Below, piece by piece: positions 1 to 64,000 of a DNA stretch of 64,000 nt. The translations under genes and the position numbers were made by a program. Source of the stretch: Eubacteriales bacterium (GTDB lineage: Bacteria > Bacillota > Clostridia > Peptostreptococcales > Anaerovoracaceae); assembly GCA_028693645.1 (NCBI GenBank), contig JAQUUY010000001.1:30318-94317 (forward strand). The letters are read 5' to 3'. Position 1 is the first letter of the stretch, and every line of letters starts with the position of its first letter. The notes under the pieces are model-generated. The model had not been told where the DNA came from and ran no database searches. It worked only from the letters and a program-made list of their open reading frames with translations.

Positions 1-264
1 GCACTTTCGGGGTTGGCACTTGTATATATGGCATTGGTTATGCCCGTTTTGTTCCGTTTTGGCGTCGAAAAAGGAAGACTTCTGATGATGATGCTTTTGT
101 TTGGAGCGACAGGGCTTATCGTCTATTTCTCTACAAATTCAGAAAGTCTGCCGTCGGCGCAAACGCTTAATCTGGCGGCGAAGCTTTCGCCGAGTATAGT
201 GATTGCGGTTCTTTTGACATCGTTTCTTCTTTCCAGTAAAATATATGAAAAGAGAGAATTATAA
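1..264 (+). CDS. C-terminal fragment of an integral membrane protein; the gene starts upstream of the window
   Basis: The frame is open from base 1. The translation is hydrophobic with 2-3 predicted TM helices (LALVYMALVMPVLF..., LLFGATGLIVYF, IVIAVLLTSFLL). No diagnostic motif. Confidence 0.4.
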   Translation, partial: ALSGLALVYMALVMPVLFRFGVEKGRLLMMMLLFGATGLIVYFSTNSESLPSAQTLNLAAKLSPSIVIAVLLTSFLLSSKIYEKREL

Positions 265-279
265 GCAGGGAGGGAAACC

Positions 280-948
280 ATGGATCCCGAAAAAAGAAAA
301 AACAGCACTTCCGTCTGCTATATCGTCGGAGCAGGAAGCTTTGCAGAACGCCGGATTTTGCGTGAAAGCGGAGATTATATCATTGCAGCCGACGGAGGGT
401 ATGCTCATCTGGATCGAATCGGAATCGTTCCGGATCTTCTTCTGGGAGATTTTGATTCGCTTGAAAAAATTCCCGACTTTGAGCAAATCATTCGTCTGCC
501 GAAAGAAAAAGATGACACGGATATGCTTTTTGCCGTGAAAAAAGGATATTCTTTGGGATTCCGGAAATTTGTTTTATATGGTGGAGTCGGAGGACGGCTT
601 GATCATACCTTGGCAAATATCCAGACACTTGCCTATTTATCCCAAAATGGAGCAAGCGGTTTTCTTGTTGGCGAAGGACGTGTCATTACAGCTATAACGA
701 ATGGAAAACTTGATTTTAAAAGAGAGCGAGAAGGAATCCTCTCGGTCTTTTGTCACGGAGCGGAAGCAAGAGGTGTTGAGCTTAAAGGGCTAAAGTTTCC
801 CTTAAACGATGCGGTACTTACTGCAACGATGCCTCTTGGAGTCAGCAATGAATTTATCGGAAGCGCAAGCTCGGTCTCCGTGAAAGAGGGAACCCTCCTT
901 ATTTTTTGGTCACAAGAAGAATTTTGTTATGGGGGGGAGCCCCTCTAA
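280..948 (+). CDS. thiN: thiamine diphosphokinase
   Basis: 222 aa. Motifs GDFDSL, KDDTDM and GGRLDHTLANI are typical of the TPK family. RBS GGGAGGG lies upstream. Confidence 0.85.
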   Translation: MDPEKRKNSTSVCYIVGAGSFAERRILRESGDYIIAADGGYAHLDRIGIVPDLLLGDFDSLEKIPDFEQIIRLPKEKDDTDMLFAVKKGYSLGFRKFVLYGGVGGRLDHTLANIQTLAYLSQNGASGFLVGEGRVITAITNGKLDFKREREGILSVFCHGAEARGVELKGLKFPLNDAVLTATMPLGVSNEFIGSASSVSVKEGTLLIFWSQEEFCYGGEPL

Positions 949-1052
949 AAGCTCTGTGCATTTTGTAATAATATGAAAATAAAAATGTTTAATGCCGGCT
1001 CAAAAAAGAAATAAATGGTATGATATAGAAAACACAAGCAGGAGGAAAGAAA

Positions 1053-1502
1053 ATGACAATCCGCTACGTGCATACAAATATAATTGCCAGAGACTGGAAG
1101 AGTCTTTCCCTTTTTTATCAAAAAGTATTCGGATGCAAGCCGGTACCACCGCCAAGAGATATTTGCGGGGAGTGGATTGACAAGATGACCGGAATAAAAA
1201 AAGTCCATATTACCGGAGAGCATTTAGCCTTGCCCGGATATGAGGATCCTTCGCCGACCCTTGAAATTTTCTCCTACAATACCATGGATCTAAGCAATCA
1301 CAAAAATATCAATGCAGTTGGCCTTGGTCATATTGCATTCGAAGTCGATAACATCGTCGAAACCCTTCGTAAAGTATTGACAGAAGGGGGAAGCCCACTC
1401 GGCGAGATTGTTCAGGCGGTTTATCCTGATGGGCGCACTGCCAGTTTTATGTATGTAAAAGACCCGGAAGGCAATATTATCGAATTACAAAAATGGAAAT
1501 AA
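1053..1502 (+). CDS. VOC (glyoxalase/bleomycin-resistance/dioxygenase) family protein
   Basis: 149 aa. The HIAFEVDN and DPEGNIIEL motifs are typical of the VOC fold. Strong RBS AGGAGGAAAG. Confidence 0.75.
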   Translation: MTIRYVHTNIIARDWKSLSLFYQKVFGCKPVPPPRDICGEWIDKMTGIKKVHITGEHLALPGYEDPSPTLEIFSYNTMDLSNHKNINAVGLGHIAFEVDNIVETLRKVLTEGGSPLGEIVQAVYPDGRTASFMYVKDPEGNIIELQKWK

Positions 1503-1675
1503 AACCTTCGCTTGCTTTCTTTAATTGCTTTTGATATAATCCAAAGTAATAATATATTAAACACAATAACATTCAATCTTGTATGTTATGGAAACTTTAC
1601 TATCTTAGGTGTCATGACAAATCTATTTCCAGTGTTTTCAGTTCAAATGACTTTTACTGTTGGAGCAGAAAAAAG

Positions 1676-1840
1676 ATGAATAAGACTGATGAACGGAACG
1701 ATCTGCACAATGCACAAAGAGAATTTTTGACTCAAAAGTTGAAATTTGGTATTTTAGGCCGCTTGCATGCGGACGATGCATTATCAGAACAAGACTTCCT
1801 GACAATCCTCAACGAACGAAAAAAAACGAATAGAGAATAA
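1676..1840 (+). CDS. small hypothetical protein (54 aa)
   Basis: An internal ATG of the 1583..1840 ORF is preceded by GGAG at a 10-nt spacing, and the ORF is followed by a terminator hairpin. The C-terminal half (LGRLHADDALSEQDFLTILNERKK) resembles short SHOCT-like helices. Confidence 0.35.
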   Translation: MNKTDERNDLHNAQREFLTQKLKFGILGRLHADDALSEQDFLTILNERKKTNRE

Positions 1841-1864
1841 GGCGAACGCCTGAATAAAAAAAAT

Positions 1865-1899
1865 AAGCTACCGGCAATGATACCGGCAGCTTATTCTTA
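1865..1899. terminator. bidirectional rho-independent terminator between convergent genes
   Basis: AAGCTACCGG (1865-1874) pairs with CCGGCAGCTT (1883-1892) at 9 of 10 bp. An A-run lies upstream and a T-rich tract downstream. Confidence 0.7.
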
Positions 1900-1906
1900 C
1901 GTGAAG

Positions 1907-3145
1907 TTATAGTTCGAATTCATCGGCATCGCTGTAAGCTAGCGATTTTGTTCCAAGGAGACCAACCAAGAACCCAACGATTCTACCGCCGATAAAAGCA
2001 ATCAGGACAGTAGTGACGATACCCAGAAGCTGCACACCCGCATTTCCCGTGATGAGAATGGCGGAAAGACCTCCAAGTAAGCCCGGCATACCGTGAAGAT
2101 TGTGTACTCCGCAAGTATCCGCTCCACGAATCAATCGTTCAATCTTCGGTGCAATGATGGAAAAACCACAAGTACTTAAGGTTCCGGCTGCAATACCGAG
2201 GAGTAAAGACATTCCGGGATTACCCATATCACAGGTAGATCCGATTGCGACGCCGCCGGCAAGTGCTGCGTTTGCAATATCTTCAATATCGATATGTCCT
2301 CTGATGAGTTTCGTGAAGATATATGTGGCAATCGTTGCGCCACAAAGTGCAAAAATGGTGTTGACTGCGGTCAGAACAACTCTGTCAGGGGCAACAATCG
2401 CACTGGTGAAGGAAGGCCAGAACACCCACAAGATTAAGCTGCCGAGGAGGCAAAATTGATTGCTGACAGGGTCACTTTCGCAGGAAGGTGACTCTTTGAA
2501 TTTTTTCGCGGTCGTTGCTACAAAGCCAAGTCCGAAATAGGCTCCGAAAGCATGAATCAAAACACTGCCGCCCGTATCAAGGAAACCTGCATAGTTTCCG
2601 CTTTCAAGGACAAGCCATTCATTGAAAAAATAGATTGGTACAAATAAGATGCCGAGTAGCAGATACTGATCCATTTTTAGACGGCCGAGAGGGGCGCCGA
2701 TTGTAATCAATAAGCTGGCGGCACAAAATTCAGCAAAAAGAAAGGTCTCGATACTTAAGGGAGAGCCTTCGCCTTCAAGACTTTTAATCAACATATATAC
2801 TGGGATTGCAACACTTACGACTAGGAGCGTTGCGGTGATTGAGCTGAAGCCGTGGCCTCTGACAAAGCACATGAGAAATCCGAATCCGAGAAGAAGCATG
2901 GCGAGAACGTGAATTGATCTGCCATATTGTAAGGTGTCAAAAATGGTTTGCATTTCACCCGAAAAAGAACCTTCTCCACCATTGCTTAGGGCCGCCATAT
3001 CATGTGCGACTCCTTCATTCAGCGAGGGCAAGAAGGCCAGTCCAACAAAAATAAAAAAAATGAGTGCGATTAGTAAAAAAGGAACGTTCTTTGAATTATT
3101 GTGAGGAAGCGTTCCTTCACCAGGATGTTTTGACATTGTGTTCAC
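1907..3145 (-). CDS. ammonium transporter, Rh-type signature
   Basis: 412 aa, about 11 TM helices. Contains DTGGSVLIHAFGAYFGLG and CGVHNLHGMPGLLGG. RBS GGAGTG. Confidence 0.85.
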   Translation of the reverse strand: MNTMSKHPGEGTLPHNNSKNVPFLLIALIFFIFVGLAFLPSLNEGVAHDMAALSNGGEGSFSGEMQTIFDTLQYGRSIHVLAMLLLGFGFLMCFVRGHGFSSITATLLVVSVAIPVYMLIKSLEGEGSPLSIETFLFAEFCAASLLITIGAPLGRLKMDQYLLLGILFVPIYFFNEWLVLESGNYAGFLDTGGSVLIHAFGAYFGLGFVATTAKKFKESPSCESDPVSNQFCLLGSLILWVFWPSFTSAIVAPDRVVLTAVNTIFALCGATIATYIFTKLIRGHIDIEDIANAALAGGVAIGSTCDMGNPGMSLLLGIAAGTLSTCGFSIIAPKIERLIRGADTCGVHNLHGMPGLLGGLSAILITGNAGVQLLGIVTTVLIAFIGGRIVGFLVGLLGTKSLAYSDADEFEL

Positions 3146-3429
3146 TCCTTATAAAATATTTGTCAATAATTTAACGTACGCAACTCAAACTATAACACTC
3201 GGGAGCACGTTTGTAAATGTTGGAACAGTATTTTATTAACAATCTTCCACTGAAAATTTTTCAAGGAGTAAAAAAAAACAGAAGCCTTCCTTTTTATGTA
3301 AATAGGCTAAAGTTTTTTTATAAAGAGCCGATATAAATCTAAAGGATTCTGAACACATTTATTAGTAACAAAGAAATCATAAATCTGTGGTATATTGGTT
3401 TCTTTGCAGATAGAAAGGAAGGAAAAGCT

Positions 3430-4041
3430 ATGGTAAACTCCATTGAACTGTTTCCGCAATCGCAGACCGGCTATTCCGTCAATGCCAATAAGACACCCAA
3501 GACAGAGACCGTTCCGATTGAGGCTCAAAACAGTGGGCTAAATGTAGACACTTTAGAATTGAGCAATCAAAGTGCCTCTGACAAGGTTTATACGAAAGCG
3601 GATACCAAACAGGCAGACATGACGATGATTAAAGAATTGCAGGAAGCTGCTGAATTTACGACGCGTAATCTCATGTCCTTGGTCGAAAAACTGATTTTGA
3701 AACAAACGAAACATACAAATCTTGCTTCGCTTTACGGCAAAAATCTTTCGCAAACAGAGGCAGTTACCGTTTCTCAAGCCTCTGAGTCGATTTCTGAAAC
3801 AGGCGATTTTGGTGTGGAAGCCGTTAGCGATCGCATCGTCGATTTTGCAATCAAGGTTTCCGGTGGAGACACTTCCAAATTGGAAGTGTTAAAAGGAGCA
3901 ATCCAAAAGGGATTTGAAGCTGCGGGCAAAGAATGGGGCGGAGATCTTCCCAGTATCAGCATGCAGACTTACGATAGAATCATGGAAAAGCTGGACAAAT
4001 GGGCAGGAACAGAAAAGACAGAATCGAGCAACCTCGTTTAA
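3430..4041 (+). CDS. hypothetical protein
   Basis: 203 aa, RBS AAGGAAGGAA, soluble, no TM helix or catalytic motif recognised. Followed by a strong terminator. Confidence 0.6.
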   Translation: MVNSIELFPQSQTGYSVNANKTPKTETVPIEAQNSGLNVDTLELSNQSASDKVYTKADTKQADMTMIKELQEAAEFTTRNLMSLVEKLILKQTKHTNLASLYGKNLSQTEAVTVSQASESISETGDFGVEAVSDRIVDFAIKVSGGDTSKLEVLKGAIQKGFEAAGKEWGGDLPSISMQTYDRIMEKLDKWAGTEKTESSNLV

Positions 4042-4090
4042 TTGAAACGAGTTTGCAGTGAACGATAATAACAATAATAGTAATACACAG

Positions 4091-4127
4091 GGAGTCCTTT
4101 AATCATAGATGGAAGGACTCTTTTTTT
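4091..4127 (+). terminator. rho-independent terminator
   Basis: GAGTCCTT (4092-4099) pairs with AAGGACTC (4113-4120), followed by T7. Confidence 0.8.
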
Positions 4128-4143
4128 ATGATAAAAATAACTT

Positions 4144-4159
4144 TGTTGTATTTACAACA
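4144..4159. promoter_or_regulatory. 16-bp palindrome TGTTGTA-TT-TACAACA, candidate operator
   Basis: Perfect 7+7 inverted repeat about 110 nt upstream of the 4Fe-4S protein gene. The cognate regulator is unknown. Confidence 0.25.
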
Positions 4160-4266
4160 GAAACTTCTGAAAAAAGATGATATGTTTGTAGCAGATAAGA
4201 GAGAAAAGCTTAAAACTGGGTATGAATGAATCGTTAGAATAAACGAGAAATCGGGAGGATAAAAAA

Positions 4267-4986
4267 ATGTTAAGACAAATTATAAAAATCGACGAAGAAA
4301 AATGTAACGGTTGTGGAGCTTGTGCAGAAGCCTGCCATGAAGGCGCCATCAAGATGATTGATGGAAAAGCGAAACTGATTCGTGACGACTATTGTGACGG
4401 ATTGGGGAATTGTCTCCCTGTGTGCCCGACCGGAGCAATCACTTTTGAACAAAGAGAAGCTGCAGCTTATGATGAGGCGGCAGTACTTGCCAAAAAAGAT
4501 GAAAATCTGCCCCCGCTCGCTTGCGGCTGTCCCGGGACGCATTCCAAAATGATTGATCGTGCTTGCGCTGCAGAACCACAGATGGCAAAAGTGTCTCAGG
4601 AAATGCCGATGGCTCAAAATGAAAGTACTCTTTCGCAGTGGCCGGTACAGATTAAACTCGTTCCGATAAACGCACCGTATTTTAACCAAGCAAATCTTTT
4701 GATCGCGGCCGATTGTGCTGCTTATGCCTATGGTGATTTCCATAACAAATTCATCAAAAACAGGATTACTTTAATCGGTTGTCCTAAGCTTGATGAAGGC
4801 GATTATTCAGAAAAACTGACGGCTATTCTCAGAGAAAACAACATAAAAAGTGTTACCGTTGTTAGAATGGAAGTCCCTTGCTGCGGAGGAATCGAAAATG
4901 CAGTAAAAGATGCCTTGATGAAGTGCGGAAAAATGATTCCTTGGCAGGTTGTCACGATTTCGACGGATGGAAAGATTCTGGAATAA
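4267..4986 (+). CDS. 4Fe-4S dicluster domain-containing protein
   Basis: Two ferredoxin motifs (CNGCGACAEAC and CDGLGNCLPVCP) plus a Cys-containing C-terminal domain (VPCCGG). RBS GGGAGGA. Confidence 0.8.
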   Translation: MLRQIIKIDEEKCNGCGACAEACHEGAIKMIDGKAKLIRDDYCDGLGNCLPVCPTGAITFEQREAAAYDEAAVLAKKDENLPPLACGCPGTHSKMIDRACAAEPQMAKVSQEMPMAQNESTLSQWPVQIKLVPINAPYFNQANLLIAADCAAYAYGDFHNKFIKNRITLIGCPKLDEGDYSEKLTAILRENNIKSVTVVRMEVPCCGGIENAVKDALMKCGKMIPWQVVTISTDGKILE

Positions 4987-5094
4987 AGGGCGTGTAACTT
5001 GGTATTTCTATCGAACCCCCGTTTTAATATGATATAATGAACCCATATATACTTAATGGGTCAATGATATCAAATAACGAAAGCGAGAGAATAG

Positions 5095-5583
5095 ATGGGA
5101 GTACCAAAGACAAATGCTGTTAGAATCTTAGAAGCACAGCGCATTCCGTATTCGCTAAAAACTTATGATGCGCCGGATGGATTTCTCGATGGAGTATCTG
5201 TCGCAAAGCAAGTGGGTTCCCCGGTGGAAATCGTTTTCAAAACACTGGTCACACAAGGAGCAAGCAAGGAATACTTTGTATGTGTGGTACCGGTAGCGGA
5301 GGAGCTTGATCTAAAAAAAGCGGCGAAGCATTTTGCTGAAAAAAAACTTGAGATGATTCCGGCAAAAGATATCAACCTTGTTACCGGTTATATCAAAGGA
5401 GGTTGTTCTCCGGTCGGAATGAAAAAACTATACAAAACAGCGATTGATCAGAGCGCACGTTCGCATGAACGAATTGTTGTGAGCGGCGGAAAAGTGGGAC
5501 TGCAGATGGAACTGCCGGTCTCTGATCTTATCACAATCACAAAAGCAGTTGCTTGTGATTTGATTGTGACGGATCCAATTTAA
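5095..5583 (+). CDS. ybaK: Cys-tRNA(Pro)/Cys-tRNA(Cys) deacylase, YbaK family
   Basis: 162 aa. N-terminus TNAVRILE..., with GYIKGGCSPVG typical of the YbaK/EbsC trans-editing domain. Confidence 0.8.
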   Translation: MGVPKTNAVRILEAQRIPYSLKTYDAPDGFLDGVSVAKQVGSPVEIVFKTLVTQGASKEYFVCVVPVAEELDLKKAAKHFAEKKLEMIPAKDINLVTGYIKGGCSPVGMKKLYKTAIDQSARSHERIVVSGGKVGLQMELPVSDLITITKAVACDLIVTDPI

Positions 5584-5783
5584 ATAAATCAATACAGGGA
5601 ACGCAGAGTTTGAAAGAACGAAGCGTTCCTTTGTGATTGCAGATAAATTCAAAAAGTGCTACACTAAAAACAGATGGATGATTTTGTATGATTCCACCAA
5701 TTAACGGAACACTGCACTGCTGAGATAAAGTGATAACGAGATAAACAATAGGGGAGTAATAGCTGAATAGTGGAGGGAAATCT

Positions 5784-7310
5784 ATGAATACAGTGATTAT
5801 TGGCGAAGGGAAACTAACGCTCGAAGAATTGCAAGAGGTAATTAGAGGCGGGAGTTTGATTGCTCTGTCAGAAACGGCCAAAACCTTGATGCAAAAATCG
5901 AGAGATATGGTGGAAACTTGTGTGACCGAAGAAAAGATCGTGTATGGATTAACGACCGGATTTGGCAAATTCAGCGACGTAACAATTTCCCTTGACGACA
6001 GCATTAAACTGCAAGAAAACCTTATCACAAGTCATTCTTGTGGGGTTGGTGAGCCTTTGCCAATAGAAGTTGTTCGTGCCATGATGTTGCTTCGCATCAA
6101 TGCCTTGGCCGTCGGGTATTCCGGCATTCGAATCACAACGGTCGAAACACTGCTCGAAATGCTAAATAAAGGAGTGATTCCCGTTGTCCCGTCAAAAGGA
6201 TCTCTTGGGGCAAGCGGCGATCTTGTTCCTTTGGCCCACATGAGTCTTGTTTTATTGGGCATGGGGGAAGCGTATTATCAGGGGCAAAGAATGAGCGGAC
6301 AAGAGGCAATGCAGCGTGCGGAGATTGATCCTGTCAAGCTAACCTCAAAAGAAGGGCTTGCTTTGATCAATGGGACTCCGGCGATGTGCTCTCTGGGTGC
6401 GCTTTCAGTGATTGATGCCATTACGCTCTTAAAAACCGCGGAAATCATTGCGGCCTTATCTATGGAAGCAGAAAACGGAGTCATCGATGCCATGGATGAA
6501 CGGATTCATGTTCTTCGGAGGCAACCGGGTCAGATTGTGACAGCGGAGAATATGAGACGCTTGCTTAACGGAAGCAAATATATAACAAGACAAGGCGAAA
6601 AACGAGTGCAAGACGCGTATGTGTTTCGCTGTATCCCACAGATTCATGGGGCAAGCAGAGAGGCCATTGAGTATGTGCGAACGATGATTGATCGCGAAAT
6701 GAATGCGGTCACGGATAACCCCGTTATCTTTCCGGACACAAAGGAAGCGATTTCAGGCGGGAATTTCCATGGACAGTACCTTGCTCTCGGACTTGATTTT
6801 CTGGGAATCGCCTTAGCGGAACTTGCCAATGTATCAGAACGGCGGATTGAACGCTTGGTCAACCCCGCGTTGAGCGGATTACCTGCGTTTTTGATTAAAA
6901 ACGGCGGAGTAAATTCCGGTTTAATGATTGCACAGTACACGGCGGCCTCGCTTGTTTCGGAAAACAAAGTGCTTGCTCATCCTGCCAGTGTGGATTCTAT
7001 TCCTACTTCGGCAAACCAAGAAGATCATGTCAGCATGGGAATGACCTCCGCTCGTAAAGCGCGGGAAATCCTTTTTAACGCAATCAATGTTCTTGCGATT
7101 GAGCTGCTATGCGCAGGGCAAGCAATTGAATTTCAGGGTTCCGCGGGGCTTGCACCCGCCACAGCGGCGGTGTATCATACGCTGCGAAAAGCGGTACCGC
7201 CACTTGATCAAGATCGCATCCTTTACCCGGATATCGAGCAATGCGTGCAGTTGATTTGGGACGGTACGATTTTAAAAGCGGCAGAAGCAGCAATCGGTGA
7301 ATTGAAATAA
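5784..7310 (+). CDS. hutH: histidine ammonia-lyase
   Basis: 508 aa. Carries the MIO-forming GSLGASGDLVPLAH motif. RBS GGAGGG. Confidence 0.95.
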   Translation: MNTVIIGEGKLTLEELQEVIRGGSLIALSETAKTLMQKSRDMVETCVTEEKIVYGLTTGFGKFSDVTISLDDSIKLQENLITSHSCGVGEPLPIEVVRAMMLLRINALAVGYSGIRITTVETLLEMLNKGVIPVVPSKGSLGASGDLVPLAHMSLVLLGMGEAYYQGQRMSGQEAMQRAEIDPVKLTSKEGLALINGTPAMCSLGALSVIDAITLLKTAEIIAALSMEAENGVIDAMDERIHVLRRQPGQIVTAENMRRLLNGSKYITRQGEKRVQDAYVFRCIPQIHGASREAIEYVRTMIDREMNAVTDNPVIFPDTKEAISGGNFHGQYLALGLDFLGIALAELANVSERRIERLVNPALSGLPAFLIKNGGVNSGLMIAQYTAASLVSENKVLAHPASVDSIPTSANQEDHVSMGMTSARKAREILFNAINVLAIELLCAGQAIEFQGSAGLAPATAAVYHTLRKAVPPLDQDRILYPDIEQCVQLIWDGTILKAAEAAIGELK

Positions 7311-7326
7311 GGAAATAGGAGGAAGC

Positions 7327-9357
7327 ATGTTAAACAATGAGCAAATTGCAGAGGCCATGAAAATCTGTTTATCGGGCGAACTTCCGCCGGTCAAACCTTT
7401 TGTTGAAGGGATTCGCCGAGCGCCTAAAAGAGAATTCACCTTGAATGAAAACGATACCTTGCTTGCTTTGAAAAATGCACTTCGTTATGTTCCGCCGGAA
7501 TGGCATGAGGAGTTAATTCCTGAGTTCTTGGAGGAGTTATTTAGCCGAGGCCGTATCTATGGCTATCGTTTTCGTCCGGAAGGCGAGATCAAAGCAAAAG
7601 CAATCGAGGAATACAAAGGGAACTGCATTGAGGGAAAAGCGTTTCAACTTATGATAGACAACAATCTTGATTTTGCTGTTGCCTTATATCCATATGAACT
7701 TGTTACCTATGGTGAGACCGGACAGGTTTGCCAAAACTGGATGCAATATCTTTTGCTGAAAAAATACCTTGAGGAGCTTACCGACGAGCAAACCCTGGTC
7801 GTGGCATCCGGTCATCCTTTGGGTGTATTCCGCTCTCCAAAAACTGCTTCGCGGGCAATTCTAACAAATGGCTTAATGATTGGCTTGTTTGATGACCAGG
7901 AAAACTGGCATCGTGCGGCCGCTTTGGGAGTTGCGAATTATGGACAGATGACTGCAGGCGGTTGGATGTACATCGGACCCCAAGGAATCGTTCACGGCAC
8001 CTTTAGCACTCTACTGAACGCCGGGAGAGCCAAACTTGGAATACCGGACGAAGAAGACCTCAAGGGGGTATTGTTTGTTAGCTCCGGCCTTGGCGGAATG
8101 AGTGGAGCACAGGGGAAAGCCGCGGAAATAGCGGGTGCAGTCGGACTCATTGCAGAGGTTGATGAATCGCGGATTAAGACGCGATTTGAGCAAGGATGGA
8201 TTAGCGAAATCGCAAGCTCAGAAAAAGAAGCTTTTGCTCTTGCAGAAAAACACCTTGTCCAAAAGAGTCCTGCGTCGATTGCCTACCATGGCAATATCGT
8301 CGACCTATTGGAGTATGCAGCTGCACAAGGAAAAAAAATAGCCTTGCTTTCTGATCAGACATCCTGCCATGCCGTCTATGATGGGGGCTATTGCCCGCAG
8401 GGATTATCCTTTGAAGAGCGAACCAGGCTTCTGACTGAGGATAAGGCAAGCTTTTGCAAAAAGGTGGATGCGTCTTTGAAACGTCATTTTGAAGCAATTA
8501 AGGCGTTGACTCAACAGGGGACCTACTTTTTTGATTACGGAAATAGCTTTATGAAGGCAATTTTTGATGCAGGTCAAAAGGAAATCTGTAAAAATGGAAG
8601 AGATGAGAGGGATGGCTTTGTTTTCCCATCCTACGTTGAGGATATTCTCGGTCCTCGCCTTTTTGATTATGGATATGGCCCATTTCGTTGGATTTGCCTT
8701 TCCGGAAAAAAAGAAGACTTGCATACGACGGATCAGGCAGCGATGGAGTGCATCAATCCCGAACGGAGATACCAAGATCGGGACAATTATAATTGGATTA
8801 GAGATGCAGAAAAAAATAGGCTGGTGGTGGGATCGCAGGCTCGGATTCTTTATCAGGATGCGTTTGGGAGAAGAGACATTGCGCTACGTTTTAATAAGCT
8901 TGTGCGGGACGGAGAATGTGGTCCGATTATGATGGGCCGAGATCACCATGACACCGGAGGGACGGATTCGCCTTTCCGAGAAACCTCAAATATCAAGGAC
9001 GGCAGTAATATCATGGCTGATATGGCAACGCAGGTATTCGCGGGAAACTGTGCAAGGGGAATGAGTCTTGTGGCCCTGCATAATGGCGGCGGCGTCGGAA
9101 TCGGCAAATCCATCAACGGCGGGTTTGGGATGGTTCTCGATGGCAGCGAGAGGGTAGATGAGATTTTGAAAACTGCAATGCTTTGGGATGTCATGGGCGG
9201 CGTTTCAAGAAGAGCATGGGCGAGAAATGAAAATGCCTTGGAAACCAGTGCGGATTATAATCGGAGAGAGCCGGGAAATCATATCACGCTTCCCTACTTA
9301 GCCGAGGATGAAGAGGCCTTGAGAAAGTTTGTGCATGAGGAATACGCGAAAAGGTAG
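7327..9357 (+). CDS. hutU: urocanate hydratase (long form)
   Basis: 676 aa with urocanase-like blocks (GQMTAGGWMYIGPQGIVHGT, GLGGMSGAQ). Follows hutH by 16 nt. Confidence 0.93.
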   Translation: MLNNEQIAEAMKICLSGELPPVKPFVEGIRRAPKREFTLNENDTLLALKNALRYVPPEWHEELIPEFLEELFSRGRIYGYRFRPEGEIKAKAIEEYKGNCIEGKAFQLMIDNNLDFAVALYPYELVTYGETGQVCQNWMQYLLLKKYLEELTDEQTLVVASGHPLGVFRSPKTASRAILTNGLMIGLFDDQENWHRAAALGVANYGQMTAGGWMYIGPQGIVHGTFSTLLNAGRAKLGIPDEEDLKGVLFVSSGLGGMSGAQGKAAEIAGAVGLIAEVDESRIKTRFEQGWISEIASSEKEAFALAEKHLVQKSPASIAYHGNIVDLLEYAAAQGKKIALLSDQTSCHAVYDGGYCPQGLSFEERTRLLTEDKASFCKKVDASLKRHFEAIKALTQQGTYFFDYGNSFMKAIFDAGQKEICKNGRDERDGFVFPSYVEDILGPRLFDYGYGPFRWICLSGKKEDLHTTDQAAMECINPERRYQDRDNYNWIRDAEKNRLVVGSQARILYQDAFGRRDIALRFNKLVRDGECGPIMMGRDHHDTGGTDSPFRETSNIKDGSNIMADMATQVFAGNCARGMSLVALHNGGGVGIGKSINGGFGMVLDGSERVDEILKTAMLWDVMGGVSRRAWARNENALETSADYNRREPGNHITLPYLAEDEEALRKFVHEEYAKR

Positions 9358-9443
9358 AAGTCAGGAATTCTTTCGGTTATAATAGTAAAAACAAACGGGC
9401 AATTAAGACAAGAAAAGCTTGCAGTGAAACAAGGAGGCTTATT

Positions 9444-10352
9444 ATGGCAGAATTGAAGAAAATAATGGAGTGTGTTCCCAATTTCAGCGAAGGACGCGAT
9501 CTTGCAAAGGTCGAAAAAATCGCAGATGCATTTAGAGGGAAAGAAGGAGTTCGCTTACTCGACTACTCCACAGATAAAGATCATAATCGCTGCGTTATCA
9601 CCGTTATTGGCGAGCCGGAACCGCTTGGCGAAGCAGTAATTGAAGCAATCGGGATTGCACAAAAGCTGATTGACATGAACAAGCATGACGGCCAGCATCC
9701 GAGAATGGGGGCGGCGGACGTGGTGCCGTTTATCCCCATCAAAAACGTCACCGCGGAGGATGCCGTAGCGCTTTCTCACGTCGTTGGCAAAGCAGTCGGC
9801 GAAAACTTCGGCATCCCGGTATTTCTCTACGAGAAATCCGCCACCGCCCCAAATCGTCAAAACCTTGCAGACATCAGAAGAGGTCAATTTGAGGGGCTTG
9901 AGGAAAAAATGAAAGATAAGGAGTTGTGGACTCCGGATTATGGTCCGGCCACGCCTCATAAAACCTTTGGAGCAGTTGCAGTCGGTGCCAGAATGCCGCT
10001 TTGTGCCTATAACGTTAATCTTGACACTGCAAACTTAGATATTGCAACGGCAATAGCAAAAAAAGTTCGCAATATCGGTGGTGGCCTTCATTATTGCAAA
10101 GCGATGGGTGTCGATCTAAAAGACCGCAAACAAACTCAGGTTTCAATGAATCTGACTGATTACACCAAGACAAGCATCTACAGCGCCTTTGAAATGATTC
10201 GCATGGAAGCGAGACGGTATGGGGTAAGTGTTGTTGGCAGTGAAGTCGTCGGACTGATTCCGCAACAAGCGCTGATTGACTGTGTTGAATACTACCTTCA
10301 GATTGAAGGATTTGCACCTGAACAAATCATCGAAAACCGTATCATGGAATAG
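9444..10352 (+). CDS. ftcD: glutamate formimidoyltransferase
   Basis: 302 aa. The N-terminal ECVPNFSEGRD motif is characteristic of the FT domain. Confidence 0.9.
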   Translation: MAELKKIMECVPNFSEGRDLAKVEKIADAFRGKEGVRLLDYSTDKDHNRCVITVIGEPEPLGEAVIEAIGIAQKLIDMNKHDGQHPRMGAADVVPFIPIKNVTAEDAVALSHVVGKAVGENFGIPVFLYEKSATAPNRQNLADIRRGQFEGLEEKMKDKELWTPDYGPATPHKTFGAVAVGARMPLCAYNVNLDTANLDIATAIAKKVRNIGGGLHYCKAMGVDLKDRKQTQVSMNLTDYTKTSIYSAFEMIRMEARRYGVSVVGSEVVGLIPQQALIDCVEYYLQIEGFAPEQIIENRIME

Positions 10353-10376
10353 TTTGTGCGAAAAACAGGAGGAGAA

Positions 10377-11645
10377 ATGGGCAACGTCTTATTGATCCAC
10401 GCGGAACAGCTTGTCACATGCAGCGGAATTTCAGCTAAAAAAGGTGCTGAGATGAAAAGACTGTCTGTGATTCCTGATGGTGCTGTCATGATTGAAGGAG
10501 ATACCATCAAATCGGTCGGAACAACAAGAGAACTCATCAAGCACTATGGCCCTGAAAAATGCAAAATTATCGATTGTACAGGAAAAGCAGTCCTTCCGGG
10601 CTTTGTGGATTCGCATACACATTTTATTTTTGCCGGTTATCGAGCCGAAGAATTTTCCTTGCGACTGCAGGGAATGAAGTACATTGATCTGATGCTTCGC
10701 GGCGGCGGGATTGCAGCTACTACAATGCCCACAAGAGAAGCTTCGCAAGAGGAACTGGAAGAACTGGGCGCGAAACGTCTTGCATCAATGCTTTCCTTTG
10801 GAGTCACGACGGTCGAAGGAAAAAGCGGCTATGGACTTGATTATGAAACGGAATTAAAACAATTAAGAGCGATGGACGCATTAAATGCTTCGCAGCCCAT
10901 TGATATCGTAGCAACCTATATGGGCGGACATGCTTTGCCCGAAGAATACAAAGACAATATTGAAGCATATATTGATTTTATGATTGATGAGGTATTGCCG
11001 GAAGTAAAAAAAGAAAAACTTGCTGATTTTTGTGATGTTTTTTGTGAAGCAGGTGTATTTGATCTCCAACAATCAAGGAGACTACTTGTTGCCGCAAAAA
11101 AAATGGGGTTTCAGGTTAAACTTCATGCGGATGAGATCGTTCCGCTTGGAGGAGCAGAACTCGCGGCTGAACTCTCGGCGGTATCGGCGGACCATTTGCT
11201 TAAAGCATCCGATGAGGGAATCGCACTCCTTGCAAAGGCGGGTGTCGTTGCAACGCTTCTTCCGGCTACCGCTTTTAGTTTAAAAGAGCCCTATGCGCAA
11301 GCCAGAAAAATGATTGACGCCGGTTGTGCCGTTGCGCTCGCTACGGATTTGAACCCCGGAAGCTGTTTTACGAATTCGATTCCGCTGTTATTTGCTCTTG
11401 CTACAATCCATATGGATATGACGATTGAGGAAGCTGTCACAGCCTTGACCATCAATGCCGCAGCTGCTATCGGAAAAGCAGATAAAATCGGGAGCATTGA
11501 CCCCGGAAAACTCGCTGATTTAGTCATTTTAGAATATCCCTCTTATGAATTTCTTCACTATCATTTTGCAATGAATTTGGTGGAAAAAGTCATTAAAAAA
11601 GGTAAAATCATCTATGATAAGGATTTGCTGAATAAGTTGGAATAG
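10377..11645 (+). CDS. hutI: imidazolonepropionase
   Basis: DSHTHFIFAG metal-binding motif of the amidohydrolase fold. ATG 10377 has AGGAGG 4-9 nt upstream, so I prefer it to the GTG 10356 of the ORF track. Confidence 0.92.
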   Translation: MGNVLLIHAEQLVTCSGISAKKGAEMKRLSVIPDGAVMIEGDTIKSVGTTRELIKHYGPEKCKIIDCTGKAVLPGFVDSHTHFIFAGYRAEEFSLRLQGMKYIDLMLRGGGIAATTMPTREASQEELEELGAKRLASMLSFGVTTVEGKSGYGLDYETELKQLRAMDALNASQPIDIVATYMGGHALPEEYKDNIEAYIDFMIDEVLPEVKKEKLADFCDVFCEAGVFDLQQSRRLLVAAKKMGFQVKLHADEIVPLGGAELAAELSAVSADHLLKASDEGIALLAKAGVVATLLPATAFSLKEPYAQARKMIDAGCAVALATDLNPGSCFTNSIPLLFALATIHMDMTIEEAVTALTINAAAAIGKADKIGSIDPGKLADLVILEYPSYEFLHYHFAMNLVEKVIKKGKIIYDKDLLNKLE

Positions 11646-11719
11646 TGTAATCGCAACGATAAAGATAAAGAAAGGAAAAACGGCAGGCTTTCAGAAGAGA
11701 ACTGCCGAAAAGAAAAATC

Positions 11720-12337
11720 ATGCTAAAAGACTTAACAGTAACAAGTTTTATGTCAACACTTGCCTCAAACTCTCCGGTACCCGGCGGCGGTAGTGCGGCG
11801 GCTCTGAGCGGCGCGGTAGCTGCGGGTTTGATTGCGATGGTTGCATCTTTGACCATCGACCGAAAAGGGCACGAAGAAGTCTGGGAGGAAATGAAAGCGG
11901 TTAAATCCTCCATGGAAAAGGTGGCAGAGGAGTTCTTGACACTTATGGACGAGGATGCAGAGTCTTACGCCGCAGTTATTTCCTGCTTTAAACTTCCCAA
12001 GGACAGTGAAGAAGAGAAAGCCTGCCGCAAAGAAGCAATTCGCAAAGCAACCATAAAGGCAGCGGAAGTTCCTCTTGGAATCGCCGAAAAAGCAGAGGCT
12101 TTGTTTGCTCCCGCAGAATTTGTAATTAAATGTGGAAATAAAAACGCCGTCTCCGATGGTGCGGTAGCGGCGATGAATGCAAGGACCTGTGTTCTTGCGG
12201 CCTTATATAATGTGAGAATCAATGCGGCTTCGCTTGCTGAATCAGCGGAAAAAGAGGAATTGACTGTGAAAGCAAATGCATTGGAACAATCTGCAATCGA
12301 AAAGGAAAGAGCCGTGCTAGCCTTAGTCTCTTTTTAG
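11720..12337 (+). CDS. formimidoyltetrahydrofolate cyclodeaminase / cyclohydrolase family protein
   Basis: 205 aa with LASNSPVPGGGSAAALSGA, typical of the FTCD C-terminal domain family. Confidence 0.88.
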   Translation: MLKDLTVTSFMSTLASNSPVPGGGSAAALSGAVAAGLIAMVASLTIDRKGHEEVWEEMKAVKSSMEKVAEEFLTLMDEDAESYAAVISCFKLPKDSEEEKACRKEAIRKATIKAAEVPLGIAEKAEALFAPAEFVIKCGNKNAVSDGAVAAMNARTCVLAALYNVRINAASLAESAEKEELTVKANALEQSAIEKERAVLALVSF

Positions 12338-13125
12338 GACAGTGCGACATCGAGGAACATCATCAAAAGAAAACCGGTCATAACGCTCATCGTGCCAAGA
12401 TTTGAATGTTCGCCGAGGTGGGCTTCCGGAATCAGCTCTTCTACGACGACATAAAGCATTGCACCCGCCGAAAATGATAGAATCCACGGCATGGCAGCTA
12501 AAATATTTCCTGCGGCAAGTATGGTCAAAACACCTGCCAAAGGCTCCACTAAACCTGACAACGCTCCATAAAAGAAGGCTTTCTTATTAGAAAATCCTTC
12601 TTTTTTTAATGGAAGAGAAATGGCAGCTCCTTCCGGAAAATTCTGTAGGCTCATACCAATCGCAAGAATGATTGCAGCGGACAAGGTCGCTTTTGACTGA
12701 TCTAAGGAAGCCAGAGCAAAAGCAAGCCCAACAGCCATTCCTTCGGGAATGTTATGAAGAGTCACCGCAAGTACAAGCATGGTGGTACGCTTTAGTTTGG
12801 AAGGAAGGCCTTCAGCCTCTTTGCTTCCGGGGTGCAGGTGAGGCAACAGGTGGTCAAGCAGCAATAAAAACAAAACACCGCAAGCGAAACCGCCGCAAGA
12901 AGGAAGATAGACAGGCAATCCTTGTTCTTTTGCTAATTCCATTGCAGGAAGGAGCAGCGAAAAGATAGATGCTGCAATCATGATTCCTGCGGCAAAGCCT
13001 AAAAAAACACGTTGAAGCGAAGGCTTCACCTCTCCTTTGAAAAGAAAAACGAGAGCCGCCCCCAAAACAGTAGCTAAAAAAGTACAGCCTGTTCCCAACA
13101 GAACGTAGATAATTGTCGTAGCCAA
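12334..13125 (-). CDS. zupT: ZIP family metal (zinc) transporter
   Basis: 263 aa, 8 TM helices, HNIPEGMAVG and QNFPEGAAIS motifs. TTG start with RBS AGGAGA. Confidence 0.85.
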   Translation of the reverse strand: MATTIIYVLLGTGCTFLATVLGAALVFLFKGEVKPSLQRVFLGFAAGIMIAASIFSLLLPAMELAKEQGLPVYLPSCGGFACGVLFLLLLDHLLPHLHPGSKEAEGLPSKLKRTTMLVLAVTLHNIPEGMAVGLAFALASLDQSKATLSAAIILAIGMSLQNFPEGAAISLPLKKEGFSNKKAFFYGALSGLVEPLAGVLTILAAGNILAAMPWILSFSAGAMLYVVVEELIPEAHLGEHSNLGTMSVMTGFLLMMFLDVALS

Positions 13126-13170
13126 TAATTTTCTCCTGTCAGTTTTTAAAATCTCGCCTGAATACCGCCC

Positions 13171-13881
13171 TTATAAAACGGCGGCTTCCAAGGCCAGTTT
13201 CATCATATCGGTAAAAGATTTTTCGCGTTCTTCGGCTGTCAAACGGCCGCCGGAGATAAAATGGTCACTGATAGTCACGATGGCAAGTGCTTTTGCGCCA
13301 AGTCGAGCGGCATTCATGTATAGTGCAGCGGCTTCCATCTCCACTGCCATGACACCCATCTTTGCCCAACGTTGCCACCAATCCGCTTGATCTTCGTAAA
13401 ATACATCACAGGAAACGATGTTGCCTGCATGAAGGGAAATGTTTTCTTTTTCGGAGACTTGTTTGACCTTCATCAATAAGTCGAAATCACAGCAGGGTGC
13501 AAAATTGCCGGGGAGATCATAGGTGTGCTGCCAGTTAGAATCAGTCGATGCACTGAGACCCGCAACGATATCCATTAATTTGATATTTTCATGAAAAGAT
13601 CCGGCCGATCCTACCCGAATTAGATTTCTCACGCCATATTCTTTGATGAGTTCATAACTGTAGATTCCCATCGACGGCATACCCATGCCACTGCCTTGAA
13701 CAGAGACAGGAACGCCTTTGTAGGTTCCTGTATAACCTAACATGCCTCGGATTTCGTTGTAACACTTTGGGCTTTCAAGAAATGTTTCGGCGATGAACTT
13801 TGCACGGAGAGGATCCCCAGGTAACAGAATTGATTCGGCGATATCTCCGGGTGCGGCGGCGTTGATATGTGCTGTGCTCAT
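13171..13881 (-). CDS. deoD: purine-nucleoside phosphorylase, DeoD type
   Basis: 236 aa from the internal ATG (MSTAHINAAPGD...). Contains GSGMGMPS and EMEAAALY motifs. The track's 31-aa N-terminal extension is unlikely to be real. Confidence 0.9.
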   Translation of the reverse strand: MSTAHINAAAPGDIAESILLPGDPLRAKFIAETFLESPKCYNEIRGMLGYTGTYKGVPVSVQGSGMGMPSMGIYSYELIKEYGVRNLIRVGSAGSFHENIKLMDIVAGLSASTDSNWQHTYDLPGNFAPCCDFDLLMKVKQVSEKENISLHAGNIVSCDVFYEDQADWWQRWAKMGVMAVEMEAAALYMNAARLGAKALAIVTISDHFISGGRLTAEEREKSFTDMMKLALEAAVL

Positions 13882-14065
13882 TGTATTCTTCGGTATACTG
13901 TCATAACAGCATACCACTCCTTTCCAAATAGTCTTATTGTTGATGTTATTATACCACAAGTGCCGCCGCGGCAAAAACCTGTTTTCTGCTTCCCTTTACT
14001 TGTGTTCAAAGATACGATACAATGAAACATCAAACGTTATTATTTGTTGTCCGGGGAAGGAGGGT

Positions 14066-15856
14066 ATGGTCTTATCGGCATCTGTCGAAGCCATACACAT
14101 GATCAAAATGAGTCAAAGCCTTGCCAGTCAATACTACTCTGTCAGAAATATCACTTCACTAAAAGAAATGTTGGATTCCAGCGTGGATCTCTACCGAAAA
14201 AACACCGCTTTTCTCATAAAAAAAGAAAAGGGTGGAGAATACTGCCGCATTTGTTATGAGCAACTTAAAAATGATGTGGAAGCTCTCGGAACGAAATTGT
14301 TAGATATGGGACTTCTCGGAAAGCGCATTGCTATCATTGGGGAGAACTGCTACGAATGGATTGTAGCCTATCTTGCCGTCGTAAACGGTGTCGGTGTTGT
14401 TGTCCCCTTAGATAAAGAACTAAATAAAGAAGAAATTTGCAATATTATAGATACCGCAGAATGTAATGCTGTTTTTCATACGAATACTTTCCGCGATATC
14501 TTCAAAGACCATCCGGTTGCCCATCAAATCGCTATGCGTTTGTATGGAGATCGGACGGAACTTTCGGAAGTGTTGCCGGATGAACCGGAAAAAGATGGGC
14601 TTTCAACTTGGGAGGCTCTTGTAGGTGCAGGGGAAAAGCTTGTAAGGGGCGGAGATCGCCGCTATATTGACTTTTCTTTGGATCCTGAAGAAATGCGTAT
14701 GCTCTTGTTCTCCTCGGGAACGACAGGTATGGCAAAAGGTATCATGCTTTCTCATCGAAATATCGTCAACGATATTATGGACACACGAAGAATCGTTCAT
14801 ATTAAACCCGAAGACAGGTCACTTTCTATTTTGCCAATCCATCACACCTTTGAATTGACCCTTGGGATTCTCACGCTCCTTTATTCGGGGGCGTCCATCG
14901 CTTTTTATGAGGGACTTAAATATGTTGCTAAAAATCTTGTGGAAGCGCAAGCCACGGTGCTTCTCGGAGTACCTCTGATTTTTGAGTCCATGTACAATAA
15001 AATCTGGAAGCAAGCAGCAAAGACAGGAAAAGACATCGCTTTACGAAAAGCAATCAAATTTAATCGCTTTTTAAGAGCAATGGGAATCAGTGCTGAAAGA
15101 AAGCTGTTTCATGCAATCCATGATAATTTTGGAGGAAAGCTACGGCTTTTGATTACCGGAGCCGCTGCAATTGACCCGAACGTATGTCGCGGATATGAAG
15201 ATATCGGCTTGAAAGTATTACAAGGCTATGGGCTCACGGAATGTGCTCCGCTCGTTGCGGGAACGCCTGACTTCTCTGACACCTACAAAAAAGCCGGTTC
15301 GGTTGGACCTGCACTGCCGAGTGGGCGATTAAAGATTGTCGACCCCGACGAAAACGGGATTGGAGAGATTGCGTATCAAGGGCCAAATGTTATGATTGGC
15401 TACTATAATATGCCCGAAGAAACGGCCGCCGTGCTTCATGATGGATGGTTTTTCACCGGCGATCTCGGATTTATGGACGACAAAGGCTGGCTTTATATCA
15501 CCGGAAGAAAGAAAAACGTTATTGTTACTAAAACAGGCAAAAATATATATCCCGAAGAAATCGAGCTTTATGTCAATCGCAGTCCCTACATAGAGGAATC
15601 TATGGTTTACGGAATCGATGAGGATCTCGATGAGGGAACCATCGTTGGAGTCCAGATTAAACCCGCGTATGAAGCAATCTATGAAAAATTTGGAGAAGAC
15701 TACAACGATGATCAGATTTATCAATTATTAAAAGAGGAAATTCGCGATATTAATACTTCTCTTGCTGTCTATAAAAGAATCAGAAACGTATCAATCCGCA
15801 GGGAGGACTTTATCAAAACAACGACAAAAAAGATCAAACGCCATCAAAACCTTTGA
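14066..15856 (+). CDS. AMP-dependent long-chain acyl-CoA synthetase/ligase
   Basis: AMP-binding signature FSSGTTGMAKG, plus YGLTE and GWFFTGDLG. ATG 14066 follows GGAGGG. Confidence 0.85.
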   Translation: MVLSASVEAIHMIKMSQSLASQYYSVRNITSLKEMLDSSVDLYRKNTAFLIKKEKGGEYCRICYEQLKNDVEALGTKLLDMGLLGKRIAIIGENCYEWIVAYLAVVNGVGVVVPLDKELNKEEICNIIDTAECNAVFHTNTFRDIFKDHPVAHQIAMRLYGDRTELSEVLPDEPEKDGLSTWEALVGAGEKLVRGGDRRYIDFSLDPEEMRMLLFSSGTTGMAKGIMLSHRNIVNDIMDTRRIVHIKPEDRSLSILPIHHTFELTLGILTLLYSGASIAFYEGLKYVAKNLVEAQATVLLGVPLIFESMYNKIWKQAAKTGKDIALRKAIKFNRFLRAMGISAERKLFHAIHDNFGGKLRLLITGAAAIDPNVCRGYEDIGLKVLQGYGLTECAPLVAGTPDFSDTYKKAGSVGPALPSGRLKIVDPDENGIGEIAYQGPNVMIGYYNMPEETAAVLHDGWFFTGDLGFMDDKGWLYITGRKKNVIVTKTGKNIYPEEIELYVNRSPYIEESMVYGIDEDLDEGTIVGVQIKPAYEAIYEKFGEDYNDDQIYQLLKEEIRDINTSLAVYKRIRNVSIRREDFIKTTTKKIKRHQNL

Positions 15857-15928
15857 TTTTTGAGTTGCTTGTAATTTATCCTTTGCTCGCAGAAGAGCAA
15901 GAATCCGTTTTTAAATCAAGCGCAAAAT

Positions 15929-15959
15929 AAAAAAGCTGGGAGACACTTCCAGCTTTTTT
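15929..15959. terminator. bidirectional terminator between convergent genes
   Basis: AAAAAGCTGG pairs with CCAGCTTTTT, with A and T runs on either side. Confidence 0.7.
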
Positions 15960-16018
15960 CAACGTTTTCACGTTAGTTTTGTGCATTTAACTTATACACA
16001 GGTGGGGACGGGTGAGCA

Positions 16019-16288
16019 TTATTCTGCCTTCGTTTTGTTAAAGCGCTTGGTCATTCTGGAAACTTTTCTGGAAGCTGCTTTTTTATGAACAGTTCCTTTG
16101 GCTACTGCCTGCATAAGTCTCTTTTCTGCCAAAGCTAATTTCTCTGCAGCAACAGTCGTATCTTTGTCAGCGATTGCTTTTTCAAAATTTTTGATGATCG
16201 CTTTCAAATGTGACTTGACTCTTCTGTTGGTCGCCGTCTTTTTTGCAATGACGCCGATCCGTTTTTTCGCAGATTTGATATTTGCCAT
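16019..16288 (-). CDS. rpsT: 30S ribosomal protein S20
   Basis: 89 aa. N-terminus MANIKSAKKR is diagnostic. Confidence 0.97.
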   Translation of the reverse strand: MANIKSAKKRIGVIAKKTATNRRVKSHLKAIIKNFEKAIADKDTTVAAEKLALAEKRLMQAVAKGTVHKKAASRKVSRMTKRFNKTKAE

Positions 16289-16323
16289 ATCTTCACCCCA
16301 CTTTCCTTAAACATAGCGTAATC

Positions 16324-16352
16324 AGTATACCGAAAACAGCTGGAAAATGCAA
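16324..16352 (-). promoter_or_regulatory. sigma-A type promoter for rpsT
   Basis: On the minus strand, TTGCAT, a 17-nt spacer, then TATACT. Confidence 0.5.
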
Positions 16353-16731
16353 GAAAAAGATTCTTAATTCCAGCAGAAGCATTTTTATTGCTTCCCCACA
16401 AAAATATATTTATAATCAATAGAAACGGGAGTTGTATATTTCATACGTTATATTTTGTTGATAATGAGGGATGAATCTATGAAAGATGCCGCTTCGGAAC
16501 ACAGCGCTGAATGGTTTGGCGCGCAAAGTGAGACCCCGCCGCAACTTTTGATAAAATACAGCAAATAAATTTAGCAAGAGGATTTTTATCATTTGAAAAG
16601 GAACCCATCTGCACAGCCAGGGGGAGTTTTGCATTGTCAGTGTAAGGGGAACTGTGGTACAATAACATCTGCTATATAGCTCATCAATTTGTAAACAAGG
16701 AAGAAATTTTATGTTTCTTCTAGGAGGAAAT

Positions 16732-18543
16732 ATGGATCCCTATCAGGAATCAATCAGAAATTTTTGTATCATTGCCCATATCGACCATGGCAAGTCAACC
16801 CTTGCTGATCGTATCCTTCAAAAAACCGGACTTGTTGCAGATCGCGACATGAAAGAACAATATCTGGACAATATGGATATCGAGCGTGAACGAGGAATTA
16901 CAATCAAGCTGCAGACAACGCGCTTGAAATATAAAGCCGACGACGGCAAAGAGTATATCTTTAATTTGATTGATACTCCGGGTCATGTCGATTTTACCTA
17001 TGAGGTTTCTCGCAGCCTTGCAGCCTGCGAAGGAGCCATTCTTGTTGTTGATGCAACCCAAGGCGTCGAAGCGCAGACCCTTGCCAATGTCTATTTGGCA
17101 CTCGATGAAAAGCTTGAAATCCTTCCTGTTATCAACAAAATCGATCTTCCGAGCGCAAGACCGGATGAAGTGAAACATGAAATCGAAGACATCATTGGGA
17201 TTGATGCTTCTGACGCACCATTGATTTCGGCAAAAGAGGGCCTCAATATCGAGCAGGTACTCGAAGCAATCGTAAAAATCGTTCCGCCGCCAACAGGGGA
17301 TCCCAAAGGAAAATTGAAAGCACTGATTTTTGATTCCTATTACGATAATTATAAAGGTGTCATCATTTATACGCGCGTTTTTGAAGGAACCTTGAAAAAA
17401 GGCGACATGATTCACCTTATGAATACCAAGAAAAAATACGAAGTCACGGAGGTCGGCGTCTATTCGCCCGGACCGATTCCCATCAATGAATTACGCGCCG
17501 GCGATGTCGGATATATTTGTGCCAGTATCAAACAGGTTGCAGATGCGAGAGTCGGCGACACCATCACACTTGAAAATGATCCGACAGAACATGCGCTCCC
17601 CGGATATAAGAAAATACCGTCGATGGTTTATTGTGGGCTTTATCCGGCAGACGGTGAAAAATATGAAGTCGTAAAAGATGCTTTGGAAAAGCTCCAGATT
17701 AATGATGCTGCCTTTTTCTTCGAACCTGAAACATCAACGGCTCTCGGTTTTGGTTTCCGTTGCGGCTTTCTCGGATTGCTGCACATGGAGATCATCGTGG
17801 AGCGGCTTGAGAGGGAATTCGAGATTGCCATCATAACCACTTCGCCATCTGTAATCTATAAAGTAGTTATGAATAACGGCAATATACTGATGATACAAAA
17901 TCCGTCCAATTTGCCATCAATGATGGAAATCGATCATATTGAAGAACCCATGGTCAAAGCAAACATAATGATACCGAAAGAATACGTAGGAAGCATTATG
18001 GAACTCTGCCAGGAACGCCGCGGCACGATGCTCCACATGGAATATATTACGGAAACCAGGGTACACCTTCATTATGAAATGCCTTTGAATGAAGTTATTT
18101 ATGACTTCTTTGATGCCTTGAAATCCAAAACAAGAGGCTACGGATCGCTTGACTATGAGTTTGATCATTACGAAAAATCAAATGTAGTAAAAATGGATAT
18201 TCTTTTGAACAAAGATCTGGTGGACGCCTTTTCCATGATAGTGCATGAATCAAAAGCATATCAGCGCGGGCGCTTCGTTTGTGAGAAGCTGAAAGATATC
18301 ATTCCGATGCATCAGTTTGAAGTGCCTATCCAAGCGGCCATCGGGCAAAAAGTCATTGCTCGTTCGACCGTCAGAGCCTTCCGAAAAGATGTTATCGCAA
18401 AATGCTATGGCGGAGATATCTCTCGTAAGAGAAAACTGTTGGAAAAGCAAAAGGAAGGTAAGAAGCGGATGCGTCAGTTTGGCAGCGTTGAAGTACCCCA
18501 AGAAGCATTCACAGCGGTTTTGAAATACGATGACAACAAATAA
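16732..18543 (+). CDS. lepA: translation elongation factor 4
   Basis: [19 protein letters not shown]1 motif, with full-length LepA features. ATG 16732 follows AGGAGG. Confidence 0.97.
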
Positions 18544-19735
18544 TAAGGTAATCGGACTATATCTTCATATTCCTTTTTGCATCAAAAAATGCAGGTATTG
18601 TGCTTTTTTGTCCTATGATGGGGCAAAGGAGTACAGCCTGCATTCTGTTTATGTAAAAGCATTGCTGAAAGAGATTGCACATTATGCAAAAACACAGGCA
18701 TTAAATGATTATTTGGTCGATACAATTTTTATTGGTGGCGGAACCCCTACGATTCTTGCAGCAGAAGAGATCGCGGAGATTTTGACGGCTTGCAGAAAGA
18801 GCTTTCACGTGAAGGAAGATGCTGAAATCACAATCGAATCGAATCCCGGCACTCTTACCGAGGAAAAACTCGATGCTTATCTCAAGATGGGAATCAATCG
18901 CTTAAGTATCGGCGTGCAATCGTTTGATAATCGCTTATTAGAAAGCCTTGGACGGATCCACAGCAAGGAATACTTTCTTGAAAATTACAAGAAAGCGAGA
19001 ATGGCAGGTTTTTCAAATATCAATATCGATTTAATGTTTGGCCTTCCCGAACAGTCGGAGAAGCTATGGCTTGAGACTTTGGAGCAAGCAATCGCTCTTG
19101 ATCCGGAGCACATTTCGTTCTACAGTCTGCAAATTGAGGAGGGTACTCCTTTTTATAAAATGCATCAAGAGGGGACTCTCACAGAAACCGATGATCTGAC
19201 TGATCGAAAAATGTATCGTCAGGCGATAGATAAATTAACAAAAAACGCTTATCTTCCTTATGAAATATCAAACGCCGCAAAAGCAGGTTGTCTCTCGAAG
19301 CACAATCTTAAGTATTGGTCCCTTGTCGAATATCTCGGTCTTGGCCTTGGCTCCCACTCTTATTTTCAAGGATATCGATTTAGTAATGAAACAGACCTTA
19401 CAAACTATATCGAACAATTGAACGTGCACGAAAGAACGCAGCATTTTGAGAAGCTTTTTGACCCAAAAGAAAGCCCCGTTGTCGTGTGGTCGCATAAAAA
19501 CACGAGAAAAGAGGATATTGCAGAGTATCTTTTTACCGGGCTAAGGCGTCGGGAGGGGATTTCTCGTCAAGATTTCTATGAAAGATTTGCTGTTTCTGTT
19601 GATGAACTGTTTGAAAAAGAGATCAAAGGGCATCTACAAAATGGCTTAATGGAGAATAGCTCTGATGGTGGATTCCTTCGTCTAACCGCAGACGGGGTGG
19701 ATCTTTCCAATTCTGTCATGGCTGATTTCGTTTAA
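18530..19735 (+). CDS. hemW: radical SAM heme chaperone HemW (coproporphyrinogen III oxidase-like)
   Basis: CxxxCxxC radical-SAM motif ([10 protein letters not shown]). Overlaps lepA by 14 nt. Confidence 0.9.
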
Positions 19736-19756
19736 GCCTTGCTAAGGAGGGCATCT

Positions 19757-21283
19757 ATGGAAAAATACATTATGGCGTTAGATCAGGGAACGACGAGCTC
19801 ACGTTGTATTTTGTTTGCAAAAGACGGCACACAAGCTGCGTTTGCACAAAAAGAATTTGCGCAGATCTATCCGAAGCCGGGCTGGGTCGAGCAAGATGCG
19901 ATGGAAATCTGGGGAACTCAAATGGGAGTCGCCCAAGAAGCGATGCAAACCCTCGGCGCCACCTATGAACAGATTGAAGCAATCGGAATCACAAATCAAA
20001 GAGAAACATGTATCGTTTGGGATAAAAACACCGGTAAACCTGTATACAACGCTATTGTATGGCAGTGTCGCCGCACAAGTGAGTATTGTTCGAAGCTTAA
20101 GGAACGCGGATTAACGGAACAAATTCAAAGAAAGACGGGATTGCTTCCGGATCCCTATTTTTCGGCGACCAAACTTCATTGGATCCTCGAAAACGTAAAA
20201 GATGCAAGAGAAAAGGCAGAAAACGGAGACTTGCTTTTTGGAACGGTTGATACTTGGTTGATATGGAATTTGACAAAAGGTAAGAGCCACGCAACCGATG
20301 TATCCAATGCCTCAAGGACGATGCTATATAATATCAATGATCTTACTTGGGATAAAGATCTTCTTTTAGAATTCAATATACCGCAAACGATGTTGCCGGA
20401 TGTAAAAGATACGAATGCTTTTTTTGGTGAAACGGATCCTGCCTTGTTTGGAGGAGGGATTCCCATCCTCGCTGCGGTAGGGGATCAACAGAGCGCCTTG
20501 TTTGGCCATGGTTGTGTCACGGGAGGCAGTGCAAAAAACACCTTTGGCACCGGTGGCTTTCTTTTAATGAACACCGGAGAAAACCCCGTATATTCTTCAA
20601 ATCGCTTGTTGACGACGATTGCTTGGAGAATTGACGGAAAGCTGAATTATGCGCTTGAAGGTTCTGTTTTTGTTGCCGGTGCGGCGATACAATGGCTACG
20701 CGATGAACTCAAGTTAATCGATTCTTCTCGAGAGTCTGAAGAATGTGCACTAAAAGTAAAGGATACAAACGGAGTCTATTTTGTGCCGGCATTTGTCGGG
20801 CTTGGGGCGCCTTATTGGGAAGCGGAAGCAAGAGGCAGCATTTTTGGTCTGACTCGAGGGGCAAACAAAGACCACATAATTCGTGCGACCCTTGAATCTT
20901 TGGCCTATCAAACATACGATGTTCTTCATGCGATGGAAGAAGATGCAAAACTCTCGCTAAAGATTCTAAAAACAGATGGAGGCGCGGCATCTAACCGCTT
21001 TTTGCTGCAATTTTTAGCGGATATCACGAGCGTTCCCGTGGAGCACCCAAAGAACAGCGAGCGAACTGCATTTGGCGCGGCAAAACTTGCAGGTTTAGCG
21101 AGTGGGTTTTGGATTGATTATGAAGCCAAACAAGAAAAGCTTGAAGAAGTTGAACTTTATTCTCCCGCGATTGAAGCATTGAAAAGGAAGACTCTTTTAG
21201 AGGGCTGGAAACGTGCCATTGATTGCAGCTTGTATTATGCACAGACGGCGAAGAAGGAAGGAGCGGACAGCAATGAAATTTGA
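19757..21283 (+). CDS. glpK: glycerol kinase
   Basis: N-terminus [13 protein letters not shown] of the FGGY kinase family. ATG 19757 follows AGGAGGG. Confidence 0.95.
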
Positions 21284-21575
21284 TCAAACGTATCTAAAAA
21301 TAATCAGAGAAACGCCAAGCTTTTCCTATGTGAAAAGCGATGAAGATCTTGCTTGGTTACTTAATTGCATCGACGGAGAGCTTGTTCCTGCCGAAAGCAT
21401 AAGGAAACCAGAGAACAAAAGCTTTTTCTCTGAAGATGGTTATTACTATATCCTTCTCCCTGATATGCCCAAAATCTTGAGGGTAAATGAAATGCGCGCC
21501 GGTAAGCTTTGCAGCTTTCAGTGTAAATTCCACAGAGATCTGATTGATTACATCACGGAGTGTGAAACACGATAA
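21273..21575 (+). CDS. hypothetical protein (100 aa)
   Basis: ATG 21273 overlaps the glpK stop by 11 nt, with GGAAGGAG upstream. No recognisable domain. Confidence 0.5.
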
Positions 21576-21592
21576 AAATTTGGATAAAACTG

Positions 21593-21621
21593 TTGACAAC
21601 GCTATCCTTTGGTGGTAAATT
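21593..21621 (+). promoter_or_regulatory. sigma-A promoter of the hrcA-grpE-dnaK operon
   Basis: TTGACA, a 17-nt spacer, then TAAATT, immediately upstream of CIRCE. Confidence 0.7.
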
Positions 21622-21631
21622 GAGAATGTGA

Positions 21632-21658
21632 TTAGCACTCACTTGGATAGAGTGCTAA
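21632..21658 (+). promoter_or_regulatory. CIRCE operator (HrcA binding site)
   Basis: TTAGCACTC-N9-GAGTGCTAA, a perfect match to the CIRCE consensus. Confidence 0.95.
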
Positions 21659-21676
21659 CAAAACAGGGGGCGTACA

Positions 21677-22720
21677 ATGGATCTAAATGAAAGAAAACTG
21701 AAGATACTGCATGCGATCGTATCTGATTTCATTCATTCTGCAGAACCGATCGGATCTCGCACTTTGTCTCGGAAGTATAGCATGGGCATCAGTCCGGCTA
21801 CCATTCGAAACGAAATGTCTGATCTGGAAGAGATGGGTTTTTTGACGCACCCTTACACTTCGGCGGGAAGAGTCCCTTCTTCAAAAGCGTACCGACTCTA
21901 TGTGAACGACCTGATGAAGCGCTACGAACTGTCCGATGGTGAAAAAAAGACGATTGAAGACAAACTGACCAATGGTCTTGCCGAATTTGACCGAACAATC
22001 GAACATGCCGCGAAGCTTCTGTCGGAAATGACAAATCTGATTTCCTTTGCGATTACACCAAAACAGGAAGAAGACAAATTGAAATATATCAATTTAATTC
22101 CTGTTGATGAAAACACTGTTGTGTTGATGATCGTAGCCGAAAGCGGAAAAGTCTCAAACACGGCATTGAAGCTGAAAGTTCCTTATAATGAAGAGCGCCT
22201 ATCTTTTTTAGCGAAAGTAATGACCTATAATTATAGAGGAAAAACAATCTCAAATATTATGACGATGGATATCATCAAAGACTTTGAGTCCGACATGGAA
22301 GCCTTGAGTCAACTTGCCGGGTCGATTATGCCTAAGTTTATGAACACGCTTGAGGGAATGATGGATGTCGAACTATATCTTGATGGATTGACAAACATTT
22401 TCGCAATACCGGAGTACAACGATATTGAAAGAGCAAAACTGATTCTAGAAATGTTCAACCGCAAGCAAGCCTTTACTGATTTGTTGATCAACAGAGACAG
22501 CGGAATGATCATAACGATTGGCGATGAAAACTCGGACAAAGTACTCCAAGATTGCAGCTTGATTACAGCGACCTATCGAATCAACGGAAAATTAATCGGA
22601 AAGCTTGGCGTTATTGGACCGACCAGAATGAAATACGATGAGATCACTTCGGTGATTGAATACATGACAGACAATTTAAGTACAGCATACGAACTAACTG
22701 GAGGGGAAGAGGATGAATAA
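21677..22720 (+). CDS. hrcA: heat-inducible transcription repressor HrcA
   Basis: 347 aa. N-terminal winged helix (ERKLKILHAIV...EPIGSRTL). Sits upstream of grpE. Confidence 0.95.
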   Translation: MDLNERKLKILHAIVSDFIHSAEPIGSRTLSRKYSMGISPATIRNEMSDLEEMGFLTHPYTSAGRVPSSKAYRLYVNDLMKRYELSDGEKKTIEDKLTNGLAEFDRTIEHAAKLLSEMTNLISFAITPKQEEDKLKYINLIPVDENTVVLMIVAESGKVSNTALKLKVPYNEERLSFLAKVMTYNYRGKTISNIMTMDIIKDFESDMEALSQLAGSIMPKFMNTLEGMMDVELYLDGLTNIFAIPEYNDIERAKLILEMFNRKQAFTDLLINRDSGMIITIGDENSDKVLQDCSLITATYRINGKLIGKLGVIGPTRMKYDEITSVIEYMTDNLSTAYELTGGEEDE

Positions 22721-23264
22721 GGGGCACAAAGCGGATCCGGAAGCCGATTTGAAAGAAAAGGCAGAGCATAAAAAGGGTCACGCAAAAAGTGAAAAAGAAA
22801 CAGCAGGGGAAGCAAAAGAGCCTGAAATAAAAGCAACGGAAAACGTCGAAGTGGAGGAAGAATTACAAGTGCGGTATTTAAGACTGGCCGCCGATTTTCA
22901 AAACTTTAAGCGTCGTACCGAAAAAGAAAAAAGCGACATTTATGCATTTGCCAACGAGAAACTCATGACAGAGCTGCTCGATGTAACAGATAACTTAGAA
23001 AGGGCGCTTTCAACAGCAGCACCGGACAACACCCTTGCCGAAGGAATCGATATGGTGCTAAAACAACTGAAGGGAGTATTGGAAAAAAACGGTTTAGAAG
23101 AAATCAAGGCAGACGGGGAAGCCTTTGACCCCAACTTCCATCATGCAGTCATGGTAGAGGCTGAGGAAAACCGCGAAAGTGGTGAAATCACAACTGTACT
23201 ACAAAAGGGGTATCTACTAAATAAAAAAGTAATCCGTCCGGCAATGGTCAAAGTTGCCGAGTAA
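22713..23264 (+). CDS. grpE: nucleotide exchange factor GrpE
   Basis: 183 aa, RLAADFQNFKRR motif. Overlaps hrcA by 8 nt. Confidence 0.95.
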   Translation: MNKGHKADPEADLKEKAEHKKGHAKSEKETAGEAKEPEIKATENVEVEEELQVRYLRLAADFQNFKRRTEKEKSDIYAFANEKLMTELLDVTDNLERALSTAAPDNTLAEGIDMVLKQLKGVLEKNGLEEIKADGEAFDPNFHHAVMVEAEENRESGEITTVLQKGYLLNKKVIRPAMVKVAE

Positions 23265-23314
23265 ATCAGTAAAAAACGAATCAAAAACATAACCGAACAA
23301 TAGGAGGTAACAAA

Positions 23315-25204
23315 ATGGGTAAAGTAATTGGAATCGATCTTGGAACAACAAATTCATGTGTATCTGTACTGGAAGGTGGAGATCCCGTTGTCATTCCAAA
23401 CGCAGAGGGAAACAGAACCACCCCGTCCGTCGTCGCATTTGCGAAAAACGGCGAAAGATTAGTTGGTGAAACAGCGAAACGTCAGGCCATCACAAATCCT
23501 GACAGAACCATTTCTTCAATCAAAAGACACATGGGAACGGATCACAAGGTTGAAATTGACGGAAAAAGCTACACACCGCAGGATATTTCTGCTATGATTC
23601 TTGCGAAGCTTAAGGCCGATGCAGAAGCGTATCTCGGAGAAAAAATCAGCGAAGCAGTCATTACAGTGCCTGCATATTTCACAGACAGTCAGAAACAAGC
23701 CACAAAGGATGCGGGTAAGATTGCAGGATTAGACGTTAAGAGAATCATCAACGAGCCAACGGCCGCTTCTCTTGCCTATGGTCTTGATAAAGACGCAACA
23801 CATCATAAGATCCTTGTGTATGACCTTGGAGGCGGAACCTTCGACGTATCTGTTCTCGAACTTGGCGACGGTGTTTTCGAAGTACTTGCAACCAATGGTA
23901 ACAACAAACTAGGTGGAGATGATTTTGATGATATCCTCATGAACTTTATTGCGGACAGTTTCGCAAAAGAGAACGGAGTAGATCTCAGAAAAGACAAAAT
24001 GGCACTGCAAAGACTGAAAGAAGCAGCTGAAAAAGCAAAAAAAGAACTTTCGGCATCACAGACCACCAATATCAATCTGCCGTTCATCACAGTAAACACA
24101 GATGGACCGTTGCATTTGAATATGGATATCACAAGAGCAAAATTTGATCAACTGACAGGAAGCCTTGTTGAAAAAACAATCGATCCGATGAGAAAAGCGA
24201 TGTCTGATGCAAACGTCACTACCGCTGATCTTGAAAAAGTCATCCTCGTCGGTGGATCTACCAGAATCCCCGCGGTACAGGATGCCGTAAAGAAGATCAC
24301 AGGCAAAGATCCGTTTAAGGGAATCAATCCGGACGAATGTGTAGCAATTGGTGCTGCAATCCAAGCCGGAGTCCTCACGGGCGAAGTAAAAGACGTCCTT
24401 CTTCTCGACGTTACTCCGCTTTCGCTTTCGATTGAAACTCTCGGCGGCGTTGCAACGAGATTGATCGAAAGAAACACAACCATCCCGACAAAGAAGAGCC
24501 AGACCTTCTCGACTGCGGCCGACAATCAGAGCGCTGTTGACATCCATGTTATGCAAGGCGAAAGAGAAATGGCGGCAGGAAACATCACACTTGGACGCTT
24601 CCAGCTCACAGGAATTCCGCCGGCCCCGCGTGGAGTACCGCAGATCGAAGTCACGTTTGACATCGATGCAAACGGTATCGTGAATGTCAGTGCAAAAGAT
24701 CTTGGAACCGGAAGAGAGCAAAGAATCACAATCACATCGTCCACAAAGCTCTCGGATGACGAAATCAAACAAAAGATTAAAGAAGCGGAACAGTTCGCTG
24801 ATGAAGATAAAAAGCACAAAGAAGAAGTGGAAACCAGAAATCGCGCCGAGACTCTTGTTTATGAAACAGAGAAATCTCTCAAAGATCTTGAAGGCAGCTT
24901 GAGCGAAGAAGAAAAGAGCCAAATCACTGCGGCAAAAGATGATCTGAGTCAGGCTCTCGACAATGGCACAATAGAAAGCATCAAGGAAAAAACGGAAGTT
25001 CTAACCGAGAAATTCCACACTATTTCTGCTAAAATGTATGAAAAAGCACAGCAGGCACAAGGTGGAGCTGACCCGAACATGGGCGGAGAAGGATTTGATC
25101 CGGGCAATATGGGTGGCGCAGCCGCCGATGATAATTCTTCTGCTGCAGGAGACAATGTCGTTGATGCAGACTACGAAGTAGTCGATGAAGACAAGAAAAA
25201 CTAA
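23315..25204 (+). CDS. dnaK: molecular chaperone DnaK
   Basis: [17 protein letters not shown] and the other Hsp70 signatures. Confidence 0.99.
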
Positions 25205-25231
25205 GAACTACAGAGCAAATCAATACTTATC

Positions 25232-25256
25232 TGCCGGGATCCAAAAGATCCCGGCA
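25232..25256 (+). terminator. stem-loop between dnaK and dnaJ (attenuator or processing site)
   Basis: Perfect 10-bp stem TGCCGGGATC/GATCCCGGCA with a 5-nt loop. There is no T-run, so it is not a full terminator. Confidence 0.45.
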
Positions 25257-25286
25257 AATATCATGAGTACGGGGGAATAAAGGTCA

Positions 25287-26441
25287 ATGGCAGAGAATAA
25301 AAGGGATTACTATGAAGTCTTAGGCATTCAAAAAGGCGCTAAGGAAGCAGAAATCAAATCGGCTTTTAGAAAAAAGGCGATGGAGTTTCATCCTGACCGA
25401 AACGCCGGAGACAAGACTGCCGAAGAAAAGTTTAAAGAAGTAAATGAAGCATACGAAGTCCTGTCTAACCCCCAAAAAAAAGACAAGTACGACAGATTTG
25501 GCCACGCAGGGGTCGATCCAAACGCCGGATTTAACGGCGGGGGCTTTGCAGGTGGATTCGGTGGAGGCTTCGAAGATATCTTCGGGGATCTTTTTGGTGG
25601 CATTTTTGGCGGCGGTGGTGGCGGAGGCTATGCACAGTCAAGAAGAAACGGACCGCAAAAAGGTGCCGATCTTCAAAAAAATGTTCGCATCACGTTTGAA
25701 GAAGCGGCTTTTGGTGTGAAAAAAAATATCACGCTCAACAAATACACTGCATGCAAAGACTGCGACGGTAGCGGCGCAGAAAAAGGATCTTCCAAAGCGA
25801 CTTGCCCGGTATGTAACGGAAGCGGTGAAGTCAGAACTACACAAAAAACACCTTTTGGGCAGTTTACTAATGTGCAAGCCTGTAGTCGTTGCGGCGGAAC
25901 CGGTCAAGTGATCGAAAAACCTTGCCAGACTTGCAGTGGCAGCGGGAAAGTTCGTCAACAGGTGACTATCGCTGTCGAAATTCCTGCGGGAGTGGATAAT
26001 GATTCGGTCATTTCTGTCAAAGGACAGGGGGAACCGGGAGCAAAAGGTGGACCAAACGGCGATCTTTATGTCGTCATATCGGTGGAACAACATAGATTGT
26101 TCAAGAGAAAAGGATCTGATCTCTGGTTAGAGATGCCCATTACTTTTGTACAGGCAGCTCTTGGTGATGAAATTATTGTACCGACACTGAAAGAAAAAGT
26201 GAGTTATAAAATACCCGAAGGGACACAACCGGATACCGTGTTCCGTCTCAAAGGGAAGGGCATCAAGTCACTGCGTTCCAGCAAGGTGGGAGACCTTTAT
26301 ATTAGAGTACTTCTTGAGGTTCCTACAAAGCTTTCCTCTGAGGAGAAGAAAGCACTCAAAGCTTTTGGTGATTCTCTTGCAAGTGAAAGACATGGCAATA
26401 GGAAACACTTCCTCGATACAGTGAAAGAACTGTTCAAGTAA
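25287..26441 (+). CDS. dnaJ: molecular chaperone DnaJ
   Basis: J domain with HPD, a G/F-rich region, and four CxxCxGxG zinc-finger repeats. Confidence 0.98.
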   Translation: MAENKRDYYEVLGIQKGAKEAEIKSAFRKKAMEFHPDRNAGDKTAEEKFKEVNEAYEVLSNPQKKDKYDRFGHAGVDPNAGFNGGGFAGGFGGGFEDIFGDLFGGIFGGGGGGGYAQSRRNGPQKGADLQKNVRITFEEAAFGVKKNITLNKYTACKDCDGSGAEKGSSKATCPVCNGSGEVRTTQKTPFGQFTNVQACSRCGGTGQVIEKPCQTCSGSGKVRQQVTIAVEIPAGVDNDSVISVKGQGEPGAKGGPNGDLYVVISVEQHRLFKRKGSDLWLEMPITFVQAALGDEIIVPTLKEKVSYKIPEGTQPDTVFRLKGKGIKSLRSSKVGDLYIRVLLEVPTKLSSEEKKALKAFGDSLASERHGNRKHFLDTVKELFK

Positions 26442-26455
26442 TAACGGGAGATAGT

Positions 26456-27400
26456 ATGGATTATACTGAAATTACGATCTTCACAAATAAAGAAAGCCTT
26501 GACCCGCTTTCCTGCGTCATAACTGACCTGGGAATAGCGGGTTTTGCCGTTGAAGATCCGGCCGATTTCGAAGAGCTTTTAAATAAAAAAAATGCATATG
26601 ATTGGGATTACATCAATGAGGAAATCCTTCCGCAAGAGGGCGACCCTGTTCGAATCACCCTTCATTTTGAAGACACCCTGGAGGGGATGGAACTGATGGA
26701 TCTTGTATTGGAAGAAATCAGACCATTTGATGTCGAAAAAGTAGAGATAAGAAGCGTCTCCGATAATGATTGGAAAGACAAGTGGAAGGAATACTTCAAA
26801 CCCTCCAAAGTCTCGGAACACATTGTCGTAAAACCAAGCTGGGAACCGTATGAAGCAACAAGCCCCGATGAAATGGTGATTGAAATCGATCCGGGTATGG
26901 CGTTCGGTACAGGAACGCATCCTACGACCAGTCTTTGTATCGTGTTATTAGAAAAATATATGCCTTTGGGTGGAGATGTTCTTGATGTTGGCTGTGGATC
27001 GGGTATTTTGTCGATTGCTGCCGAAAAACTTGGCGCCGGTAAGGTCCTTGGTGTCGATATCGATCCGGTGGCGGTGCAGGTTTCTTTGGAAAACGTTGCT
27101 TTAAATGAAGGGCAAAAAAAGATTGAAATTGCCTATGGAGATCTGACAAAAGGAATTTCCTATCGGGCCGACGTTGTGGTTGCAAATCTGATGGCGGATC
27201 TGGTTGTTCTTTTATCAAAAGATGTTGCGAAACACTTGAAGCCTTCGGGAATCTACATTTCTTCGGGAATTTTGATCGAAAAACAGGAAATGGTCGTAGC
27301 TGCATTAAAAGCGCAGGGCTTTGAATTACTTGAAATCTTGGAAAAGGACGAGTGGTGTGCCATTGCTGTGAAATATATCGCTGAGGGAGATCAGGCATGA
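26456..27400 (+). CDS. prmA: ribosomal protein L11 methyltransferase
   Basis: 314 aa. Contains GTGTHPTT and the SAM motif VLDVGCGSGIL. Confidence 0.93.
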   Translation: MDYTEITIFTNKESLDPLSCVITDLGIAGFAVEDPADFEELLNKKNAYDWDYINEEILPQEGDPVRITLHFEDTLEGMELMDLVLEEIRPFDVEKVEIRSVSDNDWKDKWKEYFKPSKVSEHIVVKPSWEPYEATSPDEMVIEIDPGMAFGTGTHPTTSLCIVLLEKYMPLGGDVLDVGCGSGILSIAAEKLGAGKVLGVDIDPVAVQVSLENVALNEGQKKIEIAYGDLTKGISYRADVVVANLMADLVVLLSKDVAKHLKPSGIYISSGILIEKQEMVVAALKAQGFELLEILEKDEWCAIAVKYIAEGDQA

Positions 27401-28137
27401 GCCGATTTTTTGTTGAAAACGCAATAATCAAAGAAGACCTAATTGAGATTATCGATCCTGAAGATATCAAACATATCAGCAAGGTGCTGCGCCTCCGAAT
27501 AGGAGATCAAATCGATGTTTCCGACACAGTTGCTTTTGAATATGAAACAGAAATCGTTTCCATTGAAGCAGGAGTAATCAGAGTACGCATTCTTGCCAAG
27601 CAAAGCTTTACCAGAGAGCCAAAGCTTTGGGTTTCCCTTTACCAAGGGGTTCCCAAACAGGGGAAAATGGAAGAAATCATACAGAAATCAGTTGAACTGG
27701 GTGTTCATGAAATCATACCGCTCATGACGGAACGTACTGTTGTTGATGATAAAAAAAACGTTGATAAAAAGACAGAACGTTGGCAGAGAGTATCTGCTGA
27801 GGCTGTAAAACAATGCAGACGGGGAATCATCCCCAAAATAGGGAACACGAAAAAACTAAGCGAAGCAGTCGAAGATTTTTCAACCTACGATTTGGTTCTC
27901 TTCCCTTATGAAGCAGAACAAAATCAAACAATCAAAACGGTTTTAAAATCATTGGAAACGAAACCCAAAACCATAGCATTCGTGATTGGTCCGGAAGGTG
28001 GTTTTTCAAAAGAAGAAGCGAAAACCATTATTTCTCGAGGAGGTCAATCGGTTTCACTTGGAAAAACGATACTGCGCACTGAAACGGCGGGACCGGCCAG
28101 TCTTGCAATGATTTTCTATGAGTTGGAGTTGGAATGA
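27397..28137 (+). CDS. rsmE: 16S rRNA (uracil1498-N3)-methyltransferase
   Basis: 246 aa with a SPOUT C-terminus (IGPEGGFS..., ILRTETA). ATGA overlap with prmA. Confidence 0.9.
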   Translation: MSRFFVENAIIKEDLIEIIDPEDIKHISKVLRLRIGDQIDVSDTVAFEYETEIVSIEAGVIRVRILAKQSFTREPKLWVSLYQGVPKQGKMEEIIQKSVELGVHEIIPLMTERTVVDDKKNVDKKTERWQRVSAEAVKQCRRGIIPKIGNTKKLSEAVEDFSTYDLVLFPYEAEQNQTIKTVLKSLETKPKTIAFVIGPEGGFSKEEAKTIISRGGQSVSLGKTILRTETAGPASLAMIFYELELE

Positions 28138-29483
28138 AAAAAATTGCTTTTTATACGCTTGGTTGCAAAGTCAATCAATATGAGACGCAAGCATTAAAAG
28201 AAAAATTTGTTTCCCTTGGATATGAAATCGTAGGAGAACAAGAGATTGCTGATGTTTACGTAATCAATACCTGCACTGTGACAGGACTTGCTGACAGAAA
28301 ATCAAGGCAGTATATCAGACGGATAAAAAAGAATCATCCGCAGAGCATCACTGCGGTGATAGGTTGCTATGCACAAACGCGTCCCGAGGAGGTCAAAGCC
28401 ATCGACGGAGTGGATATTGTGCTTGGAACCAATGAGAAGAATAACTTGCCGAATTATGTCGAAGCCTTTTTTGAAAATAGAGGTGAGCAACTTTCTCATA
28501 TCAAAGCCTATGAAGAACTGAACGAATACGAAGAAACCGGTGTGATTACCTCGATGGAATCGAGAACCCGGGCCTACCTCAAGATTCAAGAAGGCTGCAA
28601 TCAGTTTTGTTCTTATTGCATCATTCCTGTTGCCAGAGGAAGTATCAGAAGTCGTCGGCTGGAAGAAATAAAAAAAGAAGCAGAGAATTTGATTGCAAAG
28701 GGATTTAAAGAAATAGTAATCACTGGCATTAATACAGCACTATACGGAGCGGAAAACGTCTTGAAATCAACAGGAGAAGGCGAAGAAGCCGTTTTCGGAG
28801 TGGAGGCCGTAATTCGTTTGCTGAATGAAATCCCCGGAGAATTCAGGATACGATTGGGGTCTTTAGAACCTACCGTAATTAATGCAGCCTATGTGAAAAG
28901 ACTGCTTACCTATGAAAAACTTTGTCCACATATGCATCTATCGTTGCAAAGCGGAAGCGACAAGATTCTTTCGTTGATGAATCGCCACTATAATCGAGAG
29001 GCTTATCAAGAAATCGTCAAGGTGCTTCGCCAACATGATCCTGGTTATGGCCTGTCGACGGACATTATTGTTGGTTTTCCGGGTGAAACGGAGAATGACT
29101 TTAATGAGAGCGTTGATCTTGTTGAAAAAATCGGATACAGCAAAGTACACGTTTTCCCTTATTCTCAAAGGGAAGGGACCCGTGCGGCAGGTTTCTCAGA
29201 TCAAATCTCTCCAAAAGTGAAAAAGGAACGAGCCGCAAAATTGACGGCGAAATCAGAAGCTGCGGCCATAAAGTTCCACCAAAGTCTTTGCGGAACAACA
29301 AGAAAGGTTCTTTTTGAAGAATACAGCGAAAAGGATAGCGAAATACAAGGTTTGTCAGATAATTATATACGTATCTACTGTTCGGTAAGTGATGCTCAAA
29401 AAGCGGAAGCGCTCTTACATCGTTTCGCAGACGTCCAGCTAATCACTCCTTATAAAGATGGGATAAAAGGGGATTGCAGATAG
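28134..29483 (+). CDS. mtaB: tRNA (N6-threonylcarbamoyladenosine37-C2)-methylthiotransferase
   Basis: N-terminal UPF0004 Cys triad and radical-SAM CNQFCSYC. Occupies the position of B. subtilis yqeV. Confidence 0.9.
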   Translation: MKKIAFYTLGCKVNQYETQALKEKFVSLGYEIVGEQEIADVYVINTCTVTGLADRKSRQYIRRIKKNHPQSITAVIGCYAQTRPEEVKAIDGVDIVLGTNEKNNLPNYVEAFFENRGEQLSHIKAYEELNEYEETGVITSMESRTRAYLKIQEGCNQFCSYCIIPVARGSIRSRRLEEIKKEAENLIAKGFKEIVITGINTALYGAENVLKSTGEGEEAVFGVEAVIRLLNEIPGEFRIRLGSLEPTVINAAYVKRLLTYEKLCPHMHLSLQSGSDKILSLMNRHYNREAYQEIVKVLRQHDPGYGLSTDIIVGFPGETENDFNESVDLVEKIGYSKVHVFPYSQREGTRAAGFSDQISPKVKKERAAKLTAKSEAAAIKFHQSLCGTTRKVLFEEYSEKDSEIQGLSDNYIRIYCSVSDAQKAEALLHRFADVQLITPYKDGIKGDCR

Positions 29484-29552
29484 GGAACGAAAGGTGTATT
29501 ATGATTTGGCACGCACTTTGATGCGTAAGAGATTGGTAGGTGAAAAACAGAG

Positions 29553-29894
29553 ATGGATAATTGCATTTTTTGCAAGATTATTGACAAAGAGATTCCTGCG
29601 GATATCATTTATGAAGATGATGTAATCCTTGCATTTCATGATCTTGAACCACAGGCTCCCGTACATCTGCTTATCGTTCCGAAGAAACATCTGACATCAC
29701 TTGATGATGTTGAATTTGAGGATATCGATGCACTGGGTTGGTTGATGGCAAAGGTAAAAGATATTGCAGCTTCTCAGGGAATCGAAACCGGTTATCGTTT
29801 AGTATGTAACTGCGGTGAAGATGCCATGCAAACCGTGAAGCATTTACATTTTCATCTGCTTGGCAAGAGGAAAATGCTTTGGCCTCCGGGCTGA
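29553..29894 (+). CDS. histidine triad (HIT) nucleotide-binding protein
   Basis: 113 aa. CIFCKI N-terminus and the HLHFHLLG triad. Confidence 0.92.
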   Translation: MDNCIFCKIIDKEIPADIIYEDDVILAFHDLEPQAPVHLLIVPKKHLTSLDDVEFEDIDALGWLMAKVKDIAASQGIETGYRLVCNCGEDAMQTVKHLHFHLLGKRKMLWPPG

Positions 29895-29915
29895 GTAAAG
29901 GATAGAAATATTTGA

Positions 29916-29944
29916 CTTGATTATTAGCACATTTCTGTGTATAA
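29916..29944 (+). promoter_or_regulatory. sigma-A promoter for rpsU-yqeY
   Basis: TTGATT, a 17-nt spacer, then TATAAT. Confidence 0.55.
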
Positions 29945-30057
29945 TAGATTCGTTGTAGACTATGCCGTTCAGATTGCTTCGGCATAGTTCCAGATTAGCG
30001 GAACCCGAAGCAAAGCGCATCTTTAGTCCAAGATACGAGGGGAGGGATAAAGAAGAA

Positions 30058-30237
30058 ATGGCACAGGTCGTTGTAAGAGAAGGTGAAAACCTCGAAAGCG
30101 CTCTGAAAAGATTCAAGCGTTCATGCGCGAGAGATGGAGTGATGTCCGAACTGAGAAAGAGAGAACATTACGAAAAGCCCAGCGTGAAGAGAAAGAAAAA
30201 ATCAGAAGCAGCACGTAAAAAAGCAAAGAAATTCTAA
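30058..30237 (+). CDS. rpsU: 30S ribosomal protein S21
   Basis: 59 aa ([21 protein letters not shown]...). ATG 30058 follows GGGGAGGGA. The track's longer ORF includes the leader. Confidence 0.96.
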
Positions 30238-30276
30238 AAATGTACCAATGATTAGTTAGTAAAGAAGGTGTAGCGA

Positions 30277-30723
30277 ATGTCTCTAAAGGATAGACTGGCC
30301 GACGACTATAAGGAAGCCATGAAAGCAAAGGATGAGATTCGCAAAAATACTGTGATTTTTGCCCGTGCGGCTGTGAAGCAGTACGAGGTGGATCACAGGG
30401 TAGAGCTTGACGAAGCGGGAGTCATTGACATCCTGGCAAAGCAGATTAAAATGAGAAGAGATGCCCTCTCTGATTTTGAGAAAGCAGGACGAACGGATCT
30501 TTCAGAAGCCTACAACAAAGAAATAGACATCTTGTTGCAGTATATGCCAAAACAATTGACGGAGGAGGAGATTCTTTCAATCGTCAAGGAAGTTGCAAAA
30601 GAACTCGGACTTGAGGACGGAAAGCAAAGTATGGGGAAACTCATCGGCGCCGTGATGCCAAAGGTAAAGGGTCGTGCAGATGGCAATATCGTCAAAAAGA
30701 TTGTCGAAACTGTGCTCTCGTAG
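30277..30723 (+). CDS. yqeY: GatB/YqeY domain-containing protein
   Basis: 148 aa with a typical YqeY sequence (LKDRLADDYKEAMKAKDE...). Synteny after rpsU. Confidence 0.9.
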   Translation: MSLKDRLADDYKEAMKAKDEIRKNTVIFARAAVKQYEVDHRVELDEAGVIDILAKQIKMRRDALSDFEKAGRTDLSEAYNKEIDILLQYMPKQLTEEEILSIVKEVAKELGLEDGKQSMGKLIGAVMPKVKGRADGNIVKKIVETVLS

Positions 30724-30745
30724 CACAATACAATGTAATAACATG

Positions 30746-30775
30746 ATAACCCGGTTTTTGCCGGGTTATTTTTCT
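30746..30775 (+). terminator. rho-independent terminator
   Basis: ATAACCCGG pairs with CCGGGTTAT, followed by a T-run. Confidence 0.85.
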
Positions 30776-30848
30776 TATCTGACTTTTGCAGGCAGTGTAT
30801 CCGCTTGTAATGTTTCTTTGATTTTCGGTTGATATTCTAAAGAAACGT

Positions 30849-31922
30849 TTGATGTTTAGATGTATAGTATACTATAATGATACAATAAAACGGCAATGTG
30901 CTAAAGCGGCAGTGAAAGACCAAAGAAAGGAACTATTGCGATTGGAAACCTTAGGAACAGAAGAACTCAGAATCAAGATTGATGAAGACCTTGATGGCAA
31001 GGAATTATTCGGGAACCTTGATTTGAATTTAAAAATCCTTTGTGATTATTTCGATGTGGATATTGTCCAAAGAGAGGATCAAATCCTCATTCGAGGGGAA
31101 GCGAACGCGAAGGCGGCAGAGGTCATTGAGGAACTTCTTTCTATAATAAAAGATGGCGAAACCTTAGATGCTCAAAAGGTCAATTATGTCATTAGTTTAA
31201 AAGAAAAAGGACTGTCCTATAAAGAAAGTAAGGTCAATCGTGATGTGATTTGCTATACACACCGCGGTAAACCCGTCAAACCAAAAACCCTGGGACAGAC
31301 GGATTATGCGAAGCAAATTAAAAATACAGATATCGTCTTTGGAATCGGACCCGCGGGAACCGGCAAAACATATATCGCTGTAGCCATGGCTGTCAATGCG
31401 TTTAAGAATAAGGAAGTCGAAAAAATCGTTCTTGCAAGACCTGCGGTAGAAGCCGGAGAACGTCTGGGTTTTCTCCCGGGAGATTTGCAAGAAAAGGTTG
31501 ATCCCTATTTAACACCCTTATACGATGCGCTTTATGATATACTGGGAAGAGACAGCACTTTGCGCTTAAAAGAGAGAGAAGCGATTGAGGTCGTGCCCTT
31601 AGCCTATATGCGCGGGAGGACACTTGACAATTCTTTCATTATACTTGATGAAGCACAAAATACGACAAGAGAGCAAATGAAAATGTTTCTGACAAGACTT
31701 GGTTTTGGCTCAAAAGCCGTCATTACCGGGGACATTACACAGATTGACTTGCCTCGAGGAAAAACATCTGGGTTAATTGAAGCAACAAAGATACTGGAAG
31801 GAACTTCTGATATCGGTTTCTGCTTCTTGAAGGACTCCGATGTTGTCAGGCATCCGCTGGTGAGAAAAATCATTAACGCCTATGAAAAGTACGAAAAAGA
31901 AAATCCAAGCATCAATGAATAA
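30849..31922 (+). CDS. phoH: PhoH family ATPase
   Basis: Walker A GPAGTGKTY and a PhoH-like core. The true start is probably downstream (GTG 30912 or TTG 30936), because a TATAAT at 30874 lies inside the maximal ORF. Confidence 0.88.
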   Translation: MMFRCIVYYNDTIKRQCAKAAVKDQRKELLRLETLGTEELRIKIDEDLDGKELFGNLDLNLKILCDYFDVDIVQREDQILIRGEANAKAAEVIEELLSIIKDGETLDAQKVNYVISLKEKGLSYKESKVNRDVICYTHRGKPVKPKTLGQTDYAKQIKNTDIVFGIGPAGTGKTYIAVAMAVNAFKNKEVEKIVLARPAVEAGERLGFLPGDLQEKVDPYLTPLYDALYDILGRDSTLRLKEREAIEVVPLAYMRGRTLDNSFIILDEAQNTTREQMKMFLTRLGFGSKAVITGDITQIDLPRGKTSGLIEATKILEGTSDIGFCFLKDSDVVRHPLVRKIINAYEKYEKENPSINE

Positions 31923-31972
31923 ACTTGCATCGTTACAACAATACAATGTTATGGAAAGTAGTGGGAACGTTT

Positions 31973-32428
31973 ATGGAAATCGTATTCAGTGAAGAACGAA
32001 TGCCGGGACAACACATCGTTGACCTGATGGAAAAAGCGGGAACGCTATGTGTGCAAGCAGAAGGTATCGACTCCGAACGGGTCACTGTTTCGGTTACGTT
32101 TGTGAGTAACGAAGAGATTCGTGAACTAAACAAACTTTATCGTAGCGTTGATTCTGTGACCGATGTGCTTTCTTTTCCCCAATATGAGGACCTAATAGAG
32201 ATTCCAAAGACAGGAGAACTTTGTCTTGGAGATGTTGTGATTTGTACAGAACAAGCTCTACTTCAAGCAGATGAATATGGTCACACTCCGGATCGTGAAC
32301 TCGTTTATCTTTTTGTTCATAGCATTTGCCATCTGTTGGGTTACGACCACATGGAAGACGAAGAAAAGGAAGAGATGAGAAAACTCGAAGAAACGATTAT
32401 GAAAAAGTTGGATTTGGAAAGGGGTTAA
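31973..32428 (+). CDS. ybeY: rRNA maturation RNase YbeY
   Basis: HSICHLLGYDH zinc motif. The choice of start among the ATGs at 31925, 31946 and 31973 is uncertain. Confidence 0.9.
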   Translation: MEIVFSEERMPGQHIVDLMEKAGTLCVQAEGIDSERVTVSVTFVSNEEIRELNKLYRSVDSVTDVLSFPQYEDLIEIPKTGELCLGDVVICTEQALLQADEYGHTPDRELVYLFVHSICHLLGYDHMEDEEKEEMRKLEETIMKKLDLERG

Positions 32429-32434
32429 ATTACA

Positions 32435-32821
32435 ATGGATGAAAAAGCTCTTTTTCTGGAAGCAAAAAAAATGCTTCCTCTTGCGTATGCACCGTTTTCA
32501 AATTTTCATGTCGGCGCCGCCCTGCTGACAAAAGACGGAAAGCTTTTTACGGGGGTTAATGTAGAAAACTCTTCTTACGGAGCCACAATCTGTGCCGAGA
32601 GAACGGCCTTTGTCAAAGCGGTTTCGGAAGGCTATCGTGATTTCAGCGCGATTGCGATTGCGTCAAGTGGCGGGGAAGCACTTCCTTGTGGAATCTGCCG
32701 TCAGTTTATGTATGAATTTAATGATGATTTAAAAATTATATGCGGAGAAGATGAAAATAATCTCCATATTTATCGTTTGAATGAACTTCTCCCCGGCGGA
32801 TTTCGCTTGCGAGAAAAATAA
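32435..32821 (+). CDS. cdd: cytidine deaminase
   Basis: 128 aa. CAERTA and PCGICRQ zinc motifs. Confidence 0.95.
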   Translation: MDEKALFLEAKKMLPLAYAPFSNFHVGAALLTKDGKLFTGVNVENSSYGATICAERTAFVKAVSEGYRDFSAIAIASSGGEALPCGICRQFMYEFNDDLKIICGEDENNLHIYRLNELLPGGFRLREK

Positions 32822-32867
32822 AGAAAGGAAAAGCAGGGCTGATATAAGACGCTCTTGCAAGAATAAA

Positions 32868-33764
32868 ATGAAATCTGGATTTATTGGAATCATCGGCAGG
32901 CCAAATGTTGGAAAATCAACGTTATTAAATGCGATTCTCGGAGAAAAAATTGCGATTACAACGGATAAGCCGCAGACGACGAGAAACAGCATCCGTGGGA
33001 TTTATACGAGACTCGATGGAGCAACAGAAGGCTGCCAAATGGTCTTTATTGACACTCCTGGGATTCACAAGCCCAAAAATAAATTGGGGGCGTATATGAC
33101 GGATATGGCGCTTTCTACATTAAAAGAAGTCGATGTCATCCTTTTTCTTGTTGACAGTGATTTGTCGCAAGGTCCCGGAGATCCTTATATCGTTGAACTT
33201 TTAAAACAAACGGAAACACCAAAAATATTGATTATCAATAAAATCGATTTGCTCGAACCGGAGTATTTCCGTGCGATGTATGAGGAATACGAAGCCTTAG
33301 GTGTCTTTGACTCTATCTACGGAGTCTCGGCACTGGAAGGAAAAAATGTTCCGGCGTTGTTGGAAAAGATTGAAAGCCTTCTGGTTGAGGGACCCATGTT
33401 TTTCCCTGACTATATGGTGACGGATCATCCGGAACGTTTTATCGTTAGTGAACTGATACGTGAGAAGATATTGCTTTACCTTGAAGATGAAGTTCCGCAC
33501 GGTGTGGCCGTTGAAATCGAGAGTTACAGTGAAGAACCAAAAATCACAAAAATCGGGGCGGTAATTTACTGCGAAAAGAAATCGCACAAAGGGATTATCA
33601 TCGGAAAAGAAGGAAAAAAACTAAAAGGGATTGGGAAAAGTGCAAGGCTTGAAATCGAAGGTCTTCTCGGCACAAAAGTATTTTTAGAGATTTGGGTCAA
33701 GGTGAGAGAAAACTGGAGGAACAGCGATTTTGCTATTTCTGATTTAGGGTACAAGAAAGAATGA
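32868..33764 (+). CDS. era: GTPase Era
   Basis: GRPNVGKST G1 motif and a C-terminal KH domain. I chose the internal ATG 32868 (MKSGFIGIIG). Confidence 0.96.
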   Translation: MKSGFIGIIGRPNVGKSTLLNAILGEKIAITTDKPQTTRNSIRGIYTRLDGATEGCQMVFIDTPGIHKPKNKLGAYMTDMALSTLKEVDVILFLVDSDLSQGPGDPYIVELLKQTETPKILIINKIDLLEPEYFRAMYEEYEALGVFDSIYGVSALEGKNVPALLEKIESLLVEGPMFFPDYMVTDHPERFIVSELIREKILLYLEDEVPHGVAVEIESYSEEPKITKIGAVIYCEKKSHKGIIIGKEGKKLKGIGKSARLEIEGLLGTKVFLEIWVKVRENWRNSDFAISDLGYKKE

Positions 33765-33771
33765 GCAATCG

Positions 33772-34512
33772 ATGATTACGGAGTCGGAAGGCATCGTTCT
33801 AAAGCAAGTCAAAACAGTTGGCGGCAGAAGGATGATTGTACTATTGACCAAGCGTTTCGGAAAGATTAGCGCGGGAACATCCATTGACGAAAAGGGAAAG
33901 AACCGTTCCGCTCTTGCTTTGCGTCCTTTTACTTACGGAAAGTATGAGCTATATAAGAATGCGGATAATTTTCATTTGAATGTCGGTGAAACGATTGCAA
34001 GTCATTATGGAATCGGCGGAGATGTGGATAAGTATATGGCCGCATCCTATGTGATGGAATTTACCGAAAAGCTCGCAGTCGAAGGAATGGTCTGTACGGA
34101 ACTTTTTCGTCTCTTGTCAGACTTCCTTGATATCATCGAACGTAGGACTAAGAAATTCGGGATTCTTGTAATTGCGTATATACTGAAAGCACTAAAAATA
34201 TCGGGGCATGCTCCGATACTGGAAGCCTGTGTCAGGTGTGGAAAAAGAGAAGCGTTAAATAGTATTGATATAAAAGAAGGAGGAATCCTTTGCGGAGAAT
34301 GCAGAAACTCTGCAAACTCTAATGAACGATTGATTTATGATGTGGAATTTGATATAGTTAATGCGCTGAGGTATCTGACGGATCAGCCGCTGCATAAGCT
34401 GGAACGTCTTGCTTTGGATGATGCTACGCTTGAAAGTCTTTGGCGAATCATGAAAGCGTATCTTTCCTATCATTTAGAAATCAGCGGGCTAAAGAGTGAG
34501 GAATTCCTGTAA
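33772..34512 (+). CDS. recO: DNA repair protein RecO
   Basis: 246 aa, CxxC...CxxC zinc finger (CVRCGK...CGEC). Synteny after era. Confidence 0.92.
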   Translation: MITESEGIVLKQVKTVGGRRMIVLLTKRFGKISAGTSIDEKGKNRSALALRPFTYGKYELYKNADNFHLNVGETIASHYGIGGDVDKYMAASYVMEFTEKLAVEGMVCTELFRLLSDFLDIIERRTKKFGILVIAYILKALKISGHAPILEACVRCGKREALNSIDIKEGGILCGECRNSANSNERLIYDVEFDIVNALRYLTDQPLHKLERLALDDATLESLWRIMKAYLSYHLEISGLKSEEFL

Positions 34513-34565
34513 ATCATTGAAACAGTTATCTCATCAATGAACGAAAAGGAGAAAGGGGTATCATT

Positions 34566-35183
34566 ATGGAAATCACATTAGAAAAAATTGAGCTTGTTAA
34601 GGATAGAACCGGCGTAAGCTACAAAGAGGCAAAAGAAGCACTCGAAGAGGCTGAAGGAAGTGTTGTCGACGCAATCATCAGCATTGAAGAATTGATTGAT
34701 ATCAAGGCTAAAAGCCGTCTTGGAGAGCATGGCGCGCATCTTATTGATAAAATCAAGGCGGCGGTCACAAAAGGAAATGTTTCGAAAGTAATCGTAAAAA
34801 AAGACGAAGAAGTGCTGCTCAATCTCCCGGTAAATATCGGAATTATTGGAACAGTGCTTGCTCCTTGGGCAGCAGTTGCCGGAGTCATCGCTGTTTTTGG
34901 GACGAAATGTACTGTGGAACTGGTCAAAGAAGACGGTGAGATTATTGAAGTGAGTGACATCGCAGCAGATAAGATCGAAGAAGTCGTTGAAAAAGGTTCT
35001 ATCCTTGCCGAAGAAGTTAAAAACAAAGGCATGGATGTCTTTGACAGTGTAAAAACAAAAGCAGGGGATGCGATTAATAAAGCAAAAAAAGAAGATTTTG
35101 AATGTGCCTGCGGAAGTGACAAAGAATGTGACGAAAACTGCACTTGCGGTTGTTCCGGAGAAACCTCGGAAAAAGAACTCTAA
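34566..35183 (+). CDS. DUF4342-like protein with an EF-Ts/UBA-like N-terminus and a Cys-rich acidic tail
   Basis: 205 aa. N-terminus VKDRTGVSYKEAKEALEEAEGSVVDAI, a central hydrophobic segment, and the tail ECACGSDKECDENCTCGCSGE. Confidence 0.65.
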   Translation: MEITLEKIELVKDRTGVSYKEAKEALEEAEGSVVDAIISIEELIDIKAKSRLGEHGAHLIDKIKAAVTKGNVSKVIVKKDEEVLLNLPVNIGIIGTVLAPWAAVAGVIAVFGTKCTVELVKEDGEIIEVSDIAADKIEEVVEKGSILAEEVKNKGMDVFDSVKTKAGDAINKAKKEDFECACGSDKECDENCTCGCSGETSEKEL

Positions 35184-35247
35184 AGACACACAAAATATAT
35201 CGTTTCGAAAAAGCAAAATATTATGAGATGGAGTTAACGTTAAGAGT

Positions 35248-36651
35248 ATGAGCAAAGAATTTTCATTGGATATCATTGTGGCCCTGGCAAAATCCAGAGG
35301 CTTTGTTTTCCCCGGTTCTGAAATTTATGGCGGTCTTGCAAACACGTGGGATTATGGCCCGATCGGTGTGGAACTGAAAAACAACGTAAAAAAAGCATGG
35401 TGGAAAAAGTTCATTCAGGAATCAAAATACAACGTAGGTCTTGATGCCGCCATTTTGATGAACCCAAAAGCTTGGGTCGCATCCGGCCATGTGGGTGGTT
35501 TTTCCGACCCCCTGATCGATTGTAAAAAGTGTCAGTCTCGCTTTCGCGCCGATAAAATCATAGAAGATTACATGAAAGAAAAAGAAGGCGTGACGGCAAC
35601 GGTAGATGGCTGGTCCAACGAAAAATTGGAAGCATATATTGTCGATGAAAAAATCCCTTGCCCCGAATGTGGGCAGAGCGAATTTACTTCCATTCGAAAA
35701 TTTAATCTTATGTTCAAAACCTTCCAAGGCGTAACAGAAGATTCAAAAGCGGAAATCTTTTTACGTCCGGAAACAGCACAAGGAATTTTCGTAAATTTCA
35801 AAAACGTTGCCAGAACGACAAGAAAAAAGATGCCGTTTGGAATCGGACAAATTGGAAAGTCTTTCAGAAACGAGATTACTCCCGGTAATTTCACTTTCCG
35901 TACGAGAGAATTTGAACAGATGGAGCTTGAGTTTTTCTGTAAGCCCGGTACGGACATGGAATGGTTCCTATATTGGAAGGATTATTGTGTCAACTGGCTT
36001 TCTTCGCTTGGAATGAACATGGAGCATATCAAACTTCGTGATCATGAAGCAGAAGAACTTTCCCATTACAGCAATGCAACGACCGACATCGAATATCACT
36101 TCCCGTTTGGATGGGGCGAATTGTGGGGTATCGCTGATCGTACCGACTTTGATTTAAAACAGCATATTGAACATTCGGGACAAGATATGTCTTATCTTGA
36201 TCCGGAAACAAATGAGAAATATGTACCTTATTGCATAGAACCATCCTTAGGTGCTGATCGAGTGACTTTGGCATTTCTCTGTGATGCTTATGATGAAGAG
36301 ATTCTTACCGATGCGAACGGAAAAGAAGATAAGAGAGTCGTTATGCGATTCCATCCCGCATTGGCACCGTTTAAAGCTGCTGTTCTTCCCCTTACAAAAA
36401 AACAATGTGAGGCTGCAGAAGCATTACATGAAGAACTCTCAAAATATTATATGACAGACTATGATGTTCCCGGAAGTATCGGAAAACGCTATAGAAGGCA
36501 AGACGAAACCGGAACACCATATTGCATTACAGTCGATTTTGAAACAGCAGAAGATAATTCCGTTACCGTTCGGGACAGAGATACGATGGAACAAATTCGT
36601 ATCCCCATTACCGATTTAAAAAAATATCTTGATGAGAAGCTAATGTTTTAG
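35248..36651 (+). CDS. glyQS: glycine--tRNA ligase (single-chain, alpha2 type)
   Basis: 467 aa with class II aaRS motifs ([21 protein letters not shown]). Confidence 0.96.
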
Positions 36652-36667
36652 GAGGACTATCAAAAAA

Positions 36668-39298
36668 ATGGGCAAAAAGTATGTGTACTTATTTCAAGAA
36701 GGAAACGGATCGATGCGAGAATTGCTTGGCGGTAAAGGAGCAAATCTGGCGGAGATGACAAATCTCGGGATGCCTGTACCACAAGGCTTTACGATTACCA
36801 CAGAAGCCTGTACTCAATACTATATTGATGGGGAAACGATCAACGAATCGATTCGTTCTGAAATCATGGAGTACGTTAAGGAACTCGAAAAGATTACAGG
36901 GAAAAAATTCGGAGATACAATTAATCCGTTGCTTGTCTCTGTTCGATCCGGATCTAGAGCATCCATGCCGGGAATGATGGATACGATTCTAAATCTCGGT
37001 CTCAATGACGAGGTAACAGCCGCTTTTGCTCATAAAACAAATAATGCCCGCTTTGCGTATGACTCCTATAGGCGTTTTATTCAAATGTATTCCGATGTCG
37101 TTATGGAAGTCGGAAAAGCATATTTTGAAAAACTGATTGATGCAATGAAAGAAAAGAGAGGTGTCAAACTTGACACTGAACTTTCTGCTGATGATTTGAA
37201 AGAATTGGCACAGCAGTTTAAAGATGCTTACAAAGAAAAGATTGGTGAGGAATTCCCAAATAATGCGGTTGATCAGCTTTTTGGCGCAATCAAAGCGGTC
37301 TTCCGTTCTTGGGATAACCCGAGAGCAGTCTACTACAGACGCATGAATGATATTCCTTCTGATTGGGGAACGGCAGTAAACGTTCAGTCAATGGTCTTTG
37401 GAAACATGGGTGAAACATCGGGAACCGGTGTTGCCTTTTCGAGAAGCCCTTCGACAGGAGAGCCTAAACTCTACGGAGAATTCCTTATGAATGCCCAGGG
37501 CGAAGACGTTGTTGCCGGTATTCGTACTCCGCAGACAATCGATCAACTAAAAGAAACAAATCCAGTGGTATACGAAGAATTCTACAAAATCGTATACACT
37601 TTGGAAAAACATTATAAAGATATGCAAGATATGGAGTTTACGATTGAAGAAGGAAAACTCTATATGCTTCAAACCAGAAACGGAAAGAGAACCGCCGCTG
37701 CTGCACTTAAGATAGCCTGCGATCTTGTTGATGAAGGCTTGATTACAGAAAAAGAAGCAGTGTTAATGATCAATCCAAAGCAGCTTGATGCCTTGTTGCA
37801 TCCGCAATTTGACCCGAACGCCTTAAAGGCCGCAACCGTCATTGGAACCGGACTGCCGGCTTCTCCGGGAGCCGCTTGCGGAAAAGTCGCTTTTACAGCA
37901 GAAGATGCAACAGCGATGGCAAAAAAAGGTGCAGATGTTATTCTTGTTCGTCTTGAGACTTCACCCGAAGACATCGAAGGGATGCATTTTTCACAAGGTA
38001 TCTTGACCGTCAGAGGCGGAATGACTTCTCATGCGGCTGTTGTCGCTCGCGGAATGGGAACCTGCTGTGTTTCCGGCTGTGGCGATATTAAAGTAGATGA
38101 AGCAAACAAAGTCTTTACTCTCGGTGGGAAAACATTCCACGAGGGCGATTATATTTCGCTTGATGGATCCAACGGGAAAATCTATGGGGAAGAGATTGAT
38201 ACAATCGATGCCTCAATCTCAGGTGAATTTGGACGCCTTATGAGTTGGGCTGATCAGTTCAGAACCTTGAAAATCCGCACAAATGCTGATACTCCGCATG
38301 ATGCAGCGCAAGCCGCAAAGTTTGGTGCAGAAGGAATTGGTCTTTGCAGAACAGAGCACATGTTCTTTGACGCCGCAAGAATCGCTGCGATGAGAGAAAT
38401 GATCGTATCAAAGAGCGAAGCCCAAAGAAGAACAGCACTCGCTAAATTGCTTCCGATGCAAAGAAGTGATTTTGAAGGCATTTACGAAGCGATGCAAGGC
38501 TTCCCTGTAACCATTCGTTTCCTTGATCCTCCGCTACATGAATTCCTGCCAACGGAAGAAGATGATATTCAGGCGCTTGCAAAAGACATGAACATGAAAG
38601 TGGAGGATTTAAAAGCAGTCATTGTTTCTCTCCATGAATTCAATCCGATGATGGGACACAGAGGTTGCCGTTTGAGCGTTTCTTATCCGGAGATCGCAGA
38701 AATGCAAACAACGGCTGTCATCGAAGCGGCAATCAATGTTCAAAAGAAGCATAGCGATTGGAAGATGGTTCCGGAAATCATGATTCCGCTTATCGGTGAG
38801 TTAAAAGAACTCGCATATGTTAAGAATATCGTTGTGGAAACCGCGGATAAGATTATTGCCAAAGCAGGGATTGAAATGAAATACCTTGTCGGAACGATGA
38901 TTGAAATTCCAAGAGCGGCTTTGACTGCTGATGAGATTGCCAAGGAAGCTGAATTTTTCTCCTTTGGAACGAATGATCTTACACAAATGACCTTTGGGTT
39001 CAGCCGTGATGATGCAGGATCCTTCCTCGGCGCGTATTATGAGAAAAAAATCTACGAAAGCGATCCGTTTGCAAAATTAGACCAGAATGGTGTCGGAAAA
39101 CTTGTCAAAATGGCAGTTGAACTTGGCCAAAAGACAAGACCTGATATCAAACTCGGTATTTGCGGAGAACATGGCGGAGATCCTTCCTCCATCGAATTCT
39201 GCCACAATGCAGGTCTCCATTATGTCTCTTGTTCGCCCTTCCGTGTTCCGATTGCAAGACTTGCAGCGGCACAATCCGCAATCAAAGCGGCAAAATAG
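36668..39298 (+). CDS. ppdK: pyruvate, phosphate dikinase
   Basis: 876 aa. Phosphohistidine motif GGMTSHAAVVARG and a PEP-utilising C-terminus. Confidence 0.98.
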   Translation: MGKKYVYLFQEGNGSMRELLGGKGANLAEMTNLGMPVPQGFTITTEACTQYYIDGETINESIRSEIMEYVKELEKITGKKFGDTINPLLVSVRSGSRASMPGMMDTILNLGLNDEVTAAFAHKTNNARFAYDSYRRFIQMYSDVVMEVGKAYFEKLIDAMKEKRGVKLDTELSADDLKELAQQFKDAYKEKIGEEFPNNAVDQLFGAIKAVFRSWDNPRAVYYRRMNDIPSDWGTAVNVQSMVFGNMGETSGTGVAFSRSPSTGEPKLYGEFLMNAQGEDVVAGIRTPQTIDQLKETNPVVYEEFYKIVYTLEKHYKDMQDMEFTIEEGKLYMLQTRNGKRTAAAALKIACDLVDEGLITEKEAVLMINPKQLDALLHPQFDPNALKAATVIGTGLPASPGAACGKVAFTAEDATAMAKKGADVILVRLETSPEDIEGMHFSQGILTVRGGMTSHAAVVARGMGTCCVSGCGDIKVDEANKVFTLGGKTFHEGDYISLDGSNGKIYGEEIDTIDASISGEFGRLMSWADQFRTLKIRTNADTPHDAAQAAKFGAEGIGLCRTEHMFFDAARIAAMREMIVSKSEAQRRTALAKLLPMQRSDFEGIYEAMQGFPVTIRFLDPPLHEFLPTEEDDIQALAKDMNMKVEDLKAVIVSLHEFNPMMGHRGCRLSVSYPEIAEMQTTAVIEAAINVQKKHSDWKMVPEIMIPLIGELKELAYVKNIVVETADKIIAKAGIEMKYLVGTMIEIPRAALTADEIAKEAEFFSFGTNDLTQMTFGFSRDDAGSFLGAYYEKKIYESDPFAKLDQNGVGKLVKMAVELGQKTRPDIKLGICGEHGGDPSSIEFCHNAGLHYVSCSPFRVPIARLAAAQSAIKAAK

Positions 39299-39354
39299 AC
39301 ATAGAGCAGTTGCTCTGTGAGGACAAGAAACAGATTGTGAATTGCGAATTATTT

Positions 39355-39385
39355 GGGGGCGGAGCGATCCGTCCCCGTTTTTTTG
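39355..39385 (+). terminator. rho-independent terminator of ppdK
   Basis: GGGGGCGGA pairs with TCCGTCCCC (one G-U pair), followed by T7. Confidence 0.75.
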
Positions 39386-39437
39386 ATTTTCGGCTGAATT
39401 TTATTCGTAAAACAGCTGATAATTATTCAGAATCAGT

Positions 39438-39466
39438 TTGCATTTATGCAGCATATTTGATAGTAT
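39438..39466 (+). promoter_or_regulatory. sigma-A promoter for pyc
   Basis: TTGCAT, a 17-nt spacer, then TAGTAT. Confidence 0.5.
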
Positions 39467-39496
39467 ATTGTTTAAAAAAAGAATGGAGAACAAAAA

Positions 39497-42400
39497 TTGA
39501 AACCATTTAAAAGAGTCCTTGTGGCAAACCGCGGAGAAATCGCGATTCGCGTGTTTCGGGCTTGCAAAGAGCTTGGAATCCGTACCGTTGCGATCTATTC
39601 AGAAGAAGATCAATATGCTTTGTTTCGAACAAAAGCAGATGAATCATATAAAATTGGAAACGGGAAATCCGCTGTTGATGCTTATTTGGGAATTGGTGAA
39701 ATCATTGAGCTGGCAAAAGCAAAAGGGGTCGATGCCATTCATCCCGGCTATGGTTTCTTATCCGAAAACACTGACTTTGCAAGACTTTGCGAGGAAGCAG
39801 GTATTGTTTTTATCGGGCCAACCTATGAAATGATGGAACAGCTCGGAGACAAGGTTACCTCGAAACTTGTCGCGGCAAAGGTCGGAGTTCCAACGATCCC
39901 CGGTGTAGAAAAAGTAATTGCCTCAGAAAAAGAAGCTCTCGAATATGCCGCATTTTGTGGATATCCTGTCATGCTTAAGGCTTCGGCCGGTGGCGGTGGG
40001 CGCGGAATGCGTGTCGTCAGAGACGAAAAAGACCTGATTGCGGAATTCAGAAGCGCAAGCAGTGAAGCCGGAAAAGCATTCGGAATCGATGCGATATTTA
40101 TTGAAAAATATATTGAACATCCAAAACATATTGAAGTCCAGATTCTCGGCGATAATTACGGTGGACTCGTGCATCTTTATGAGCGTGATTGCTCCGTACA
40201 GAGACGTCATCAAAAAGTAGTTGAAATGTCACCGGCACTTTGCCTTTCAGAAGAACAAAGACAAAGAATTTGTGCAGATGCTTTGAAAATTGCGGGAGCA
40301 GTGAGCTATCGAAACGCCGGAACTGTAGAATTCCTTCTTGACCAAGAAGGGAATCACTATTTTATTGAGATGAATCCAAGAATTCAGGTTGAACACACCG
40401 TGAGTGAAATGGTGACTGGGATTGACATCGTTCAGTCTCAGATTCTCATCGCCCAAGGCTATCCACTTTCCTCTGATAAAGTAAATATCAAGGGTCAGGA
40501 ATCGATTGTGCCTAATGGCTATTCTATCCAATGTCGTATCACAACAGAAGATCCGGAAAACGGCTTCGCTCCTGATACGGGAACCTTGGATGTCTACCGG
40601 ACCGGCTCGGGCTTTGGCATTCGTCTTGACGGAGGAAACGGATTTACCGGCGCAAAGATTACCCCTTATTATGACAGCCTGCTTGTTAAGGTGACTTCAT
40701 GGGCGCGCACCTTTGAAGATGCAATCGAAAAATCAGCAAGAGCTTTGGATGAAATCAAAATCAAAGGAGTGAAAACAAACATTGGCTTTCTTCTTAATGT
40801 TTTGAATCACCCTGTTTTTCGTGCGGGCCAATGCAATACCGGTTTTATCGGTGAGCATCCCGAACTCTTTGAAATCAAGGCAAGCGTAGATAAAGAATTG
40901 AAGCTGATTCGTTTTCTCGGAGAAAAAGCGGTCAATGAGCACCATGAGAACAAACCGCAATTCAATATTCCTTATGTGCCGGATCTTTCGGATCGTGGTA
41001 CAAAACCCGGAAGCAAGCAGCTTCTTGACGAATTGGGGCCAAAGAAACTTTCTTCTTGGATACTCGGGCAAAAGCAGCTACTGATTACCGATGCCACGAT
41101 GCGCGACGCACAACAATCTCTGATGGCAACAAGACTCAGAACTATTGACATGCAACGAATTGCGCCTGCAATGTCAAAATTGGCAGGAGATCTCTTTTCG
41201 ATTGAGTTATGGGGCGGAGCGACGTTTGATGTTGCCTATCGCTTTTTAAATGAATCTCCTTGGGAGCGATTGGCAGTTCTTCGTGAGAGTATTCCAAACG
41301 TCATGTTTCAAATGCTTCTTCGCGGTGCAAATGCTGTCGGTTATAAAAACTATCCGGATAATGTCGTTAAACGCTTTATAAAAGAAGCAGCAGCATCCGG
41401 AATCGATGTTTTCAGAATTTTTGATTCCTTAAACTGGAATGAAGGAATGGTTGTATCGATTGATGAAGTTCTCAGTCAAAACAAAGTGGCTGAGGTTGCC
41501 CTTTGTTATACAGGGGATATCCTTGATAAGTCAAAGAATAAATATGATTTGGCATATTATGTCCGAAAAGCAAAAGAAATCGAAAAGATGGGGGCACATA
41601 TTTTATGCATTAAAGATATGTCGAGCCTCTTGAAACCAATGGCAGCGTATGATTTGATAAAAGCACTTAAGAACGAAGTATCAATTCCGGTGCATCTGCA
41701 TACCCACGACACCAGCGGTAACGGTGGAGCAACACTGATGATGGCGGCGATGGCCGGCGTAGACATTGTTGATGCGGCATTTAGCAGTATGGCAGGGCTC
41801 ACGAGTCAACCATCCTTAAACTCTCTTGTTGCGGCACTGAAAAATACGGAACGCGACACACTCCTTTCCCAGGATGATTTGCAAGCGATTTCAAACTATT
41901 GGAGTGATGTTAGACCTGTTTATCAGCAATTTGAATCTGAACTCAAAGCAGGAACCGCGGAAATCTATAAATATGAGATTCCAGGAGGACAGTATTCCAA
42001 TCTGAAACCTCAGGTTGAAAGCTTTGGACTGGGGCATAAATTTGAAGATGTAAAAGAAATGTTCAAAAATGTAAACGAGATGCTCGGGGATATCGTAAAA
42101 GTTACGCCATCGTCGAAGGCGGTCGGAGACATGTCAATCTTTATGGTGCAAAATGAACTGACGGCAGAAAACATTTATGACAAGGCAAAAGATATGGATT
42201 TCCCGGATTCCATTGTATCCTATTTCGAAGGTATGATGGGTCAGCCCGAAGGTGGATTCCCCGAAAAACTGCAAAACCTTGTCTTGAAAGGAAAAACTCC
42301 GATTACCGGAAGACCGGGAGAACTGCTTCCCGATGAAGATTTTGATTCAATCAAAGAGTATCTTGAAAAAACGTATCAGATTGAAGCGAATGAGCAGGAA

Positions 42401-42931
42401 CTCCTAAGCTATGCTCTCTATCCGAAGGTGTTTGAGGATTACCAAAAGAAACTCGTAAAAGAAGGATCCTTCCGTTATATGGGAAGCGACGTTTTCTTCC
42501 ATGGCCTTCGCGAAGGTGAAATCTGCGAGGTCAAGATAGCAGAAGGAAAAGTACTCGTCCTGAAATTAGTAGAAGTCGGCAGCCTCAACGAAGAAGGAAA
42601 CCGTTCTGTTGTCTTTGAAATCAACGGAAACAGAAGAGCGGCACAGATTAAAGATAAGAATGCCGAAAGAACTATGACCTTGCAAACGACTCTGCTTGCA
42701 GACACGGACGATCCTACACAGGTCGGAGCAAATATTTCCGGGAATGTAGTGAAAATCTTTGTCAAAGAGGGTGAACAAGTCGAAGAAGGACAACCGCTTG
42801 CTGTCTTGGAAGCGATGAAAATGGAAACCAATATTCTTTCCCCGATGAAAGGCATATTGAAAGAACTCTGTGTAAAAGAAGGCGCGCAGGTAGCTGCCGG
42901 CGAACTTGTAGCCAAACTTTCGTATGAGTAA
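39497..42931 (+). CDS. pyc: pyruvate carboxylase
   Basis: 1144 aa with biotin carboxylase, carboxyltransferase and biotinyl (EAMKMET) domains. TTG start after GGAGA. Confidence 0.98.
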   Translation: MKPFKRVLVANRGEIAIRVFRACKELGIRTVAIYSEEDQYALFRTKADESYKIGNGKSAVDAYLGIGEIIELAKAKGVDAIHPGYGFLSENTDFARLCEEAGIVFIGPTYEMMEQLGDKVTSKLVAAKVGVPTIPGVEKVIASEKEALEYAAFCGYPVMLKASAGGGGRGMRVVRDEKDLIAEFRSASSEAGKAFGIDAIFIEKYIEHPKHIEVQILGDNYGGLVHLYERDCSVQRRHQKVVEMSPALCLSEEQRQRICADALKIAGAVSYRNAGTVEFLLDQEGNHYFIEMNPRIQVEHTVSEMVTGIDIVQSQILIAQGYPLSSDKVNIKGQESIVPNGYSIQCRITTEDPENGFAPDTGTLDVYRTGSGFGIRLDGGNGFTGAKITPYYDSLLVKVTSWARTFEDAIEKSARALDEIKIKGVKTNIGFLLNVLNHPVFRAGQCNTGFIGEHPELFEIKASVDKELKLIRFLGEKAVNEHHENKPQFNIPYVPDLSDRGTKPGSKQLLDELGPKKLSSWILGQKQLLITDATMRDAQQSLMATRLRTIDMQRIAPAMSKLAGDLFSIELWGGATFDVAYRFLNESPWERLAVLRESIPNVMFQMLLRGANAVGYKNYPDNVVKRFIKEAAASGIDVFRIFDSLNWNEGMVVSIDEVLSQNKVAEVALCYTGDILDKSKNKYDLAYYVRKAKEIEKMGAHILCIKDMSSLLKPMAAYDLIKALKNEVSIPVHLHTHDTSGNGGATLMMAAMAGVDIVDAAFSSMAGLTSQPSLNSLVAALKNTERDTLLSQDDLQAISNYWSDVRPVYQQFESELKAGTAEIYKYEIPGGQYSNLKPQVESFGLGHKFEDVKEMFKNVNEMLGDIVKVTPSSKAVGDMSIFMVQNELTAENIYDKAKDMDFPDSIVSYFEGMMGQPEGGFPEKLQNLVLKGKTPITGRPGELLPDEDFDSIKEYLEKTYQIEANEQELLSYALYPKVFEDYQKKLVKEGSFRYMGSDVFFHGLREGEICEVKIAEGKVLVLKLVEVGSLNEEGNRSVVFEINGNRRAAQIKDKNAERTMTLQTTLLADTDDPTQVGANISGNVVKIFVKEGEQVEEGQPLAVLEAMKMETNILSPMKGILKELCVKEGAQVAAGELVAKLSYE

Positions 42932-42966
42932 GCAAAGAAGTAAGTAAAGAATAAAGCGAGATATAA

Positions 42967-43004
42967 AAGAAACGATTCTTGGAAACGGGGGTCGTTTCTT
43001 TTTG
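42967..43004 (+). terminator. rho-independent terminator of pyc
   Basis: AAGAAACGA pairs with TCGTTTCTT (9 bp), followed by a T-run. Confidence 0.6.
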
Positions 43005-43025
43005 TCGTTTTGTCGAAAATTGTCG
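43003..43025 (+). repeat. three direct TGTCG repeats (8- and 10-bp register)
   Basis: TGTCG occurs at 43003, 43011 and 43021, directly upstream of the putative -35 of the pilus operon. Confidence 0.5.
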
Positions 43026-43036
43026 ATTGTTAATAA

Positions 43037-43065
43037 TTGTAATTAAAACATATTAAAGGTAAAAT
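43037..43065 (+). promoter_or_regulatory. putative sigma-A promoter of the Tad-like operon
   Basis: TTGTAA, a 17-nt spacer, then TAAAAT. Confidence 0.4.
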
Positions 43066-43111
43066 ATAACAAACAAGCGAATTCGATGTTCCGAACAGCG
43101 AGGTGATAGAA

Positions 43112-44248
43112 ATGGAAAAAATTAAGCTTCTAATCATAAGTGAGGATTCGGAATATGCGGTGGCTCTCAGCAGATTACTCAGCATAAAATATGATTGCTT
43201 TCGTATTGACATCAAATCAGGAAAAACGAACACTGCAAGTATCGAAAAATGCAGATCCGCATTCTATGATTTGCTCCTTTATGACAGGTGCGATGAGGCT
43301 TATGAGCAAAGTCTTTTATCTGAAGATCAATCAAAATGTGTATTACTTACAGAGGAAGAATCCTTCTTCAGGAAAGACGAAAATGACGAAGATTCAAATA
43401 ATAAGAAAGATAAAAAACAAGAGCAACTGATTTATAAGTATGCCGGAGCAGACAAAATTGCTTCTGATTTACAGCTGTTTTATATGGAAGCAACGGGAAA
43501 AACGAAAAAAACTACTTTGGGGACGGGGGCGGAGCTAATCTTGTTTTCAGGAGCGGCCGGAAATGTCGGAAAAACAGCGCTCTGCATTGCAACTGCAAGG
43601 GAATTGGCTGAATTTCATAGAAAAAAAGTACTGCTCTTGTCTTTTGAATCCCCCGAATCGTTTGGTTTTTATTTAGACGAAGAAGGGAAAGGTCGAGGGT
43701 TAAATGAATACTTATACTACTTGTTTGCAAAATATAAACAATATTCTCCGATTGATCCCGCTGCCTTTCTGACGCATGATCGATTTGCCGTTGACTACTT
43801 CCGCCCCGGGAACAGTATAAATGAACTCATCGAGCTGAGCCTTGCCGATTTGAGAGATTTATTAGCTTCCGTAGCCAACTTCAAAGCGTATGAATATATT
43901 TGCTGTGATGTGTCTTGTTTCTCATTAAAAAAGTATTTTGAACTCTTATCTTTGGCAGACAGAATCATTCATATCGACGATGGTTCTCCTCTTTCCATTT
44001 ACAAAAATGAGGCGCTGCTGAATGCATACTATTTAGCGACGGAGGAAGAGAATTCTGATCGCCTGATAAGGGTGAGGAACAAATGGCAAGAACGAAAGGC
44101 GTCTTCTGTTGAAAACAATATAGATTTGTTTATCGAATATGATCCGGAAAGCTTTCGAGCGACGACAGTCGGTCTTGAAATCGAAATGGACCGGTGTTTT
44201 GGATTGGGGGTCAAAAAGCTTGCAGAAAAAATCCGAAGACAGATATGA
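43112..44248 (+). CDS. TadZ/CpaE-like pilus assembly protein (receiver-like N-domain plus ParA/MinD-like ATPase domain)
   Basis: 378 aa from ATG 43112 (RBS GAGGTG). The N-terminus KIKLLIISEDSEY...YDLLLYD resembles a receiver fold. The P-loop is FSGAAGNVGKTALC. The gene sits directly before cpaF. Confidence 0.6.
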   Translation: MEKIKLLIISEDSEYAVALSRLLSIKYDCFRIDIKSGKTNTASIEKCRSAFYDLLLYDRCDEAYEQSLLSEDQSKCVLLTEEESFFRKDENDEDSNNKKDKKQEQLIYKYAGADKIASDLQLFYMEATGKTKKTTLGTGAELILFSGAAGNVGKTALCIATARELAEFHRKKVLLLSFESPESFGFYLDEEGKGRGLNEYLYYLFAKYKQYSPIDPAAFLTHDRFAVDYFRPGNSINELIELSLADLRDLLASVANFKAYEYICCDVSCFSLKKYFELLSLADRIIHIDDGSPLSIYKNEALLNAYYLATEEENSDRLIRVRNKWQERKASSVENNIDLFIEYDPESFRATTVGLEIEMDRCFGLGVKKLAEKIRRQI

Positions 44249-45443
44249 TACCGTAAGTACGCTAAAAGAAATAACCGAAAATGTAAGAGCTGTTATCAAC
44301 AGCAAAGATCAAAAATTGACCGATGCGGAAGTACTTGATTTGATCGAAGCCTTTGTTTTAAAAGACAGTAGAACCCAAGTCTGCTCTTATCAAACGAAAG
44401 GTGATGTGATTAGCAGCGTTTTTAATGCAACAAGAAAAGAATTAGACCTTTTACAACCCTATGCCGATGATCGAGAAGTCAGTGAAATCATGGTCAATGG
44501 AATTGAAGGTATTTTTATTGAAAAGAAAGGAAAGATTGAACGTCTTTCGAAGAATTTCGAGACAAAAGAAGAACTAGAAGAAATTATAAGACGTTTGGCC
44601 GGAAAGGTTCATCGAGAGATAAATGAGCTGAACCCCATTGTTGATGCAAGAATGGAAGATGGCTCAAGAATTCATGCCGTTTACAAAAATGTTGCGCTCA
44701 ATGGACCAATTCTAACGATTCGGCGTTTCCCAGAAAAGAAGATTAGTATGAGCGAGCTCATTGAATATGGAAGTATCACAGAGGAAGCGGCTTTGTTTCT
44801 TAAGCAATTAGTCATTGCGGGCTATAATATCTTCATCTCCGGAGGAACCAGCTCAGGGAAAACGACGTTTCTCAATGTGTTGTCGAATTATATTCCCAAA
44901 GAAGAACGTGTCATCGTCATAGAAGATTCAGCGGAGCTTCAGATTATGGAAATAGAAAACCTTGTGCGAATGGAAAGCAGAAATGCAAATGTACAAGGCA
45001 AAGGAGAAGTTTCAATCCGACAATTGATTAAAGCAAGCTTAAGAATGCGTCCGGATCGCATCATTGTTGGTGAAGTGAGAGGGCCGGAAGTCCTTGATAT
45101 GATACAGGCGATGAATACCGGGCATGATGGATCTCTCTCAACCGGCCATGGTAATTCACCGGTTGGGATGCTGACAAGACTTGAAACGATGTATCTGATG
45201 GCAGCAGAATTTCCGATTGAAGCTATCAGAAATCAAATTGCAGAAGCCATTGATATCATTGTGCACCTCGGTAGAACCCCGGACCGTGGAAGAAAAGTTC
45301 TTGAAATCATTGAACTGGCCGGAATCGAAAATGGAAAAATCAGAGTGAATACCTTGTTTTCTTATACGAATGCCGCAGGCTTAAAAGCCACAGGGAACAA
45401 GCTTTCAAATCAAAGCAAACTGGAACGAAAGGGGATGATATAA
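44139..45443 (+). CDS. cpaF: CpaF/TadA family secretion ATPase
   Basis: Walker A GGTSSGKTTFLN, Walker B VIVIEDSAEL, and a His box GHDGSLSTGHGNS. The start is uncertain: ATG 44139 overlaps the upstream gene by 110 nt, and TTG 44220 follows GGGGG. Confidence 0.9.
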   Translation: MIRKAFERRQSVLKSKWTGVLDWGSKSLQKKSEDRYDTVSTLKEITENVRAVINSKDQKLTDAEVLDLIEAFVLKDSRTQVCSYQTKGDVISSVFNATRKELDLLQPYADDREVSEIMVNGIEGIFIEKKGKIERLSKNFETKEELEEIIRRLAGKVHREINELNPIVDARMEDGSRIHAVYKNVALNGPILTIRRFPEKKISMSELIEYGSITEEAALFLKQLVIAGYNIFISGGTSSGKTTFLNVLSNYIPKEERVIVIEDSAELQIMEIENLVRMESRNANVQGKGEVSIRQLIKASLRMRPDRIIVGEVRGPEVLDMIQAMNTGHDGSLSTGHGNSPVGMLTRLETMYLMAAEFPIEAIRNQIAEAIDIIVHLGRTPDRGRKVLEIIELAGIENGKIRVNTLFSYTNAAGLKATGNKLSNQSKLERKGMI

Positions 45444-45445
45444 GG

Positions 45446-46189
45446 ATGCCTACGTATGATCGATACGTGCTTTCCAAACAAGAAAAACTAAGGTACTTTT
45501 GTATCTGTTGCCCGTTGATAAGCGGTATTTCTTATCTGTTTTATCATAGCATTATATTTTGTATTCTCTTGCCGCTCCTTTCGATACCGGGTCAGCGAAA
45601 GTACGAAGCGTACTTGATCAGCCGTCAAAAAAAAGAATTGTCAAAGCAATTCCGAGATCTTCTCTACTCACTCTCTGCTTCTTTTTCCGCATCAAAGCAG
45701 ATGAAAGAGGCATTGAAGGAATCTTTGCCGGTTTTACTACTCCTTTACGGAGAAAATTCACTCTTGATAAAAGAAATATCACAGATTGTCAGAAAAATGG
45801 AAGAAAGTCGTGATTCGGAAGAATCCTTGCTCTCAGATTTCGCAGAAAGAAGCGCCGATGGAGAAATTCAAAGTTTTGTTGATGTCTATCTTATCTGCAG
45901 AAAATCCGGTGGCAATCTGATACAAGTGATTTCAAAAACAGTGGAGGTATTGATTGAAAAACTGGACATCACTCGGGAAATACAAAAGATGACGGCGCAA
46001 AAACGTTTTGAATCAATGATTATCACGGCAATCCCGCTCTTAATGTTGCTCTTTCTTCAATGTTCCAGCCCTGATTTTACTGCCGTGCTTTATGAAACGC
46101 TCGCAGGTCGGCTGTTGATGACCCTTGCACTTTTGGGAACGGTAGTAGCTTCTTGTTGGAGCAGAAAAATTACGGAAATTGACTTTTAG
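45446..46189 (+). CDS. tadB: TadB-like type II secretion system F-family membrane protein
   Basis: 247 aa with an N-terminal TM helix, a cytoplasmic helical T2SSF-like domain and C-terminal TM helices. Lies 2 nt after cpaF. Confidence 0.7.
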   Translation: MPTYDRYVLSKQEKLRYFCICCPLISGISYLFYHSIIFCILLPLLSIPGQRKYEAYLISRQKKELSKQFRDLLYSLSASFSASKQMKEALKESLPVLLLLYGENSLLIKEISQIVRKMEESRDSEESLLSDFAERSADGEIQSFVDVYLICRKSGGNLIQVISKTVEVLIEKLDITREIQKMTAQKRFESMIITAIPLLMLLFLQCSSPDFTAVLYETLAGRLLMTLALLGTVVASCWSRKITEIDF

Positions 46190-46219
46190 CGATATTCTTA
46201 GAAAAAGGGGGAATCTCAA

Positions 46220-47596
46220 TTGCTGAGAAGCAAGGCTTTTATAAAAAGCGGCATTCAATATTTTGAGAAGCTTGATCGATTTTTACCTTTTGATCTCTGC
46301 GGTAAAAAAGAAAAAATGCAGGAATTGTTCGGAAAGCGATATTGGCGAAAAGATACCGAAAGAATCGTCAAGGAAACTCGTCAAAAAACAGCGGGAGCAT
46401 ATCTGCTTCTTATCAGCCTTCTCCTTATTTTGATTTTTTTCTTTGCAATCTCTGCCTTGCAGCAAGGGGAAGAAGTGAAAACCATTTCAAGGCCGGAGTA
46501 TGGTGAACCGGTCAAAACGGAGCGGCTTTTCGCAAGAATGGAATATGACGGAAAAATTTTGGAGAAAGAAACAAAAGTAAAAGTGCTTCCGCAAGTTCGT
46601 TCAGTCCATGCAACGGAAAAAGCACTTGAACAATTTGAACAGGATTTGGAAATCAAAATTCTTGGGAAAAACAAAGATATCAAACACGTGTGCACGGATC
46701 TTTTCCTGTTTACAAAAGAAGAAGGAAGTGATGTCGCTATAGAATGGTTTTCCAATAAGCCGGAGTTACTTTCTCGAGAAGGAAAGGTTGATACGATTTT
46801 AGCCAAGGGGAAAGAACAAAATGTCGAATTAACAGCCGTGTATTCTTTGGGGGAGATAGAGAGAAAAATCACGTTTCCCGTTCATATTACGGATGGAGAG
46901 AAAGCAAATGATAAAACAACTTTAGAAGAGCGTCTGTCAAATGCAATCGAGAATGTTGAAGAAGGGCCGGCGGTCGGAACGCGCTTGACTTTGCCGAAAA
47001 CTCTTGGTGAAGAAGTCAGGATTCGTTGGATTGAAAAGGAAAAGAACCCTTTACCGGAATTGTTGCTGTTGTTCGTTGTTGTTTTTGGAATCATCTATCG
47101 TCTTCGTTATAAAACCGCAGAAAATGAAGTGAAAACGGATCAGAAAGCAATTTTAAATGATCTTCCCGATTTTACGAATAAATTGCTTCTCCTTCTTTCT
47201 GCAGGGCTTGTAAGCGAATCTGCGATTCGGAAAATCACAACTGATTATAGAAAACGGTGTTCAACAAAACAAAAACCCTTGTACGAAGGCTTTTGTGAGA
47301 TTGAACAACGAATGCAGTTGACAAATGCATCGTTTCTAAAAGAATTTAGTGATTTTGCTCAAAAAAGCGGAGTTAGAGAGCTGATTCGTTTGCAGACAAT
47401 CATTTCCGAAAACATGTACATTGGAAACAGTTTGAGTGAAAAACTTGAAACAGAAGCAGCAATGCTTTGGTTTTATAAGAAGAAGAGCGTGGAGGAAAGA
47501 GGGCAACTTGCGGAAACAAAACTCACATTTCCGCTGTTACTTCAGCTCATAATTCTAATGGTGATTACGTTGGCACCTGTGTTTTTGAAGCTTTAG
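46220..47596 (+). CDS. tadC: TadC-like T2SSF-family membrane protein with a large extracytoplasmic insertion
   Basis: 458 aa. TM helix at aa 58-80, a roughly 200-aa soluble domain, TM helix at aa 279-293, then a T2SSF-like helical domain (ILNDLPDFTNKLLLLLSAGL...) and a C-terminal TM helix. TTG start after AGGGGG. Confidence 0.65.
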   Translation: MLRSKAFIKSGIQYFEKLDRFLPFDLCGKKEKMQELFGKRYWRKDTERIVKETRQKTAGAYLLLISLLLILIFFFAISALQQGEEVKTISRPEYGEPVKTERLFARMEYDGKILEKETKVKVLPQVRSVHATEKALEQFEQDLEIKILGKNKDIKHVCTDLFLFTKEEGSDVAIEWFSNKPELLSREGKVDTILAKGKEQNVELTAVYSLGEIERKITFPVHITDGEKANDKTTLEERLSNAIENVEEGPAVGTRLTLPKTLGEEVRIRWIEKEKNPLPELLLLFVVVFGIIYRLRYKTAENEVKTDQKAILNDLPDFTNKLLLLLSAGLVSESAIRKITTDYRKRCSTKQKPLYEGFCEIEQRMQLTNASFLKEFSDFAQKSGVRELIRLQTIISENMYIGNSLSEKLETEAAMLWFYKKKSVEERGQLAETKLTFPLLLQLIILMVITLAPVFLKL

Positions 47597-47605
47597 GACA
47601 TTGCT

Positions 47606-47809
47606 TTGAATAGTAAAATAAGAAGGGAGAAGTACGGACTCGTAGGTACCGTGCATGAAAAAATGATGAAAAACAGCAAAAAAGGAATGGAAATGGTGCA
47701 GGTGGCAATTTTGATTGCTATTGCAGTGGCTTTAGGATTGATTTTCAGAGAGAGGATAATGGACTTTGTTGATGCGACATTTGACGGGCTGTCCTCTTCG
47801 GGATTTTAA
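47606..47809 (+). CDS. flp: Flp-type (type IVb/class III signal) pilin
   Basis: A short basic leader ...NSKKG is followed by MEMVQVAILIAIAVALGLIF and a short tail, giving a mature size of about 40 aa. The start is ambiguous (TTG 47606 or ATG 47663). Confidence 0.7.
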   Translation: MNSKIRREKYGLVGTVHEKMMKNSKKGMEMVQVAILIAIAVALGLIFRERIMDFVDATFDGLSSSGF

Positions 47810-48090
47810 TGAGTTGCTGCTTTCGTTTCTTCTCTCACTGTAAGACTAAAAAAGGAGCGGTTATGATTGAGGCAGCGTTAGTATTACCTCTGTCGATTTT
47901 TCTTATAATGGGGTTATTTACTCTTGCGCTTCATTATCATGAACAAGCAGTGCAACAAACAGAGGAGTATTGTCAAGTGAGACAAGAAGCAAAGGTAGAG
48001 GGAAAAACCGATTTGCGTGAAGCAGAATTTGTTACGAGAATTGATTTCCTGCAAGAAGTGGTCGACGGAAAGGAAAAGAAAAGTGATTAA
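47809..48090 (+). CDS. TadE-like pseudopilin
   Basis: 93 aa. TKKG/AVMIEAALVLPLSIFL matches the TadE N-terminal motif with Glu at +5. TAATG overlap with flp. Confidence 0.65.
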   Translation: MSCCFRFFSHCKTKKGAVMIEAALVLPLSIFLIMGLFTLALHYHEQAVQQTEEYCQVRQEAKVEGKTDLREAEFVTRIDFLQEVVDGKEKKSD

Positions 48091-49414
48091 GAATAACAAA
48101 AAAGGATCGGTACCTGTCTTTTTGGGAACCATCTTGCTTTCTTTTCTTCTCGTAGTAGCGATTTTGATGGAATCAGCAGTCGGTATCGTAGGGAGAGGGT
48201 ATGCAGATGGTGTTTTGAATCTGGCAGGACGTTCGATCCTTTCCGAATATGACAGACATTTGAAGGAAGACTATGGACTGTTTGCTGTTTTGATGGACGC
48301 AGAAGAAGCAGAAAAAAAGCTGACTTATTATTCGAATGAAAGCTTTGACTCTCATTTTGGATATACCGATTTGTTTTCACTTTCTCTCGAAGAGGTGAGG
48401 GTTGATTTTTCAAGTTACCCATTGAGCAATCCCGATCGCCTTGAAAAACAGATTATGGAATACATGGAGTTCCGAATCGTAAGTGAGGGAATCACGGCAC
48501 TTGATCTGTTGGAAAATCCAAAAAAACTTGATTGCTACTGCGATAAAAAAACAGAAGCAAAGAGCAGCGCCTTGAAAGTGGAGCGTGATTTAAAAAATCA
48601 ACAGATAATAAAGGGGCTTCCTTCCCATGTACTCAAAAATGAGTTTGATTTCACTTCGGCTCTTCCTCAGAACTTTAATATGAAGAAACTGCTTCATATT
48701 ACGAAAGATAGCATCAGTTTGAACCTCTATATACTAAAATGTTTTCGCCATCAATTAGATGACGAAGATTGGAACAATACCTTTTTTGCAAACGAGGTCG
48801 AATATATTTTGTGTGGAAGTGAAAGTGACAGTCGAAACAGAACGCTTGTAAAAGCAAGCTTGCTTGTCTTGAGAACCGGAATTGATCTTGCCCATATTTA
48901 CACTGATCCTCTAAAACGCCAAAGTATTTTGACCGTTGCGGCACTTGTTTTCCCAGGAGCCGCTGCTCCGGCGGCAGCAATTTTGATTGCTATCGGATGG
49001 GCCGCAGCAGAAGCGGCGAATGACCTTGGGCGCCTTGCGAAAGGAGATCGTGTCCCTTTATATAAAACGACTGCTGATTGGATGATTGATCTGGACAGTC
49101 TTCTTGAGAAGAAAGAAGAAAAAACAACCATGAAGAGACAAACTGCCGGAATCGTTATTTTGAAACCGGAATCGACAGGTCTTGATTATGAAAATTATTT
49201 ATTCTTGCTACTTTGTTTTAAAAGCAGAGAAACAAAGCTGTTTCGAATTATGGATTTAATACAGATCAACATGAAAGGAAACTATTATTCCGATTTCCTC
49301 CTATCTCATTGTTACGGCGGAATCGATTTTGTTTGCCGTATTGAACGAAAAAACAGCTTCTTGCCATTCGGTTCCTTGCGAAAAGGAGTTTTTTATGAAA
49401 GTCATGTTTACTAA
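48083..49414 (+). CDS. TadG-like pilus-associated protein
   Basis: 443 aa from GTG 48083, which overlaps the upstream stop (GTGATTAA). The N-terminus NKKGSVPVFLGTILLSFLLVVAILMESAV resembles the TadG-type N-terminal helix, followed by a large soluble domain with an internal hydrophobic stretch. Confidence 0.6.
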   Translation: MIKNNKKGSVPVFLGTILLSFLLVVAILMESAVGIVGRGYADGVLNLAGRSILSEYDRHLKEDYGLFAVLMDAEEAEKKLTYYSNESFDSHFGYTDLFSLSLEEVRVDFSSYPLSNPDRLEKQIMEYMEFRIVSEGITALDLLENPKKLDCYCDKKTEAKSSALKVERDLKNQQIIKGLPSHVLKNEFDFTSALPQNFNMKKLLHITKDSISLNLYILKCFRHQLDDEDWNNTFFANEVEYILCGSESDSRNRTLVKASLLVLRTGIDLAHIYTDPLKRQSILTVAALVFPGAAAPAAAILIAIGWAAAEAANDLGRLAKGDRVPLYKTTADWMIDLDSLLEKKEEKTTMKRQTAGIVILKPESTGLDYENYLFLLLCFKSRETKLFRIMDLIQINMKGNYYSDFLLSHCYGGIDFVCRIERKNSFLPFGSLRKGVFYESHVY

Positions 49415-50222
49415 GTGGAGACGAAGAAAAAGGGGATCTGCTATCGTCGAGGCAGCTTTGTTTCTTCCATTTTTCCTTTTGGCTTTGCTTTCTCTGATCC
49501 TAATCATTCGTTTGGTGAGTGTAGAAGGAAGCATGATGGAAATCTGCACAAAAGAAGCGCAGATAGTAGCGAAGGAAGCATATTTAACGAATTTGCCGGA
49601 GATACCCGAGGGAGTTGAAAAAAACATCGTTGGTGGTTTGGCTCATGGGACGCTTATGAAGCTTCGTATACGCCAAGCGGTAGACAGTAAAGAGAAACTG
49701 CCCTTATCGGAGTTGCGGCTGCAGAGTTTCTTCTATTTGTTTTCGGCACATGAGACAGATTCGCTGATACGACCATCATTTACTTACCAAAGCAGCATTC
49801 CTTTGCCGGGCGGATTTGGGCGAACAATTAAATTTAAACGCGTCTTTTTGTTTCGTGCGTTTGTGGGATCTGTCGGCATGAATTCTGCAATGGGTTTTAC
49901 TGAAATGGAAAAAGAAGAAAGCTCCGAGCTGGTATCTATCTTTCCTCGTGCGGGGAAACGGTATCATAAAAAAAATTGCAAGGTAATTACTGTTTATCCG
50001 ATAGAAACCTTATTAACAAATGCAGTACAGCGGAAATACAGTCCATGTTCACTTTGCAAACCAAATGAGAACGCGTTTGGCAGCAAGGTGTATCTTTTTC
50101 CGGAAAGCGGTGAAGTTTTTCATCGTGAAAATTGTGTGCTTGTAAAACGCTATGTGACTGAAATTGAAAAACAGGAAGCAATCAAGAAAGGTTACAGTCC
50201 CTGTAAATTATGCGGAGGATGA
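49395..50222 (+). CDS. TadE-like pseudopilin fused to two C-terminal H-C-C-C zinc-binding modules
   Basis: 275 aa from ATG 49395 (RBS AAAGGAG). RKRG/SAIVEAALFLPFFLL has Glu at +5. The C-terminus carries YHKKNC-x22-YSPCSLC and FHRENC-x22-YSPCKLC. Confidence 0.6.
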   Translation: MKVMFTKWRRRKRGSAIVEAALFLPFFLLALLSLILIIRLVSVEGSMMEICTKEAQIVAKEAYLTNLPEIPEGVEKNIVGGLAHGTLMKLRIRQAVDSKEKLPLSELRLQSFFYLFSAHETDSLIRPSFTYQSSIPLPGGFGRTIKFKRVFLFRAFVGSVGMNSAMGFTEMEKEESSELVSIFPRAGKRYHKKNCKVITVYPIETLLTNAVQRKYSPCSLCKPNENAFGSKVYLFPESGEVFHRENCVLVKRYVTEIEKQEAIKKGYSPCKLCGG

Positions 50223-50223
50223 T

Positions 50224-50943
50224 ATGTTTAAGCTTGAGGAACTAAAGAAAGAAGAAATTGGCGGACGGCTTGTTTTGTCAATCGAAAACACGAAAGACTG
50301 GCCTCCGGTGTATCAGAAGCGAGTCTTGGAAAAAGGTTGCAAAGGGCTTTTGCAAATGACTTTTCTTGAGATCGAAGAGAATTGCAGGATTTACTATCAA
50401 GTGGATTCCTATAAACCATTCACGGATTACTTAGAGAGTTTGTTTTCGAACAAACGCGAACTTCACTCAAATCCAACAAGAGAAATCCTTCGTATTCTGA
50501 TAGATGTGCTGTCTTGTGTCTTAGATGCCGAAGATTGTTTGCTCTTTGTTGAAGCATTCGCCTTTAACAAGGATACCATCTTTGTCCATATTGATACGAA
50601 AGAAGTGCGGCTTGCCTATTTACCAACAACGAAAGCAGGGCAGACCGGCAATCCTTTTTTGAAAGAGCTGATTGAAGCAATCTCCAACCAATATCAGGAG
50701 GAACAATGGCAGTCTTGCGCTCAAGAATTGCTATGTGAAATCGAGCAAAAGAACAAAGGATCTCTTGAACTCATCAAATGGTTTAGAGAGAAAGCTCGAG
50801 ATTTGCATCTTCGTGGTTGGCCAAACGAAGAACTTGAAAGAAGTGTGGAGGGGGAAGTAGATAATTCCTTTGAAATCGCTGTCGATTGCCCAGAAAAAGC
50901 GGAGAAGAAAAGAAGCGTTTTCTCTTTTGATAAAAGAAAATAA
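50224..50943 (+). CDS. hypothetical soluble protein, last gene of the Tad-like operon
   Basis: 239 aa from ATG 50224 (RBS GGAGGA), starting 1 nt after the upstream stop. No TM helix and no motif recognised. Confidence 0.55.
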   Translation: MFKLEELKKEEIGGRLVLSIENTKDWPPVYQKRVLEKGCKGLLQMTFLEIEENCRIYYQVDSYKPFTDYLESLFSNKRELHSNPTREILRILIDVLSCVLDAEDCLLFVEAFAFNKDTIFVHIDTKEVRLAYLPTTKAGQTGNPFLKELIEAISNQYQEEQWQSCAQELLCEIEQKNKGSLELIKWFREKARDLHLRGWPNEELERSVEGEVDNSFEIAVDCPEKAEKKRSVFSFDKRK

Positions 50944-50944
50944 T

Positions 50945-50966
50945 AAGCCGGGCAAAAGCCCGGCTT
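50945..50966. terminator. bidirectional terminator hairpin
   Basis: AAGCCGGGC-AAAA-GCCCGGCTT, a perfect 9-bp stem. A T-rich tract follows on the minus-strand side. Confidence 0.75.
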
Positions 50967-50992
50967 GATTACGATGTTTGTGATACTTCTGA

Positions 50993-51160
50993 CTAACGAT
51001 CAGTTCTGACCTGTCTTCTTTCGTTCTTTTTTCTGTCTCTGCAATCCTTACATCTTTTTGGTTCGTTATCAAAACCTTTTTCCTTGTAGAACTCCTGCTC
51101 ACCTGCTGTAAACACGAATTCTGCGCCGCAATCCTGACATACGAGTGTTTTGTCTTCCAT
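50993..51160 (-). CDS. small zinc-ribbon protein (55 aa), not in the ORF track
   Basis: My translation: MEDKTLVCQDCGAEFVFTAGEQEFYKEKGFDNEPKRCKDCRDRKKNERRQVRTDR. RBS GGAGGA lies 10 nt upstream. CxxC...CxxC motif. Confidence 0.8.
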   Translation of the reverse strand: MEDKTLVCQDCGAEFVFTAGEQEFYKEKGFDNEPKRCKDCRDRKKNERRQVRTDR

Positions 51161-51424
51161 TGGTTCTTATCCTCCATAATACTTAGATGATTTTTTTTAA
51201 TATTTAAAATAGGATAATGGAGTCGACTTCCAAAATGATGATCGGACCATTGGGTATTTTAAATATCACAACCTAATTATATAGCGGTAGGGACTAATTG
51301 TCTATAATAAAAAGGTAAAATTGTGTATAAATTTTGAAAAATCTCATTATTTAATAATACTCTTGTTTTCTTCGGCTCTTATTGTGACACAATGGCAAAA
51401 CACCTTGCTTTTATAGGGGGCAGA

Positions 51425-51453
51425 TTGTTATTTTTTGCTTGCAATGATATAAT
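51425..51453 (+). promoter_or_regulatory. sigma-A promoter for the 51.5-kb operon
   Basis: TTGTTA, a 17-nt spacer, then TATAAT. The -10 is embraced by the inverted repeat CTTGCA...TGCAAG. Confidence 0.55.
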
Positions 51454-51507
51454 GCAAGGGTCGAAAAAATGTAATCTATTGAAACTGAAAAGTCAAGTTG
51501 GGATAAG

Positions 51508-52416
51508 ATGCTCGGATACATCGTTCCGGATAAGCCGGAATTAAAAATAAAAGAATATGATCTCTATTCCGGTTATTATTGTGGAATCTGCAAATCAATC
51601 GCAAGGAGATATGGGCAAGTGCCACGATTGGTATTGAACTACGATTCTGTTTTGCTTGCCTTGGTCATTTCTTCTCTTTTTGACGAACAGGAAAAGGCTT
51701 CGTTAGAACGTTGCCCCGTACATCCTTTGAAAAAAAGATTGATTGTGGCAGATCAACAGGGGATTGATTATGCAGCGGATATGATGCTCTTACTTGCTTA
51801 TTTTAAAGTACAAGATGATCTTCTCGATGAGCGGAATCTAAAGTCAGGGCTTGCTTCGTTTGCCTTGTCCGGAACTTTTAAAAAACTACTGAAAAAGTAT
51901 CCGGAGAAATGTATAATAGTCGAAGAAAACCTTGAAACGCTACATCGGCTGGAAAAAGAAAATTGTCCCTCTTTGGATCAAGCGGCAGAACCTTTTGCCA
52001 AATTGATGGAGGAAATTTTTGCAGAGAAAGAAGTTTCGCGAACAAAGGAAACCGGCGAAACGCTCAAACGAATCGGCTATCACATTGGGAAATGGATTTA
52101 CCTCATTGATGCGTTTGACGATATCGAAGAGAACAAGAAAAATGGCACGTACAATCCACTTCTTGCCGCTGAGATGAAACAAAAACACCTTGGCGAGAAA
52201 GCGGAAGCAACGAGTGTTGCAGGATTGCGAGAGGAGATACGACCGAGGATTGAATTCAATCTTCTCTACTATCTCGCAGAACTCGGTGCTGCTTGGGAAT
52301 CATTGGACAGAAAGAAAAATCAATCATTGATTGATAACATTATTTACATGGGGCTGTTACGAAAAACGGAACAGGTATTACAGAAAGGAACAACTAAAAA
52401 TGCAGAATCCGTATGA
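51508..52416 (+). CDS. uncharacterised protein (probably DUF5685-type) with isoprenoid-synthase-like Asp-rich motifs
   Basis: 302 aa. N-terminal YCGICKS...RCPVHP, plus QDDLLDE (aa ~102) and DAFDDIEENKKNGTYNPL (aa ~201). Composition suggests an all-helical protein. Confidence 0.6.
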   Translation: MLGYIVPDKPELKIKEYDLYSGYYCGICKSIARRYGQVPRLVLNYDSVLLALVISSLFDEQEKASLERCPVHPLKKRLIVADQQGIDYAADMMLLLAYFKVQDDLLDERNLKSGLASFALSGTFKKLLKKYPEKCIIVEENLETLHRLEKENCPSLDQAAEPFAKLMEEIFAEKEVSRTKETGETLKRIGYHIGKWIYLIDAFDDIEENKKNGTYNPLLAAEMKQKHLGEKAEATSVAGLREEIRPRIEFNLLYYLAELGAAWESLDRKKNQSLIDNIIYMGLLRKTEQVLQKGTTKNAESV

Positions 52417-52972
52417 GGTATTGGGAATCAAAGAGGGAGCAACAAAAGAAGAGATTAAAGCGGCTTATCGCGAACAGGTAAAGAAGTACCATCCGGATCG
52501 TCATCAAGACAATCCTTTGTACGAATTAGCCGAAGAAAAGCTTCAGGAAATCAATGAAGCATACGAAACGCTTACGAAAGATGGCGGAAACAGAACGTAT
52601 CGAAGCGGGACCGCCGGACCGGGTCAAACGCAAGATCTCCGCCAAGTGCGAGTATATATTGATAAGGGAAATCTGGGCGCAGCAGAAGCTGAATTGAATC
52701 GCAGTTCCATCAGAAACGCAGAGTGGTTTTATCTCTCTGGAATTTTATCGATGAGAAAAGGTTGGTATGATGATGCGATAAATAACATTCAGACAGCCTG
52801 CAGCATGGAACCTGCCAATTATGAATACCGAAATGCCATGAATAGCATGATGCAAACCTCGCAGGGCTACAGAACAACAGCCAACAATCGCGGTTACTCT
52901 AATTCGAATGATGAATTATGCAGAATGCTGCAATGTTATTGCTGTGCGGATGCACTTTGTGATTGTATGTAA
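52400..52972 (+). CDS. J-domain protein with a TPR-like middle and a C-terminal cysteine string
   Basis: 190 aa from ATG 52400. J domain YEVLGI...KKYHPDRH. The tail is CRMLQCYCCADALCDCM. Overlaps the upstream gene by 17 nt. Confidence 0.8.
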   Translation: MQNPYEVLGIKEGATKEEIKAAYREQVKKYHPDRHQDNPLYELAEEKLQEINEAYETLTKDGGNRTYRSGTAGPGQTQDLRQVRVYIDKGNLGAAEAELNRSSIRNAEWFYLSGILSMRKGWYDDAINNIQTACSMEPANYEYRNAMNSMMQTSQGYRTTANNRGYSNSNDELCRMLQCYCCADALCDCM

Positions 52973-52987
52973 CTCGTAGGAGAACCC

Positions 52988-53524
52988 ATGATAAGAAAAA
53001 AAAGTCCGGCCGCAAAATTGTCTTTTGGGGGAATCATGTTAGGACTATCATGGATTACCCTGTTTTTTGCTGCCTTCATTCCGGGAATGGAATTAACTCT
53101 TTTTTCGTTGTGTACGTTTTATGTGGTCCTCGTCGTTGGTGTGACATCCGTGGTTAATGGGTGGATTCTATATGCGGCGACCTGTCTTTTGGTACTTGTA
53201 ATGATACCGGACAAAATCGCGATTCTTCCGTATGTGTTTTTCTTTGGATTATACGGGCTTGTGAAGTTTTATATTGAAAGAATCAGGAAAACGCCGATAG
53301 AGTATCTGCTGAAACTCCTATTCTTTAACCTTTCTTGGGGCATCACTATTTTTGTATTTAAGAGTGCCTTTCTATCAAATATTGGACTGCCTGATCTTCC
53401 GGTCGCTGCTCTTGTAGTCGGAGCGCAGTTTATGTTCGTTCTCTACGATCAAATATTAACAAGGCTTTACAGCTATTTTCATAGGCGCTTTGGCCGACTG
53501 ATTGAAGGAAGGATGTTTAGATGA
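52988..53524 (+). CDS. polytopic membrane protein of unknown function
   Basis: 178 aa, about 5 TM helices. RBS AGGAGA. ATGA-coupled to rarA. Confidence 0.6.
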   Translation: MIRKKSPAAKLSFGGIMLGLSWITLFFAAFIPGMELTLFSLCTFYVVLVVGVTSVVNGWILYAATCLLVLVMIPDKIAILPYVFFFGLYGLVKFYIERIRKTPIEYLLKLLFFNLSWGITIFVFKSAFLSNIGLPDLPVAALVVGAQFMFVLYDQILTRLYSYFHRRFGRLIEGRMFR

Positions 53525-54807
53525 TCCCCTTATCGACGCGGATGCGACCGACTGATCTGGATGGTTTTTACGGGCAAGAACACTTTATTTATAAAGGGTC
53601 CTTGCTTTATAATGCAATCAAAAATAAGACCTTTGATTCTGCGATTTTTTTTGGACCTTCCGGCACAGGCAAAACCACACTGGCGCGATTGATTGCGAAG
53701 GAGATGGATTCTGATTTTTATGAACTCAATGCTTCTACCTGTGGAATCAAAGAACTCAAAGAAATTCTTGAAAAAAGCAAGGATCGTTTATTTGGATTTC
53801 AAAAAGAACAGACCTATCTGTACATCGATGAATTTCATCGTTGGAATAAATTGCAACAGGATTCGCTTCTGAAAGCCTTGGAAGAGGGCATCGTTCGTTT
53901 TATCGGAAGCACAACAGAGAATCCATATTTCTCGGTCAACAATGCGATACTGAGCCGCGTTCGTTCTATTTACGAATTCAAAAAACTGAAACCCGAAGAC
54001 CTCTACCTGATTATGGTAAATGCCTTGCAGAACAAAGAAAGAGGCTTAGGAAAACAAGATCTTTCGTTTGAGAAAGAGGCACTTAGGGCACTTTCTGAAA
54101 TGTCAGCCGGTGATGCACGCATTGCCTTGGATACGCTTGGTTTTATCGCAGATAATCTGCCACTCGGGGCGCGGATTGAACTATCCACAATTGGCGAAGC
54201 GATGCAAAAGCAGACTCAATTCTATGACAAAAAAGAAGACAAATATAATTTGTTATCTGCACTTCAAAAGTCGATTAGAGGAAGTGATCCCGATGCGGCG
54301 ATTCATTATCTCGCCCGTCTTCTTGATGGAGGAGCAGACGTCGTGATGGTGGGGCGAAGGCTTCTGGTGATTGCCAGCGAAGATATCGGAATGGCATATC
54401 CTCAGGCAATCAGTATCGTCACTGCCTGCGTGCAGGCCGCACAAATGGTAGGCTTGCCGGAAGCAAGGATTAATCTTTCACAAGCGGTCATCCTATTGGC
54501 ATCTTGTCCTAAAAGCAATTCCACGATTATCGCAATTGATAGTGCCACAAACGATCTTCATAAGAAAAACATCGATGACATACCCAATCATTTGAAAGAT
54601 GCGCATTATGCAGGCGCTGAAAAAAGAGGGCTTGGATTGACGTATCAATACCCGCACGCCTTTGGTGGATATGTGAAACAACAATATCTGCCTGACAATC
54701 TTCACCGCGAAGGGGTGAGGTATTATGCACCGACAGAAAACGGAAAAGAAGGGTCCTTTAAAAGATTTCTTGAAAGTTTGAGAAAGAGTGTGGAACATGA
54801 AGATTAA
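53521..54807 (+). CDS. rarA: replication-associated recombination protein A
   Basis: 428 aa. Walker A GPSGTGKTTLA and a MgsA C-terminal domain. Confidence 0.93.
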   Translation: MIPLSTRMRPTDLDGFYGQEHFIYKGSLLYNAIKNKTFDSAIFFGPSGTGKTTLARLIAKEMDSDFYELNASTCGIKELKEILEKSKDRLFGFQKEQTYLYIDEFHRWNKLQQDSLLKALEEGIVRFIGSTTENPYFSVNNAILSRVRSIYEFKKLKPEDLYLIMVNALQNKERGLGKQDLSFEKEALRALSEMSAGDARIALDTLGFIADNLPLGARIELSTIGEAMQKQTQFYDKKEDKYNLLSALQKSIRGSDPDAAIHYLARLLDGGADVVMVGRRLLVIASEDIGMAYPQAISIVTACVQAAQMVGLPEARINLSQAVILLASCPKSNSTIIAIDSATNDLHKKNIDDIPNHLKDAHYAGAEKRGLGLTYQYPHAFGGYVKQQYLPDNLHREGVRYYAPTENGKEGSFKRFLESLRKSVEHED

Positions 54808-56908
54808 AATCGCGGAGCATGCGGGTTTTTGCTTTGGAGTAAAAGAAGCGTTGGAAAAAACCAAAAAAACGATTGAACAGAACAAAGGAAAAGATATTAA
54901 AATATATACCTGTGGACCTTTAATCCATAACCGGACGGTAACCGGAGAACTGCGTGAGCAAGGGGTGGTCGAAATCGAATCCCCCGCAGAAGCAGAACGG
55001 GGTTCTATCGTGATTGTGCGTTCTCATGGCGAACCGGAACGATTTTACCAACAAGCAAAAGACCGAGAACTTTGCATTGTAGATGCCACGTGTCCTTTTG
55101 TATCGAAAATTCATGATCTTGTGCGAGAAGCCTCCTTAAAAGGGCGTAATGTCATTGTTGTTGGTGATGCCACACATCCGGAAGTCATTGGAACGACAGG
55201 CTGGGCAGGAGATCATTGTCTTGTGATTGATACTCTCGAAATGGCAAAGAAAATAGAGTTGGATCATATCACGCTTGTTGCGCAGACGACGATTACCGAA
55301 GAATTATGGAAAAGCATTGCGGACTGTTTTATGAAAAACAAAGAAGATGTCATTGCGCTTCACACGATTTGCAATGCGACGACAGAACGGCAGAGAAGCT
55401 GCGAAAATCTTGCAAAAGAATCGGATGCTATGATTGTAATCGGTGATCCCAAAAGCGCGAATTCGACTAAACTTTACGAAATTGCATCTAAATACTGCGA
55501 AAAAACACATTTTGTAGACACTCCGGCAGATTTACCATTGAAAGAATTGGCAAAGTGCGATACAATAGGAGTTGCGGCAGGAGCTTCAACTCCTGAACGT
55601 ATAATTAAGGAGGTTATTGCTACCATGAGTGAAATTTTCACTGAAAAAGAATTAAAGTCCCAAGACGCTGCAGTAAATACCGCAGTCGAGGATGACGAAG
55701 AAGAAGAATTTAACATGATGCACGAGTTCATGGAACAGATCGATAAGTCTCTCAGATTGCCAAATCGCGGAGAAATCGTCGAAGGTGAAATCGTACAGGT
55801 CACAAGCAGGGAAATCGTTGTAAATCTCGGATGTAAAAAAGATGGCATCATTCCCAAAGATGAGCTCGTTCTCGAAGGTGAACAGGATCTAAACGTTCTT
55901 TATAAAGAAGGCGATGTGATTCAGGCAAAAGTCATCAAGACAGACGACGGCGACGGAAATATCCTTTTGTCGCGTAAAAAGCTCGAGGTCATAGAGCATT
56001 GGGACGAAATCAATGATGCACTTGACAATAAATTAGTTGTAAACGCGAAAGTCGTCAAAGAAGTCAAAGGCGGCGTCATCGCGATGTACAAAGAAGTCTC
56101 CGGCTTTATCCCGATGTCGCAGCTTTCCGACAAATTTGTCGAAAAAGCAGACGAATTCATTGGAAAGACATTGCCGGTCAAAGTCAGTCGTGTTGATCAA
56201 AAGAGAAACAAGGCTGTATTCTCACACAAAGCTTATCTTGCAGAAGAGAAGCAAAAGAAAGTCCAGGAAATCTGGGATGCTCTCAGTGTGGGAGATGTTG
56301 TTGAAGGTGTCGTAATGCGCTTTACCGATTACGGTGCGTTTGTAGACATCGGCGGACTTGACGGACTTCTTCATATTTCGGAAATTTCTTGGGGCAAGCT
56401 AAAGCACCCACAGGAAGCTCTTGAAATCGGAGAAAAAGTCCAGGTCAAAATCCTGTCAATGAACAGCGAAAAAGGAAAGATCTCGCTTGGTCTCAAGCAG
56501 AACCAACCGGAACCTTGGATGATTATCGATGAGAAATATCAAATCGGACAGGTCATTGAAGGCAAAGTAGTTCAGATCAAAGAATATGGTGCTTTTGTAG
56601 AACTCGAGCCGGGTCTTGATGGACTTGTACATATTTCGGAGATTGCTCACAAGCGTGTTACAAACATTGCTGATGAACTTACTGTCGGACAGGAAGTTCA
56701 GGCTAAGATCCTTGAAATCGACAAAGAGAGAAGAAGAATCAGTCTTTCTATCAAAGAAACCATTGAGCCTTCCCTTTTCGATGAAGCAGCAGAAACTGTT
56801 GAAAATGCAGTAGAAGCAGCAACAGATGCGGTGAAAGAAGTAGCTGAAACCGTAGCTGATAAAATCGAAGAGATCGTTGAAGATGTCAAAGAAAAGATCG
56901 AAGACTAG
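54797..56908 (+). CDS. ispH: bifunctional 4-hydroxy-3-methylbut-2-enyl diphosphate reductase / ribosomal protein S1 fusion
   Basis: The N-terminal ~280 aa is IspH (HAGFCFGV, conserved Cys). It is followed by four S1 repeats (GEIVEGEIV..., GDVVEGVV..., GQVIEGKVV...). Confidence 0.92.
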   Translation: MKIKIAEHAGFCFGVKEALEKTKKTIEQNKGKDIKIYTCGPLIHNRTVTGELREQGVVEIESPAEAERGSIVIVRSHGEPERFYQQAKDRELCIVDATCPFVSKIHDLVREASLKGRNVIVVGDATHPEVIGTTGWAGDHCLVIDTLEMAKKIELDHITLVAQTTITEELWKSIADCFMKNKEDVIALHTICNATTERQRSCENLAKESDAMIVIGDPKSANSTKLYEIASKYCEKTHFVDTPADLPLKELAKCDTIGVAAGASTPERIIKEVIATMSEIFTEKELKSQDAAVNTAVEDDEEEEFNMMHEFMEQIDKSLRLPNRGEIVEGEIVQVTSREIVVNLGCKKDGIIPKDELVLEGEQDLNVLYKEGDVIQAKVIKTDDGDGNILLSRKKLEVIEHWDEINDALDNKLVVNAKVVKEVKGGVIAMYKEVSGFIPMSQLSDKFVEKADEFIGKTLPVKVSRVDQKRNKAVFSHKAYLAEEKQKKVQEIWDALSVGDVVEGVVMRFTDYGAFVDIGGLDGLLHISEISWGKLKHPQEALEIGEKVQVKILSMNSEKGKISLGLKQNQPEPWMIIDEKYQIGQVIEGKVVQIKEYGAFVELEPGLDGLVHISEIAHKRVTNIADELTVGQEVQAKILEIDKERRRISLSIKETIEPSLFDEAAETVENAVEAATDAVKEVAETVADKIEEIVEDVKEKIED

Positions 56909-56928
56909 TAGTAGTTGAAAAGCAAAAG

Positions 56929-56976
56929 CGAGCTGCTTCGGCGAAGAGGAATTCTCTTCGTTGAAGCAGCTCTTTT
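56929..56976 (+). terminator. compound rho-independent terminator
   Basis: Outer stem GAGCTGCTTC/GAAGCAGCTC and inner stem CGAAGAG/CTCTTCG, followed by TTTT. Confidence 0.8.
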
Positions 56977-56995
56977 GGATTGGTATGGTGCATAA

Positions 56996-57493
56996 ATGAA
57001 AAATATCATTATGATTGGAATGCCCGGCTGCGGAAAAAGCACGGTTGGGGTTATCCTCGCAAAGACTCTCGGCAAGAATTTTCTTGATACCGACCTTTTG
57101 ATTCAGATAAGGGAAGGTGACTTGTTGCAAAATCTTATCGACAGGAAAGGTATGGATGTTTTTCTCGCAGCGGAAGAAAAAGCTTTACTTTCAATTGAAA
57201 GTGAAGATACCGTGATTGCAACAGGCGGAAGTGCGGTTTACAGTGATATAGCAATGAAATACCTTTCGACAATAGGGACTATCGTTTATCTGGAACTTTC
57301 CTATGAAACGATTTGTCAACGCCTCGATAACATCAATACTCGGGGAATTGCCATGGGAGAAGGCGAGACGCTTAAAAACTTATATGAAAAAAGGATACCA
57401 CTGTACGAGACGTACGCTGATATCCGTGTGAATGTTGAAGGCTTGAATGTCGAAAAAAGCGTCGAAGCTATTATTTCAGAGCTTCTGCAATGA
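56996..57493 (+). CDS. aroK: shikimate kinase
   Basis: 165 aa. Walker A GMPGCGKSTVG. Confidence 0.92.
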   Translation: MKNIIMIGMPGCGKSTVGVILAKTLGKNFLDTDLLIQIREGDLLQNLIDRKGMDVFLAAEEKALLSIESEDTVIATGGSAVYSDIAMKYLSTIGTIVYLELSYETICQRLDNINTRGIAMGEGETLKNLYEKRIPLYETYADIRVNVEGLNVEKSVEAIISELLQ

Positions 57494-59165
57494 TTTCCTC
57501 TGCATTTTTGATTGTGGTTTCCGTAATGTTCATACCGCCCAAGAGGCGCGCGATTTCATTGGTTTTTCCGTTTTGATCAAGGGCCGTAACGCGACTTTCG
57601 GTACGCTCTCCGTGCTCTTCTTTTAAAATTTGATAATGATGGTCAGAAAAAGCAGCAATTTGTGCAAGATGAGTGATGCAAATCACTTGATGCTTGTCGG
57701 AAAGCTGTTTTAATTTTTTGCCAACAACACTTGCCGTCAAACCGCTGATGCCGCTGTCAATTTCATCAAATAGCATCGTCGGAATTCCGGCATAATCACC
57801 AATTACCGACTTGAATGCTAACATGATTCGCGAAATCTCTCCACCGGAAGCAACTTTCACTAAAGGTTTCGGAAATTCTCCTTTGTTAGTAATCAACAAG
57901 AATTCTACGGTATCGATGCCGTTTTCCGTAAAATAAAAAGTTCCGGGCGCAGTCTCTTTGAACTCTACAAACAGCTTTGCATCCTTGAAATGCAATTCTT
58001 CTAATTCTCTTGTAATCTGCGCCTCCATTTTGAGTGAAACTTGTTTTCTTGCTTCGCTTAGAGCAGAAGAAGAAGTTTGGAGTTTTTTTTCTTGCTCCGC
58101 AAGTTTTTCTCGAAGAGTAGCGATTAGCTCATCCGAATTTTCAATATTCGAAAGCTTTTCGATTAGCTCTTCTTTATATTCCAAAACCTTTTCCAAAGAT
58201 CCACCGTATTTTTTCTTCAGATTGCTCAAAAGGTCCAAACGTTGAATGGTTTGGTCAAGATCTTCGGTGGAATAGGACACGGAGTCCTTGGCAGTGCGAA
58301 TCTTTGCGCGCAATTCTTCTAATTTATAAAAACAGTCGGACAGTTCCTCTGAGAAACCTTTTATTTCTTGAGAAAAGGCGGCAGCTTCCTCGATGAGCTG
58401 CAGGGAACGTCCTAATCCATCGATGGCAGAAGGGTTAGATCCTCCTTCAAAGAGGAGCAGGTATGTTTCTGACAGTCTGTTGAAAATCAATTCACTGTTT
58501 TGGATCACGGAAAGTCGGTCACTCAGTTCGGTGTCTTCGTCCGGAATTGGAGCTGCTGCTTGAATTTCAGATAGTTCAAAACGCATAAAATCAGCTTGTC
58601 TGGCATTTTCCGATTGGCTTTTTACCAAGAGGTCAAGCTGCTGTTTTACTTTTGAAAATGATTGATAGTCCTCAGATACACTTGCTTTTAGCGTAGTAAT
58701 CAATGAGCCGCCGAAGGAGTCAAGAAAAACAATGTGTTGTTCGGGATCGAGCAAAGACTGATGGTCGTATTGACCGTGAATGTCGGCAATTTTTTTGCAT
58801 AACTTCGATAGAAAGGAAACAGAAACGAGTGTTCCGTTCAGACGACATGTGTTTCGACCTTCGGACTGAATTTCTCTGGAAATATCCAGTGCAATTTCAC
58901 TTCCCTCAACTTCAAAACCATTTTCTTTGAGCATTAAAAGAACTTCGCTATCACTTGTGACAGCAGAAAGTTCAATGATTGCTTTTTCTTTTCCACTTCG
59001 TACATAGGCGGTATCGGCACGACTGCCAAGGGCAAGACTGATTGCCTCAATCAAGATTGATTTTCCGGCGCCGGTTTCTCCGGTAAAGATATGAAAGCCT
59101 TGATGAAAATCAAGGCTGACAGAATCGATAATAGCAAAATCTTTGATGGATAGACGGGTGAGCAT
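57471..59165 (-). CDS. recN: DNA repair protein RecN
   Basis: SMC-like protein with N-terminal GETGAGKS, coiled coils and a C-terminal signature. I prefer ATG 59165 (RBS GAGGTG) to GTG 59177. Confidence 0.95.
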   Translation of the reverse strand: MLTRLSIKDFAIIDSVSLDFHQGFHIFTGETGAGKSILIEAISLALGSRADTAYVRSGKEKAIIELSAVTSDSEVLLMLKENGFEVEGSEIALDISREIQSEGRNTCRLNGTLVSVSFLSKLCKKIADIHGQYDHQSLLDPEQHIVFLDSFGGSLITTLKASVSEDYQSFSKVKQQLDLLVKSQSENARQADFMRFELSEIQAAAPIPDEDTELSDRLSVIQNSELIFNRLSETYLLLFEGGSNPSAIDGLGRSLQLIEEAAAFSQEIKGFSEELSDCFYKLEELRAKIRTAKDSVSYSTEDLDQTIQRLDLLSNLKKKYGGSLEKVLEYKEELIEKLSNIENSDELIATLREKLAEQEKKLQTSSSALSEARKQVSLKMEAQITRELEELHFKDAKLFVEFKETAPGTFYFTENGIDTVEFLLITNKGEFPKPLVKVASGGEISRIMLAFKSVIGDYAGIPTMLFDEIDSGISGLTASVVGKKLKQLSDKHQVICITHLAQIAAFSDHHYQILKEEHGERTESRVTALDQNGKTNEIARLLGGMNITETTIKNAEEIIAEALK

Positions 59166-59187
59166 AAAACACCTCACTTAAAAAACG

Positions 59188-59637
59188 TTATTTAATCATC
59201 TCCGTGAATTGGTTTACTAAAGCCGGTACGTTTTCGGGATCGTTTGCAACGAGGAAAATGGTATTATCTCCGGCAATCGAACCGATAATGTTGGGAAAGT
59301 TCATACTGTCGATGGCTTCACCGGCTGCATTGGCACAACCCGACAAGGTTTTAATTACAATGATGTTTCCGGAAGCCCCGACGGTCTTGATTGTTTCTTT
59401 GAAAATGGTGATGAATCGATCCGAAAGGGGTTGATCCTGATTAACGCCGACTGTATATTTATATCGTCCACTCGGAGATAAGGTTTTAATCAGTTGCAGC
59501 TCTTTGATATCGCGTGAAATCGTAGCTTGAGTCACTGTGTAACCGCTTTTTTTCAGCAGATCCACAAGTTTGTCCTGTGTTTCAACTTCATAAGTATTGA
59601 TAAGATCCAAAATCTTATTTTGCCTGGAATATCTCAT
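59188..59637 (-). CDS. argR: arginine repressor
   Basis: 149 aa. Winged helix (TQATISRDIKEL) and a C-terminal oligomerisation domain (GTIAGDNTIF-like). The argR-recN order matches B. subtilis ahrC-recN. Confidence 0.95.
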   Translation of the reverse strand: MRYSRQNKILDLINTYEVETQDKLVDLLKKSGYTVTQATISRDIKELQLIKTLSPSGRYKYTVGVNQDQPLSDRFITIFKETIKTVGASGNIIVIKTLSGCANAAGEAIDSMNFPNIIGSIAGDNTIFLVANDPENVPALVNQFTEMIK

Positions 59638-59724
59638 ACTGTCCTCCGAATAGAGTGGGAGTTGTTTTACTCCACTATTATGAATAATTATAACTACTAT
59701 TTTGACATTATAACATACATCATT

Positions 59725-59753
59725 TGGACATAAAAGAGGAAATATGCTATAAT
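59725..59753 (+). promoter_or_regulatory. sigma-A promoter for ruvCAB
   Basis: TGGACA, a 17-nt spacer, then TATAAT. Confidence 0.5.
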
Positions 59754-59831
59754 ATTCATGCTTGTATATTTAATATACACACTCAAAAACATATATATAC
59801 AAATGCCCGCATAATGATAGGAGTAAAAAGC

Positions 59832-60326
59832 ATGAGGATCTTAGGGATCGACCCGGGATATGCGATTATGGGTTATGGTATCGTCGACCTCAAAGGGAAT
59901 CGTTTTTCTGTTTGCGGTTACGGTGCGGTAACGACCGAAGCAAAAGAAGAAATGCCCAGTCGCTTAAAACAGCTCTATTTTGAGCTGATGCAAATACTCG
60001 AGGAGTACAGACCCGATGTTGTCTCCATTGAAGAACTTTTTTTCAATAAAAACACAAAAACAGCTTTGATGGTCGGACAGGCACGCGGCGTAGCAATATT
60101 AGCCTGCGCAAATTCAGGCATTGAAATTTTTGAATATACTCCATTACAAATCAAACAAGGACTTGTCGGTTATGGCAGAGCAGAAAAAATACAGGTACAG
60201 CAAATGGTAAAAACACTGTTGAACCTATCTGAGATTCCAAAACCCGATGATGTGGCGGATGCTCTCGCCGCCGCGATTTGTCATGGACATTCCTCGAATT
60301 ACCATAAGCGTCTTGTTGGGAAATAA
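59832..60326 (+). CDS. ruvC: crossover junction endodeoxyribonuclease RuvC
   Basis: 164 aa from the internal ATG ([11 protein letters not shown]...). The track ORF's upstream extension runs through the promoter region. Confidence 0.93.
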
Positions 60327-60351
60327 AATATAAGGATAAAAGGAGCAAAAA

Positions 60352-60954
60352 ATGCTGCATTATTTAAAGGGAAGCTTGACGATGACCTTTGAAGGCGGTC
60401 TTGTGGTTGAGGCCGCAGGAGTCGGTTACATGGTCTACGTCCCCGAAAACTCGATTTTATATCAAAAAATAGGCTGTGATGACGTTCTTGTCTATACGGT
60501 GATGATCCTTAGAGAAGACGATGTCAGCCTTTATGGCTTTGCGGACAAAGAATCCCTTGAGATGTTCCAAAAGCTCAAGACGGTAAATGGTGTCGGCGCC
60601 AAAGCGGCGTTAGCTGTCCTTTCTGCAATGCCGCTCGATCAGGTGCAAAAGGCAATCATATTTGAGGATCCAGATACGCTAACTCGTGCGAACGGAATCG
60701 GCAAAAAGACAGCACAAAGAATTGTTCTCGAATTGAAAGAGAAAGTGGGAACTATTGGCGGGTTGCCCGAACAGGCCGGAACCGAATCGGCAGGACCTTC
60801 GTCCAATACAAAGAAAGAAGAAGCTGCAGATGCTCTCGTGAGCTTAGGATACAGCAGAAGTGAGGCAATGACAGCACTTCTTGGAATCGATGCGGAGGGA
60901 CTTTCCGCAGAGGAATATATCAAAAAAGCACTTCGCGGCATCTCGACAAGATAA
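60352..60954 (+). CDS. ruvA: Holliday junction branch migration protein RuvA
   Basis: 200 aa with HhH motifs (VNGVGAKAALAVL, ANGIGKKTAQRI). Confidence 0.95.
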   Translation: MLHYLKGSLTMTFEGGLVVEAAGVGYMVYVPENSILYQKIGCDDVLVYTVMILREDDVSLYGFADKESLEMFQKLKTVNGVGAKAALAVLSAMPLDQVQKAIIFEDPDTLTRANGIGKKTAQRIVLELKEKVGTIGGLPEQAGTESAGPSSNTKKEEAADALVSLGYSRSEAMTALLGIDAEGLSAEEYIKKALRGISTR

Positions 60955-60972
60955 GAAAGAGAGAATAAAGGC

Positions 60973-62001
60973 ATGGAGCTTTCGGAACGTATCACAGAAA
61001 CCGGAATGAAACACGAAGAAGAGGAAATCGAAACATCTCTTCGCCCAAAACACTTTCAGGAGTACATCGGACAAAAAACAGTGACCGATAATTTGAAAGT
61101 ATATATTGAAGCTGCCCGCATGCGAAACGAACCGCTTGATCATGTCTTGTTTTACGGGCCGCCGGGACTTGGAAAAACGACCTTGGCTGGTATTATCGCC
61201 AAGGAACTGGGTGTTGATCTTCGGATTACTTCTGGTCCCGCTATCGAGAGAGCAGGGGATTTGGCAGCAATCCTCACTAATTTGAACGAACATGATGTTC
61301 TCTTTATCGATGAGATTCATCGGCTGAACCGTTCCATCGAGGAAGTTCTCTATTCTGCTATGGAAGATTTCGGTCTTGATCTTATTATAGGGAAAGGCCC
61401 GTCGGCTCGTTCCATTCGAATCGATATTGCAAAATTCACCTTGATTGGTGCCACGACGCGTGCAGGAAGTCTTTCGGCTCCGCTTCGAGATCGCTTTGGG
61501 GTTGTCAGCAAGTTTGAAATGTATACCGTGGACGAACTCGCACGCATCATTCGTCGTTCTGCTGAAATCCTTGCTATCAAAATTGACGAAGAATCTTTGC
61601 TTGAACTTGCGAGAAGATCAAGAGGAACACCTCGTGTGGCAAATCGTTTGCTCAAACGAGTCAGAGATTTTTGCCAAGTCAAGGGTAGCGGTGAAATTGA
61701 TCTTGATATCACGAATAAAACCTTGAGAGCACTTGGAATTGACGAGCGAGGCCTTGAAAGCCTTGACAGAGAAATTCTCACTATGATTATCGAACGCTTT
61801 CACGGCGGTCCGGTTGGGATTGACACGATTGCGGCAGCGATTGGCGAAGAAAGAGTCACGATTGAAGATCTATATGAGCCTTATTTAATTCAGAGCGGTT
61901 TTTTACACAGAACGCAAAAGGGCAGAATGGTTTCCGAGGAAGCGTATTCCCATCTTGGACTTGTCGTTCCCGGGAGTGAGCAACTGAGCCTCGAAAAGTA
62001 A
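60973..62001 (+). CDS. ruvB: Holliday junction branch migration DNA helicase RuvB
   Basis: 342 aa. Walker [12 protein letters not shown] and Walker B LFIDEIH. Confidence 0.98.
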
Positions 62002-62036
62002 TCTGAGCAGAATAAAAACATAAGTGAGGACTTATT

Positions 62037-63434
62037 ATGGTGGTTAAGAAGATATTTAATTTAGCCCTTGGCAGAAGGTTGATTTTGTTTTCAACCTTGC
62101 TATTGCTGCTTTTCGGCACAACAAGCTTGGCGTTTGCCTTCACCTTGCCACAACATGTCTCCGTGGGGCTATATTTCTCCGGTACCGCTCTCACTTCTTG
62201 CAGACTCGAATCGAAAGAAGGCTTTTTACTTGGGAATGTGACGGATGAGGGGTTCTCGGGAACACTTCCTTTGCCTGCGTATACCGTCCTGATTGGGACG
62301 GTTGAGCATGACAGCCTAGTTCTGAGAGATGAAGACGGCGTTTTGATTTCTTCTGACATCGGAAGCCGCGGTTGTGTCATGCCGGCTGATTATGAAACGG
62401 GCGGAACGATAAAGATTCAAGAAAAGGAGTACCGTGGCGGAGTCATTTTTAAAGAAAACAGCAGTGATATGCTAACCGTCATCAATTATGTCTCGCTGGA
62501 AGAATATCTTTACGGAGTAGTGCATCTGGAAATGAGTCAGAGCAATCCGCTGGAAGCATTGAAAGCACAAGCAGTAACGGCAAGAAACTTTGCGGCGGCG
62601 AACCTCGAAAAGCATAGTGATTTGGGTTTTGATCTTTGCAATACGACAAATTGCCAGGTTTATGGCGGCTGTGCCGCAGAGTATGATAGTACAAATAAAG
62701 CGGTCGACGAAACTGCCGGATTACTAATTTGGTCAAACAAGGAACCGGTCGCTGTTTACTATCACAAGAACAGCGGAGGGCATACACAAAGTATCGAAGA
62801 TGTATGGTCTTATCCGCAACCACATCTTATTGGCGTAGATGACCCCCATTCGCCGAATTACCCATGGACGGCGACTCTTACTTTTGATACAATAGCACAA
62901 AAGCTTTCTCAGGCCGGATCTGACATCGGGGAGGTCGAATCCTTACAGATTACAGAGAGAAATGCGGCAGGTGCCGTATCAAAACTAACGATTAAAGGAA
63001 GCAAAGGCACAAAAATGCTTGAAAAAGAAAAAATCCGAACGGTCTTTGGCACCACGTTGATTCGGTCGAGGATGTTTGATTTTGGCAGCACTTATCAGGG
63101 AACGGCTCTGACGGTCTCGCTTAACCTCAAAGGCCTAACTACCCAGAAAGCAGCAGGAGATACCATCTATGTGATGGGAGCTTCCGGCAAAGCGACAGCA
63201 CTCTCAAAAAGCTCTCTTTATGTTAGCAACGGTATCACGAAGATTGCAAGCGGAGAGCAAGCAAATGTAAATGCAGATACTGAAATAGAAACGTCGGGAA
63301 CGGTCGTTATTTCGGGTCTTGGATACGGACATGGAGTTGGTATGTCACAAGATGGCGCGATTCAAATGGCCAAAGACGGTTTTGCTTTTGACGATATTTT
63401 AGAATTTTATTTTACTGATATCGAAATACGATAA
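62037..63434 (+). CDS. SpoIID/LytB domain-containing protein
   Basis: 465 aa with an N-terminal signal/TM helix. Contains VTARNFA, CNTTNCQVY and YHKNSGGHT, typical of the SpoIID amidase-enhancer domain. Confidence 0.85.
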   Translation: MVVKKIFNLALGRRLILFSTLLLLLFGTTSLAFAFTLPQHVSVGLYFSGTALTSCRLESKEGFLLGNVTDEGFSGTLPLPAYTVLIGTVEHDSLVLRDEDGVLISSDIGSRGCVMPADYETGGTIKIQEKEYRGGVIFKENSSDMLTVINYVSLEEYLYGVVHLEMSQSNPLEALKAQAVTARNFAAANLEKHSDLGFDLCNTTNCQVYGGCAAEYDSTNKAVDETAGLLIWSNKEPVAVYYHKNSGGHTQSIEDVWSYPQPHLIGVDDPHSPNYPWTATLTFDTIAQKLSQAGSDIGEVESLQITERNAAGAVSKLTIKGSKGTKMLEKEKIRTVFGTTLIRSRMFDFGSTYQGTALTVSLNLKGLTTQKAAGDTIYVMGASGKATALSKSSLYVSNGITKIASGEQANVNADTEIETSGTVVISGLGYGHGVGMSQDGAIQMAKDGFAFDDILEFYFTDIEIR

Positions 63435-63451
63435 AATATAAGAGGAATTAA

Positions 63452-64000
63452 TGCACATCAACGATTTTAATTATCATTTGCCGGAAGAACTGATTGCACA
63501 GTATCCTTCTGACCAAAGAGATCATTCGAGACTGCTTGTTGTAGATCGAAAAACAGGAAAGACAGAACACAGACATTTTTATGATATCTTGGAGTATTTG
63601 CATGAGGGTGATTGCCTTGTGATGAACAACTCCAAAGTACTTCCGGCTCGTCTGTTCGGAGTCAAAGCCATGACGGGAGCGAAGATCGAATTTTTATTGA
63701 TCAAAAGGAAGGACGGCGATATCTGGGAATCCATGGTAAAGCCCGGCAAGAAACTAAAGCCGGGAGACCGTGTCGTTTTTTCCGAGACTCCGCCGCTTTC
63801 GGCGGAGATTTTGGATTTTGGAGAAGAAGGAACGCGTATGGTTCGCTTTGATTATGACAAGTCGAACGCTTCTTTTCTTGAACTCCTTGATCAACTGGGG
63901 ACGATGCCGCTTCCTCCTTACATCAATCGCAGCAGTGAGGAAGAAGATAAAAAAAGATATCAAACGGTCTATAATGACAGCGCCAAAGAAGGCTCTGTCG
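63452..64000 (+). CDS. queA: tRNA preQ1(34) S-adenosylmethionine ribosyltransferase-isomerase (N-terminal part, runs off the window)
   Basis: My translation: MHINDFNYHLPEELIAQYPSDQRDHSRLLVV...PLPPYI. RBS AAGAGGA. Open to base 64000. Absent from the ORF track because there is no stop in the window. Confidence 0.93.

Follow-up and report, generated by a model that had tools for sequence, protein, structure and literature searches.

The gene at positions 51508-52416 of the window (the whole 64,000-nucleotide stretch of DNA analysed here) raises the question of whether its product, in which two Asp-rich motifs follow an N-terminal cysteine cluster, is a head-to-head prenyl synthase of the squalene/phytoene (CrtM) type with an added metal site, as held by the original prediction, or a different kind of protein. 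The open reading frame is a real gene on the forward strand (Table 1), and its product is a full-length member of the Pfam family DUF5685 (PF18937; E=6e-91, 305.1 bits, cutoff 26.7), with protein residues 1-289 matching model positions 1-272 of 272; a scan of the same protein against NCBIfam gave no match. A candidate promoter, whose role is presumed from its sequence, is located 55 nt 5' of the start codon.

All retrieved homologues contain the DUF5685 domain, and the longer Clostridial members have no extra domains, their added length being a loop insertion. At a threshold of E<=1e-3 the family comprises 5,768 clusters (50% identity). It occurs in numerous Clostridia from the gut and the environment, C. 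difficile among them, in numerous actinomycetes (Streptomyces, Amycolatopsis and their relatives) and in some Bacteroidota. DUF5685 is a family without an assigned function. A literature search recovered no mention of PF18937, and DUF5685 was encountered only within a list of domains from C. difficile hypothetical proteins; searches on bacterial cysteine-string J-proteins, Streptomyces CYSTM and structure-based terpene synthase mining returned nothing relevant. Some sources label the actinobacterial proteins as 'Regulatory protein', an untested database name.

Table 1. Positions of the DUF5685 gene, its motifs and the adjacent genes, numbered from the first letter of the window
Feature	Coordinates	Strand	Description
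Candidate sigma-70-like promoter	51425..51453	+	TTGTTA-17 nt-TATAAT with TG extension; consensus scan, 10/12 matches
DUF5685 gene	51508..52416	+	ATG start; 302 aa plus stop; predicted all-alpha isoprenoid-synthase-like fold
C25-G-I-C28	51580..51591	+	First two ligands of predicted Cys3-X site; within helix 14-35; invariant in 94/94 and 58/58
C69-P-V-H72	51712..51723	+	Tip of beta-hairpin 63-81 (DSSP); C69, third invariant ligand; H72, variable fourth
Asp motif 1, D103-D-L-L-D107	51814..51828	+	C-terminal end of helix 84-108; FARM-equivalent
Asp motif 2, D201-A-F-D-D205-I-E-E-N209 then Y215-N216-P217	52108..52158	+	C-terminal end of helix 180-204; SARM-equivalent
J-domain partner gene	52400..52972	+	190 aa; J domain (HPD), TPR-like region, Cys-string tail; Pfam DnaJ E=2e-19, weak TPR
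Cys-string tail LCRMLQCYCCADALCDCM	52916..52969	+	6 Cys in last 18 residues; ends CDCM
Small polytopic membrane protein	52988..53524	+	178 aa; frequent third gene of module; no family match

Conserved residues and the predicted metal site

Conservation was assessed in two multiple sequence alignments, a close one of 94 DUF5685 family members at 30-55% identity and a broad one of 58 sequences from Clostridia, Actinobacteria and Bacteroidota, which are 17-23% identical to the window protein. Seven residues, C25, C28, C69, D103, D201, D205 and N216, are invariant throughout the former, and nine columns (G3, C25, C28, C69, D103, G194, D201, D205 and N216) are invariant across the three phyla in the latter. 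Both Asp blocks lie exactly where they had been placed (Q102-DDLLD-E108 at nt 51811-51831 and D201-AFDDIEEN209 at nt 52108-52134), and the computed distance between them is 98 residues, against an earlier figure of about 100. Within these blocks D107 is retained in 93/94 members, and position 209 is occupied by D in 90 and by N in 4; A202 and P217 are found in 90/94 and 87/94, respectively. Given that D104 (65/94) and D204 (67/94) are variable, what is conserved at the core of the two motifs is D-x3-D and D-x3-D-x3-D...N-P, and not a strict DDxxD. The i, i+4, i+8 spacing of the second motif is that of NSE/DTE motifs. The core of the protein is also rich in conserved aromatic residues, namely Y24 (94/94), Y198 (92/94), F at position 49 (87/94), F163 (86/94) and W196 (80/94). 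Judged from these alignments, the Asp motifs and the Cys cluster are not chance features of DUF5685.

The N-terminal YCGIC (C25, C28) and RCPVH (C69, H72) elements are present as first described, and the added metal site that they were taken to form is supported by the three invariant cysteines. The predicted site thus combines three invariant Cys with a fourth ligand that varies between lineages: position 72 is H in 67 of the 94 members, N in 15, S in 5 and K in 3. Actinobacterial members have no His at this position, and their candidate fourth ligand is an invariant Cys8, which makes up a set of four invariant cysteines (C8, C25, C28 and C73). Such a set is as compatible with a closed site that binds Zn or Fe-S for structural reasons as with a catalytic site.

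Predicted fold and relation to isoprenoid synthases

The AF2 model of the window protein (pLDDT 86.7, pTM 0.86) is nearly all helix bar one β-hairpin at residues 63-81, which agrees with the helix-rich character ascribed to it earlier, and both Asp motifs are found at the C-terminal ends of long helices. In a Foldseek search of the PDB the best 50 matches of this model are all trans-prenyl diphosphate synthases (IPPS) or MoeN5 (prob 1.00), with TM scores of up to 0.60 (3wjo_A, 5jfq_A) and MoeN5 in second rank. An independent AF2 model of the Streptomyces rochei protein P0316, which is approximately 19% identical to the window protein and has pLDDT >90 over most of the domain, likewise has only IPPS or MoeN5 among its best 50 PDB matches (prob 1.00); here MoeN5 is the top match (5b03_C, E 3e-4) and 2azj_A attains a TMt of 0.69. 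Structures of squalene/phytoene synthases (SQS/PSY), terpene cyclases and α-α barrel prenyltransferases are absent from the best 50 matches of either model. Together the models assign DUF5685 to the isoprenoid-synthase fold superfamily, closest to the trans-prenyl diphosphate synthases and MoeN5, an assignment that holds at the level of predicted structure. Its Asp motifs would accordingly occupy the positions at which class I enzymes coordinate Mg2+ for the binding and ionisation of the allylic diphosphate.

At the sequence level, a Pfam scan of the 94 members at E<=10 gave no recurrent hit to PF00494 or PF00348 and no recurrent second family; a lone member shows a weak match (E 0.002) to DUF2600, the family of the large-terpene synthase YtpB. 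Alignment by hhalign of the DUF5685 profile with an IPPS profile of 15 sequences (IspA and IspB of E. coli together with 13 synthases encoded on plasmids) was not significant (Prob 0.9-4%, E 0.06-0.01), and a reversed-profile control scored nearly as high (E 0.066); therefore, we do not claim sequence homology to prenyl synthases. When IspB was used alone in the same procedure, it ranked third among about 115 unrelated proteins. Searches of PDB sequences by phmmer/hmmsearch with the single protein and with the close-homologue profile yielded chance helical hits only. With the three-phylum profile, the best IPPS match was the polyprenyl synthetase 4lob_A (E 0.033), accompanied by four more sub-threshold IPPS chains. 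The best matches of that profile overall were designed helical repeat proteins (E 1e-7), which we set aside as low-complexity helix artefacts, and its weak IspH matches (E 0.36) were taken as chance.

The sub-threshold alignments from hhalign, and one from HMMER (to 4lob_A), are nevertheless colinear, placing motif 1 on the FARM and motif 2 on the SARM. Motif 1 aligns to the FARM DDxxD of both IspB and 4lob_A; motif 2 (D201-A-x-D-D205-x3-D209, not DDxxD) aligns to the SARM, but with another register of the invariant Asp. The IPP-site motifs GGKRxR, RRG (after the FARM), KT and FQ have no conserved counterparts in the DUF5685 consensus or in its alignments with IPPS. Thus, the proposed likeness to prenyl synthases stands at the superfamily level, through two AF2 models and the colinear FARM/SARM alignment, but not in its squalene/phytoene-type specificity. 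Of the two kinds of similarity whose joint absence was to have counted against it, the structural one was found and the profile one was not, so that the placement survives because of the structural evidence only.

These comparisons allow DUF5685 to be set against the known enzymes of this fold. With the trans-IPPS (IspA, IspB, GGPPS and HexPPS; PF00348) it shares the all-alpha fold (TM 0.56-0.69 across the matches of both models), an Asp motif that ends the equivalent of helix D, a putative counterpart of the second motif at the equivalent of helix H, and a colinear G-x3-G-x6-D-x2-D-D pattern, its [YW]-N-P standing against the GK-x-T-x-P of IPPS. It differs from them in lacking a significant sequence match and the IPP-binding motifs, in the shorter motif spacing, and in the addition of the β-hairpin, the Cys3-X site and an obligatory Cys-string partner. 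Class I terpene cyclases similarly carry a DDxxD on one helix facing, on the opposing helix, a triad like D201/D205/D/N209, but DUF5685 has no Pfam terpene-synthase hit and no cyclase among its best 50 matches. The moenomycin prenyltransferase MoeN5 and the ComX tryptophan prenyltransferase ComQ are IPPS-fold enzymes that prenylate acceptors other than IPP. With respect to this type, the IPPS fold and top structural rank (MoeN5 leads the matches of the actinobacterial model and is second for that of the window) are present in DUF5685, and the IPP motifs are absent.

Cysteine strings linked to DUF5685

DUF5685 is always coupled to a Cys string. In Clostridia the string forms the tail of a J-domain protein encoded by the adjacent gene, and in Actinobacteria and Bacteroidota it is part of the DUF5685 protein, as a fusion. 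In the window, the ATG of the J-domain partner overlaps the stop codon region of the DUF5685 gene by 17 nt. An ortholog of this partner is encoded directly downstream of DUF5685 in 82/82 related loci, usually in an overlapping arrangement, and such overlap implies translational coupling of the two genes. The complete J-protein with its Cys tail also occurs in eight further Clostridial loci (L083, L084, L085, L086, L106, L109, L110 and L112), of which L083 and L084 are near-identical copies of one locus and among which the other neighbours differ; in L087 and L111 the contig stops within the J-type ORF that lies downstream, short of its tail. The HPD signature is conserved in 80/80 complete orthologs and is absent from the distant homologue L086, and in L112 the protein is reduced to the J domain and the Cys tail.

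The cysteines of these J-proteins are concentrated at the very C-terminus: all 80 complete orthologs have at least five Cys (median 7) within the last 30 aa, against a median of 0 elsewhere in the protein. A C-x-[DE]-x-x-C-x-C pattern is recognizable in 69/80 tails, and in every tail (80/80) at least one of the final four residues is Cys, most often as CxCx (61), and otherwise as xxCC (10) or Cxxx (6), among others. Cysteines close to the C-terminus follow the positional logic of the CaaX, CXC and CC prenylation signals.

Among the fused versions, 111/120 actinobacterial proteins have at least 12 Cys in their last 60 aa, and 7/7 members of the Bacteroidota branch possess a Cys string of 40-100 aa after the DUF5685 domain. 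The strings are built of CxC, CC and CxxC units interspersed among Asp, Gly, Asn and Lys, in the manner of metallothioneins. The actinobacterial tails open with a hydrophobic segment, GCAVxxGLCCTCQxCC, that is predicted to be helical (pLDDT 69-82), and one member (P0327) matches the Pfam cysteine-rich transmembrane module CYSTM; the Bacteroidota strings lack one and run on into charged coiled stretches. With default bias filters, an HMM built from the tails of the J-proteins had no significant match to the fused tails; without composition correction, the real tails reached a median of 12.7 bits versus 3.1 for shuffled ones. Homology of the two kinds of tail was therefore rejected in favor of a resemblance in pattern only.

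The third gene of the module encodes a membrane protein whose ortholog directly follows the J gene in 72/82 loci (tblastn) and is also found in L085, L110 and L112, though not in L083, L106 and L109; nine orthologs had no Pfam or NCBIfam hit at E<=10. Beyond this module, 1) IspH is encoded three genes downstream only in Anaerovoracaceae, in the window within the same putative transcription unit; 2) ispD/ispF lie upstream of DUF5685 only in Pusillibacter; 3) in L110 and L112 the gene immediately upstream encodes a CDP-alcohol phosphatidyltransferase. Isoprenoid genes are not consistent neighbours of DUF5685, and the other contexts examined have none; the contexts in Streptomyces and Amycolatopsis have nothing in common. 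Since the link to MEP-pathway genes is confined to Anaerovoracaceae and Pusillibacter, we do not use it as core evidence.

Possible functions of DUF5685

In light of the predicted fold, the Asp motifs and the coupling to Cys strings, we tentatively favor the view that DUF5685 is a transferase dependent on Mg2+ and prenyl diphosphate and equipped with a Cys3-X site, which acts on or together with the Cys string. A prenyl diphosphate (e.g. C10-C20) could be bound through Mg2+ on the Asp motifs, and the prenyl cation would probably be transferred to a nucleophile other than IPP, DUF5685 having no recognisable IPP site. The most likely candidate would be a Cys thiolate of the string, positioned or activated at the Cys3-X site, where a Zn2+ might act as in thiol-alkylating enzymes. 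The product in Clostridia would be an S-prenylated, membrane-tethered J-protein, a bacterial counterpart of the farnesylated DnaJ proteins (Ydj1/DNAJA1) and of the lipidated DNAJC5, whereas in Actinobacteria and Bacteroidota the enzyme's own tail would be the target. The more specific version of this proposal, namely that DUF5685 is a bacterial protein-cysteine prenyltransferase on a prenyl-synthase fold that S-prenylates Cys strings, is in our view unlikely.

The putative transferase would be of the ComQ/MoeN5 structural type and not of the eukaryotic farnesyltransferase type. The comQ gene overlaps the gene of its own substrate comX, and DUF5685 resembles this system in that the enzyme gene overlaps a gene with a short C-terminal target region; it would differ from both MoeN5 and ComQ in that its acceptors would be Cys thiols instead of an alkene or indole. 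The functional analogy to the substrates of FTase, GGTase-I and RabGGTase, and to farnesylated Ydj1/DNAJA1 and palmitoylated DNAJC5, consists in a J-protein with Cys at -4/-2 or -2/-1, and that to the eukaryotic prenyltransferases themselves in the Cys-rich metal site, of Zn type, of the putative enzyme. The β subunit of FTase/GGTase, however, is an α-α barrel and DUF5685 an IPPS bundle; with folds so wholly different, DUF5685 is not a member of that family. Several observations speak against a transferase. In Actinobacteria and Bacteroidota the enzyme would carry its substrate as a fusion, which would be unusual for multi-turnover catalysis, and the Cys/Asp/Gly strings also resemble metallothioneins. 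On the same side stand the insignificant profile similarity to prenyl synthases, the four invariant Cys of Actinobacteria, the inconstancy of isoprenoid genes in the neighbourhood and the failure of the J-protein tail HMM, under default filters, to match the fused tails significantly.

Somewhat doubtful is the alternative of an isoprenoid enzyme acting on a small molecule or lipid at the membrane (a synthase, a cyclase or an enzyme of polyprenyl-diphosphate processing), with the Cys string as an accessory and not the substrate. Supplied in cis in Actinobacteria and Bacteroidota, or on a DnaK-recruiting J-protein in Clostridia, the string could then anchor the enzyme to the membrane, carry metal or Fe-S, or relay electrons in redox reactions. 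Fold and motifs speak for such an enzyme as much as for the transferase, and the hydrophobic predicted helix of the actinobacterial tails and the CYSTM match in P0327 point in the same direction; yet the hydrophobic segment is missing from the Bacteroidota strings, which continue into charged coils, so that a simple anchor role is not general. Membrane and lipid functions recur among the neighbours (the polytopic protein, the CDP-alcohol phosphatidyltransferase, IspH and ispD/ispF), but the biosynthetic genes among them are not conserved across lineages. A [4Fe-4S] cluster in which one iron binds the substrate, such as is found in IspH and IspG, would likewise suit three invariant Cys and a variable fourth ligand, and many carriers of DUF5685 are anaerobes. 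This reading leaves unexplained the Cys-richness of the strings and their reach, in Clostridia, to the last four residues.

It is rather improbable that the locus serves metal handling and not isoprenoids, with the string storing or shuttling Zn, Cu, Cd or Fe-S like a metallothionein, with the invariant Asp and Cys of DUF5685 binding metal ions so as to sense, load or regulate, and with the prenyl-synthase-like bundle as an inherited scaffold only, as in non-catalytic relatives such as NDUFAF6. The CxC/CC/CxxC units are typical of metallothioneins, and HspA of H. pylori sets a precedent for a chaperone whose Cys/His tail binds metal. The similarity of DUF5685 to real prenyl synthases is also statistically insignificant in sequence, but its invariant residues are exactly the ones that the matching fold uses, at the same helix ends, to bind Mg2+-diphosphate, and its core is rich in aromatics like carbocation-stabilising active sites. 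The 'Regulatory protein' label would suit a metal-responsive role, yet it is an untested database name. Finally, the head-to-head CrtM-type synthase is highly improbable. In its favor are the shared fold superfamily and the two D-x-x-x-D cores (D103-x3-D107, D201-x3-D205), which resemble those of SQS/PSY but are not discriminating, since such a pair is common to other class I enzymes. Against it stand the head-to-tail trans-prenyl synthases and MoeN5 that make up all of the best 50 neighbours of each model, the lack of a PF00494 match, a motif spacing of 98 versus about 124 aa, the absence of carotenoid, hopanoid and squalene genes from the vicinity in all contexts examined, and a Cys-string partner that is obligatory but has no role in head-to-head condensation.

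The placement of DUF5685 in the isoprenoid-synthase fold, its metal and diphosphate motifs intact, together with its coupling to Cys strings, turns an anonymous domain into a testable enzyme-substrate hypothesis. Even if it proves to make a small terpenoid or to handle metals, DUF5685 would still add a new functional branch to this well-studied fold. Should the transferase proposal be right and the string prenylated, bacteria may possess an endogenous route, hitherto undescribed, by which proteins receive lipid anchors beyond the Lgt/Lsp lipoproteins. It would be the first endogenous bacterial system for protein S-prenylation, evolved independently of the eukaryotic farnesyl and geranylgeranyl transferases, and would be of relevance to chaperone biology, Clostridial physiology and prenyltransferase enzymology. 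A J-domain co-chaperone would thereby be targeted to the membrane like the eukaryotic farnesylated DnaJ, and the recruitment of DnaK would be tethered there.

The predicted fold of DUF5685

The product of the gene under study belongs to an already catalogued, uncharacterised family, Pfam DUF5685 (PF18937), which it matches over its full length (E = 6e-91, 305 bits against a cutoff of 26.7). No NCBIfam model matches the protein, and the sole mention of DUF5685 in the searchable literature is in a listing of domains of C. difficile hypothetical proteins. The open reading frame, both Asp motifs and the N-terminal Cys cluster lie where the original prediction had placed them (Table).

The AF2 model of the protein, built from 48 homologs (pLDDT 86.7, pTM 0.86), is all-helical save for a hairpin (residues 63-81) whose tip bears C69 and H72; motif 1 closes the helix 84-108 and motif 2 the helix 180-204. 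In Foldseek searches against the PDB, its best 50 matches are all trans-prenyl diphosphate synthases (FPPS, OPPS, GGPPS, HexPPS, SPS) or the prenyltransferase MoeN5, with probability 1.00, E = 9e-4 to 2e-2 and TM of at most 0.60 (3wjo_A, 5jfq_A). As an independent test of the fold, a Streptomyces rochei homolog, 19% identical to the window protein, was modeled from an actinobacterial alignment (pLDDT >90 over most of the domain); its best matches are MoeN5 (5b03_C, E = 3e-4) and long-chain prenyl synthases (2azj_A, TMt 0.69). Examination of the two models shows that DUF5685 is predicted to share the fold class of trans-prenyl synthases and MoeN5, with its invariant acidic motifs occupying the Mg2+-diphosphate-binding positions. 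The resemblance to isoprenoid synthases originally claimed thus holds at the superfamily level, but its narrower assignment to squalene/phytoene synthases is not supported: no squalene synthase, phytoene synthase or terpene cyclase is found among the top 50 matches of either model.

Conservation and sequence-level similarity

A word-indexed search recovered 1,002 homologs and an exhaustive profile search 5,768 representatives (50% identity) at E<=1e-3. Across 94 representatives, 30-55% identical to the window protein, G3, Y24, C25, C28, C69, D103, G194, D201, D205 and N216 are invariant; D107 and E149 are each found in 93, D157 in 90, and position 209 holds D in 90 and N in the other four, with H72 in only 67 and D104 and D204 each in about 70%. 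When Actinobacteria and Bacteroidota are added at 17-23% identity (58 sequences, three phyla), nine columns remain invariant (G3, C25, C28, C69, D103, G194, D201, D205, N216), and D107, D209 and P217 are each at 90% or above. Conservation across both alignments shows the motifs to be real, with cores of D-x3-D, D-x3-D-x3-D...N-P and a three-Cys site with a variable fourth ligand. The three invariant Cys also bear out the added N-terminal metal site that had been foreseen; this putative site could hold Zn or Fe-S, which are alike at the sequence level. In most Clostridia the fourth ligand is His72; that His is missing from Actinobacteria, whose invariant Cys8 is the candidate for the role.

Sequence-level similarity to prenyl synthases is weak. 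When all 94 members were scanned against Pfam at E<=10, no second family recurred; DUF2600, the YtpB family, was matched by one member only (E = 0.002). Comparison by hhalign with a profile of 15 prenyl synthases, their genes taken from E. coli and plasmids, gave Prob 0.9% for the Clostridial profile and 4.2% for the three-phylum profile (E = 0.0099; reversed-profile control, E = 0.066); IspB alone gave E = 0.067 and ranked only third among about 115 unrelated proteins. The best natural match of the three-phylum profile in the PDB is the polyprenyl synthetase 4lob_A (E = 0.033), with four more prenyl synthases below threshold. These weak alignments are colinear, placing K-l-x-D-D-x-x-D-E on the first Asp-rich motif of prenyl synthases (L-x-H-D-D-x-x-D), G-x-x-x-G-R-W-I-Y-x-I-D-A-x-D-D on the second (G-x-x-F-Q-x-x-D-D-x-x-D), and Y-N-P near GK-x-T-x-P. 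Whereas true synthases have the IPP-site motifs GGKRxR, RRG, KT and FQ, the DUF5685 alignments contain no conserved counterparts of these. Several multi-megabase 'plasmid' records of PLSDB (NZ_OL790696.1, NZ_CP154629.1 and others; examples are a 4.8-Mb E. coli and a 2.6-Mb Acetoanaerobium record) look like chromosomes, so matches in them are not to be taken as plasmid-borne.

Gene neighborhoods and the Cys string

Features of the DUF5685 locus and its surroundings
Feature	Position	Strand	Remarks
Pyruvate carboxylase	39497-42931	+	Full-length, 1,144 aa; biotin carboxylase, carboxyltransferase, biotinyl domains; ordinary housekeeping
Tad/Flp-type pilus cluster	43103-50943	+	T2SSE ATPase, T2SSF, aBig_2 protein, DUF5702, TadE-like protein, DUF6382
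297-aa ORF in pilus region	49329-50222		Two C-terminal Cys-motif repeats (...KKNCKV...YSPCSLCKP..., ...RENCVL...YSPCKLCGG), weakly like the Ada zinc site
Zinc-ribbon ORF	50993-51160	-	55 aa; MEDKTLVCQDCGAEF...KRCKDCRDRKK
Predicted sigma-70-like promoter	51425-51453		TTGTTA-17-TATAAT, TG-extended; upstream of DUF5685
DUF5685	51508-52416	+	ATG start, 302 aa; full-length PF18937 member
YCGIC (C25, C28) and RCPVH (C69, H72)			N-terminal Cys cluster
QDDLLDE (Q102-E108)	51811-51831	+	Motif 1
DAFDDIEEN (D201-N209)	52108-52134	+	Motif 2
J-protein	52400-52972	+	190 aa; J domain (HPD), TPR-like region, tail LCRMLQCYCCADALCDCM
Polytopic membrane protein	52988-53524	+	178 aa; without known family
IspH-S1 fusion	54788-56908	+	706 aa; IspH (LytB) domain and four S1 RNA-binding domains
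First strong terminator, predicted	56930-56972	+	

Between promoter and terminator lie genes for DUF5685, the J-protein, whose ATG overlaps the 3' end of DUF5685 by 17 nt, the membrane protein, an MgsA/RarA ATPase and the IspH-S1 fusion. The last, three genes downstream of DUF5685 and ahead of the terminator, may be co-transcribed with it, since no strong terminator intervenes; this adjacency is kept in Anaerovorax and Anoxybacterium, and not in distant DUF5685 loci. Just upstream of DUF5685, at the position of the zinc-ribbon ORF, the same two genera have a 55-aa gene recorded as PF13451 (zf_Tbcl).

A J-protein gene lies directly 3' of DUF5685 in all 82 related loci (80 from one genome-collection scan, plus Anaerovorax and Anoxybacterium), followed by the membrane-protein gene in 72. 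All 80 complete J-proteins have the HPD, and their last 30 residues contain 5-10 Cys (median 7; remainder, median 0), with C-x-[DE]-x-x-C-x-C in 69 tails and a Cys among the last four residues in every one (CxCx 61, xxCC 10, Cxxx 6). Ten further Clostridial loci were compared, with DUF5685 members only 30-34% identical and entirely different surrounding genes. A complete J-protein, its tail Cys-rich, is encoded downstream in L083/L084 (one locus in two near-identical copies), L085, L086, L106 (Pusillibacter faecalis), L109, L110 and L112, its gene overlapping DUF5685 in most; the J-type ORF that begins directly downstream in L087 and L111 runs off the contig before its tail. The L112 protein consists of J domain and Cys string only, without TPR. 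The L086 partner (L086:4034-4672) has lost the HPD (YRTLRRKYEELRF) and kept the TPR region and Cys-rich tail; in some lineages, then, the module may do without stimulation of DnaK.

The start of DUF5685 adjoins a CDP-alcohol phosphatidyltransferase gene on two Clostridial contigs from metagenomes, unrelated to each other (L110:2709-3245, 4-nt gap; L112:3004-3693, 1-nt overlap), which hints at a membrane-lipid theme. In P. faecalis, ispD and ispF (L106:637-1849 and 5586-5996) lie about 4-5 kb upstream on the same strand, and an RseC-family (SoxR-reducing system) membrane-protein gene is immediately upstream.

Non-Clostridial loci lack a J gene, the Cys string being fused onto DUF5685 itself. 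At least 12 Cys occupy the last 60 residues in 111 of 120 actinobacterial proteins (360-560 aa), where a P/G-rich linker is followed by a hydrophobic GCAVxxGLCCTCQxCC segment and a Cys/Asp string; all seven Bacteroidota members have a 40-100-residue string after the domain. Streptomyces and Amycolatopsis DUF5685 neighborhoods have nothing in common; a divergently adjacent SepF-family cell-division gene in S. rochei (L107:7263-7700) is not conserved in Amycolatopsis. Gene order and tail composition together show that DUF5685 is obligatorily coupled to a Cys string, be it in cis or in trans. Homology of the J-protein tails to the fused tails is not demonstrable, and three separate modes of attachment favor a functional requirement over a single historical accident.

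A proposed prenyl-transfer function

We propose that DUF5685 would bind an allylic prenyl diphosphate and pass the prenyl group to a nucleophile other than IPP, the Cys string being the best candidate, to give a lipid-anchored J-protein. We hold this general mechanism tentatively, at somewhat under an even chance, and S-prenylation of the Cys string in particular is rather unlikely. The string is favored as the target because it is the sole universal partner of DUF5685; because its Clostridial Cys reach the extreme C-terminus, where the CaaX, CXC and CC prenylation signals stand; because zinc enzymes that alkylate thiols typically have Cys-rich sites, one ligand of which is exchangeable; and because MoeN5 and ComQ are IPPS-fold enzymes prenylating non-IPP acceptors, comQ overlapping comX, the gene of its substrate. 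Such a product would parallel farnesylated Ydj1/DNAJA1 and DNAJC5, the lipidated cysteine-string protein.

Alternatively, DUF5685 could be a small-molecule or lipid isoprenoid enzyme, with the Cys string as an anchor, metal site or redox module, a possibility to which we give roughly one chance in four. A metal-handling or regulatory system, with the prenyl-synthase fold merely a scaffold, is doubtful. A squalene/phytoene synthase is very improbable given the structural matches.

Prenyl transfer stays our preferred reading of DUF5685. The family is here re-described as a divergent branch of the prenyl-synthase fold, bearing a metal site and tied to a Cys string, and this re-description carries a testable, potentially far-reaching hypothesis.
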